DNA from: Chromatiales bacterium USCg_Taylor
GTDB lineage: Bacteria; Pseudomonadota; Gammaproteobacteria; JACCXJ01
Direction of reading: 5' to 3'
Assembly: GCA_002007425.1 (NCBI GenBank)
Contig: MUGK01000042.1
Coordinates: forward strand, 1 to 44,300
DNA: 44,300 bases
Each line of letters begins with the position of its first letter. Within the stretch, counting starts at the first letter, position 1. Positions 1 through 44,300 of this stretch are shown here, piece after piece. The notes under the pieces were generated by a model. That model saw only the letters and a list, made by a program, of their open reading frames with translations. It was not told the origin of the DNA and ran no database searches. Both the position numbers and the translations under genes were made by a program.

Positions 1-147
1 TTCTTTGCTCATGGTGCTAAGATCGCATATTCATGATCAATTGGCGATCCCCCTGCAAACAATTTTTTCACAGCCTCTGAGAGGAAGATCCGTCTGTGAG
101 GGAAGCCGCTTGATCTATTTTCATGCCTATTGACGGAGGCTCTCGCT

Positions 148-2550
148 TCAGGATGCGCCGAGGATGATCGACCGGTAGAGACCCTTCCAGCGCTGGCGGT
201 CGAGCTCGGTCCGCGCAATGCGCAGCGACGATTGCGCCAGCTGATCTCCGAGCGTCGGGTCCGAGTGCAGGCGCAGAACCGCATCAGCAAGGGATTGGGC
301 GTCCAACCGGGTCAATAGCACATCCTCCTCGTGCCGGAACATCTGGCCAAATGGCTGTTCAGGCAGTATGCAAGGTTTGCCCATGGCCATGGCTTCTGCT
401 ACGGCCTGCGGAAATCCTTCTGCCCTCGAAGGCAGGATCAGCGCATCGGCGTGATCATAGAGCGCCGGCAAGTCCTCGCTCTGCACAAAGCCGACGTAGT
501 TTCGATTGCCTTGCTCCTCCACCGGAAAGTTTCCCGCGAACACGAATTCGACCTGGGGCCGCTTCTCGCGCACGAGATCAGCGGCGTGCTCGATCAAATC
601 GTAGCCTTTCTCCAGCGACTTCCTGCCTACATACAGAAAACGCACGCACCCGGATGAGTTGCGTTCCCGCTTCGGTGAAAACTTCTCCAGGTCAACGCCT
701 CTGATGCAGACCTTGGCCTTGGTGCCGTCGATCACGATTTTCTGAATCCGTTTTAGTTCCCACGGCGACATCGTGATGATTTCATCCACGAGCGCCATGC
801 TCAAGGTCTGGTCCAGCAATTCACGGCCGAGGTTTTTGGGCTCCTCATCATAGGTGCCCAGCAATTTGCGCACGCCTATCTCGTCTCCCGCGAATCGCAA
901 AACGCTGCGGCAAGGCAGGAGCCGGCCTATTACGCCGATGGCGAAACCCACCGTCACTGCGCCAAAAATATTGGTCACCACATCGGGACGAATCACGTTG
1001 GCCAGCTCTAGGGCTTCGGAAAACAATATATCGGTCCTTGTCCCTTCATTGGTTCGCGCAGAAGGCTCGAAATGCGTGATGCCGTAACGAGCGCAGAGGG
1101 TTCGCAGACTTTCCCTGGCGAACGGTGGTACCGGGCCGGTCATCATGTAGATCTCGGCCTGCTGGTGGATCTCCTCGAACAGATCGGGAAAGATGTATTT
1201 CGCCCGTGTGTCCCAGATCCCTTCGCGGAACTCCCAGGGTCCCAGATACAATACCCTTTTTCTGGATCCGTCTGCCGTGCCAGGCTCTTTGACAAGCAAG
1301 TCCGCCGACGCAAGCGGGAAGTCCCTTGGGAGACTCCGTAACGGATTATCGCTCAGGCTTCCATTGGAACGAAACACATCCACTAAAGTCATCTTCAGGG
1401 ACCAGGAATGCAGGGTCACTTGTTTCCGGGCGAATTTCAACAGCGTCTTGCTTTGATTCAGCTTGTCCCTGAGCGATTGCTCGCGCAGCCCTGGTCCAAA
1501 CAGAAAGCGCCAGCCCCGGTAGGGTAACTTGAGTGCCGCAAGGTAAGAACGTGCGGCCTCCGTAAAGTACTTCGACAGTACAAGGGCTCGCGAGCTACCG
1601 CACCGTGCTTTCTCGTCCTTGGTCTGTTCCAGCAGCTTCTTTAATTGATCATGGCGCTGCGTAACCGCCTTAAGCCGCGCGCGCAGTTGGAGGTCCTCCG
1701 AGCCGTGGGTTTCGATACATTTCCTCCATCCAATTTGTTCGTCGCAGAAACGCAGATACTCGTTAACACAGTCCCGGATTTTTTCCGTAACCCTGATCGC
1801 GCCTGAAAGCCCCCTCAGTTCTTCATAGATCTTCACCGTCAGCGGGCTGGCGGGAGGACTTGCCTGTATGGTACGGTTCAGTTCCGGCCTCACGACGTTA
1901 CTCGAGCCGAGCAGGGGTTCGACGCTAATTTCGGCCGCGGGACTGTCTTGGACATAGGCGAGCAGATCCCGAACCACCTGTGCCGGACGCGCGCCCAAAT
2001 CTTCATAATGCACCAGGCAGAGCTCGCCCTGCATATGCGAAAAGGATACGGCGACCCGGTTCAGCCAGATGGCCTCGCCGATGGCGGCATCCAACCCGTA
2101 GGTTTTGTGAATAGAGTTGGCGACGGAGCTTGGGTGGCGCAGGCAGAAAACGTAACGGGTGGAGATGTCCAGATCGACACAGATCTCCTGCCACAACGGA
2201 ATCAGAAGCGATAGCCGGGGGTCCTTGATGCCCCAGAGGCCATTGTGCCGTGCCATCGTGGTTTCGACGTAGGCCCTTAGTTTCGTCTTCGCGGCGGATA
2301 CCGCCGGATGGTTCGTCCAGTCGGCGGGAAATGGCACGGCGGCACCGACTATGCCATGACAACCCAGCGCATCCAGTAAAGCCTGGTGGGTCTCCACGAC
2401 ATACCGGTCCTCCCAATAGCCTGCCGGATTAGCCTGGTTGGCAGGGATCAGATCGGTCGATAAGCCAACCCCTGCACGGTGCAGGATCTGCATGACGAGC
2501 GATGTGCCGCTTCTGCCCGGGCCTAATACGAACACAATGGCGAACTTCAT
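148..2550 (-). CDS. Sulfotransferase-family domain / coiled-coil / GT4 glycosyltransferase fusion (800 aa)
   Basis: N-terminal P-loop sulfotransferase motifs (VLGPGRSGTSL, NPAGYWED, IKDPRL, LRHPSSVANS, VHYEDL). A heptad-rich segment follows at ~aa 283-320. The C-terminus has GT4/GT-B motifs (YVGRKSLEKG, PSRAEGFPQAVAEAMAMGKP). Confidence 0.85.
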   Translation of the reverse strand: MKFAIVFVLGPGRSGTSLVMQILHRAGVGLSTDLIPANQANPAGYWEDRYVVETHQALLDALGCHGIVGAAVPFPADWTNHPAVSAAKTKLRAYVETTMARHNGLWGIKDPRLSLLIPLWQEICVDLDISTRYVFCLRHPSSVANSIHKTYGLDAAIGEAIWLNRVAVSFSHMQGELCLVHYEDLGARPAQVVRDLLAYVQDSPAAEISVEPLLGSSNVVRPELNRTIQASPPASPLTVKIYEELRGLSGAIRVTEKIRDCVNEYLRFCDEQIGWRKCIETHGSEDLQLRARLKAVTQRHDQLKKLLEQTKDEKARCGSSRALVLSKYFTEAARSYLAALKLPYRGWRFLFGPGLREQSLRDKLNQSKTLLKFARKQVTLHSWSLKMTLVDVFRSNGSLSDNPLRSLPRDFPLASADLLVKEPGTADGSRKRVLYLGPWEFREGIWDTRAKYIFPDLFEEIHQQAEIYMMTGPVPPFARESLRTLCARYGITHFEPSARTNEGTRTDILFSEALELANVIRPDVVTNIFGAVTVGFAIGVIGRLLPCRSVLRFAGDEIGVRKLLGTYDEEPKNLGRELLDQTLSMALVDEIITMSPWELKRIQKIVIDGTKAKVCIRGVDLEKFSPKRERNSSGCVRFLYVGRKSLEKGYDLIEHAADLVREKRPQVEFVFAGNFPVEEQGNRNYVGFVQSEDLPALYDHADALILPSRAEGFPQAVAEAMAMGKPCILPEQPFGQMFRHEEDVLLTRLDAQSLADAVLRLHSDPTLGDQLAQSSLRIARTELDRQRWKGLYRSIILGAS

Positions 2551-2596
2551 GCTCCCTCTTGCCTACCGTTGTGTGAGCAAGGTCCTGCGTTCTTGG

Positions 2597-2974
2597 TCAA
2601 TCCCGGCTCGCATCACGCCTATTGGGGACAATCGCACGCTCCAGCAGCCGCCTGACCAGGCGATAGGAACGCCCGAATAGGCGATATGAACGCCTGACCA
2701 CGCGATATGGGAGCGGAAGGCCCAGCGCCCTGAATGCCCTCAGAATGGTGCTCCCGGTACGGTAGGCCATGGAACTAAAATAAACGTTTAAATCGTCCCT
2801 ATTAATTTTCTCCAGCTCGGCATTGCGCACGCGCATTTCCTCGATCTGATCGGACAAATCCATTGCCATTACCAAACCGTCGTTGATCTGCTCGACCATC
2901 GCAGTCAATTCCTGCTCCAATTCGGCGTTACGTATAGCCAGCTCCGATTCTATGTTTGCACCCACCTCTTTCAA
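2597..2974 (-). CDS. Small coiled-coil protein with basic amphipathic C-terminal helix (hypothetical)
   Basis: AAGGAG RBS overlaps the upstream stop; start is TTG 2974 or GTG 2965. Repeated RNAELE heptads; C-terminal SSMAYRTGSTILRAFRALG..RRSYRL. Co-oriented within the operon. Confidence 0.65.
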   Translation of the reverse strand: MKEVGANIESELAIRNAELEQELTAMVEQINDGLVMAMDLSDQIEEMRVRNAELEKINRDDLNVYFSSMAYRTGSTILRAFRALGLPLPYRVVRRSYRLFGRSYRLVRRLLERAIVPNRRDASRD

Positions 2975-2978
2975 CTCC

Positions 2979-4049
2979 TTATTCTATATCTCCGCGACCA
3001 TGACTTTCTTCTAAAATCGCCGCATGATGTACTTTGTCAGATGCAAAGAAGTCACGGCGAAATATTCTATGCCCGTTCCGATCCGCCATCTCCTGTCTCA
3101 GGCTCGACACCTGATCGGCCGGCAAACTGTTGTACCCACGGACGACGACGCCAGTCGTATCCGTATGCATGTCTTGCGCGACCTTGTCGCATTCGAATCC
3201 ATAGCCCAGTATCTCGAAATCTGACTTGAAGTATTCGTAGACCAGCCGCTGCGTTTCAGGCGTATATTTCGGTTGCACGAAATTCGCTGATCTTTCTCCT
3301 ACGTACGGCAACCAGATGTTCCTGCCAGCCAGGGATTCAACCAGCGGCCATTGTTCCTGGACCTTTTCAAGGTTGCCCACGAAATCGACAAAGATACCTT
3401 CGCTGTCTCTGATGAACAGGTTCTGATGGATGATATGGTTGTCTAGTTCCTGGAACGGCACGGCCACAAATTTCTTCACGAATTCGTTGAAATGTTCCTG
3501 CAGGGTATCCGGTCCCGGCTCAGGCAGCCGCCCCCAAAATGCGATCAAGCCACGGCGATCTCTCCCCGCGGCACGGCCGGTCATCCATCGATCCAGACCC
3601 ATGAGCGGCCCCTCAACGAACTTCGCCATGGACTTCCGGGCGGCCCTCTTCAACCTCGCCGCCAAGGAAGAATCAAAGCGATCGCCAAAGCGATCGCCGA
3701 TCCCAATGGTGCGGTAATAGCCGTTCGCGATGGCCACCCGGCGGCGCGCGTAGAATGACATCAGCCGGTCGTAGGGATTCCTGACGAAAGTGAATGTCGG
3801 GACTTCTTCCGCCCGGTAGTACTTCCTACGCTCGTTCCCTTGTGGCAACAGATCAATGACCTTGCCATCCGCCCGGATATTGCAGACGGCAAGGCGCATT
3901 GTCTTGCAGGCACATCGCGCTATGGTGATGTACGCGATGGAGTCATCGGCCAGCGGCAGAGCCAGATACGGCGAGTGCCTCTTCAGTTCCGCAGGGTAAT
4001 GATATCTCACCTGTTCATTCCCGGTCGAAGTCTTCAGGTATTCTTGCAC
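2979..4049 (-). CDS. Sulfotransferase family 2 (Sulfotransfer_2-like) protein
   Basis: YITIARCACKTMR (variant 5'-PAPS loop), FTFVRNPYDRLMSFY (3'-PB), HIIHQ, DFVGNLE, YFKSDFEILGY. Start moved to GTG 4049 to avoid overlap with the upstream epimerase. Confidence 0.75.
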   Translation of the reverse strand: MQEYLKTSTGNEQVRYHYPAELKRHSPYLALPLADDSIAYITIARCACKTMRLAVCNIRADGKVIDLLPQGNERRKYYRAEEVPTFTFVRNPYDRLMSFYARRRVAIANGYYRTIGIGDRFGDRFDSSLAARLKRAARKSMAKFVEGPLMGLDRWMTGRAAGRDRRGLIAFWGRLPEPGPDTLQEHFNEFVKKFVAVPFQELDNHIIHQNLFIRDSEGIFVDFVGNLEKVQEQWPLVESLAGRNIWLPYVGERSANFVQPKYTPETQRLVYEYFKSDFEILGYGFECDKVAQDMHTDTTGVVVRGYNSLPADQVSSLRQEMADRNGHRIFRRDFFASDKVHHAAILEESHGRGDIE

Positions 4050-4065
4050 GCCGGTGATCTCGTGC

Positions 4066-5055
4066 CTAGTCCGGCCCGCAGCCCTGTCGTATGAAGTACT
4101 CGACCGTTCTGCTGATACCGCCGCGCAGGTCCATGGTCGGGATCCAACCCAGGATCGATTCGGCCTTGCGGGTATCGGCGAAGTTGCGCATGACATCGCC
4201 CCTTCTGCGGGCCCCATACTCGATGCTCATTGTGATCCCCTTCTCCCTGAGTATTTCCGAAACGAGCTCCACGACCTCGGCGACCGTGTGCTCGCGACCA
4301 GTGGCAATGTGGAACAACTCCCCCGCAACGTCCCGCTCGATGGCGCGCAATACGGCATTGACGAGATCGTCAATGTAAATAAAATCGCGGCTCTGCTTTC
4401 CATCCCCGTAGATCTCGCAGGGCTGTCCGAGCAGCGCTTGGCGGATGAGCTTCGCGACTACGCTGGACTTGTGCCTGCACCCGGGGCCATAGACATTGCC
4501 GAACCGTAACGCGACCGTAGACAAGCCGAAGCTCTTAGCATACGCGCAGCAGTATCCCTCTCCCGCCAGCTTGCTCGCACCGTACGGGGACACCGGGCGC
4601 GCGGGGATCTCCTCATGCAGCGGCGGTTGTGCCTCGCCGATGGGTGCTCCCGACGAAGCGAAGAGGAATTTTCTCACGGAACTCTGGCGGGCGGCTTCCA
4701 GCATATTGAATGTCCCGATCACGTTGCTCTCCATGTCGGTCCGGGGATCCTCGACCGAAATTGGGACGCCGGTGCTGGCGGCCAAGTGAACGATACAGTC
4801 TACGCCATCGGCGCAGCGCAGTGCTGTATCAAAATCCCGTAGATCGCCCTCGACCAGGACCACACCGGTTGCCGCCCGGCAGTCTCCGGCGGGGCGCCGC
4901 GTAAACGCGGAAACCCTCCCGAGATCCTCCGCCGTACCCACCAGCAAGTTGTCGAGCACGCGAATCGCGGCGGCGGGCTCGGCCTGAAGGATGCGCCGGA
5001 TAAGTGCAGTGCCGATGAATCCACAACCACCGGTTATAAGGTATCTCGCCGGCAT
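4066..5055 (-). CDS. NAD-dependent nucleotide-sugar epimerase/dehydratase (GalE-like extended SDR)
   Basis: TGGCGFIG Rossmann motif, HLAA, FASS, YGASK catalytic motif, RFGNVYGP, YGDGKQSRDFIYIDD. Confidence 0.9.
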   Translation of the reverse strand: MPARYLITGGCGFIGTALIRRILQAEPAAAIRVLDNLLVGTAEDLGRVSAFTRRPAGDCRAATGVVLVEGDLRDFDTALRCADGVDCIVHLAASTGVPISVEDPRTDMESNVIGTFNMLEAARQSSVRKFLFASSGAPIGEAQPPLHEEIPARPVSPYGASKLAGEGYCCAYAKSFGLSTVALRFGNVYGPGCRHKSSVVAKLIRQALLGQPCEIYGDGKQSRDFIYIDDLVNAVLRAIERDVAGELFHIATGREHTVAEVVELVSEILREKGITMSIEYGARRRGDVMRNFADTRKAESILGWIPTMDLRGGISRTVEYFIRQGCGPD

Positions 5056-5091
5056 GCTATTACGATAGCCGCCGGCCGGATTGTACGTAAA

Positions 5092-6192
5092 TCACAATTT
5101 TTCCGCCCGTAGCTTTGCGTAAACGGGCAGCAAGTCATTCGCGACGATGCGTTCCCAATCGAATCGTTGGATCGCCGTTCGATTCACGGCAATCTCCTCG
5201 TGCAGATCCGGTTTGGCGCATATCTGATTCAGTCCAGCTACAACTCCCTGTGGCGAATTCTGAAATGGCGTGAAAGAGAAGCCGAAACGCGACGCGTAGT
5301 CCCTATGGCCGATGGTGTCCGAGGCCATAAACGGCAAGCCCGCGGCGCTGTATTCCAGAAACTTGAGGGACGGCGCCCTGGAAAACTTGTCGTATGGTAC
5401 GTAGGCGATCCCGGCGTCGTATTCGCACAGACGGACGTAGATTTCCTCCTGCGGCACCAGTCCTGTCAGCCTGATGCAATCGCACAGCCCGCTGCTAGCG
5501 ACCAGGTTACGTAGCTCCCCCAGGGCGTTCCCGCCGCCAATAATGTCTAGGGAAGGTCTTAGGCTATTGATGCGAGAAAACCTTGCGAACGCGCGGATCA
5601 ACAGTTCCAGTTGGCGTACCCGTGCGACACTGCCGATGTAGAGAAACTTCCGGGGCGTGCCGGCCGGCCTCCCAGCAGCCTTAAAGCGCCGCGTTTCCAC
5701 GCCCGGAGGCAGCTCCGTGATGTGCCTGAAGCGCAGGGGGAGATTGTCCTCGATGGTACCCAGGGAATGCGTGAAGACGTGATCGACAAAAAACTGGCAG
5801 AGAAAATAACGCCACAAGACGGCCGCGTGGGCGGCGTTACTGCTTACCAGAAGTGGCGAACGAAAGTCGAGGACCCGCTTAACCAGCGGGAGCGCCCGGC
5901 GCAGCCCGTAGAGGATCCGCAGGCAAAGCGGGTTATGAAACACATGCACGATCTCGGGTTTAAACCCCTGTAGCGCGCCGAAAATCTTTGCCGCCCTGGT
6001 CTCCGCTGAGCCAGCGCCTACGTCGCAGATATTGAGGTCGTCGTTTTTGTAAACGACTTCTTCGCCTGATTTCGGGTTACCCTGGCATAGCACCAGCACA
6101 TCGTGCCGTTGCGCAACATACTTCGGCATCAAATAGCTGTCCGTGCCCCCCAGGACACCGAATGCCGCTCGCATGATAAAGGCTATCCTCAT
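5092..6192 (-). CDS. Glycosyltransferase family 4
   Basis: MRIAF start at 6192; PPGVE, LYIGSVARVRQ, SLKFLEYSAAGLPFMASD, FDWERI GT4 motifs. Confidence 0.85.
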   Translation of the reverse strand: MRIAFIMRAAFGVLGGTDSYLMPKYVAQRHDVLVLCQGNPKSGEEVVYKNDDLNICDVGAGSAETRAAKIFGALQGFKPEIVHVFHNPLCLRILYGLRRALPLVKRVLDFRSPLLVSSNAAHAAVLWRYFLCQFFVDHVFTHSLGTIEDNLPLRFRHITELPPGVETRRFKAAGRPAGTPRKFLYIGSVARVRQLELLIRAFARFSRINSLRPSLDIIGGGNALGELRNLVASSGLCDCIRLTGLVPQEEIYVRLCEYDAGIAYVPYDKFSRAPSLKFLEYSAAGLPFMASDTIGHRDYASRFGFSFTPFQNSPQGVVAGLNQICAKPDLHEEIAVNRTAIQRFDWERIVANDLLPVYAKLRAEKL

Positions 6193-6203
6193 TTTTGGCC
6201 TTC

Positions 6204-7964
6204 CTATATCATGAGCTCCGTAAAACCTCGGCACACCTTTTTGGCATTCGTTTTCAGCAGCTCCGGGCTGGCACGCCACGTATGATCAGCGGTATCGATT
6301 CTTCGACTCACGACCATATTGAACTCATCCAAAGAGGCGATAACCAGGCGTCTCTCAGTCGCTTGCATGAGGAACGCGGTATCAGCAGTGCCGAACACCG
6401 AGTCCGGATAGCGGGTCCTCAGGAGCACGTCTTTCCTACCGCCGAGGGTATTTCCACACAGCCATAGTTCGTAATGCCCAGGCAACACGGTCAGCGCCGG
6501 AATCTTGAGCTGGCGGTCATAGGTGTCGCCTTCACCCTCGAACAAGTAGTACTTTGGAGGTTTGCCGAAGATGTCCGCGCCTACGGACCTCAAGTGCAGC
6601 ATCATGTCCAGAAGGTAGTTTTCACCGTAATAGTCGTCGTCATCCACTCGAAAGCAATACTCTCCTCTGGCCAAGACGTTGCCCAAATTCAGGCACGCAC
6701 CCGCGTACCGCTCCTCCGGGACATTGATAATTTGCACGTCATCCCTGCCCTGCGTGGCGCGAATAAGCTCCTCGGCACCGGCCAGGGATGTCCGATTAAT
6801 CACGAGGACCAGGTCCTTTTTGGGATAACTCTGGCCATCGAAGGTCTCCAGGCAACGAAATAACAACTCGATTCTGCGCGTCGGGGTGACGACCGTAGCC
6901 CCGGGGTACTCCTCCCACTCTGTCGAGATGCCGATCTTCCTGCAGATGTCCCTGAGCCGGTGGGAAAAGGTGTGCTGATGATAAACCGCCCGCCAACCGA
7001 GCTGGCCGCATTTTCTCCGGTATAGATCATCCCCCGCGAGTTTGCCGAGCTCGGCTTCCACGTCGGACGCATCGTCCCTCTCCATGACGATGCCCTGACG
7101 TACATCGTCCTGCGCGAGTCGGCCCGCGTGGATGACCGGTACCCTACACGCCGCCGTTTCCAGCACCGCCCACTGTTGGTCCGTCTTTGTACGCGGCGCG
7201 GAGTCCAGAAACAGAGCTGTCTTCGCGTATTTCACAGCCACCAGGCGGTTCGCGGCATCGACGCAGCCCAGGATGCAGGAGGAGAAGTCGGGGATTGCGG
7301 CCAGCTCTGATGCAGATACCTCGCGGCTCGAATCGATGATCTTTAATCCATATTTTGTAGCACGGCGTAGAACATCGAGGCTCTGCTTCTTATCCAGCAG
7401 ATCGGCGAGGCCATCATACAGCACACCGATGTCGAGGGCATCGGCATGGCCGAACACCCGGAACGGGTTGTAAATCTGCGGCTGGATCGCGGGCAGGAGG
7501 ACCTCCGCGTCCAGGCCGATGCTGCGCAGATCTTCCGTCTCACGCGTATCGGCGCAAAACATATAGTCGAAGCGCCTCGCGATCGACCGGAACAACCCGG
7601 CGAAAGTATGATCCTGGGTGTTCCACAGGACCGTTGGGATCCCGAGTGACTTTGCAAAGTCCAGCATGTCGGTGAGATCGGAACCCTCAGTACCGCCGGC
7701 TATGCGCCAGTCCGCGACCGATTCGTCCGGGCTGGCCTCGACAAGCACCAGGTCCGGCTTCCTCTCGCTGAGGAGTCCCTTCCAGCTCAAGGTGGTCATG
7801 GAGAGCAATTCCGCTTCATGCGCCAACCCGGAGCGCAGCCGCGCACCTGTGACGGCCGCTATGCAGAGCCCCGGCATCGCCTTCGGGCACGGGGCCGTGA
7901 ACGCCGGAACCACCGGCCTCCAGGCTACGATCCGGTCTATAATGTCTTCCCGTACTGAGCTCAT
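6204..7964 (-). CDS. Two-domain glycosyltransferase (CgeB-like GT-B domain + C-terminal GT2 domain), paralog 1
   Basis: KPDLVLVE, IPTVLWNTQD, LLPAIQPQIYNP, ETAACRVP, HTFSHRL (CgeB-like). Then VVTPTRR, QSYPKKDL, GACLN, RVDDDDYYG (GT-A DxD). Confidence 0.8.
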   Translation of the reverse strand: MSSVREDIIDRIVAWRPVVPAFTAPCPKAMPGLCIAAVTGARLRSGLAHEAELLSMTTLSWKGLLSERKPDLVLVEASPDESVADWRIAGGTEGSDLTDMLDFAKSLGIPTVLWNTQDHTFAGLFRSIARRFDYMFCADTRETEDLRSIGLDAEVLLPAIQPQIYNPFRVFGHADALDIGVLYDGLADLLDKKQSLDVLRRATKYGLKIIDSSREVSASELAAIPDFSSCILGCVDAANRLVAVKYAKTALFLDSAPRTKTDQQWAVLETAACRVPVIHAGRLAQDDVRQGIVMERDDASDVEAELGKLAGDDLYRRKCGQLGWRAVYHQHTFSHRLRDICRKIGISTEWEEYPGATVVTPTRRIELLFRCLETFDGQSYPKKDLVLVINRTSLAGAEELIRATQGRDDVQIINVPEERYAGACLNLGNVLARGEYCFRVDDDDYYGENYLLDMMLHLRSVGADIFGKPPKYYLFEGEGDTYDRQLKIPALTVLPGHYELWLCGNTLGGRKDVLLRTRYPDSVFGTADTAFLMQATERRLVIASLDEFNMVVSRRIDTADHTWRASPELLKTNAKKVCRGFTELMI

Positions 7965-7990
7965 TAGATGGTGATTGATTGCGGCGCGAA

Positions 7991-9805
7991 TTAGACAAAT
8001 ACGTCCTCGACTAGATTTTCGAGCGGCTGTACCCGGCTCTTGAGCTCCGCGGTCGCTGACACCCGCGTGTGATCCTCCCGGTCCGGTTGGCGGACCGTGA
8101 CCAGGTTCAGCGGATCCAGGATCAGCACCTCGAGATCGTTGCGTCTCAATTGAAGGACGAACGCCGTATCGCCCGTCGCATGCGGCGTGTCTGCAACGCG
8201 AACGTAGGGTCCGACCGCCTTTTTGCCGGCGAGGGAATTGCCATCCAAGCAGATTTTGCCTCTTCCCGACTCCTCCGGCGGCAGGACGAACAACTCGGGA
8301 GTATTCGCCGGGGCGCCGTCGTAGATGAGAGGCTCGCCCGCGAAGGTGTAGTACCGAGGCGGCTTACCGACGACATCGGCGTCACACGCGCTGAGGTGAA
8401 GCATTATGTCGGACACAAAGCGGTCTCCGTACCGATCGTCGATATCCATTTTGAACCAGTATTCGCCGTGAGCGGCGCTGATCCCGGCCCGCATTCCGGC
8501 GCCGGTATCTTCGTCCCGCGGAAGATGCAATGCTCGTATGTCCTTGCGCGCGTTGATATAGGAGGCGATCTCGGACGCGGCCGGTCCGCCCTTGAAGAGG
8601 ATGACCAATTCCTTGTTGGGGTAGTCCTGCCGGTCGAATAAGCTGAGGCAGTCCGGCAAGCGCCCCGTCGTCGAGATCGGAACGATGATCGAAGCCCGCG
8701 GATGCTCTACCCAATCGTGGGCGATCCCCACTTTCGTGCAGATCGAATTTACCCGGCGGGCGAAGGAATGATTTAAGCACACCTGACGCCAAGCCAGATG
8801 GCCGGTCCTCTTCCGGTGCAATTCATTCTCGCGCAGCGCCGCGATCGCGGCCGGCAGGGAGTCTTCGCTCGCCGCCTCGACAACGAGGCCCTTCCGGAGG
8901 TCTCCTTCCGGCAGCCGTCCATAGTGGATGATCGGCGTCCGGCAGGCGGCCGTCTCAAGCGCTCGCCACCGCTGCTCGGTCAGAGTCAGGTGTGACTCCA
9001 GCATCAGCACGATCTGGGCGTATTTCATCGCCGTGAGCCTCCCCTGTGCGGTGACGCATCCCAGCAGGTTGCTTTCGAAGCCCTCCAGATCCCGCATCTT
9101 CTTCATGAAGATGAGGCTGTGCGAATCGATCAATTTCAACCCCTCGGAACGCAGTCGTCTCAAAACTTCAAGAGCCGCGGCATCCCGCAGGAGGTCCACT
9201 ATCCCGTCCAGCAGCAGACCGATGGCGAGCGAGTCGTCGAATCCATACGGCCGTAAGGGATTGAAGATCGCGGGCTGGACCGCCGGCAACAACAGGTCGG
9301 TATCGACGCCAGCCTCGCACAGGGCTTGTGCTTCGCGGTTATCGGCACAGAATACGAAATCGAAGTGACGGGCGAATTCCCGGTACTGGGTGTGATAGCC
9401 ATGATCCTGCGTATGCCAGAACACGCGCGGGATCCCCTTTGCCCCGGCGAGCGCCAAGATTTCCCGGAGCTCAGCATGTTCACCCGTCCGGCCTGTTTGC
9501 CCGAGATACCAGTGCCCCGTGGCGGTCTCCCAACAGGACTCGACGAGCAGCAGGTCGGGGCGACCGTAGGTCAGCACGGCCCTCCAGGTTTGCGGGGTTA
9601 GCAGCAGCAGCGTTCCCTCGTAACGAAGCCCATTCCAGAGCCTGTTACTGACGATTGCAGCGATTCTCAGGGAAGAATTTAAGCGCTTAGCCTTGAACTT
9701 GTGCAGCGAGACCGGTGGCGTCCACCAGTGAATGCGCCGGATAACTTCGTCCGGGGGGGTGGAGCGACCGAGCAGACGATGCTCGGCCATTGGTTCCGCG
9801 TTCAT
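7991..9805 (-). CDS. Two-domain glycosyltransferase (CgeB-like GT-B domain + C-terminal GT2 domain), paralog 2
   Basis: RPDLLLVESCW, IPRVFWHTQD, LLPAVQPAIFNP, ETAACRTP, HSFARRV, QDYPNKEL, KMDIDDRYG. Collinear with the 6204-7964 protein. Confidence 0.8.
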   Translation of the reverse strand: MNAEPMAEHRLLGRSTPPDEVIRRIHWWTPPVSLHKFKAKRLNSSLRIAAIVSNRLWNGLRYEGTLLLLTPQTWRAVLTYGRPDLLLVESCWETATGHWYLGQTGRTGEHAELREILALAGAKGIPRVFWHTQDHGYHTQYREFARHFDFVFCADNREAQALCEAGVDTDLLLPAVQPAIFNPLRPYGFDDSLAIGLLLDGIVDLLRDAAALEVLRRLRSEGLKLIDSHSLIFMKKMRDLEGFESNLLGCVTAQGRLTAMKYAQIVLMLESHLTLTEQRWRALETAACRTPIIHYGRLPEGDLRKGLVVEAASEDSLPAAIAALRENELHRKRTGHLAWRQVCLNHSFARRVNSICTKVGIAHDWVEHPRASIIVPISTTGRLPDCLSLFDRQDYPNKELVILFKGGPAASEIASYINARKDIRALHLPRDEDTGAGMRAGISAAHGEYWFKMDIDDRYGDRFVSDIMLHLSACDADVVGKPPRYYTFAGEPLIYDGAPANTPELFVLPPEESGRGKICLDGNSLAGKKAVGPYVRVADTPHATGDTAFVLQLRRNDLEVLILDPLNLVTVRQPDREDHTRVSATAELKSRVQPLENLVEDVFV

Positions 9806-9817
9806 TCTCGCGCGAGG

Positions 9818-11695
9818 CTATGGCGTGCTTACAAGCGAGGCACCGATGTCACGATGCTGTTCTAGCCACGTCGCATTGTCCCGTGAAAAATCGTTGTAGT
9901 GGGCTATCACCACCTCGGGCTCGTCGTCCATAACCAGCCGCCCTTTTTCGAGCCAGATGACGCGCGAGCAAAAATTCCCCAGCTGTTTGACATTGTGTGA
10001 CACCATGACCACCGCTCCCGCATTCGCTCGCATGGATTGCATGCGCTCGTCAGCCTTGCTGCTGAATGACTGATCGCCGGTAGACATGGCTTCATCCAGA
10101 ATCAGGATCTCCGGCTTGACGGCGGTCGCCACGGCGAACGCGAGTCGGCTGCGCATTCCGGATGAATATGTCCTCATGGGCTCGTCGATAAATTCCCCGA
10201 TCTCCGAGAAAGCGATGATGTCCGTCATATTTCTCATGACCTCCTTCCTGGTTAGTCCTAGGAGCGTGCCGCTGAGCAGCACATTCTCACGGCCTGTCAG
10301 TTCGGGTCGAAACCCTACTCCCAATGCTAAAAGTTGCACCCGGCCGTTACGGATCACCTCGCCATGGTCCGGGTGTAATGTGCCGGCCATTAGCATACAT
10401 AGTGTGCTTTTTCCTGAGCCATTGCGCCCGACGATTCCAACCATCTCTCCTTCAGCGACGGAAAAACTCACGTTTTTCAGCGCCCAGTAATATTTCCCCT
10501 TGTTGGACCGCCGTATTCCGCCGAACCAGGAAACAGCGCTTCTGTCATAGAAAACGCTGACCTCACGAACGGTAACGGCTACACGAGGCTCCTGCTTTGC
10601 GCGAGCGGTTGCATCGATGCGCGCCGCGGATTCGGTAAATACGTTTTGAGAAACCGGATCCCGCTGCTGCGGAATGACTTGGTCGGTGAAGACGCGGTTG
10701 CCAAATTCGTAGGTAATGAGCTCGTCGTCCACGGGAAGCTCGACACCCCTCGGCGGACTGGCTAGGTGGAAGACCTGGGGCTCGGCAAAGCGGACAATTT
10801 CCGGTACCGGCATCGCCCACGTCAGCGCGCCCGTTACAACGTCGAACGCGACCAGGCCGGATCGTTGTCCACGCTGATGAAAATCGCCTATTCCACAATA
10901 GATCGAATCTTCGCACATCGCCATGCCGCGCATGTCCCGGCCAAGCTGTGCATATCCCGGATCGCTCATGTGCGGCGTGGCAGTCCACTCGCTGGCTCGC
11001 GAGATCAGCCCGGTTTCATGAACCGCATCGTAGCAACTCAATTGCGTACCATTATTGTCGATCAGGAAGAAGCGCTCTCCGCTGAACAGGCCGCCGATGG
11101 GATCGTGGAGGCCATCGAAAAGCACTTCGCCGTGGTCTGTATCGACCACGACCCCCCTCTGTGAGCCGTTGCAGCCGGCTACGATCAGCAGCAATCTCTC
11201 ATCAGGCGCAACGCACATTCCTCGTATACTGCCATATTGGAATTCGGCTCCCAGCCACCCGGGAGACTCGCACAGATCCGCGGCTATTGCCCACAAGTGC
11301 CGGCGCCCGATGAACACTCCCTCGAGATCGAATTCCTCAATGCAGCATTGGCTGTTGTTTCCGACCCACACGCGCCTGCGCGCGTTTGAGGCTGCGACCG
11401 GGATCAGGTTCGCTTGCTTAGGGCCTCCGAGAACCCAATCCTTGCGAATGACCTCGCGCTCGAGGCGGAACAGCGGCGCATTCACGTCCTGTTCTACTGT
11501 ATATATGCGCAGACTTGCTTGCGTGACCGCGTATATGCGCCTGTCGACGACTGCAATCCCCCGTATTCCGGCAGATCGGAGCAAGTCGCTGGCTTGTTCC
11601 ACTTGCACGTACCGTAAGCCTCTGCCCGGCTCGACGATTCCCAGCGCCCCTCTCTGCCCGTCCGCACCTACCAATGAGACCAAAATGCCCGCCAT
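9818..11695 (-). CDS. wzt: Wzt/TagH-type polysaccharide ABC exporter ATPase with ~350-aa N-terminal beta-propeller-like extension
   Basis: C-terminal half: YWALKNVSF, Walker A GRNGSGKST, GFRPELTGRENV, signature YSSGMRSRLAFA, Walker B ILILDEA, VSH. The N-terminal half has beta-rich repeats (RGIAV, RGMCV, RGMAM). Confidence 0.88.
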   Translation of the reverse strand: MAGILVSLVGADGQRGALGIVEPGRGLRYVQVEQASDLLRSAGIRGIAVVDRRIYAVTQASLRIYTVEQDVNAPLFRLEREVIRKDWVLGGPKQANLIPVAASNARRRVWVGNNSQCCIEEFDLEGVFIGRRHLWAIAADLCESPGWLGAEFQYGSIRGMCVAPDERLLLIVAGCNGSQRGVVVDTDHGEVLFDGLHDPIGGLFSGERFFLIDNNGTQLSCYDAVHETGLISRASEWTATPHMSDPGYAQLGRDMRGMAMCEDSIYCGIGDFHQRGQRSGLVAFDVVTGALTWAMPVPEIVRFAEPQVFHLASPPRGVELPVDDELITYEFGNRVFTDQVIPQQRDPVSQNVFTESAARIDATARAKQEPRVAVTVREVSVFYDRSAVSWFGGIRRSNKGKYYWALKNVSFSVAEGEMVGIVGRNGSGKSTLCMLMAGTLHPDHGEVIRNGRVQLLALGVGFRPELTGRENVLLSGTLLGLTRKEVMRNMTDIIAFSEIGEFIDEPMRTYSSGMRSRLAFAVATAVKPEILILDEAMSTGDQSFSSKADERMQSMRANAGAVVMVSHNVKQLGNFCSRVIWLEKGRLVMDDEPEVVIAHYNDFSRDNATWLEQHRDIGASLVSTP

Positions 11696-11704
11696 GGCCC
11701 CTCC

Positions 11705-12490
11705 CTAAAGTAACTTCACGATCTTACGCGACTGCCAGCGGCTCCAGATAAGCCCGATCTGCACAAGCAACAACGCCGCGACGAGCAAGCCGGCGAACGG
11801 TTGCCATCCGTACATGCTGCCGGCCAGAATGAGATCGCGCAGACTGGAAATGATCCAGGCCAGCGGATTGGCTTGAAAGAGGAGCTTGGCAGCATCCGGG
11901 ATGCTGCCTGACTCTAGCACCCTGGAAGTCGGATACAGAATCGGCGTCAGCAGAAACCCGGCGCGCAGCACGTATCCCATGATCTCGTTGGTGTCCTTGA
12001 AGTGTACCTCGCAGACGGACAGAAACAGCGCCAAACCGTAACTGTAGACCCCGATGAGGACCAGAAGCGGGAGGCTCGCCAGTAAATGAAATCCCGGAGC
12101 CTGCCTGCTCCAAGCCATGATGATTAGGAGGCCGACCGCTGCGAATACGAATTGCACCACTATAGGAATGGCGACGATGGTCTGGATCGGCATCCCGATC
12201 TGGCGAATCAGCGCGCGGTTGGCGCTGATCGCCCGCGTGCACTGACCGAGAGCCCGGGAGAAAAAGAGCCAAGGGATAACGCCATAGAGGAGGAACAGGT
12301 GGTAATTTTCCCCGCCCCCCTCAAAGATAATCCTGACGATGAAATAGTAGACGGCCATTAGGAACAACGGATCGAGCAACCACCATAGATATCCTAACGC
12401 CGTCCGGGAGACGGTTGTCTTCAGATGCAACTGAACCAGCGTTAGGAACGCGTCTCGATTTGCGAGCAATTCCGAGCAAATCCTTATCAC
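11705..12490 (-). CDS. wzm: Wzm/TagG-type ABC-2 polysaccharide export permease
   Basis: TALGYLWWLLDPL, LLYGVIPWLFF, FLLTPILYP, ANPL; about 6 TM segments. Start assigned to GTG 12490 behind a GGAGG RBS. Confidence 0.9.
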   Translation of the reverse strand: MIRICSELLANRDAFLTLVQLHLKTTVSRTALGYLWWLLDPLFLMAVYYFIVRIIFEGGGENYHLFLLYGVIPWLFFSRALGQCTRAISANRALIRQIGMPIQTIVAIPIVVQFVFAAVGLLIIMAWSRQAPGFHLLASLPLLVLIGVYSYGLALFLSVCEVHFKDTNEIMGYVLRAGFLLTPILYPTSRVLESGSIPDAAKLLFQANPLAWIISSLRDLILAGSMYGWQPFAGLLVAALLLVQIGLIWSRWQSRKIVKLL

Positions 12491-12539
12491 TAAACACCCT
12501 CCGGCGGCGCCGGCTCGCACGAAGAATTGCGGTACATAT

Positions 12540-13715
12540 TTAGGCGTGGTCCGGGCCGTTGATGAAGTACGTAAACATCCCGGCCTGCTGCTCCCAGTTA
12601 AACCGATCGAGGTAAGCACGGCGTCCAGCCTGGGCATGCTGTCGCCGTAAGTCCTGGTTTTCGAGATAAGAGCAGATCGCGCCGGCTGCTTGCGCAGAAT
12701 CCTCGGCGTCAATGCTGATCCCGAAACCGTGGTCGCGGACGAAAGCGCCGATCGAGCCGACGTCGGAAACGACGATCGGCAGGCCGGCCTGCATGTAGGT
12801 GAAGATCTTTCTGCAGTTGCCTTCGCCCGCGAGGTGATTTCTTTCCTTCTGCAGAATAGCAAGGCCAATGAGCGAGGCCCGCAAATAGGCCTGCAATCTC
12901 CGGTAGGGCATCTGGGCCCGGAAGATCGTGACGTCAACGATCCCCAGATCGTGTCGCAATCGATCGATGTACTCCTGCTTTTCCTGAAGAGGTCCAATAA
13001 ACAGGAAGCGGATGTCCGGAAACCGATCTCTAACCGCCGGTATCGCACGCAGCGCAACGTCCAGCCCCTTGATCCGCGTAAGCCGGCCCGCATAGGCAAC
13101 GATCCTTGCGCTACCGAGCTCGCTCGCTGCCGCGGCGATCTCTGCCGCGTCGGGCTCATCATCCCGAGACGGCGTATTCCATAGCGCCAAGACGGGCCGG
13201 CGCATGCGCCGGTAATATTCTTCAAGCCAACCGTCGCGCGAGTCGATGGTCGTGATGGCAGCGACGCGCGCCAACCAGAGCCGTTCGAGGCGCCGGACCA
13301 ACGGGCGCGCCAGCCACCCGAGCCGCCCGAAATAACGCAGCATGTCTTCGCAGAAATACTCAGGGGCATCGTAGTAGAGTTTCCCGCAAAGCCCCGCCAG
13401 GACCGGTGCGGCGGGTAGAAGACAAAAGTGCGTCATGAAGATCGCGTCGACCCTGCCAATGCGGCGGATGGCCATGATGATTTGGCGTAGAAGCGACGGC
13501 AGCTTCCACAACAGGGTCGCGCTGCCGGCACCCGCCCGCAGGGGGATGTTGTGCCATTCGGACACCCATTCGTCCGGGATCGCCCGATCGCGCGGCCAAT
13601 TCCTGTTCCAGGATATAACGATGATCTCATGGCCGTCGCGGGAAAGCGTTTTACACATCAGCCGATGGCGCGGGATAATATCGGCATAGCAGCAGATGAA
13701 GATGAAGCGCTTCAT
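12540..13715 (-). CDS. Glycosyltransferase family 4
   Basis: YYDAPE, WNTP, YAGRLTRIKGL, KIFTYMQAGLPIVVSD, FNWE. Confidence 0.88.
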   Translation of the reverse strand: MKRFIFICCYADIIPRHRLMCKTLSRDGHEIIVISWNRNWPRDRAIPDEWVSEWHNIPLRAGAGSATLLWKLPSLLRQIIMAIRRIGRVDAIFMTHFCLLPAAPVLAGLCGKLYYDAPEYFCEDMLRYFGRLGWLARPLVRRLERLWLARVAAITTIDSRDGWLEEYYRRMRRPVLALWNTPSRDDEPDAAEIAAAASELGSARIVAYAGRLTRIKGLDVALRAIPAVRDRFPDIRFLFIGPLQEKQEYIDRLRHDLGIVDVTIFRAQMPYRRLQAYLRASLIGLAILQKERNHLAGEGNCRKIFTYMQAGLPIVVSDVGSIGAFVRDHGFGISIDAEDSAQAAGAICSYLENQDLRRQHAQAGRRAYLDRFNWEQQAGMFTYFINGPDHA

Positions 13716-13775
13716 GTGGAATAGGGGTCCGCGAGCGACGTAATCTGACCGTAGTCTCCGTTCGGGCGAGTGATC

Positions 13776-14927
13776 TCAACCGGCCCAGCGGACCCGCGGC
13801 ATGATGCGCTTCCGATCGATCCGATCTCGGTAGGGCAGCACCCGTTGGAGCATGTCCGTGAGCACCTTTTCGGTCAGGTAATGCGGTTGCAGCCCGAGTT
13901 CGATCAAGCCGCTGTGCCGCGGATTGTAGTAGTGCTCTTCCAGCTCCTTGCGCGGATTGGGAATGGACTCCACGGCGACCTCGATTCCAAGGCCATGCGC
14001 CGCGCGCTTCACCGTGTCCGCCAGATCGTTGACCGTAAATTGCTCAGTGAACTGGTTGAAAATGCGTAGTTGTCCCGGTTCCGATGGGTGGGTCGCGGCC
14101 AGCTCGACACACTGCAACGTGTCGTTCAGGTTGAGATAGCCGCGGGTCTGCCCGCCCCGTCCATAGACCGTAAGCGGGATGCCGGCGACGGTCTGTACAA
14201 GGAACCGGTTGACCACGGTCCCGAAGATGTCGTCGTAGTGGAAGTTCGGCAGCAGCCGCTCATCGAGGTCGGCCTGCGCGGTGGACAGCCCGTAAACCGG
14301 GCCCTGCATGAGATCGGTCACGCGCAGCCGGTAGGTACGCACATAGAACCAGAGCAGATCCGTGTCTAGTACTTTTGTCGTGTGATACAAGCTGCCCGCT
14401 TGTCGCGGGTATAGAAACTTGTCCTTGCGCCCATGGTGCTCAATCTCTATCCAGCCTTCCTCAATGTCGATGTTCGGCGTTCCGTATTCGCCCATGGTGC
14501 CGAGCTTGATGATGTGGCACTGTGGCGCATGCTCCAGCACCGCCCAGATAATGTTGAAGGTCACGCCCAGGTTGTTTCGCAGCGTCAGATTCGCCTCCTG
14601 AAAGCCGATCATCGAATACGGGGCGGAGGGCTGTTCCGCGTAATGGATAATCGCTTCCGGGTCGAAATCCCGGACGATGCGAGAGAGAAGGGCGTAGTCC
14701 GCGCAATCGGCAATCTCCACATGCAGGCGTATCCCCGTGGCAGACTCGAAGATCCGCGCTCGCTCATTAAGATTCGGGGTCGGGATCAGCGCTTCCGATT
14801 CAGTCTCCATGGCGATACGCCGCCGCAGATAGTTGTCCACCAGACACACTTCATGCGATTTCGCCGCGAACGCCATGGCGGTCGGCCACCCCAAGTACCC
14901 GTCCCCACCGAGTATCAAAACGCGCAC
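13776..14927 (-). CDS. sqdB: UDP-sulfoquinovose synthase (SqdB/SQD1/Agl3 family)
   Basis: GGDGYLGWPTA, VDNYLRR, HYAEQPSAPYSM, IKLGTMGEYGTPNIDIEEG, PRQAGSLYHTTK, TDLMQGPVYG, YDDIFGTVVNRF, PLTVYGRGGQTRG, NPRKELEEHYY are characteristic SqdB motifs. Confidence 0.9.
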   Translation of the reverse strand: MRVLILGGDGYLGWPTAMAFAAKSHEVCLVDNYLRRRIAMETESEALIPTPNLNERARIFESATGIRLHVEIADCADYALLSRIVRDFDPEAIIHYAEQPSAPYSMIGFQEANLTLRNNLGVTFNIIWAVLEHAPQCHIIKLGTMGEYGTPNIDIEEGWIEIEHHGRKDKFLYPRQAGSLYHTTKVLDTDLLWFYVRTYRLRVTDLMQGPVYGLSTAQADLDERLLPNFHYDDIFGTVVNRFLVQTVAGIPLTVYGRGGQTRGYLNLNDTLQCVELAATHPSEPGQLRIFNQFTEQFTVNDLADTVKRAAHGLGIEVAVESIPNPRKELEEHYYNPRHSGLIELGLQPHYLTEKVLTDMLQRVLPYRDRIDRKRIMPRVRWAG

Positions 14928-14928
14928 G

Positions 14929-16005
14929 TCAAATACCCCCCCTTTCGGCTACTTGCAGGATCCGGTTCCGCTCGATAAACTCCTTGATCTGATCGATGGT
15001 CATTGGTGCCCTGTTTGCGCTCGTGTATGGCACGTCAACGCTACTACTAACAAGCTCTGGGTAACTGTAATCGATGTCTTCGTAGACATGCCGGAACGCA
15101 GGCGGGACAGCATACATTTCGCGTAGCTCAAGTGCTCGGTTCGTTTCCTCTGCCGTCATCAACTCTTCGTAAAGCTTTTCTCCGGCCTTGGCGCCAATCT
15201 CGCGGATCTCTATGGACCGCTCATTGGGGCCGGCCAGCAGATCAATCATGGCTCGCGCCAAGTCGTCAATCTTCAGAACCGACATCTTCGTGACAAACAC
15301 TTCCCCGCCCCTGGCCAGCTCAGCGGCACGCAGGACCAGTCGTGCGCTGTCCTCAATGGTCATTACGAAGCGGGTCATGCGCGGATCGGTAAGCGTGATC
15401 GGGCCGCCAGCCAGGATCTGCTTGTAGAAAAGTGGCACAACCGATCCGCGCGAGCCGATAACGTTACCAAAGCGCGTCGAGGAAAAGATCGTGCGCTGGG
15501 ATCCCTTTAGACTGTTGGCGGCGCTCACGAGGCGTTCGCTCATGAGCTTGGAGGTACCCATCACGCTGGTCGGGTTTACAGCCTTGTCAGAACTGGTGAA
15601 GATGACACGCTCCACGTCATGCGCGAGCGCAGCGTTCACAACGTTTTTTACGCCGAGGATGTTGGTTTGCACAGCATCGAAAGGCGAGCGTTCGCACAAC
15701 AACACGTGCTTGAGCGCCGCGGCGTGGAGAACAACATCGACCCCCTGCATCATACTGTCCATCTTATCCGGATCGCGCACATCGCCCACGTATGCGTGAA
15801 AACTACTGCGCTCGGCATCGCTCCCGCGCGCGTAGGCGCGGTACGCCACGCCGAACTCCTCTTCCAGGTTGAATACCTCGGACTCGTTGCTGTCGACGAC
15901 GCGTAGCCCCGCGGGCCGTTGCCGCAAGGTGTGACGGATAAGCTCGCGCCCCACCGTGCCTGCTCCCCCCGTTAGCAGGACCGTCTTGCCGGTTAGCAGG
16001 TTCAT
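14929..16005 (-). CDS. UDP-GlcNAc 4,6-dehydratase family (Polysacc_synt_2; CapD/PseB-like)
   Basis: TGGAGTVG, HAAALKHV, SSDKAVNPTSVMGTSK, TRFGNVIGSRGSVVP, TDPRMTRF, GEKLYEEL. Confidence 0.9.
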   Translation of the reverse strand: MNLLTGKTVLLTGGAGTVGRELIRHTLRQRPAGLRVVDSNESEVFNLEEEFGVAYRAYARGSDAERSSFHAYVGDVRDPDKMDSMMQGVDVVLHAAALKHVLLCERSPFDAVQTNILGVKNVVNAALAHDVERVIFTSSDKAVNPTSVMGTSKLMSERLVSAANSLKGSQRTIFSSTRFGNVIGSRGSVVPLFYKQILAGGPITLTDPRMTRFVMTIEDSARLVLRAAELARGGEVFVTKMSVLKIDDLARAMIDLLAGPNERSIEIREIGAKAGEKLYEELMTAEETNRALELREMYAVPPAFRHVYEDIDYSYPELVSSSVDVPYTSANRAPMTIDQIKEFIERNRILQVAERGGI

Positions 16006-17132
16006 GTTACCGCGTCCCGTACCCAGGTGATGATACAGTCTTGGGTATCCGCATCTAGATACGGATGCATCGGTAAGCTCAGTACTTCGGCCGCGAGCTT
16101 TGCGGATGTCGGCAAACCGCCCGGACTCGTGGGGTAATGCAAATATGCCGTCTGGCAGTGGAGCGGTTTGGGATAGTAAATAGCGGTCGGAACTTTGTGC
16201 TCCTTCAATCGCTCCGCTAGCCGATCCCGCTGTTCAGTACGGACCGTATATTGCGCCCAAGCACTGAACGCGCCGCTGGCAACCTTTGGTGTGGCGACCA
16301 CATCACCCAGTGCCTCGTTATATCGCCGGGCCACGCGCTGCCGGGCCTCGATTTCCTCTTCGAAAATACTTAGTTTTTCAATGAGTATCGCCGCTTGCAA
16401 GGTATCGAGGCGGCCATTGACGCCGATGCGTACATTGTCATATTTGTCTTTTCCTTGACCGTGAGCCCGCAGTGATCGAAACACATCAGCCGTGTCAGTG
16501 TCATCGGTGAACAATGCCCCGCCGTCGCCGTAGCATCCGAGCGGCTTGGCGGGGAAGAAGCTCGTGGCTGTGATCGGCGCCATGGTGCCTACGCGCCGGC
16601 CTGCCCGTGCACCGCCAAAGCTTTGTGCCGCATCGGCAATGATATATAGATCGTATTCCCGTGCGATCCGGCGTACCTCATCGTAATCAACAGGTTGCCC
16701 AAAGAGATCGACCGGGATAACCACCCGTGGTATAAGACCTAGCTTTTTTGCGACATCTATGGCTGCTCTAAGACTAGCCATACTGATCAAATAATTACCT
16801 TCGTTGATATCCACAAAAACGGGGGTAGCGCCTAAAAGCACGACGACCTCGGCTGTGGCAACAAACGTGAATGAGGGCACAAAGACAGCATCGCCTGCTT
16901 TCACACCGAGGGCCATTAATGCTATCAGCAGTGCATCGGTACCGCTGGCGCAGCTTACGACGTGCTTAGCTCCACTGAAAGCTGCCAACGCCTGTTCTAG
17001 TTCTTCAACCTCGGGGCCAAGAATATAGTTCCCATGTGCCAGCACCCGTTTTAATGCCTCGTCAATCCGGTGCTGAAGCCGGTTGTGCTGTGTTTTTAGA
17101 TCGATAAATTGAATCGAATCGATGATGATCAT
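16002..17132 (-). CDS. DegT/DnrJ/EryC1/StrS PLP-dependent sugar aminotransferase (WbpE-like)
   Basis: FIDLKTQ, YILGPEV, SGTDAL, PSFTFVATAE, DAAQSFG, SFFPAKPLGCYGDGG, NGRLDTLQAA, LSLPMHPY. Confidence 0.93.
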   Translation of the reverse strand: MIIIDSIQFIDLKTQHNRLQHRIDEALKRVLAHGNYILGPEVEELEQALAAFSGAKHVVSCASGTDALLIALMALGVKAGDAVFVPSFTFVATAEVVVLLGATPVFVDINEGNYLISMASLRAAIDVAKKLGLIPRVVIPVDLFGQPVDYDEVRRIAREYDLYIIADAAQSFGGARAGRRVGTMAPITATSFFPAKPLGCYGDGGALFTDDTDTADVFRSLRAHGQGKDKYDNVRIGVNGRLDTLQAAILIEKLSIFEEEIEARQRVARRYNEALGDVVATPKVASGAFSAWAQYTVRTEQRDRLAERLKEHKVPTAIYYPKPLHCQTAYLHYPTSPGGLPTSAKLAAEVLSLPMHPYLDADTQDCIITWVRDAVT

Positions 17133-17192
17133 GTAATTCGTTTAGCTATATTTTTCTTCCCCGCGGCAAAATCTTATCGGCGCCCTTAGGCG

Positions 17193-17851
17193 CTAGCCCT
17201 CGGCGTCCCGGGCGCCATGACCGCGCACCGTGACGCGATGAGCCCGTATCTCTAGGCTTGCGGATGGCGGCGCTACCTTCAATAGCGCCGGTGTCAGAAT
17301 TCGCTCTCGTGGGACCGCATTACCTAAAGCTTCCACAAATTCCGTGATGCCATCAAGCTGGGTTACCACGTAGAAATCGCACGGGGGCAGGTCTTCAACC
17401 CGTTGCCACACGGGCAAATCGAGGAACCGCATCTCGGCGTGGCGGGGGTCATAAGTGCCTAGCAAGGTGATACCGTGCTCACGCGCCCGTAACGATGCAA
17501 TCTCGGCGAGCTCTGAGACGCCGCATAGCAGGACCCGCGTACGGCCGTTCGCCGCGCAGGTCTGAAACACCTCAACACAGGAGAGCGCCGCCTGACGGTA
17601 AAACTCGAATGAGTGCGATAGGTATTTCGCCGTGAGCCGGCTTTTCTCGGCAAAACCTTTACGGGTCAAGTAATAGAAATACCGGTTCGCCGGCGCCAGC
17701 TTGATCTTGATCAGGCCTTTGCGAACGCAACGCTTGGGCCCAGGGCGACCCCTAGCCGTTGCGCGAGATGCCGTTGCGTGAGGGAATCGCCTCCATCGAC
17801 AGCAGTAAGCAATTCTAGAGTCAACGCCTCTTCTCGATCTTTATCGTTCAC
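17193..17851 (-). pseudogene. MarR-family (EPS-associated) winged-helix regulator, frameshifted by a short internal deletion
   Basis: GTG 17851 reads MNDKDREEALTLELLTAVDGGDSLTQRHLAQRLGVALG. After 17736-17737 another frame continues KRCVRKGLIKIKLAPANRYFYYLTRKGFAEKSRLTAKYL into the 158-aa ORF. Confidence 0.8.
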
Positions 17852-17860
17852 TTTGTGAAC
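17846..17860. promoter_or_regulatory. Palindrome GTTCAC-TTT-GTGAAC overlapping the regulator start codon (candidate operator)
   Basis: Perfect 6-3-6 dyad in the divergent regulator/aat intergenic region. Confidence 0.35.
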
Positions 17861-17946
17861 ACTATAATTCCAGGTGAGCTCGAGCGTCAATCACTTCCGA
17901 TCAGAGAGTCTGATACAATTTTGGTAAACGCCGCGCCAACTCCTCC

Positions 17947-18681
17947 GTGGAAACGCTTCTCTATTGGATCGCCGAGCAACGGACGACTTGCGGGTTTCCC
18001 GCTGCGGAACAGGCCCTGGAGGAGCCGGACGGCCTCCTCGCCATCGGCGGCGATCTCGGCAGCCGCCGCTTGCTCGAGGCCTATCGCCATGGGATATTTC
18101 CCTGGTACGATAGCACCCAGCCGATCCTGTGGTGGTCGCCGAACCCGCGCAGCGTATTATTCCCGGAGGGTTTGGTGATTTCGCGCAGCCTGCGGCGTAG
18201 CCTCAATCGATGCGCGTACGAAATTACCATCGACCGGAGTTTTCCAGAGGTCATCCAGGCCTGCGCGGAGCCCCGCAAGGATGGCCAAGGAACTTGGTTA
18301 ACGCCGGCGATGATCGACGCGTATACTGCCTTGCACCGAGAGGGTCATGCGCATTCCATCGAGGCATGGAATGACGATCGATTGATCGGCGGGCTCTACG
18401 GCATTTGCATTGGCCGCGTTTTTTTTGCTGAATCGATGTTCAGCCGCAGGCCCGATGCCTCTAAGATCTGCTTGGTGCGGCTCGCGAAGCATTTACTTAC
18501 ATGGGATTTCAAACTAATTGACTGTCAGGTGCATTCCCAACATATCGAGCGTTTGGGGGCTCTTCGGATCCCCCGTAGCCAATTCATCGCAATGCTCGAT
18601 CGTTGGTGCCCAGCGACGATAAGCGAAAACGCATGGCAGAGCAATCCGCAAGACCGGCCTCCCGCACGGCGTTCTATATAA
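17947..18681 (+). CDS. aat: Leucyl/phenylalanyl-tRNA--protein transferase
   Basis: GLLAIGGDL, AYRHGIFPW, ILWWSPNPR, GHAHSIEAW, GGLYG, FFAESMFS, DASK, IDCQ. Confidence 0.95.
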   Translation: METLLYWIAEQRTTCGFPAAEQALEEPDGLLAIGGDLGSRRLLEAYRHGIFPWYDSTQPILWWSPNPRSVLFPEGLVISRSLRRSLNRCAYEITIDRSFPEVIQACAEPRKDGQGTWLTPAMIDAYTALHREGHAHSIEAWNDDRLIGGLYGICIGRVFFAESMFSRRPDASKICLVRLAKHLLTWDFKLIDCQVHSQHIERLGALRIPRSQFIAMLDRWCPATISENAWQSNPQDRPPARRSI

Positions 18682-19364
18682 CGCCGCCGCATCCGTGCAG
18701 CTACTTGCCGGAGCAACGGGCGGCCACGCTGTTTGCCGATCCGGTTGTCCCCATGAACAATGGCCTCTATGCGGCCTTGCTTGCCTACGGATTCCGGCGC
18801 AGCGGAGAGTACCTGTATCGGCCGCAATGCCCGGCTTGCCGCGCCTGTGTTCCGGTACGGGTAGCGATCGACTCATTCCGCCCGAACCGTAACCAAAGGC
18901 GGACCTGGTTGCATAACCAAGACTTGGAAGTCCGTCCGGTCGCACCCGTTTTTACCATGGACCATTATTCTCTCTATCGTCGCTATGTGTCGGTCCGGCA
19001 CCCCGGCGGCGACATGGAAGACCTCACGCCCGAGCGGTTTATCAACTTTCTGGCCGCGCGCTGGGCGAACACGTTATTCTACGAATTTCGGCGCGGTATC
19101 CATTTAGTTGCGGTGGCGGCGGTCGATCGTATCGATGATGCGCTGTCCGCCGTCTACACTTTTTTCGACACCGATGAGGAACGCCGTAGCCTCGGACGTT
19201 ACGCCGTACTGTATGAAATCGAGAAGGCCAGGACAGAAGGCTTACGTTGGCTTTACCTTGGATACTGGATCGATGCCTGCCAAAAAATGCGCTATAAGGC
19301 CGAGTTTCAACCCCTAGAGTACTATTGCAACGGACGCTGGACTCCAAGCGCCAAGAGCATTTAG
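18633..19364 (+). CDS. ate: Arginyl-tRNA--protein transferase / Bpt (ATE family)
   Basis: HPCSYLP, GFRRSGEYLYRPQCPACRAC, LSAVYTFFD, RSLG, LYLGYWI..CQKMRYK; follows aat. Confidence 0.93.
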   Translation: MAEQSARPASRTAFYITPPHPCSYLPEQRAATLFADPVVPMNNGLYAALLAYGFRRSGEYLYRPQCPACRACVPVRVAIDSFRPNRNQRRTWLHNQDLEVRPVAPVFTMDHYSLYRRYVSVRHPGGDMEDLTPERFINFLAARWANTLFYEFRRGIHLVAVAAVDRIDDALSAVYTFFDTDEERRSLGRYAVLYEIEKARTEGLRWLYLGYWIDACQKMRYKAEFQPLEYYCNGRWTPSAKSI

Positions 19365-19510
19365 GGAAGCTCTGCAAAAGTTACTGCGCAGCCCATCTGC
19401 ATTGTCGCGTGCTCGCTCGCCGCTCGCCTATCTACCTGATATGTCTCGCGACTCGCTCCGCGGCTTCGCGCATCTGGGCTTGCTCGCGACACTCTTGCAG
19501 AGCTTCCTTA
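19362..19510. mobile_element. MITE-like element (~149 bp) with 20-bp imperfect terminal inverted repeats, TA at both ends
   Basis: TAGGGAAGCTCTGCAAAAGT (19362-19381) vs ACTCTTGCAGAGCTTCCTTA (19491-19510): 18/20 reverse-complement match. No ORF inside. Confidence 0.65.
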
Positions 19511-19607
19511 GATAAGAACGCTATCCTTGTGCTCGGCGTTTTGCGCTATGCCCCTAATTGGGCCACAATGCGCCGTTCCCCACCGCGAGGACTTACAACC
19601 GGAGAAC

Positions 19608-19826
19608 ATGGCAAAAGAAGAACAAATTGAAATGGAGGGCAAGGTCGTTGAAACCCTACCCAATACCATGTTTCGCGTGCAACTCGCCAACGGGCATGTT
19701 GTGACCGCTCACATTTCCGGCAAGATGCGAAAAAATTACATCCGCATCCTCACCGGCGACACCGTGACCGTCGAACTGACACCCTACGACTTATCCAAAG
19801 GGCGTATTATTTATCGCGCTCGATAA
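19608..19826 (+). CDS. infA: Translation initiation factor IF-1
   Basis: [24 protein letters not shown]...[17 protein letters not shown]...[14 protein letters not shown]; GGAG RBS. Confidence 0.98.
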
Positions 19827-19886
19827 TTGGAGGTCAAACGGGCGCGCGGGCGCGGATCGAGCACTATCCGCTCAACGCTCAACCTC

Positions 19887-20099
19887 TCAGGCCATCACGG
19901 CGACATCTTCTGCGTGCAGACCCTTCTGACCTTCGCTGACGGAAAACTCCACACGTTGGCCATCCTGTAAAGAACGATAGCCGTCTCCCCGGATCGCACG
20001 AAAATGCACGAAGACATCATCACCCTTATCACGCTGAATAAAACCGTAACCCTTAGAGTTATTAAACCACTTAACCGTACCGTGTTCACGATCGGACAT
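19887..20099 (-). CDS. Cold-shock domain protein (CspA family)
   Basis: [15 protein letters not shown] (RNP1), DVFVHF (RNP2); 70 aa. Confidence 0.95.
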
Positions 20100-20357
20100 A
20101 CTCAATCAACCTCATACATCAGAATAAAAAACACTTTAACGAACGGTTAAGATCCCGTTGACCCCTGGAATCGGTGAGCCCTATCCGCGGGCCCAACGAA
20201 ATCAGTTCGTTAAACACACCTAACGCCTTAGAAGCGCACCCGCCGTCGCTACGGCGAGCCATATTGAAAAGCTTACAACATATACGCTCAACTGCAAATA
20301 TTCCTCCACAGGCGGGTTACGGAAGAAACGTGGTTCGAGCTAGGCGTCGGAGTGACG

Positions 20358-21149
20358 TCACACCGCACCGCGAGCGCGGTGCTCCCGATCGAATACGCGG
20401 CGCATGTATTCCAGGTCCGAAGGAGTGTCGACGCCAGGTTCTATCTCGCGCTGTACGACGGCTACCGCGACGCGATAGCCATAATATAAGGCGCGCAACT
20501 GCTCAAGCGCTTCGAGGTGTTCTAAAACGCAGGGTTCTAGCCGCGCTAAGCGCTTAAGGGTTTTAACGCGATAGGCGTACAAACCCAGGTGCCGCAAATA
20601 AGCGCGGTCCGCCAAGGACACCTCACTCGCCGCCGATTCGGCGCCGAAATGCTCGCGATCCCAAGGGATCGGCGCGCGGCTAAAATATAGCGCGTAACCT
20701 TCGCGGTCCACCACGGCTTTGACGATATTAGGATCACGCAACGCAATCGCGCTGCCGAGAGGCGCGCATAGGGTCGCCAATTCAGCGCCTGGCTGGTCAT
20801 CGAGCAGGCCGGCGACCTGGGCCAGCAGCGCGGGCGCCACGCGCGGTTCGTCACCCTGCAGATTAACGATAATGGCATCTTCGTCTTCTTTCAAAGCCGC
20901 CGCCGCTTCCGCCAGCCGTTCCGTCCCGGAACGATGATGCGCAGAGGTCATGCAAACCCTTGCTCCGAAACCGAGCGCGCACGCACGAATGCGTTCATCG
21001 TCGGTGGCAATGATCACCGCCGAGGCGCCGCTTTCTAGCGCGCGCTCATGAACGTGCTGGATGAGGGGCTTGCCTGCGATGTCCGCGAGAGGTTTGCCCG
21101 GCAAACGAGTGGACCCGTAGCGCACGGGGATGTAGACGCGAAAATCCAA
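20358..21149 (-). CDS. kdsB: 3-deoxy-manno-octulosonate cytidylyltransferase
   Basis: IPVRYGSTRLPGKPL, SGTERLAE, VNLQGDEP, ALYFSRAPIP, RHLGLYAYR, EALEQLRAL, GVDT. Confidence 0.96.
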   Translation of the reverse strand: MDFRVYIPVRYGSTRLPGKPLADIAGKPLIQHVHERALESGASAVIIATDDERIRACALGFGARVCMTSAHHRSGTERLAEAAAALKEDEDAIIVNLQGDEPRVAPALLAQVAGLLDDQPGAELATLCAPLGSAIALRDPNIVKAVVDREGYALYFSRAPIPWDREHFGAESAASEVSLADRAYLRHLGLYAYRVKTLKRLARLEPCVLEHLEALEQLRALYYGYRVAVAVVQREIEPGVDTPSDLEYMRRVFDREHRARGAV

Positions 21150-21329
21150 CTAGAGTTTCTCGTCCGGTGGAATACGGCGTGCTTCGTCCTCCAGCATCAC
21201 CGGAATATCATCTTGAATCGGATAAGCTAGGCGGCAGGCGCGGCAGATAAGCTCGGCTTCTGCACGCTTGTACAGTAGCGGGCCCTTGCATGAAGGGCAC
21301 ACTAGGATCTCAAGAAGACGCTTGTCCAT
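21150..21329 (-). CDS. ycaR: Trm112-family protein (YcaR), 59 aa; absent from the ORF track
   Basis: Manual translation [59 protein letters not shown]; lies between lpxK and kdsB as usual. Confidence 0.92.
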
Positions 21330-22317
21330 TGATCTTACTTTTCAACAGTGCAATAAAGGTTTTTTCGAAGGCCGATGACAGCTCGGCTTGTATGGGAATA
21401 TACCAAACATCGGCTGATGCGAAGTGCCGGCATTTTACCGCATCCTTCTCGGTCATGATGACAGGAAGCCCATCGGTGAACGCGAGATCGCGACGAGAAA
21501 AGCCGTAATGATCCGGAAACGGGTGCTCGATCGTCTCGATACCGAAGCCTCTTAAAAGTGAAAAAAAACAATCCGGGTGTCCGATCCCCGCGACGGCATG
21601 GACGCGCCGCCCGCGCAGTTCATCCAAGGTGCGCACCGCCGTATCGTCGGCCACGGCGTTGGCTACCGAGGCGCGGTAGCTCATCGCATACTCGTTATCG
21701 AGGGCTTCACCACGGGTAACAATCATGTCGACGCGCGTTAATCGATCGATCGGCTCGCGCAAAGGTCCGGCGGGTAATAGGCGGCCGTTGCCGAAGCGGC
21801 GAACCCCGTCAACGACCGCGATTTCAACGTCTCTTGCAAGCGCATAATCCTGCAACCCATCGTCACACACGATCACATCGCATTTATCGTCGAATAGCAA
21901 CTGATCAACGGCTTGTGCGCGCCGCCGGCCGGCGGCCACCACAGGGCCCTTGCAATGCCTTGCTACGAGCACCGACTCGTCGCCGACCTGGTGTGGATCG
22001 CTATCGGGCGCTACTCGCCGCGGCCAATTTGTCGACTGTCCCCCGTACCCGCGGGTCACGATCCCGGGGCGGTAGCCCTGGCGTCTGAGGCAGTGCGCAA
22101 GCCAGATGACGAGCGGCGTTTTGCCCGCGCCGCCGACCGTGATGTTTCCGACGATAACGACAGGCGTCGCGCAGGTGTACGGGCGCACCAGTGGGGTCGA
22201 ATAAAGCAACCGTCTCGCGGAGGCCGCGCCGCGATACGCCCAGCTCAACGGCGACAGCAAGGCGCACCAGCGATGCTGTCCGTACCAGGCGTTTTGTAGC
22301 CGTTGTTCAAGAAACAC
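21310..22317 (-). CDS. lpxK: Tetraacyldisaccharide 4'-kinase
   Basis: [67 protein letters not shown]. Start uncertain (GTG 22317 chosen). Confidence 0.93.
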
Positions 22318-22471
22318 TGCCCCCGCTTTTAGCAGGAACTCGCATGAAGGTAAAGGCGCCGGCCACAGGGAGGTCCGGATGGGTATATACTTGCGAGCTA
22401 ATCCGCGCAATACGGCCATGAATTTAATAAAGTAACTCCGCGCTTTGAAGCCATCTTTACGGACCGCCGCC

Positions 22472-22870
22472 ATGGCAACGCAACCGAGGGCGCCTCTGGA
22501 AACCTTTCCGAACCCGAGCCCTGCCCGCGACTACGTAATCAGGATAGAAATCCCTGAATTCACCTGCCTATGTCCCAAGACCGGGCAGCCCGATTTCGCC
22601 ACCTTAGAGCTGCTCTACGTCCCCGATCGAGAGTGCGTCGAACTGAAGTCGCTCAAGCTCTACATCTGGTCGTTCCGCGATCAAGGCGCTTTTCACGAGG
22701 ATGTCACAAACAAGATATTGAATGAGATCGTGTCAACGTGCCGGCCGCGATTTGCGAGACTGACGTCACGTTTCAATGTGCGCGGGGGCTTATGCACGAG
22801 CGTCACCGTGCATTATCAGGCGCCTGGCTGGGAGCCCGTCGAGCAGCTCGGTTTGACGCGAGCCCTTTAG
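22472..22870 (+). CDS. queF: preQ0 reductase, type I (unimodular) QueF
   Basis: [34 protein letters not shown]. Confidence 0.95.
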
Positions 22871-22946
22871 TGCTTAAAAGCGTTGCGTCGCTCCCGGGTT
22901 TTTGGTACAACTGCGCGCTCATTTTTCTGCACATGAGGTAAGGGCA

Positions 22947-23426
22947 GTGCCCGCCAAGAAGAAGGTCGCCAAAGCTAGCGCGGCGAAAGTGGCGCGTGTC
23001 GGGGCCGCGACCACGTCGTGGTACGACGGTTTCGCGCCGTACAAGGAGAAGCGGGGCGAGGAATACATGAATCCGGCGCAGATCGAGCATTTCCGGAAGA
23101 TCCTCATGAGCTGGCGCCGCGATCTGATCGAGGAGATCGATCGCACCGTTCAGCATTTACAGGACGACGCGGGGAGTTTTGCGGATCCGAATGATCGGGC
23201 AACTCAAGAAGAGGAATTCGCACTGGAGTTGCGCACCCGCGATCGGGAGCGCAAATTAATCAAGAAAATCGGAGAATCGCTCGCGAGTCTCGACACGGGC
23301 GACTACGGATACTGTGAATACTGCGGAATCGAGATCGGGATCCGGCGTCTCGAGGCCCGGCCCACGGCGACGCTTTGTATCGACTGCAAGACCTTGGACG
23401 AAATCAGAGAAAAGCAGGTCATTTAG
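22947..23426 (+). CDS. dksA: RNA polymerase-binding transcription factor DksA
   Basis: [37 protein letters not shown]4 zinc finger (CEYC...CIDC). Confidence 0.96.
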
Positions 23427-23489
23427 TGCGTCAGAAGTGCTCGGACGGCGCCGCACCTATCTCATCCCGCTTGAAGAACGCCGGCGCCG

Positions 23490-24194
23490 TTAATCGCTGA
23501 ATCCTTCCAGCCACCGGCAATAAAACCGCTCGGCGATGCGCCGCAGCGCTTTTACGCGTTGGGAGAGCCGACGGGTGATTTCATCGGGGGCCTGCACGCT
23601 CGTAGAAAGCGCAGCCAGTTGCTCCTGGTACACCTTCACCCACTGGGTGACCATCTTCGCCGTGACTTCAATATGACATTGCATGGCGAGCGTATTGCCG
23701 ATCGCAAACGCCTGATTCTCGCAAAGATCGCTCTTTAGCAGCCGAGCGGCGCCGGGGGGAATACTGAAGGTCTCGGTGTGCCAATGTAAGACCTCGAACC
23801 GAGGTGGTAAACCATCAAGCCATCTCGCCGCTTCCTCGCCACCCACGCACTCGACCGGCCGCCAGCCGATTTCCGGGACTCGACTGGGGGTGATCGCGCC
23901 ACCCAATGCTTTGCTGATCAACTGGCCACCGAGGCAATGGCCTAATATCGGCAAACCGCGGGCGTGGGCCGCCCGAATCAGCGCTAGCTCTTGTTCCAGC
24001 CACGGTAAGGGATCATTGACGGACATCGGACCGCCCATAAATACGAGCGCCGAACACCTGTCGATTTCACACGCCCGTTCCTCGCCTTCATCAATCCGTA
24101 TGAGATCGAACGAGATACCTCGCAAGGCCAAGAACTCCGCCAAATAACCCGGCCCTTCGCAGCTAACATGCCGAAAGATCAGTACCGGTTTCAT
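23490..24194 (-). CDS. Type 1 glutamine amidotransferase (GMP synthase GATase-like)
   Basis: EGPG, MGGPMSVND, LGHCLGGQL (nucleophile Cys), EIGW, HWH.ETF, MQCHIE (His-Glu). Confidence 0.9.
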   Translation of the reverse strand: MKPVLIFRHVSCEGPGYLAEFLALRGISFDLIRIDEGEERACEIDRCSALVFMGGPMSVNDPLPWLEQELALIRAAHARGLPILGHCLGGQLISKALGGAITPSRVPEIGWRPVECVGGEEAARWLDGLPPRFEVLHWHTETFSIPPGAARLLKSDLCENQAFAIGNTLAMQCHIEVTAKMVTQWVKVYQEQLAALSTSVQAPDEITRRLSQRVKALRRIAERFYCRWLEGFSD

Positions 24195-24266
24195 CACCCC
24201 ATCGGCTTTGACTCGCGCGGATTTGGAAGAATAGGTGGTCGTCCCGCCCAGGCTCGCCAAGGCATG

Positions 24267-25688
24267 CTAGCCGTTCACCGTTTCTTCGGCGCGGTGCATC
24301 CCAAATTTTTTCATCTTCTCGACCAAGGTCGTACGCCCCATATTCAATCGCCTAGCCGCATTAGCAACCACCCAGTGGGCCTCGTCGAGGGCCTGTTTGA
24401 TCATCGTGTACTCGATATTATTCAGATGTTCCTTGAGATCGATCCCCCCGCGCGGCAACCGCGGCAAGGACGAAACCTCTTCGGCGTGCGGCACGCTCAC
24501 GAGAATCGGCGCTCGCTCCGCTAACTCTACCGCCTGATATTTCTCCGGGAGATCATGTAAGTCCACTACCCCGCCGGGGTAGAGGATCGCCAGCCGTTCC
24601 ATCAGGTTCGCTAGCTCCCGGATGTTACCGGCCCAACGATAGCCGGTCAGTGATTCGAGGCACAGGTCGGTTAATCGTAGCCTTCCCCGGCCCTCGTGCT
24701 CCAAACGCGCAAGGAGGTCATTCACGAGCAAAGGCAGATCCTCGATACGTTCCCGCAGTGGTGGCATCTCAATCGGGAAAACATTCAAGCGGTAATAAAG
24801 ATCTTCCCGGAACGTGCCCTTGACGATGGCTTCTTCCAGATTGACATGGGTCGCGGCGACGATGCGTACGTCCGCGGTGATGCTCTTGTTACTGCCGACG
24901 CGCTCGAAGGTGCGGTCCTGCAGCACGCGCAACAGCTTCACTTGCATCGCCAGGCTCATGTCGCCGATCTCATCCAAAAACAGCGTTCCGCCCTCGGCCA
25001 TCTCGAAGCGCCCTTGCCGCGCGGTGATCGCCCCGGTAAACGCTCCTTTTTCGTGCCCGAACAACTCGCTCTCCAAGAGATCGGCGGGAATGGCGCCGCA
25101 ATTCACCGGGACGAAAGGCTTACTCCGCCGTTTTGAATTGTAGTGGAGGTGCCTTGCCACGACTTCCTTGCCCGTGCCCGATTCGCCGGTGATCAACACA
25201 TTCGCATCGGTGGCGGCCACCATCCCGATCATTTTGCGTATGCGCTTAATACCGGCACTGGTGCCGACCAGGCTACGAAAAAGCTCCACGGACCTGGGCG
25301 TGCCGTCCTCATGGCGGTTTTGCCGATAAAGATCGACCTTCTGCAACACGCCCGTGAATTGCTTATAACGGAGCGGCAGTTCGATCTCGCCGAGGATCCC
25401 GGCCTCGATCTCCTGGTTGCTTTTCGGAGATCCGCCCGCTTCCGAGACGAGCAAGACCGGGCGATAAGGATCGGAGGTCTTAAGCGCACGGAACACTTCG
25501 ATCAATGTTCGCGCCGAGCTACAACTCCCCAACAAAACCAGCTCAACGGTCGCCGCCTCCCGAAGCCGGGGCTCCCACTCACCGTGGCCGCAGGCGATGA
25601 TGTGCCGATGCTCCAGGAATTCCATCACGGTTGCGAGCTTTAGCCGCAGGTCGAGGTTATCCTCAATGATTAGAACGCTGCAGTTCAT
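24267..25688 (-). CDS. fleQ: Sigma-54-dependent activator FleQ/FlrA
   Basis: Degenerate receiver-like N-terminal domain; LFRSLVG, GESGTGKE, NCGAIPADLLESELFGHEKGAFTGA, FREDLYYRLNVFP; C-terminal GIDLKEHL...VVANAARRLNMGRTTLVEKMKK typical of FleQ. Confidence 0.85.
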   Translation of the reverse strand: MNCSVLIIEDNLDLRLKLATVMEFLEHRHIIACGHGEWEPRLREAATVELVLLGSCSSARTLIEVFRALKTSDPYRPVLLVSEAGGSPKSNQEIEAGILGEIELPLRYKQFTGVLQKVDLYRQNRHEDGTPRSVELFRSLVGTSAGIKRIRKMIGMVAATDANVLITGESGTGKEVVARHLHYNSKRRSKPFVPVNCGAIPADLLESELFGHEKGAFTGAITARQGRFEMAEGGTLFLDEIGDMSLAMQVKLLRVLQDRTFERVGSNKSITADVRIVAATHVNLEEAIVKGTFREDLYYRLNVFPIEMPPLRERIEDLPLLVNDLLARLEHEGRGRLRLTDLCLESLTGYRWAGNIRELANLMERLAILYPGGVVDLHDLPEKYQAVELAERAPILVSVPHAEEVSSLPRLPRGGIDLKEHLNNIEYTMIKQALDEAHWVVANAARRLNMGRTTLVEKMKKFGMHRAEETVNG

Positions 25689-25871
25689 GATGCGTTGTTC
25701 ATCGCTTAATCGTCCGGGCGAGCGGATTTTAGTAAACCACTGCTGTTCGCGAATGTCAAAATCTTGGCGTTTCCACCACGGTCTCGGTGGCTGGCAACCA
25801 GCGCGGATCGCTGTTGGCCGGCGCGTATGGCGCCGGATTAGCGTAAGATAATTGTGAACAAAGGGGGGCCT

Positions 25872-26918
25872 ATGACGACTGAGAACATTGCGGTCACGCT
25901 GATCCGAGGCGATGGCATCGGGCCCGAGATCATCGATTGCACGCTCGCGGTCTTAGACGCACTGGGCGTCGCTTTTAATTGGGACGTGCAACAGGCCGGC
26001 ATGGAGGCCGTGAAGGAGGGCGGGGATCCCTTGCCGGCGGCGACGATCGATAGCATCCGGCGCACGAAATTGGCGCTCAAGGGGCCGCTGACGACACCCG
26101 TCGGCGGCGGTTACCGGTCGGTAAACGTCAGCCTGCGCAAGGAATTTAAGCTTTTTGCGAACGTGCGGCCGGCCCGCTCTTTATTTCGCGGTGGAAGATT
26201 CGAGGATGTAGACCTGATTCTCATCCGTGAAAACACCGAAGGCTTCTACGTCGGCGTTGAGCATTTCATCCCCATCGATGACGATCCGAAGGCGGTTGCC
26301 GAAGGCTCAGGGATCATCACGCGTTCGGGGTGCCGGCGGATCGCTCATTTCGCCTTCGAGTACGCGCTGCGCCACGGGCGGAAAAAGGTCACCATCGTGC
26401 ACAAGGCCAACATATTGAAGGCCTTGACCGGGCTGTTCCTCGAGACGGCGCTCGACATCGGACGCCAATACGAAGGCAGATTGCGAATCGACGAACGCAT
26501 CGTCGATAACACCGCCATGCAGCTCGTGATCAATCCGAATCAGTTTGACATGTTACTTACGACCAATATGTTTGGAGATATATTATCGGATGAGATCGCG
26601 GGACTTGTCGGTGGCCTGGGTGTCGCACCCGGGGCCAATATCGGTACCGATACTGCCCTCTTTGAAGGGGTGCACGGTTCAGCGCCGGACATCGCGGGCC
26701 AAGGGATCGCCAACCCGACGGCGATCATGCTGGCCGCGGCGATGATGTTGGATCACCTGGGCATCATCGCTCCCGCTATCCGCCTGCGACAGGCCATCCA
26801 GACCGTGCTCGATAAGGAGGGCATCAGGACTCGCGACTTGGGCGGACAGGCCTCAAGCGGCGAGTATACGCGCGCCGTCATACGCCAGATTGAGGTGCTG
26901 CCCGATCACACAGCCTAA
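25872..26918 (+). CDS. Isocitrate/isopropylmalate dehydrogenase family protein (probably NAD-dependent IDH)
   Basis: GDGIGPEI, LKGPLTTPVGGGYRSVNV, IRENTEG, VHKANILK, NMFGDILSD, GGLG, FEGVHGSAPDIAG. Confidence 0.9.
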   Translation: MTTENIAVTLIRGDGIGPEIIDCTLAVLDALGVAFNWDVQQAGMEAVKEGGDPLPAATIDSIRRTKLALKGPLTTPVGGGYRSVNVSLRKEFKLFANVRPARSLFRGGRFEDVDLILIRENTEGFYVGVEHFIPIDDDPKAVAEGSGIITRSGCRRIAHFAFEYALRHGRKKVTIVHKANILKALTGLFLETALDIGRQYEGRLRIDERIVDNTAMQLVINPNQFDMLLTTNMFGDILSDEIAGLVGGLGVAPGANIGTDTALFEGVHGSAPDIAGQGIANPTAIMLAAAMMLDHLGIIAPAIRLRQAIQTVLDKEGIRTRDLGGQASSGEYTRAVIRQIEVLPDHTA

Positions 26919-27100
26919 GGCAAACCGTGTCTAGGCACGTGCGTAAAGTGGTCGGCGTCACCGCTAGCGCACGATCTTGCGCTTGGATATGTTGTTACTC
27001 ATACTGCTTTTGATCGCTTGGCTCCCCGTGATTCAGCGCAGCATCAGCTAGCGACAACCTGCGAACATCTAACTCGTTTCGAAAGAAGGCGACGCCGTCG

Positions 27101-27988
27101 ATGAAGCTGGTGGCAAGAAAAATCCAGAGGATACCGCGCCCGGGCCTCACTTCTGGTCCCGAGCCGGCGTTGCCCCGCGATGCCGGGGCCGCACCGGCGT
27201 TCACCTTGCAGGTGATGACCTACAATATCCACAAAGGGTTTAGCACCGGCAACGCGCGTTTCGTCTTGCATCAGATGCGCGATGCATTGGAGCGAGCCGA
27301 TGTCGACTTGATCTTTTTGCAAGAGATCCAAGGCGCCCACGCGTACCGGCAATGGTTGATCGACGATTGGCCGAACGCGCCGCAATCGGACTTCTTGGCC
27401 GACCGGAGATGGCCGCACCGCGCCTACGGGAAAAACGCGATCTATGATGCCGGGCATCATGGAAACGCCATCCTCAGCAAGTATCCCATCCGCTTCTGGG
27501 AAAACATCAACGTATCGGGAAGTCCCATCGCCAGCCGCAGCGTGCTGCATGCCGAGATCGCGCTCCCGCAAGTCGATCAGCCGCTGCACGTGATCTGCAT
27601 ACATTTCGGGCTCATCGCCGCGGAACGCCGGCACCAGCTTTCGGTGCTCGCGAGACGCATCCGGTCCCACGTCCCTGGTCATGCGCCGTTGATTATCGCC
27701 GGGGACTTCAATGATTGGGCCCGGCAGGCGGAATACCAAATGCGGACTCACCTTGGGCTCATGGATGTGTTCGTGACCCTAAACAACCGGCCGGCGAAAA
27801 CCTTTCCCGTCTGGTACCCGGTATTGGCCGTGGACCGCATCTTTTATCGCGGCGCGACCCCGATCACTTGCCGCTGCTTGAAAGACATGCCCTGGCGGCG
27901 CCTGTCCGACCACGCGGCCCTGTACGCGGCGTTTTCCCTGGCGCTGGAACCGGCGGCTAGGGATCGCCTCATCGAGCAACCGCTCTAG
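27101..27988 (+). CDS. Endonuclease/exonuclease/phosphatase family protein (YbhP-like)
   Basis: TYNIHKG, LQEIQG, YGKNA, HHGNAILSKYP, IAGDFNDW, VDRIFYRG, SDH. The true start may be further downstream. Confidence 0.88.
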   Translation: MKLVARKIQRIPRPGLTSGPEPALPRDAGAAPAFTLQVMTYNIHKGFSTGNARFVLHQMRDALERADVDLIFLQEIQGAHAYRQWLIDDWPNAPQSDFLADRRWPHRAYGKNAIYDAGHHGNAILSKYPIRFWENINVSGSPIASRSVLHAEIALPQVDQPLHVICIHFGLIAAERRHQLSVLARRIRSHVPGHAPLIIAGDFNDWARQAEYQMRTHLGLMDVFVTLNNRPAKTFPVWYPVLAVDRIFYRGATPITCRCLKDMPWRRLSDHAALYAAFSLALEPAARDRLIEQPL

Positions 27989-28013
27989 AGCCGGCCGGAT
28001 CGAGGGACGTCTT

Positions 28014-28208
28014 ATGAAATCTCGCGGTGATGCACTGGCCCGGCGGCTCGTGGGCGTGATGCTCGGAGCCACGACACTCATCGCAATCGTCGCGATCATC
28101 GTGCTACCGGGTCCGGCATTCATCGTCATCCCCGCCGGAATCGCGATCCTTGTTCTCGAATACATCTGGACCCGTTGGTGGTTACGCACGCGCGGGAAGG
28201 AAGACTGA
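28014..28208 (+). CDS. Small membrane protein, PGPGW-like family
   Basis: Two hydrophobic segments around LPGPAFIVIPAGIAILVLEY.W; GAGG RBS. Confidence 0.6.
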   Translation: MKSRGDALARRLVGVMLGATTLIAIVAIIVLPGPAFIVIPAGIAILVLEYIWTRWWLRTRGKED

Positions 28209-28271
28209 TCGAGAGGCTGCGGCGCATATTGACATTACGCTGCCGCGACTGTGATATTTGGGGCTACCGAA

Positions 28272-28874
28272 ATGGCACTTCAGGAGAACATCAACGGCGT
28301 GCTCACTTGGCCGAATTTGCTGAGCTGCTTTCGGTTCATCGCGGCGCCCGTGCTCGGCCTGCTCGCTTGGCATGGATTGCCGAGGACCTATTTGGCGGTC
28401 CTCGTACTATCGTTCCTGAGCGATGTACTCGACGGTTTCATCGCGCGGGTATTGAAGCAGGAATCCGCACTCGGGACCCGATTGGACACCGCCGGCGACG
28501 TGGTGATGTACGCCACGATCCCGGTGACGGCGTGGTGGTTATGGCCTGACATCATGCGCCAAGAGGCGCCGTTCATCATGACGGTCATCGCGAGCTCCGC
28601 CCTGTCTGCCATCATCGGTATGTTGAAATTCAGAGTCTTTCCCACCTATCACACCTGGGGCGTTAAGTTGGCGGCCGCGGTGGCTGCTAGCACCGCCTTC
28701 CTCATGTTCGCCGGCGGTCCGACATGGCCGTTTCGGCTGGCCACGCTGATCTGTTTGCTCGCGGCGATCGAGCAAATCGCCATCACGATCGTGCTGCACG
28801 AGAGCCGCTCTAACGTGCGGTCGCTCTGGCATGTGTTAACGGACAAATCCAAAAGTAGTCAGCGCGCGCTATAA
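28272..28874 (+). CDS. CDP-alcohol phosphatidyltransferase family protein
   Basis: PNLLSCFR and signature DVLDGFIAR-x6-LGTRLDTAGD; multiple TM helices. Confidence 0.9.
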   Translation: MALQENINGVLTWPNLLSCFRFIAAPVLGLLAWHGLPRTYLAVLVLSFLSDVLDGFIARVLKQESALGTRLDTAGDVVMYATIPVTAWWLWPDIMRQEAPFIMTVIASSALSAIIGMLKFRVFPTYHTWGVKLAAAVAASTAFLMFAGGPTWPFRLATLICLLAAIEQIAITIVLHESRSNVRSLWHVLTDKSKSSQRAL

Positions 28875-28967
28875 TTTATTGTGAAGGCAACCGATCGAAG
28901 GCGTGGACAAGAGAACCGTGAGCTTAGAGCTTGCCTGAGAGGGTAAGCCGCCTAAGGGGGATCACCA

Positions 28968-30299
28968 ATGCAGTACCTAAAAATTAAAAATCGCACGGCT
29001 TTTCTACTAGTTACAATGGTGCTTCCGTGGTTAGGGGCTTGCAATGCACGGTTGCAAGAGAATGCCGAAGGACCGCGTGGAGCCCATGGCGCCCTCGATA
29101 TGGATCAGCAAAAAACCCTCCTCGAGAGCTTACTTCCAGAGCGCGACGTAACCCAGTCCCCGCCTGGCGTCGATCCAGGGATCTGGCAACAGCTTGTGAT
29201 CCCGGAGGACAACAAGATGACCCCCGAACGGGTGGCGCTCGGGAAGAAGCTCTACTTCGAAACCCGGCTGTCCAAGGACGGCACCGTGGCCTGCGCCACC
29301 TGCCATGACGTCAGCCGAGGCTTTACCGACCAGCGCCCCGTGTCGGAGGGTATCAATGGCGCCCTGGGCAAGCGCAATGCCCCCACCACCATGAATGCCT
29401 TTTTGCTGCAAACCATGTTTCTTGACGGCCGCGCCCCGAGCCTCGAGGAACAGGCGAAACTGCCCATCGTCAACCCGATCGAGATGGGCCACGCCAACGA
29501 GGGGGCGGCGCTGGCGGCGATCGCTGATGATCCCGAATACCAGCGCATGTTCTCCTTCGCCTATGGGCGGGCTCCGAACTACGACGATTTGGGGCGGGCC
29601 ATCGCTGCCTTTGAGCGTACCTTCGTGTTTCTCGATGCGCCCTTCGATCGCTACCTCGCGGGCAGTCCGGAGGCCATCTCGGAGGAGGCCAAGCGCGGCT
29701 GGAATTTATTCAATGGTAAGGGGCGCTGCATGAGCTGTCACCAGATGAACCCTTCCATTCCCATCGGCAGCGACAATCGATTTCACAATATCGGGGTGGC
29801 GGCGCGCAAGCAAAATTTCGAACAATTGGCGCGCCGGGCGCTCGAGGCCCTGGCGCAGGAAGGGGATATGAAAGCGGTGGATCGTCTGGCGATCGAGACC
29901 GATCTGTCGGAGCTTGGCCGGTTCATGGTCACGAAGGATCGTGCCGACATCGGGGCGTTCAAGACCATGCAATTGCGCAATATCGCACTGACGGGCCCCT
30001 ACATGCATGACGGGTCCATGGAGACGCTGTGGGACGTGATGGATCACTATAACAAAGGCGGCGAGCCCAATCCGTTTCTGGACGGCGGCATCGAACCGCT
30101 GGCCTTGAGCGAAGACGAAATCGATGCCGTCGTGGAGTTCATGTTTACTCTGAGCGACGCGCGCTTGGCGGAGCAAAATCAGCGCGCCTTTACACAACAG
30201 CGCAAGCTGGCCGCGGCGAAGCGCCCCTTCCGCGACACGGCGATGGCCGAGCGTCGCGTACTGCCGTTTGAAGAGCGGGTCATGGGCGGGACCAGATAA
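28968..30299 (+). CDS. Di-haem bCcP/MauG-superfamily lipoprotein (MauG/BthA-like)
   Basis: Lipobox LGAC(25); LGKKLYFETRLS; two CxxCH (CATCH aa109, CMSCH aa254); RNAPT, FLDGRA.SLEEQA..PI.NPIEMG, FHNIG, AFKT..LRNIALTGPYMHDGS, DHYNKGG. Confidence 0.9.
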   Translation: MQYLKIKNRTAFLLVTMVLPWLGACNARLQENAEGPRGAHGALDMDQQKTLLESLLPERDVTQSPPGVDPGIWQQLVIPEDNKMTPERVALGKKLYFETRLSKDGTVACATCHDVSRGFTDQRPVSEGINGALGKRNAPTTMNAFLLQTMFLDGRAPSLEEQAKLPIVNPIEMGHANEGAALAAIADDPEYQRMFSFAYGRAPNYDDLGRAIAAFERTFVFLDAPFDRYLAGSPEAISEEAKRGWNLFNGKGRCMSCHQMNPSIPIGSDNRFHNIGVAARKQNFEQLARRALEALAQEGDMKAVDRLAIETDLSELGRFMVTKDRADIGAFKTMQLRNIALTGPYMHDGSMETLWDVMDHYNKGGEPNPFLDGGIEPLALSEDEIDAVVEFMFTLSDARLAEQNQRAFTQQRKLAAAKRPFRDTAMAERRVLPFEERVMGGTR

Positions 30300-30315
30300 G
30301 TTTGGAGGCACAAAG

Positions 30316-31449
30316 ATGAAACGAACAATCGTTAAGAGCGTTGAGACGAGATACTACGAAGAACGCGAGGCATTGTTCCGTGGCTTGAAAAACCTCGACC
30401 GCCGGAGCTTTCTCAAGCTCTCCGCCGCCGCTGCTGCGGCCGCGCTCGCGCGCGGCGTGGAATTCAACTTGCACAGTTTCCAGCCGGTGCAGGTGGCCCA
30501 CGCCGCGACCGGAGAGGCGGGCCCGGTGGAATTCACCTTCGCCTATATTTCCGACTCGCACCTCTATAAACGCCAGCTCAATGACCGCTTCGTTCGGCAG
30601 TTGCTGCGCGCCGTCGACGACATCAACCACCTGGCCCCGCAGCCGGATTTCGTGCTCTATGGGGGTGATCTCGCGCAACTGGGGCAGCCCTTGGAGCTCG
30701 AGCTCGGCGCGCAGATCCTGAAAAACCTCAAGGCGCCGGTCAAGATGATGGTGGGCGAGCACGACTGGTTTCTGGACATGGGCGAGAAATGGCGCACGCT
30801 GTTTGGGGAACCTACCTATTCGTTTGATCACAAGGGCGTCCACTTTGTCGTGCTCCACAGTGTGATGGAGGATGACTTCTGGAGCGAGCGGGGCATGACG
30901 GGGATGGAGCGGATGCAGACGGTGGCGGGGCTCGACAATGGCATCCAGAGCCGCTTCAAGGTCGGGACGGAGCAGCAGGTCTGGCTCAAGAACAACCTCG
31001 CTGCCTATTCCGATGACACGCCGCTCATCGTGTTCTCGCACTCCCCGCTGTATAAATATTATCGCCCGTGGAACTTCTGGACCGACGACGCCGAGGAGGT
31101 ACAGGCACTATTGCAGCGCTTCAAGCAGGTAGTAGTCGTGCACGGGCACACCCACCAGATACTCACCCATCGGATCGGTAACATCCATTTCCATGGGATG
31201 CTGTCAACCGCCTGGCCGTGGCCCTATGCGCCCGAGGGCTTGCCGGCCCTCACGGTGCAGATGAACCGCGCCGATCCCTTCAATCCCAACGACGCGCTCG
31301 GGGATGGATCGGTCGGCGTCAAAGCGGGCGGCCTCGTCGATAAACTTTACAATCTTTGGAACCGCAACCCAATCCAGGTCACTAGCGCTTATCTCACAAG
31401 CGGGGGAAAAAGCGCCGTGCCGCTTACGCCTAATCTTCAAAGTTATTGA
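30316..31449 (+). CDS. Tat-exported calcineurin-like metallophosphoesterase
   Basis: Twin-arginine DRRSFLK plus AHA cleavage site; metal motifs ISDSH, GGDL, GEHD, FSHSP, HGHTH; GGAGG RBS. Confidence 0.88.
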   Translation: MKRTIVKSVETRYYEEREALFRGLKNLDRRSFLKLSAAAAAAALARGVEFNLHSFQPVQVAHAATGEAGPVEFTFAYISDSHLYKRQLNDRFVRQLLRAVDDINHLAPQPDFVLYGGDLAQLGQPLELELGAQILKNLKAPVKMMVGEHDWFLDMGEKWRTLFGEPTYSFDHKGVHFVVLHSVMEDDFWSERGMTGMERMQTVAGLDNGIQSRFKVGTEQQVWLKNNLAAYSDDTPLIVFSHSPLYKYYRPWNFWTDDAEEVQALLQRFKQVVVVHGHTHQILTHRIGNIHFHGMLSTAWPWPYAPEGLPALTVQMNRADPFNPNDALGDGSVGVKAGGLVDKLYNLWNRNPIQVTSAYLTSGGKSAVPLTPNLQSY

Positions 31450-31474
31450 GAAGTCACCCAAAGAGGATAAGAAA

Positions 31475-32074
31475 ATGCGCACGTTCAAACTTCTCCTAGG
31501 CGCCACCCTCACGCTCGTGTCGCTGATGTGGTCCCCAGGGCGGGCGGAGCAGTCAGGCGGCGATTACCCGGCCGCCGCCAAGCAAGACCCGGGGACCGAT
31601 GACGCGGCCATGGCGCAATGGAAACGCCGCGGCCAAGAACCCGACTGGATGGCCGAAGAGCTGGCCAAGCACAAGGTGCTGATTCCGGCCGACAACAAGG
31701 GTCTTGTTGGCAAGGGCCAGGGATCGACCTACGGTAGCGTTACCCCCGAGGATGTGAAGGTCTGGCAACAAGAGACGTACAAGTTGGCCGTGGAAGGCTC
31801 GCGCATCTTTCACAGCGGCGATCGACTGAAGAGCACTATTGCCGTCTCCTGCGATATGTGCCATCCGGATGGAGCGAATACCCACCCCGAGACTTACCCG
31901 AAGTTTCAGGCCCAACTCGGGCGGGTCGCACTGTTGCGCGACGCGATCAACTGGTGCATCGAAAATCCGGTGCGGGGCAAAAAGCTTGCTCCGGATTCCC
32001 CTGAGATGCGGGCGCTGGAGACCTATATCTATGCCCAGCGCACGGGCACGCCTCTGCAGTACGGAAAGCGCTAG
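31475..32074 (+). CDS. Periplasmic mono-haem c-type cytochrome, SoxA/TsdA-like domain
   Basis: Sec signal peptide; single CxxCH (CDMCH aa126-130); YPKF...LRDAINWCIENPVRG....DSPEMRALETYI. Confidence 0.8.
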   Translation: MRTFKLLLGATLTLVSLMWSPGRAEQSGGDYPAAAKQDPGTDDAAMAQWKRRGQEPDWMAEELAKHKVLIPADNKGLVGKGQGSTYGSVTPEDVKVWQQETYKLAVEGSRIFHSGDRLKSTIAVSCDMCHPDGANTHPETYPKFQAQLGRVALLRDAINWCIENPVRGKKLAPDSPEMRALETYIYAQRTGTPLQYGKR

Positions 32075-32172
32075 GAACTGCCACGCCATTCTTCACCTTG
32101 CTCCCCCGATGGTCCATGGAAGAAGCCGCTTTGACCGCGATTGCAATGCCGGCCCTGCGCGTGTGATCCGAG

Positions 32173-32776
32173 ATGAATGAACCGCTCTTCGCTTCCATGC
32201 AGCAGCACATGATCTCCGACATTGAGGCGCACACCGGCATGTGTGTCGATTTCATCGGAAAATCCACGCTCGACCCGCGTGTGATGCAGGTCATGGCCGA
32301 GATCCCGCGGCATGAATTTGTGCCGGTGGAATTCCAAGACTACGCCTACGCCGACACGCCCTTGCCCATCGGTTATAACAAAACCATTTCCCAGCCGTTT
32401 ATCGTTGCATTGATGACCGATCTCCTGGCCTTGAACGCTACCGACAAGGTGCTCGAGATCGGCACCGGCCTAGGGTACCAAGCGGCCGTCCTCGCGAAGC
32501 TTTCAGCCAAGGTCTACACCGTGGACATTATCGAAGAGTTATCGGAGCAAGCTCAGCGCCGATTCGGACAGTTGGGCTACCGCAACATCGAAACACGCAT
32601 CAGTGATGGCTATTTCGGCTGGCCCGAAATCGCGCCGTTCGACAAAATCATCGTCACCCGATGCGCAAAAACTCATCGTCGTGGTAAGAGATTCCGCGGG
32701 TAGCTTGTCCACCAAGGAAATGCTGCCGGTGCGCTTCTCCGAGCTCGAAAGCGACGCATCCGCGACTCATTGTTGA
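32173..32776 (+). pseudogene. pcm: Protein-L-isoaspartate O-methyltransferase, internally deleted and frameshifted
   Basis: IPRHEFV, AYADTPLPIGYNKTISQP, VLEIGTGLGYQAA, GWPEIAPFDKIIVT. The frame breaks at ~32658, and the family-type tail PDAQKLIVVVRDSAGSLSTKEMLPVRFSELE continues in another frame to TGA 32776. Confidence 0.85.
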
Positions 32777-33975
32777 CCCGCGCGAAACGTTCGCTTGCCC
32801 GGCCGCGGTACCCTCGCAGCCCGGCGTTGACCTAAGCTTTTTCCGATTAAGATGAGGCGCATCACCCGCTCACCCGCGTTCTCCAAGTGCTGCCTCGAGA
32901 GGCGCAAGGCCTCCGCGAGATCCATGTCGCGCGCGGCCACCGCTTCGAGGGCATCAATACCGTGGGAATAGACCCCCCGAGCATCGTCCGCGAGCCCCCC
33001 GCCGATGGCCACAACAGGCACCCTGAATTTCTTGGCCGCCTTCGCGACTCCAGCCGGCGTCTTACCGAACGCGGTCTGAAAATCGACCCGCCCCTCGCCG
33101 GTAATGACCAGATCCGCGTCTCGCAAGTAGCGCTTTAGTTGCGTCGCTTCGATCACCAGATCCACGCCGCGTTTCATCCGCGCCCGGGCGAAAGCAACGA
33201 GCCCCGCCCCTAATCCTCCGGCGGCCCCGCCGCCCTTGAGCTTGGCGACGTCGATGCCGCAATCCCGCTTAATCACCACCGCCGCGCGCCGGAGATTGCT
33301 ATCGAGCAGCTTCACCATCTCCGGGGTCGCGCCTTTTTGCGGACCGAAGACATAGGCCGCGCCGCGCCGGCCATACAAGGGATTATCCACGTCGCTGGCG
33401 ATAATGATTCGGGCTTTTCTCACCCTCGGATCGAGACCGCTCATATCGATCTTGGCGATCTGACCGAGCATACCGCCGCTGCATAGCGTGGTGATCTCCT
33501 TACCGTTGGCGCCTATGAATTTCACCCCGAGCGCTTGCGCCATGCCCGTTCCGCAATCGACCGTCGCCGAACCGCCGATGCCGATAATTATGGACTTGAT
33601 CCCCCTTGACATGGCATCAACAATGAGCTCCCCGGTACCGTAGGTGGTCGTCTCGAGCGGGTTTCGCTCTGCTCTCGGGATTAACGGCAGCCCGGACGCC
33701 TCGGCCATTTCGATGACCGCGGTCTCGCCGTCACCGACAATGCCGTAACGAGCGCTCACAGGTTCGCCACGGGGACCGCGCACCCGCTTTCGCAGCAGGC
33801 TGCCCGCCGTGGCATCGACCAGTGACTGCACCGTGCCCTCGCCACCGTCGGCCATCGGGATCTTGACGCATCGCGCCTTGGGCAGGACACGGCGGATCCC
33901 GCGCTCGATGGCGGTCGCAACCTCTAGGGAGGTAAGATTCTCTTTGAAGGAGTCGGGGGCAATCACGATTTTCAT
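32767..33975 (-). CDS. glxK: Glycerate kinase (GlxK/GarK family)
   Basis: MKIVIAPDSFK, PMADGGEGT, IEMAEASGL, TTYGTGELI, GIGGSATVD, VFGPQKGA, GAAGGLG, TGEGRVDFQTAFGK. Confidence 0.93.
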   Translation of the reverse strand: MKIVIAPDSFKENLTSLEVATAIERGIRRVLPKARCVKIPMADGGEGTVQSLVDATAGSLLRKRVRGPRGEPVSARYGIVGDGETAVIEMAEASGLPLIPRAERNPLETTTYGTGELIVDAMSRGIKSIIIGIGGSATVDCGTGMAQALGVKFIGANGKEITTLCSGGMLGQIAKIDMSGLDPRVRKARIIIASDVDNPLYGRRGAAYVFGPQKGATPEMVKLLDSNLRRAAVVIKRDCGIDVAKLKGGGAAGGLGAGLVAFARARMKRGVDLVIEATQLKRYLRDADLVITGEGRVDFQTAFGKTPAGVAKAAKKFRVPVVAIGGGLADDARGVYSHGIDALEAVAARDMDLAEALRLSRQHLENAGERVMRLILIGKSLGQRRAARVPRPGKRTFRAGQQ

Positions 33976-34041
33976 TATTTTTCCCTGCGATCGGTCGATG
34001 CTCACGGTCCGGACGTTACGCTCAGAGCTTCAGGTTCATGC

Positions 34042-34995
34042 ATGAACGATTTAAGCTTAAGACCGTTCGGGGATTGTAGCAAAGCGCCGCCTACAGTGAC
34101 CCGCATCCAGCTTAGCGATGGACGCCTGCTCGCTTTCAGCGAATACGGGATCCCGGATGGTAAACCGGTCTTTTACTGTCACGGCTTTCCCGCCTCGCGG
34201 CTCGAAGCGCGGCTCCTCGAGCCGGCCGCAGTCAAGCTCGGGCTGCGCTTGATTTCGATAGACCGTCCGGGCTACGGTCTCTCCGATTTTACGCAGAATC
34301 ACACGCTGGCCGCTTGGCCGGCGGACCTCACGCAGTTGGCTAAGGTCTTGGGTACCGAGCGCTTTGCGATCCTGGGCGTTTCCGGCGGTGGTCCGTATGC
34401 GCTCGCGTGCGCGCACGCCATTCCCGAGCGGCTCACCGCGGCCGCCCTCGTCGGTGGCCTCGGACCGGTCTTCGAGCCGTGGGCGATTAAAGGGCAACGT
34501 TGGCACGCCCGGTTCGGCTTTTTTTTAGCCCGGCGGGCCCGCTGGTTGTTAAAGCCTCTCTATGGCATCGGCCCACCCTTCCTCATGGGCAAGTATCCTG
34601 AGATCGCCTATTCTCTGCTCACCGCGCTGGCCGACGATGCCGACCGCGCGGTGTTGACGCGCCCCGAGATACGCCCCCCGATTGTGGCCTCCATGCGGGA
34701 AGCGTTTCGGCAAGGAGCACGCGCGGCTATGCATGAGTTTGCGCTCTATGCGAATCCCTGGGGTTTTGATCTCTCGAACATCGCGCTACCGGTCACACTC
34801 TGGCAGGGTGGCCGCGATCAGGTGGTGCCGCCCGCGCACGCCCGCTACCTGGCCGCTGCCTTACCTCGGTCTGATCTACGCTTGCTACCAAATGAAGGTC
34901 ATTTTTCACTGCCTATCAACTATATGCATGAGATCCTCGGTATTTTGGGGTCAAGTCTCCCACCTTTCACTCCATCCCTTTGGTCACAGGGCTAA
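34042..34995 (+). CDS. Alpha/beta-fold hydrolase
   Basis: HGFPASR, DRPGYGLS, GVSGGG nucleophile elbow, WQGGRD, EGH. Confidence 0.88.
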   Translation: MNDLSLRPFGDCSKAPPTVTRIQLSDGRLLAFSEYGIPDGKPVFYCHGFPASRLEARLLEPAAVKLGLRLISIDRPGYGLSDFTQNHTLAAWPADLTQLAKVLGTERFAILGVSGGGPYALACAHAIPERLTAAALVGGLGPVFEPWAIKGQRWHARFGFFLARRARWLLKPLYGIGPPFLMGKYPEIAYSLLTALADDADRAVLTRPEIRPPIVASMREAFRQGARAAMHEFALYANPWGFDLSNIALPVTLWQGGRDQVVPPAHARYLAAALPRSDLRLLPNEGHFSLPINYMHEILGILGSSLPPFTPSLWSQG

Positions 34996-35045
34996 CCGTA
35001 GAAGACGATACGCCGAATGCCGTAGCAATCATCGTTTGCGTGTAG

Positions 35046-35288
35046 TATGAAGGTCGGTTTTCCCGGCGCTTACCCCAGGATATCCAACGATCTGCTGCCC
35101 GCAAGTTGGAAATGTTGTCCGCGGCGACTCGGCTGGAGTCTCTGAAAGTGCCTCCGGGCAATAAGCTTGAGAAGCTTAGCGGGCATCGAGCAGGTCAATA
35201 CAGCATTCGCATCAACGAGCAATGGCGGCTATGTTTCGTGTGGAACGACGGTGATACCTATGACGTCGAGATTGTGGACTATCATTGA
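35046..35288 (+). pseudogene. higB: HigB/RelE-family toxin, apparently 5'-truncated
   Basis: Frame reads YEGRFSRRLPQDIQRSAARKLEMLSAATRLESLKVPPGNKLEKLSGHRAGQYSIRINEQWRLCFVW...VEIVDYH. It is preceded directly by in-frame TAG 35043-35045, and the usual MIKSF-type N-terminus is missing. Confidence 0.75.
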
Positions 35289-35297
35289 GATCGGTTT

Positions 35298-35600
35298 ATG
35301 AGTCAGCGCGATTTTGAGCCCATACATCCGGGTGAAATCCTCTTGGAAGAATTCCTCAAACCGATGGGCATCACGCAATATCGATTAGCGAAAGACATCA
35401 GTGTCCCTCAACGGCGTATCAGCGAAATCGTTCAGGGCAAGCGTTCCATCACCGCCGATACGGCCGTGCGGCTCGGTCACTTCTTTGGGATGGAAGCCCA
35501 GTTCTGGTTGAACCTCCAAGCGCGGTACGACCTACTCCAGGTGCAACACGCGCTAGCTTCCCGCCTAGAACAAGAAGTCCACCCTTATGTGGCAGCTTGA
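35298..35600 (+). CDS. higA: HigA-family antitoxin (HTH-XRE)
   Basis: PIHPGEILLEEFLKPMGITQYRLAKDI, RISEIVQGKRSITADTA, FWLNLQARYDL; downstream of the toxin. Confidence 0.93.
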   Translation: MSQRDFEPIHPGEILLEEFLKPMGITQYRLAKDISVPQRRISEIVQGKRSITADTAVRLGHFFGMEAQFWLNLQARYDLLQVQHALASRLEQEVHPYVAA

Positions 35601-35816
35601 GATATTGGCAGCCATTCAAGGAGGGGGTAACTACGTCCGGCAACGCTCAGAACATGGGGAAGCTAGCGCCGACCGATCAACACCGTCCAAGGCCATCGGC
35701 TCTCGCGCCACGCCAGGTGATGTGATGCCCCTTCATATTCGATTCTTAAGGGCCTCGCCGTGGGGCGAGAACAGATCCTAGAGGCGCTCTATGCAAGATG
35801 GGAGACTTGACCCCTG

Positions 35817-36660
35817 TTATTCGTGAACAGCTCGATGCAGCAGATCGCCCTCCATCCAAAACTCGCGTCCGAATGGAAAGAGGCCGGGTAAAACCGGTCG
35901 CGCTGCGTTCGGGTTGTGGACGAAGACAAACTCAGGTCCAGCAGCGGGCGGCCGGTTAATCTCATCGGCCCAAGCGTAGAGGATCCCCGCGACATCGCTG
36001 TTCGTGGAGTCCAAGAAGCCGCGCATCGAGACGGTCTCGCCAGATCTTTTCGCCACCTGATCCTGGGCTTTGATCGACCAGCCTACGACCTGTGACGTTT
36101 CGAGATCGACTTCGTACTGTTCTTTACCCAGTCCGTACACCGCCCGGACAACTCGCGGGATTTCTCGCCAACCATATGCGCTCTTGAGCCCACCGGCTCC
36201 AATCGCGACAACGCACGCGTCATTCGCTTCGATGACCCCCTGGGCGCGATACTTCATGCAGCCTTCAGCCTTTGAACCCAGTGCGGTCAGAATCCGCAGC
36301 GTGAGCGAGTCCTCGTTCACCCACATCGGAGTTTCCCTCGGACAGCGTGACCGCCTCAATCCAAACGCGGCTGCCATGGATCAGCAGATCTGGCCCCTTG
36401 CTCCGAGGCATCCTAAGGACTCGAGGGACGAGGGCCACGCCGTTGCGTAGCAGGGCGTGAGTGGCATACAGCTCCCAGTAGGCCGAACGCCACTGCCGCG
36501 TCGCTTTCTCGCGCAGATCAGAATCGAGATAGGGCCCGGCCTCTCGCCATATCTGTTCCACGAAGGCCCGAGCGGCGACAGACATTGGCAATTCGTCGTC
36601 GCGGACGGCGGCGTATCGTGTGTCGCAAACAGGACCGTTGATGAAGAACGATTCACTCAT
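35817..36660 (-). pseudogene. Restriction-endonuclease-like (PD-(D/E)XK-type) hypothetical protein split by a frameshift
   Basis: The 5' ORF (36660) has WELY...GPDLLI...WIEAVT. The 3' ORF continues VNEDSLTLRIL...FVFVHNPNA in another frame; junction ~36315-36330. Confidence 0.55.
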
Positions 36661-36702
36661 TAGGTGAGTCCTCTCGTAGCGATCGCCGGAGCAGGAAAGG
36701 TG

Positions 36703-36758
36703 AGAATGGCGAGAGGCCCGAGGATCGCTCCCCGGGCCTCATCGTTACTCGCCATTCT
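36703..36758. other. Strong stem-loop (terminator-like or repeat element)
   Basis: AGAATGGCGAG / CTCGCCATTCT outer arms; inner GAGGCCCG.GGA-TCGC-TCC.CGGGCCTC. Confidence 0.45.
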
Positions 36759-37197
36759 GTGCCGTGGGTTCCGCTCCTACGCTGGGCGGCGCTGCTGGGC
36801 TTTATTCACGTGATCTCGCGGCTTATCGTGGGCGGGTAGACCTGCCAGCCGCTGCATGCGTTCGATAAATTTGTCATCCGTACATGCGCGCCGCTAGTTC
36901 CGAATCCCAACTATATCTGAGGAAAACCCGGACATCTACTTTCTCGACGGCGCTACCGCCTGCTGCCGTGCCTCCAACACCTCCGCGACGCCCCGCATGA
37001 CGGCATCCCGGCCGATCCACGGGCTCATGATATTTGAGCGCGGCGATCGGTGGTCCTTCGGCGTAATGATGTTGTCTCATGAGCTGCTCCCCCGCGTGTT
37101 CAAATGCTTTAGTCCGGATGATGGGACGCGAATCCGGCCAATACTCCCAACTCGCTCCGCGAGGCATTCTACCTCGCAACGCGCTACCCTAGGCAGG

Positions 37198-39370
<2,173 letters not shown>

Positions 39371-39403
39371 TAGCGCGCCGTTTAGGTGCTATAAGGAGGT
39401 CAA

Positions 39404-39736
39404 ATGGAATTTTTCATTGCCGATGCTTTCGCCCAGGCAACCCCGTCGCGGTCGGCGGGCCAGTTTTTCCTCGAAATCCTTCCCATCGTCTTTCTGTTCG
39501 TGGTGCTCTACTTCGTGATGATTCGGCCGCAGACGAAGCGCAACAAAGAGCACAAGAAGATGATGGAGGCCTTAACTAAGGGCGATGAGATCGTCACCAC
39601 CGGCGGCATGCTCGGCCGGGTATTGGAGGTCGGGGAGAACTTCGTGCTCATCGATGTCGGCAAGGCCGTCGAGGTTAAGGTGCAGAAAGCCCAGGTCGCC
39701 AACACGGTCCCGAAAGGCACCGTCAAGACCCTTTAG
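39404..39736 (+). CDS. yajC: Preprotein translocase subunit YajC
   Basis: YFVMIRPQTKRNKEH, LTKGDEIVTTGGMLG, PKGT; AAGGAGG RBS. Confidence 0.96.
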   Translation: MEFFIADAFAQATPSRSAGQFFLEILPIVFLFVVLYFVMIRPQTKRNKEHKKMMEALTKGDEIVTTGGMLGRVLEVGENFVLIDVGKAVEVKVQKAQVANTVPKGTVKTL

Positions 39737-39758
39737 GCAAGCGCGATAGGCCTAGGCG

Positions 39759-41615
39759 ATGAATCGCTATCCCTTGTGGAAAAACCTGCTCATCTTGAGC
39801 ATTATCGTGCTCGGCGCGATCTATGCGCTGCCGAATCTCTACGGGGAGTACCCCGCCCTTCAGATCTCCACGGTGCGGTCCGCGCCGCTCGATGCGGCCC
39901 TGGAAGGTAAGGTGCGCGCCGCGCTCAAGGAGGCGCAATTGGAACCCCTCGCCCTCGAGCGCGATGCGCGCGGCCTGCTGGTCCGTCTCACCGATACCGA
40001 GGCGCAGCTCAAGGCCAATGATGCCGTGGCGGCGGCGCTCGGGCCGGACTATGTGGTCGCTCTGAATCTAGCGCCCGCGACTCCCGCGTGGCTGCAAGCG
40101 CTGGGCGCCAAGCCCATGTATCTCGGCTTGGATCTGCGCGGCGGCGTGCATTTCTTGATGGAAGTCGATATGGAGGCGGTCGTGCGGATGGCCGAAGAAC
40201 GCTTCGTCTCCGATCTGCGTTCGGCGCTGCGCGAGAAAAAGATCCGCTATAAGACCATCGCGCGCGAGGCCGGCCGCGGGATCCTCGTGACCTTGCGCGA
40301 TGCGGCCAGTCAATCCGAGGTCGAGGACCTTCTCAATGAGGAGTTCCGGGATCTCACCTTCGCGCTGGAGAACGATTCGGAAGGGAGCGCGGTGCGGCTG
40401 AGCTTGAAGGAGGATTACATCCGCGAGACGCGTAAGCTTGCCTTGCAACAGAACCTCACCACGCTGCGCAACCGCGTCAATGAGCTCGGCGTGGCGGAGC
40501 CCATCATCCAGCAGCACGGCTTGGATCGCATCGTCGTGCAACTGCCGGGCGTGCAAGACACGGCCCGGGCCAAGGAAATCCTCGGCGCGACCGCGACCCT
40601 CGAATTCCGCATGCAGGATGAAGAACACGACCCGCAGGAGGCCGTCGAAGGTAGGACGCCGGCGGGCGCTAAGCTCTATCGGACGCGCGAGGGCGAGGCG
40701 GTGCTCTTGAAACGCCAAGTAATGCTGACCGGCGAATACATCATCGACGCGAGCTCGGGCCTGGACTCGGTCGATAATCGCCCGGCCGTATTCATTACCT
40801 TGGATGGCAAGGGCGCGCGTATCTTCAGCCGCGCCACCCGCGATAACGTCGGGCGGCCCATGGGCGTGGTCTTCATCGAGACCAAGATCGACAAACAGAA
40901 GAAGGGCAACGAGACCATCAAGGTAAAGAAGACGGTCGAGGAAGTTATCAATATCGCCACCATTCGCGAGCAACTGAGCAAGCGCTTCCAGATCACGGGG
41001 CTCGATAGCACCGAAGAAGCGCGGAACCTCGCCCTCCTGCTGCGCGCCGGGGCGTTGGCCGCACCCATCTCGATCATCGAGGAGCGCACCGTGGGGCCGA
41101 GTCTCGGTCAAGACAACATCACGATGGGCTACAACGCGTCGGTCATCGGTTTCGCGCTGGTGCTGGTGTTTACCGCCATCTACTACGGCATTTTCGGCTT
41201 GGTGGCCGATCTTGCACTGGTGCTCAATCTGGTGCTGTTGCTTGCGCTCATGTCGCTGCTGCAGGCGACCCTGACCTTGCCCGGCATCGCGGGCATCGTG
41301 TTAACGGTGGGCATGGCGATCGACGCCAATGTGCTTGTCTTCGAGCGCATCCGCGAGGAACGGCGCAACGGCACCACGCCGCAGGCCGCCATCAACGCCG
41401 GCTATGAGAAGGCCTTCGCCACCATCGCCGACTCCAATCTCACCACGCTCATCGCGGCGGTCGTACTGTTTGCGTTCGGGACCGGCCCGGTGAAAGGCTT
41501 CGCGGTGACCCTGTCGCTCGGGATCGTGACCTCGATGTTCACCGCCATTGCCGGTACGCGCGCCGTGATCAATCTTATCTACGGAGGCCGGCGGCTCGCC
41601 CGCCTCGCGGTGTAG
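39759..41615 (+). CDS. secD: Protein translocase subunit SecD
   Basis: MNRYPLWK, LGLDLRGGVHF, LRNRVNELGVAEP, RIVVQLPG, LLLRAGALAAP, VGPSLG, GMAIDANVLVFERI. Confidence 0.97.
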   Translation: MNRYPLWKNLLILSIIVLGAIYALPNLYGEYPALQISTVRSAPLDAALEGKVRAALKEAQLEPLALERDARGLLVRLTDTEAQLKANDAVAAALGPDYVVALNLAPATPAWLQALGAKPMYLGLDLRGGVHFLMEVDMEAVVRMAEERFVSDLRSALREKKIRYKTIAREAGRGILVTLRDAASQSEVEDLLNEEFRDLTFALENDSEGSAVRLSLKEDYIRETRKLALQQNLTTLRNRVNELGVAEPIIQQHGLDRIVVQLPGVQDTARAKEILGATATLEFRMQDEEHDPQEAVEGRTPAGAKLYRTREGEAVLLKRQVMLTGEYIIDASSGLDSVDNRPAVFITLDGKGARIFSRATRDNVGRPMGVVFIETKIDKQKKGNETIKVKKTVEEVINIATIREQLSKRFQITGLDSTEEARNLALLLRAGALAAPISIIEERTVGPSLGQDNITMGYNASVIGFALVLVFTAIYYGIFGLVADLALVLNLVLLLALMSLLQATLTLPGIAGIVLTVGMAIDANVLVFERIREERRNGTTPQAAINAGYEKAFATIADSNLTTLIAAVVLFAFGTGPVKGFAVTLSLGIVTSMFTAIAGTRAVINLIYGGRRLARLAV

Positions 41616-41639
41616 CCGTCACTTTAAAGGAATTACTAG

Positions 41640-42587
41640 ATGGATCTCTTTAAGAAAACCCCGAAGATCGATTTCATGTCCAAGCGTTACCTCGCGTTCG
41701 TGCTCTCGGGGCTGGTCTTGACCGTCTCGATCGGCTCGTTCTTCGTGCGCGGTTTGAACCTGGGTATCGATTTTACCGGCGGCACGCTCATCGAGGTCGA
41801 ATACAATAAAGCCGTTGATTTGGCCGAGGTGCGCAGCGCGCTCGCGCGCGGGGGTTTCGAGGAGGCAATCGTGCAGCACGTCGGCACCTCGAAGGGCGTG
41901 ATGGTGCGGATCCCCCCCCGCGCAGGCCTAAACTCCGCCGATCTCAGCGATCGGGTCCTCGAAGCCCTGAAGACCGCAACCGGCACATCGGTGGAGATAC
42001 GTCAGGTTGAATTCGTCGGACCTCAAGTGGGACAGGAGCTCGTGGAAGATGGCGGGCTCGCGTTGGTGTTCGCGCTCATCGGGATCTTGTTATACGTGGC
42101 ATTGCGTTTCGAGCTGCGTCTTGCCGTTGCCGCGGTGATCGCGACCCTGCACGATCTCACCATCACGGCGGGGCTTGTGAGCCTCTTGGGTCTGCAATTC
42201 GACCTCACCATGCTCGCCGCCATCCTCACGGTGGCCGGCTATTCGGTTAACGATACCATCGTCGTCTTCGATCGTATTCGCGAGAACTTCCGCAAGCTCC
42301 GCAAGGAAGGCCCCATCGAAGTCATGAATCGCTCGGTCAACGAGACCTTGTCGCGGACCTTGGTCACCGGGCCGACCACGCTCTTTGTATTAATCTCGCT
42401 TTTTTATCTCGGCGGCGCTGTGATCGATGATTTCGCGCTGGCGCTGATCCTAGGTGTCGTCATCGGGACCTTCTCGTCGATCTATGTCGCGAGCCCCGTC
42501 GCGCTGGTGCTCGGGGTCAGCCGCGCCGATCTCTTGCCGGTGAAGAAGGAAGGCGCCGAGCTTGGTGGGCGTCCTTCTAACCGCTAA
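41640..42587 (+). CDS. secF: Protein translocase subunit SecF
   Basis: LNLGIDFTGGT, VGPQVG, LHD, GYSVNDTIVVFDRIRENF, TLSRT, GTFSSIYVA. Confidence 0.97.
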   Translation: MDLFKKTPKIDFMSKRYLAFVLSGLVLTVSIGSFFVRGLNLGIDFTGGTLIEVEYNKAVDLAEVRSALARGGFEEAIVQHVGTSKGVMVRIPPRAGLNSADLSDRVLEALKTATGTSVEIRQVEFVGPQVGQELVEDGGLALVFALIGILLYVALRFELRLAVAAVIATLHDLTITAGLVSLLGLQFDLTMLAAILTVAGYSVNDTIVVFDRIRENFRKLRKEGPIEVMNRSVNETLSRTLVTGPTTLFVLISLFYLGGAVIDDFALALILGVVIGTFSSIYVASPVALVLGVSRADLLPVKKEGAELGGRPSNR

Positions 42588-42619
42588 GGCCTACCTATCC
42601 GCGACGGCGGAGCGCACGC

Positions 42620-43771
42620 ATGCGCATCATCGCCGATCCCAATATCGCCTATGTGCGCGATGCGTTCGCCGCGCTTGGGGAGTTGCGGCTAGCTTCGGGC
42701 CGTGACTGGACCCCGGAGATCGCGCGCGACGCCGATCTACTCTTGGTCCGTTCTGTGACCCGGGTCGATGCCGGCTTGCTCGAAGGCAGCCGGGTGCGCT
42801 TCGTCGGCACGGCGACGAGTGGCGCCGATCACATCGATCTCGAGTACCTAAGCCACAAAGGGATCGCCTTCGCCGCTGCACCCGGAAGCAATGCCACCGC
42901 GGTCGCGGAATATGTACTTAGCACCGTCCTGGTTCTGGCGCAGGAACGCGGCGTTTCACTCACGGGGATGACGGCGGGGATCATCGGCTGCGGGCATGTC
43001 GGCGCGCGCGTTGCGGACCTGCTCGGGGCGCTCGGGATCGAGTGCATAATCAATGATCCGCCGCTTCAAGAACTGACGGGAGACGTGAAATACCGCACCC
43101 TTGATGAAGCCCTGTCCGCGCATGTCGTCAGCTTGCACGTACCGCTCACGGCGAGCGGCCCCCATCCGACGCTCATCCTCATCGGCCTAGATGAGCTCAC
43201 CTGCATGCGCAACGATGCGATCCTTATCAACACCGCCCGCGGTGGCGTCGTCGACGAACCGGCATTGCGAACCATGCTGACGCGGCGGCCCGGCATGGCC
43301 GCGGTGATCGACTGCTGGTGTCATGAGCCGGACATCGACGTCGAGCTCCTGCGAGGCGCGGCCATCGGAACGCCGCATATCGCCGGTTATAGCGACGATG
43401 CGAAGCTCCGCGCAACGGAGATGTTGTACCGTGCGGTCTGCGAATTCTTAAGCGTGCCTACGGAGTGGCAGCCACCCGCCGCACGGGACACACTGCGTAC
43501 CCTGTGCTTGGATGAGGCGGAGACAGACGAAGATCTATTACGCCGGGCCGTCTTTGCCTGTTATGACGCGCGCGACGATCACCGCGCGTTAGCGGAGATT
43601 GACGGACTGCCGCTAGCCGAGCGCGGCCTGCATTTCGACGCGCTGCGCGCGCATTACCGCACGCGCCGCGAGCTCAGCGCGGTCGAGGTGTTGGCGCCCT
43701 CAGACCGGCCAGCATTCCGAGCATTATTGCGCGCGCTGGGTTTCGGTGTGGTCGCGGATACGACAGGTTAG
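42620..43771 (+). CDS. pdxB: 4-phosphoerythronate dehydrogenase
   Basis: MRIIADPNI, LLVRSVTRVD, VGTATSGADHID, APGSNATAVAEY, GIIGCGHVG, SLHVPLT, INTARG, TPHIAGYS, LRAHYRTRRE. Confidence 0.93.
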   Translation: MRIIADPNIAYVRDAFAALGELRLASGRDWTPEIARDADLLLVRSVTRVDAGLLEGSRVRFVGTATSGADHIDLEYLSHKGIAFAAAPGSNATAVAEYVLSTVLVLAQERGVSLTGMTAGIIGCGHVGARVADLLGALGIECIINDPPLQELTGDVKYRTLDEALSAHVVSLHVPLTASGPHPTLILIGLDELTCMRNDAILINTARGGVVDEPALRTMLTRRPGMAAVIDCWCHEPDIDVELLRGAAIGTPHIAGYSDDAKLRATEMLYRAVCEFLSVPTEWQPPAARDTLRTLCLDEAETDEDLLRRAVFACYDARDDHRALAEIDGLPLAERGLHFDALRAHYRTRRELSAVEVLAPSDRPAFRALLRALGFGVVADTTG

Positions 43772-43784
43772 TATCGTAGAAATT

Positions 43785-43867
43785 GTAGCTTGGGTTAGCC
43801 GCGCAACGGCGTAACCCGGGAAACGAAGCTCATTCCCCCGGGTTTCGCTGCGCTCAACCGAGACTAC
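43785..43867. repeat. GTAG-family REP doublet (REPIN-like) downstream of pdxB
   Basis: Left arm GTAGCTTGGGTTAGCCG..CGGCGTAACCCGG; the right arm reverse complement is GTAGTCTCGGTTGAGCGCAGCGAAACCCGG. Both start with GTAG followed by an imperfect palindrome. Confidence 0.65.
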
Positions 43868-43993
43868 GAACTACGCGGGCATCCATATAAAATACGCGTG
43901 CCTTATGGTGTAAGCGTATTATTCATTCTATTGTTATTCCAATCTCAAGGCGAGTTACGGTGATCCATTGGGCGGATGCGAAACGATGATCTC

Positions 43994-44122
43994 ATGAACG
44001 GTGAGTACCTCACCTCGGTGATCCCGGGGATTTCACAGGCATGCGCGTCGATCAATCCGCGAGCCGCCTGTTCGCCGATTATTCGAGAACCACGCTCAAG
44101 GGCTGGATCCTCGGTGGCAAAG
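43994..44122 (+). pseudogene. N-terminal S4-domain fragment of RluD-like pseudouridine synthase
   Basis: GMRVDQSASRLFADYSRTTLKGWILGGK resembles the RluD S4 motif (RLDQALA.LFPDYSRSR.K.WI..G). It is out of frame with ATG 43994, and similarity ends at the repeat. Confidence 0.6.
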
Positions 44123-44129
44123 GAATTAG

Positions 44130-44204
44130 GGGACAGACCACGATATATTTGTCTATGCGACGCAGCAGCTGCGCTCTTGGTATCGATATATCGTGGTCTG
44201 TCCC
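44130..44204. repeat. Hairpin element with perfect 19-bp inverted repeats (REP/MITE-like)
   Basis: GGGACAGACCACGATATAT (44130-44148) / ATATATCGTGGTCTGTCCC (44186-44204). Confidence 0.75.
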
Positions 44205-44276
44205 TGTGGGATCCCCACGAATTTAGGCTCAATTTGAGCTCTCCTGGCAGTGTCGCTGTAGGATTCCATGGAGGCT

Positions 44277-44300
44277 ATGGATGGCCGCGATCACATCAGC
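44277..44300 (+). CDS. Possible start of a gene running off the window (MDGRDHIS...)
   Basis: GGAGG RBS just before ATG 44277; only 8 codons are visible. Confidence 0.3.

What the first reader, a model, noticed from the sequence alone, without database searches (positions are those of the whole stretch)
28968..32074. Candidate uncharacterised periplasmic redox/hydrolysis system: MauG-like di-haem enzyme + Tat metallophosphoesterase + SoxA/TsdA-like cytochrome
Seen: three co-oriented genes with 16- and 25-nt gaps and good RBSs. All are exported (lipoprotein, Tat, Sec), and no mau, mbn, sox or tsd partner genes lie nearby. Known: MauG-class enzymes (MauG, MbnH) oxidatively modify a neighbouring partner protein. 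SoxB is a metallophosphoesterase-fold hydrolase that works with the His/Cys-haem protein SoxA. Inference: this is either a miniature Sox-like module, where a Cys-ligated haem binds or oxidises a sulfur (or phosphorus) oxyanion and the metallohydrolase releases the product, or a maturation system where the di-haem enzyme installs a cofactor on one of the other two proteins. I do not recognise this trio as a characterised pathway.
Basis: partly seen in the sequence, partly recalled or inferred. Interest (0 to 1): 0.85.

Follow-up and report, generated by a model that had tools for sequence, protein, structure and literature searches.

The report
Conserved haem–metallohydrolase periplasmic gene trio
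Three neighbouring genes for exported proteins (a MauG-like two-haem enzyme, a two-metal hydrolase and a cysteine-ligated cytochrome) travel together across many bacterial phyla and probably form an uncharacterised redox enzyme system, possibly acting on sulfur compounds.

Summary
Window 28968-32074 carries three co-oriented genes with 16- and 25-nt gaps: a CCP/MauG-family di-haem protein, a Tat-signal calcineurin-like metallophosphoesterase (MPE) and a one-haem SoxA/TsdA-type cytochrome (CYT).

The trio is not a chance neighbourhood. It keeps the same order and strand in 79 of 80 public loci from several phyla, and no other neighbour is conserved.

- The di-haem protein is MauG/MbnH-like, with an invariant Tyr at the MauG Tyr294 position.
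- CYT keeps the SoxA/TsdA haem-ligand Cys but lacks that family's invariant Arg.
- MPE keeps its metal ligands but has Glu for the canonical Asn.

A complex model places the CYT haem motif and Cys on conserved MPE loops (ipSAE 0.87, best control 0.01).

Rhizobial megaplasmids carry the MPE-CYT pair without the di-haem gene. There it lies beside a cbb3-type oxidase, SCO and soxYZ-fccAB.

Best reading: MPE-CYT is a new two-subunit periplasmic oxidoreductase/hydrolase, probably for a sulfur oxyanion, and the di-haem enzyme is its dedicated redox partner. The chemistry is inferred, not shown. I found no paper that describes the trio.

The parts
28875..28967 (+). Upstream intergenic region / 5' leader of the trio. 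No regulatory element was recognised.
   Evidence: Sequence read. The promoter and terminator scan of 28000-32800 gave no more sites than shuffles and none in this stretch. Rfam found nothing relevant at E<=1 in 28000-32600.
28968..30299 (+). Di-haem CCP/MauG-family protein (443 aa), MauG/MbnH-like. It has two CxxCH motifs, Tyr361 at the MauG Tyr294 position and an LGAC lipobox in this clade only.
   Evidence: Pfam CCP_MauG 181.8 bits. The best NCBIfam hits, MbnH 217.2 and MauG 210.9 bits, are both below their cut-offs. Tyr361 aligns with MauG Tyr294 and with the MbnH Tyr and is Tyr in 80 of 80 homologues with a residue there. Gln162, Pro166 and Glu172 are conserved.
30316..31449 (+). Tat-exported calcineurin-like metallophosphoesterase (377 aa). 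Motifs are DSH, GGD, GEHD (Glu148 in place of the canonical Asn), SHSP and GHTH, plus invariant aromatic loops (WNFWT, AWPWPYAP).
   Evidence: Pfam Metallophos 63.6 bits and TAT_signal 23.9 bits. D80, H82, D118, E148, H149, D150, H242, H278 and H280 are identical in 81 of 81 sequences. E148 is kept in >=90% of an alignment that includes relatives at 29-48% identity. The closest solved relatives are GpdQ and Rv0805.
31475..32074 (+). Sec-exported one-haem SoxA/TsdA-type cytochrome c (199 aa). It has CDMCH at 126-130 and invariant Cys161 as the likely sixth haem ligand.
   Evidence: Pfam SoxA-TsdA_cyt-c 43.2 bits. Cys161 aligns with the ligand Cys of SoxA (1h31) and TsdA (4v2k) and is invariant in 76 sequences. 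The top Foldseek matches of the model (pLDDT 69) are TsdA and SoxA, at a weak E of 0.04.

Best explanation
The three genes form one operon-like module that spreads as a unit. Its constant core is a two-subunit periplasmic enzyme. The Tat-exported binuclear metallophosphoesterase (MPE) binds the small cytochrome (CYT). CYT's c-type haem, with a His/Cys ligand pair, then sits on the conserved loops that follow the MPE metal-ligand motifs.

I propose that this pair carries out on one complex a coupled oxidation and hydrolysis of a small anionic substrate, most likely a sulfur oxyanion such as thiosulfate or sulfite. The steps would be:
1. The substrate is oxidatively attached at the Cys-ligated haem, as in SoxA and TsdA.
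2. The two-metal site hydrolyses the adduct to sulfate, as SoxB does.
3. The two electrons leave through the haem.

The first gene product, a MauG-like Tyr/His di-haem enzyme, is the dedicated redox partner. It takes these low-potential electrons and spends them on H2O2 (or O2). In rhizobia a cupredoxin-like protein and a cbb3-type oxidase take that place.

- **Shown:** gene structure, domains, conserved residues and conserved linkage.
- **Predicted by a model:** the MPE-CYT complex.
- **Inferred:** substrate, direction of electron flow and role of the di-haem enzyme.
For: 1. **Linkage.** The trio has the same order and strand in 79 of 80 loci whose record titles name Gammaproteobacteria, Alphaproteobacteria, Myxococcota, Planctomycetota, Binatia, Acidobacteriota, Thermodesulfobacteriota and Spirochaetales. 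It is also found in a divergent form, with MPE about 50% identical (53%, 49.5%), in genome G032, and on a Methylocystis plasmid beside a Tn3 transposase. No other neighbour family occurs in more than 14 of 80 loci.
2. **Constraint.** Median identity to the window is 69% for MPE, 60% for CYT and 61% for the di-haem protein across these phyla.
3. **Complex model.** MPE 64-377 with CYT 40-199, haem and 2 Fe gave ipSAE 0.87 (runs 0.81, 0.87, 0.87) against a best control of 0.01. That mark was reached by 58 of 80 solved complexes and 2 of 110 mismatched pairs. The runs agree in at least 88% of contacts and partner pLDDT is at least 85. The counts hold only roughly, because I supplied my own alignments and ligands rode along.
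4. **Interface.** It joins CYT 127-135 (the CxxCH region) and W160-C161 to MPE Y84, N89, R91, Q121, G205-N208, W252, W300-P303, A305 and P306. Invariant residues are enriched there: MPE 18 of 27 against 108 of 287 elsewhere, and CYT 12 of 24 against 27 of 136.
5. **Haem ligand.** CYT Cys161 aligns with the haem-ligand Cys of SoxA and TsdA. TsdA catalysis runs through an S-thiosulfonate on that Cys (passages of PMC4423706).
6. **Core pair with other partners.** On megaplasmids of Sinorhizobium (3 species), Rhizobium and Phyllobacterium, a 46%-identical MPE plus CYT lies after a CarboxypepD_reg protein and has no di-haem gene within 5-10 kb. SCO is present in 6 of 6 loci. A cbb3-type oxidase and soxYZ-fccAB are each present within 5-10 kb in 5 of 6 loci, in two gene arrangements. 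No SoxB was found on one pSymA, and its only SoxA/TsdA domain is this CYT.
7. **Di-haem enzyme.** It keeps the peroxide-pocket Gln/Pro/Glu positions and the Tyr ligand. A Tyr/His relative, BthA, turns over H2O2 with an external donor and is always beside a putative purple acid phosphatase, which is also MPE-fold (passages of PMC6405878).
8. **Expression.** Contigs from RNA libraries of three studies cover parts of the trio. One contig of 1970 nt spans 29529-31495. This is weak evidence, because DNA carry-over is not excluded.
Against: - No activity, metal content or haem ligation was measured, and the complex is a model only.
[quoted passage not shown] It has Ala in the window and Met in most homologues. 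It also lacks the TsdA Arg109 and Ser127 equivalents. It scores 33.9 bits against a SoxA cut-off of 110.
- The window's genome shows no SoxY (93% complete). None of the 83 sources searched (the window, the 80 canonical loci and two other loci fetched from relatives) has SoxY, SoxZ, FccB, SCO or an oxidase gene; for the canonical loci this covers the 6 kb on each side. The sulfur link therefore rests on one related clade (Rhizobiaceae and Phyllobacterium, which are kin and not independent).
- The hosts are mostly heterotrophs not known as sulfur oxidisers.
- The MauG-type Tyr ligand is classically tied to oxidising a partner protein rather than to peroxide removal.
- The cupredoxin reading of the rhizobial first gene rests on non-significant matches to amicyanin (E 0.11) with aligned ligand positions.
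- MPE keeps a full hydrolase motif set, so a plain phosphoesterase activity is not excluded.
Confidence: 0.42

Rival explanations
1. Maturation system. The MauG-like di-haem enzyme uses H2O2 to install a protein-derived cofactor or cross-link, for example on one of the invariant Trp, Tyr or Cys residues of MPE or CYT. Precedents are MauG acting on pre-methylamine dehydrogenase and MbnH acting on MbnP. Only the modified MPE-CYT enzyme would then be active.
For: - Tyr361 aligns with MauG Tyr294 and is Tyr in 80 of 80 homologues.
- The best NCBIfam hits are MbnH and MauG.
- MPE has many invariant aromatic residues (W151, W159, W252, W255, W300, W302) and CYT has an invariant W160-C161.
- BthA, another Tyr/His di-haem enzyme, always lies beside a putative purple acid phosphatase, and its authors suggest it oxidises that partner (PMC6405878 passages).
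- The genome has two further CCP_MauG loci that could cover ordinary peroxide removal.
Against: - The rhizobial MPE-CYT pair keeps the same invariant motifs (GEHDW, WNFW, WPWPYAPEG, NWC) but has no CCP/MauG gene within 5-10 kb. The rest of those genomes was not searched.
- The Trp midway between the haems is Leu in the window and in 28 of 80 homologues.
- Scores are well below the MauG and MbnH cut-offs.
- No modified residue can be seen from sequence.
Confidence: 0.2
2. Periplasmic phosphoesterase with redox control. MPE is a true phosphate-scavenging or signalling phosphoesterase of the GpdQ, Rv0805 or purple-acid-phosphatase type. The attached cytochrome and the di-haem enzyme set or protect the oxidation state of its Fe-containing metal pair.
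For: - All phosphoesterase motifs, including the catalytic His149, are invariant.
- The closest solved relatives are the phosphodiesterases GpdQ and Rv0805 and purple acid phosphatases.
- Source annotations call the homologues Icc or CpdA.
- Tat export fits a metal centre that is loaded before export.
- The BthA-phosA pairing shows a second link between a di-haem enzyme and an MPE-fold phosphatase.
Against: - Scores are far below the curated CpdA and SpdA cut-offs (32.8 against 225, and 31.2 against 400).
- The metal-ligand Asn of motif III is replaced by Glu in every member.
- The model puts CYT on the conserved loops next to the metal-ligand motifs, which may limit access for bulky phosphoesters (access is my inference, as no coordinates were available).
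- No pho or pst gene is among the conserved neighbours.
- The rhizobial context is respiratory and sulfur-related, not phosphate-related.
Confidence: 0.15
3. The same MPE-CYT core oxidises a different small substrate that mimics phosphate or binds thiolate-haem. Candidates are phosphite, arsenite, selenite or a nitrogen oxide or hydroxylamine species. The electrons again go to the di-haem enzyme.
For: - Binuclear MPE sites bind tetrahedral oxyanions in general (established knowledge).
- CYT lacks the thiosulfate-binding Arg and Ser of TsdA.
- The canonical trio never sits beside sulfur genes.
- The hosts span aerobes and anaerobes, including a Brocadiaceae genome.
Against: - No ars, aio, ptx or nitrogen-cycle gene is among the conserved neighbours.
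- The only informative context found points to sulfur carriers.
Confidence: 0.13
4. The three genes are functionally independent neighbours: a peroxide-detoxifying peroxidase, a phosphatase and an electron-carrier cytochrome.
For: Each family has stand-alone members. No experiment links these three.
Against: - Order and strand are fixed in 79 of 80 loci across phyla, while all other neighbours vary.
- The gaps are 16 and 25 nt.
- The complex model scores 0.87 against 0.01 for controls.
- The MPE-CYT pair persists when the third gene is exchanged.
Confidence: 0.04

Closest known systems
[quoted passage not shown]
   Same: CYT has the SoxA/TsdA cytochrome domain and a Cys aligned with their haem-ligand Cys. 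MPE shares the binuclear metallophosphoesterase fold class with SoxB; SoxB structures appear only as weak Foldseek matches at ranks 28 and 39. A related MPE-CYT pair lies beside soxYZ in rhizobia.
   Different: CYT has one haem and no SoxX or second-haem domain. The invariant active-site Arg of SoxA and TsdA is missing. The SoxA score is 33.9 bits against a cut-off of 110, and SoxB is not among the MPE's NCBIfam hits. MPE has 377 aa, is closest to GpdQ and Rv0805, and lacks a 5'-nucleotidase C-domain. The model has the two proteins bound to each other, which to my recollection is not known for SoxA and SoxB. The window's genome has no SoxY.
MauG (tryptophan tryptophylquinone biosynthesis) and MbnH (kynurenine formation in MbnP)
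   Same: The di-haem CCP_MauG fold and a Tyr at the six-coordinate-haem ligand position. The gene sits directly beside candidate partner proteins.
   Different: Scores are below both curated cut-offs: 210.9 against 443.85 for MauG and 217.2 against 362.85 for MbnH. The neighbours are an MPE and a cytochrome, not MADH subunits or MbnP. The inter-haem Trp is Leu here. The N-terminal half resembles ordinary peroxidases more closely (best PDB hit is Shewanella CcpA, 5e-49).
BthA-PhosA pair of Burkholderia (PMC6405878; passages read)
   Same: A Tyr/His di-haem enzyme of unknown role is always encoded next to a putative exported MPE-fold phosphatase (a purple acid phosphatase). Its authors also suspect oxidation chemistry on that partner.
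   Different: BthA is only a distant relative (6nx0, E 7e-15). The gene order is the reverse, with bthA downstream of the phosphatase. No Cys-ligated cytochrome is reported there. I could not see that paper's Supplementary Fig. 1, which shows the gene context, because supplements are closed.
GpdQ / Rv0805 / CpdA class of binuclear phosphodiesterases
   Same: These are the best sequence and fold matches of the MPE. The five-motif metal site is the same.
   Different: Identity is about 16-20% over the fold match. Motif III is GEHD rather than GNHD. MPE has a Tat signal with a conserved N-region and a roughly 90-residue conserved C-terminal extension (AWPWPYAPEGLP...). It has a predicted cytochrome subunit. 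NCBIfam scores are far below cut-off.

Membership tests
Calcineurin-like metallophosphoesterase superfamily (PF00149) | Profile match above the curated cut-off | tested here: met
   63.6 bits against a cut-off of 21.5.
Calcineurin-like metallophosphoesterase superfamily (PF00149) | Five motifs that supply seven metal ligands: D-x-H, G-D, G-N-H-[DE], H and G-H-x-H (motif consensus recalled from the literature) | tested here: inconclusive
   Six of the seven ligand positions are canonical and identical in 81 of 81 sequences. The motif III Asn is Glu148 in 81 of 81 and in >=90% of a wider alignment.
CpdA / SpdA cyclic-nucleotide phosphodiesterases (NF008359, NF050112) | Equivalog score above cut-off | tested here: not met
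   32.8 against 225, and 31.2 against 400.
SoxB sulfate thiohydrolase (TIGR04486) | Equivalog match | tested here: not met
   SoxB is not among the NCBIfam hits of the MPE at E<=0.1. SoxB structures are only weak fold matches (E 0.07-0.09).
SoxA / TsdA family of Cys-ligated cytochromes | SoxA/TsdA cytochrome c domain (PF21342) | tested here: met
   43.2 bits against a cut-off of 27.
SoxA / TsdA family of Cys-ligated cytochromes | Cysteine as sixth haem ligand | tested here: met
   This is met by alignment only. Cys161 aligns with the ligand Cys of 1h31 SoxA and 4v2k TsdA and is invariant in 76 sequences. Actual ligation cannot be tested with these tools.
SoxA / TsdA family of Cys-ligated cytochromes | Active-site Arg four residues before the Cys (TsdA Arg119), 'invariant in TsdA and SoxA' according to PMC4423706 | tested here: not met
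   The position is Ala157 in the window and Met in >=90% of homologues. The paper's passage was read.
SoxA / TsdA family of Cys-ligated cytochromes | A second, electron-transfer haem (a TsdA domain or SoxX subunit), and a SoxA equivalog score | tested here: not met
   CYT has one CxxCH only. TIGR04484 scores 33.9 against a cut-off of 110. No SoxX-like gene is adjacent.
MauG (TIGR03791) | Equivalog score above cut-off | tested here: not met
   210.9 against 443.85.
MauG (TIGR03791) | Tyr axial ligand of the six-coordinate haem (Tyr294) | tested here: met
   Tyr361 aligns with MauG Tyr294 and is Tyr in 80 of 80 homologues.
MauG (TIGR03791) | Substrate pre-methylamine dehydrogenase / mau genes in the genome | tested here: inconclusive
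   None is present in the neighbourhood. PF02975 was not found genome-wide, but the control rang in no genome.
MauG (TIGR03791) | Trp midway between the haems (MauG Trp93; number recalled) | tested here: not met
   Position 152 is Leu in the window. Among 80 homologues it is Trp in 52 and Leu in 28.
MbnH (TIGR04039) | Score above cut-off and an adjacent MbnP partner | tested here: not met
   217.2 against 362.85. The adjacent genes are an MPE and a cytochrome. No MbnP profile was searched.
Canonical bacterial cytochrome c peroxidase | CCP_MauG fold with peroxide-pocket Gln/Pro/Glu | tested here: met
   Pfam 181.8 bits. Q162, P166 and E172 are conserved and align with Shewanella CcpA.
Canonical bacterial cytochrome c peroxidase | His/Met-ligated high-potential haem | tested here: not met
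   The ligand position carries the MauG-type Tyr. The paper's passage on Met-His against Tyr-His ligation was read.

The most novel reading that the evidence does not exclude
The MPE-CYT pair is a previously unrecognised class of two-subunit enzyme in which a thiolate-ligated c-haem and a binuclear metallohydrolase site form one composite active site. It merges SoxA-type oxidative sulfur conjugation and SoxB-type hydrolysis into a single molybdenum-free sulfite- or thiosulfate-to-sulfate oxidase. In most hosts it is wired to a Tyr/His di-haem enzyme, so that H2O2 (or O2) is the terminal oxidant. In rhizobia it is wired to its own cupredoxin and cbb3-type oxidase and works with SoxYZ.
Probability: 0.25. 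Interest if true: 0.9.

Novelty: new variant of a known kind. Interest (0 to 1): 0.77.

Why it matters
- **Scale.** The module is common and strongly constrained. More than 5,000 related proteins were found in metagenome catalogues. None of the ten full-text searches found a paper on it.
- **New cofactor pairing.** If the model is right, it adds a new pairing (thiolate-haem next to a two-metal hydrolase centre) to bioinorganic chemistry.
- **A partner for orphan di-haem enzymes.** It gives MauG-like enzymes a defined physiological partner. That question has been open since BthA was found beside a phosphatase.
- **Sulfur oxidation in heterotrophs.** It may reveal a molybdenum-free route of inorganic sulfur oxidation in soil and sediment heterotrophs, and in rhizobia that carry only soxYZEF.
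- **Testability.** Cultured hosts exist, including Myxococcus, Corallococcus, Chondromyces, Nitrosococcus halophilus, Methylocystis and Sinorhizobium.

Tried and rejected
- **AlphaFold2 of the MPE.** A 14-row alignment gave a poor model (mean pLDDT 55.6). I used it only for a coarse fold match, and no residue-level claim rests on it.
- **Fused forms.** I searched for MPE-CYT fusions as a Rosetta-stone test (17 longer proteins). Five proteins join MPE and CYT parts through long Arg/Pro-rich out-of-frame stretches (P0123, P0132, P0133, P0134, P0137). P0135 and the CYT-peroxiredoxin P0124 look like lost stop codons. Each is a single sequence on a single contig. I count none as a real fusion.
- **Other conserved neighbours.** ORF clustering over the 80 loci found nothing in more than 14 loci. 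A LysR regulator occurs in 12, an unknown 196-aa protein in 9, an LPG_synthase_C protein in 8 and a zf-HC2 anti-sigma factor in 6. Single-linkage clustering merged low-complexity ORFs into the two largest clusters, so the counts are rough.
- **Sulfur and oxidase genes near the canonical trio.** tblastn with rhizobial SoxY, SoxZ, FccA, FccB, SCO, COX1, FixOP and the CarboxypepD_reg protein hit 0 of 83 sources: the window, the 80 canonical loci and two other loci.
- **'TauE/SafE sulfite exporter'.** This gene lies after the rhizobial oxidase. I rejected it as evidence for sulfite. It always follows the oxidase, and its HCxxMCGG motif looks to me (from recollection) like an oxidase or cytochrome maturation membrane protein.
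- **Lipoprotein anchoring as a family trait.** Rejected: 5 of 68.
- **Regulatory elements.** The promoter and terminator scan gave no more sites than shuffles. Rfam gave only a chance hit to a viral element at E 0.4.
- **Methylamine dehydrogenase light chain.** The search was uninformative because its control rang nowhere.
- **Genome G021.** Its 41%-identical MPE lies beside a flavin amine oxidase and has no cytochrome. It is a different family and was not pursued. Methylocystis bryophila carries a lone 50%-identical MPE among IS elements.
- **RNA libraries.** All four runs were Logan contigs, so no transcript ends, strand or levels can be read. Parts without cover (for example X16-X18 over much of the CYT gene) mean nothing. 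The X15 contig reaches only 21 nt into CYT, so it does not count as bridging that junction.
- **Literature.** None returned a paper on an MPE with a cytochrome or a di-haem enzyme as a system. The Thioalkalivibrio paper mentions an unrelated MPE in ars clusters. Subscription-only papers are not in the library. Supplements are closed, so BthA Supplementary Fig. 1 was not seen.
- **ESM Atlas.** It listed only clusters named as metallophosphoesterase or protein phosphatase and held no structure.

Full report
**What is in the sequence.** Window 28968-32074 holds three + strand genes.

- The first (28968-30299, 443 aa) is a di-haem CCP_MauG protein (Pfam 181.8 bits).
- The second is best read from the ATG at 30316, preceded by GGAGG, to 31449 (377 aa). 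It is a calcineurin-like metallophosphoesterase (MPE; 63.6 bits) with a twin-arginine signal (Pfam 23.9 bits, TIGR01409 21.5 bits, both above cut-off).
- The third is best read from the ATG at 31475, preceded by AGAGGA, to 32074 (199 aa). This is the start its homologues use. It is a one-haem cytochrome with the SoxA/TsdA domain (CYT; 43.2 bits).

The flanking genes are unrelated. Upstream lie an endonuclease/exonuclease/phosphatase-family gene and a CDP-alcohol phosphatidyltransferase. Downstream lie a protein-isoaspartate methyltransferase and a glycerate kinase.

**The linkage is real.**
- The MPE has more than 5,000 relatives in the metagenome catalogue. The best 120 are 67-100% identical.
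- tblastn with the three window proteins found all three, in the same order and strand, in 79 of these 80 loci. The exception, L022, ends 269 nt after its MPE. Several di-haem or CYT genes are cut by contig ends.
- The record titles name Gammaproteobacteria, Alphaproteobacteria, Myxococcota (Myxococcus, Corallococcus, Cystobacter, Chondromyces, Minicystis), Planctomycetota (including a Brocadiaceae genome), Binatia, Acidobacteriota, Thermodesulfobacteriota and Spirochaetales.
- Clustering all ORFs of the 80 loci found no further family in more than 14 loci. The trio is therefore a self-contained cassette.
- A more divergent trio, with MPE about 50% identical (53%, 49.5%), exists in genome G032 of the same class.
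- A Methylocystis plasmid carries the trio beside a Tn3-family transposase.
- Within the window's own family the MPE was found in 13 of 14 other genomes. That count includes genomes marked unpublished.
- Median identity to the window across the 80 loci is 69% for MPE, 60% for CYT and 61% for the di-haem protein. That is unusually high for proteins shared between phyla.

**The di-haem protein.**
- Its N-terminal half resembles ordinary bacterial peroxidases (best PDB hit Shewanella CcpA, 5e-49).
- The peroxide-pocket positions Gln162, Pro166 and Glu172 are conserved.
- Its C-terminal half is closest to MbnH (6e1c) and MauG. Tyr361 aligns with MauG Tyr294, the ligand of the six-coordinate haem, and with the MbnH Tyr. 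It is Tyr in 80 of 80 homologues that have a residue there.
- The loop that carries two adjacent His residues in the aligned Shewanella enzyme has no His here. In reductively activated peroxidases a loop in this region supplies the distal His ligand (recalled; I did not confirm that these are the same residues).
- NCBIfam ranks MbnH (217.2 bits) and MauG (210.9 bits) first, but both are far below their cut-offs.
- The Trp between the haems is Leu in the window. Among 80 homologues it is Trp in 52 and Leu in 28.
- The protein is therefore a MauG-like enzyme of its own subfamily.
- The genome has two other CCP_MauG loci.

**The cytochrome.**
- CxxCH (126-130) and Cys161 are invariant in 76 sequences.
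- Cys161 aligns with the haem-ligand Cys of Rhodovulum SoxA and Allochromatium TsdA.
- The AlphaFold model (pLDDT 69) finds TsdA and SoxA first, at weak E-values of 0.04 or more.
[quoted passage not shown] In CYT these positions are Ala or Met, Gln and Pro.
- CYT therefore has the fold and the ligand of the SoxA family, but not its anion site. It also has no second haem or SoxX partner.

**The metallophosphoesterase.**
- All motif residues are identical in 81 of 81 sequences.
- The Asn of motif III is Glu148 throughout. This also holds in >=90% of an alignment that includes relatives at 29-48% identity, and in the rhizobial and G032 forms.
- The closest solved relatives are GpdQ, Rv0805 and purple acid phosphatases.
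- The curated CpdA and SpdA cut-offs are missed by far.
- The Tat signal has an unusually conserved N-region (S8, E10, T11 and R17 invariant).
- The C-terminal third is an invariant aromatic-rich extension (AWPWPYAPEGLP...).

**The predicted complex.** I gave the one complex job to MPE (64-377, 105-row alignment) and CYT (40-199, 76 rows), with haem and two Fe.
- The score was ipSAE 0.87 (runs 0.81, 0.87, 0.87) against a best control of 0.01. That mark was reached by 58 of 80 solved complexes and 2 of 110 mismatched pairs.
- The runs agree in at least 88% of contacts and the partner's pLDDT is at least 85.
- The calibration holds only roughly, because I used my own alignments and ligands rode along.
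- No close solved homologue of either chain is a complex of this kind, so recall of a known complex is unlikely.
- The interface joins the CYT haem motif (127-135), H113, Q145, Q147 and W160-C161 to MPE residues just after the metal-ligand motifs (Y84, N89, R91, Q121) and to the family-specific loops G205-N208, W252, W300-P303 and A305-P306.
- These residues are enriched in invariant positions: 18 of 27 against 108 of 287 for MPE, and 12 of 24 against 27 of 136 for CYT. Related sequences are not independent, and haem-binding residues are invariant in any case.
- The model therefore explains the family-specific conserved loops of the MPE as a docking surface that brings the thiolate haem close to the conserved loops that follow the metal-ligand motifs.
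- I had no coordinates, so I cannot give a haem-to-metal distance.

**A natural experiment in rhizobia.**
- In the plasmid collection, 55 records match the MPE.
- Forty Rhizobiaceae and Phyllobacterium megaplasmids hold a copy 46-47% identical. I examined six loci (S. meliloti twice, S. fredii, S. americanum, R. gallicum and Phyllobacterium).
- In all six the MPE is followed by a SoxA/TsdA-type CYT. It is preceded not by a di-haem gene but by a 238-aa protein with a CarboxypepD_reg domain.
- The middle of that protein aligns, non-significantly (E 0.11-0.8), with amicyanins and a CuA domain, with the His...Cys-x2-His-x2-Met ligand positions matched.
- SCO lies next to it in 6 of 6 loci. A cbb3-type oxidase (COX1 plus a FixO-FixP fusion) and soxY-soxZ-cytochrome-flavoprotein (soxYZEF-like, fccAB) each lie within 5-10 kb in 5 of 6 loci. 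They occur in two different arrangements.
- A comparative-genomics paper lists this 'soxYZEF-like' cluster as an accessory lithotrophy trait of some Sinorhizobium strains (PMC4053727, one table passage).
- On pSymA of strain R28 no SoxB was found, and the only SoxA/TsdA domain is this CYT. The chromosome and pSymB were not searched.
- None of these genes lies near the 80 canonical trios, and the window's genome has no SoxY (93% complete).

**What I conclude.** The constant element is the MPE-CYT pair. The variable third element is always a redox protein: a Tyr/His di-haem enzyme, or a cupredoxin-like protein with its own oxidase. This fits a substrate-oxidising core that hands electrons to a dedicated acceptor. 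The only informative context points to inorganic sulfur. A His/Cys haem of the SoxA type next to a SoxB-like two-metal hydrolase suggests Sox chemistry condensed onto one complex. The MPE metal site would replace the missing Arg anion site of the cytochrome. I put this reading at about 0.4.

**The main rivals.**
- A MauG-style maturation role (0.2). It is favoured by the Tyr ligand and by the BthA-phosA precedent (PMC6405878). It is weakened by the rhizobial pair that lacks a di-haem gene nearby.
- A redox-controlled phosphoesterase (0.15).
- Another oxyanion as substrate (0.13).
- Independent functions for the three genes (about 0.04), which I consider very unlikely.

**Expression.** Contigs from four metatranscriptome runs of three studies lie on the trio at 93-100% identity. 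One contig of 1970 nt covers 29529-31495. Contigs in three runs (two studies) bridge the junction between the di-haem gene and the MPE gene. These are contigs from RNA libraries, so they show neither strand nor a single transcript, nor that DNA was absent.

**Novelty.** The parts belong to known superfamilies, but every curated family test beyond the superfamily level fails. None of the ten full-text searches returned a description of the trio or of an MPE-cytochrome complex. The library lacks most subscription papers. I rate it a new variant of known kinds (Sox-type sulfur enzymes, and MauG-type di-haem enzymes with a partner). There is a real chance that the MPE-CYT core is a new enzyme class.

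Noticed in passing
L099 (S. meliloti R28 pSymA) 1-13124; also L097, L101, L102, L103, L098: Rhizobial megaplasmids carry a conserved cluster: cbb3-type oxidase (COX1 plus a FixO-FixP fusion), GroEL, an ALA-synthase-like gene, SCO, a CarboxypepD_reg/amicyanin-like protein, MPE, a SoxA-like cytochrome, and soxYZ with a flavocytochrome c. It looks like a self-contained respiratory branch for a sulfur substrate.
   Followed up: partly
L096 (Methylocystis sp. MJC1 plasmid) 1032-6876: The complete trio sits on a 354-kb plasmid directly after a Tn3-family transposase. This fits spread of the cassette by horizontal transfer.
   Followed up: partly
window 30316-30500 (MPE residues 1-62): The Tat signal has a long, highly conserved N-region before the RR motif (KSVET..YEER..., with S8, E10, T11 and R17 invariant in 14 sequences). 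It is reminiscent (from recollection) of signal peptides that bind a dedicated export chaperone. No chaperone gene is linked.
   Followed up: no
window 29085-29110 (di-haem protein residues about 40-47) and homologues in L018-L075: A short 'HGA(M/L)' motif directly after the signal peptide is shared by most non-Myxococcaceae homologues of the di-haem protein. Its role is unknown.
   Followed up: no
proteins P0123, P0132, P0133, P0134, P0137 (catalogue entries): Apparent MPE-cytochrome fusion proteins in the public protein catalogue are gene-calling artefacts. High-GC alternative frames join the two genes through Arg/Pro-rich nonsense stretches.
   Followed up: yes
G000 contigs C79:2984-3430 and C230:3125-3546: The genome holds two further CCP_MauG loci outside the window. 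The one on C230 is matched in two pieces in different frames, so it may be frameshifted.
   Followed up: no
window 24267-25688 (-): A FleQ-type sigma-54 activator (FleQ, Sigma54_activat and HTH_8 domains) lies 3.3 kb upstream of the trio, on the other strand. No link to the trio was seen.
   Followed up: no
window 27101-28874 (+): An endonuclease/exonuclease/phosphatase-family gene is followed by a CDP-alcohol phosphatidyltransferase directly upstream of the trio. The pair is not conserved next to the trio in other genomes.
   Followed up: partly
window 32173-32703 (+): The protein-isoaspartate methyltransferase ORF matches only positions 17-153 of the 210-position Pfam profile and ends in an Arg/Lys-rich tail. 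It may be truncated or frameshifted at its 3' end.
   Followed up: no
window 35298-35600 (+): A 100-aa HTH_3 (Xre/HigA-like) protein stands alone after a 300-nt gap. It may be the antitoxin of a small toxin-antitoxin pair.
   Followed up: no
L100 (Methylocystis bryophila plasmid) 6887-7963: A lone MPE, 50% identical, has no cytochrome or di-haem gene and lies among IS110 fragments and siderophore genes. It may be a remnant of the cassette.
   Followed up: no
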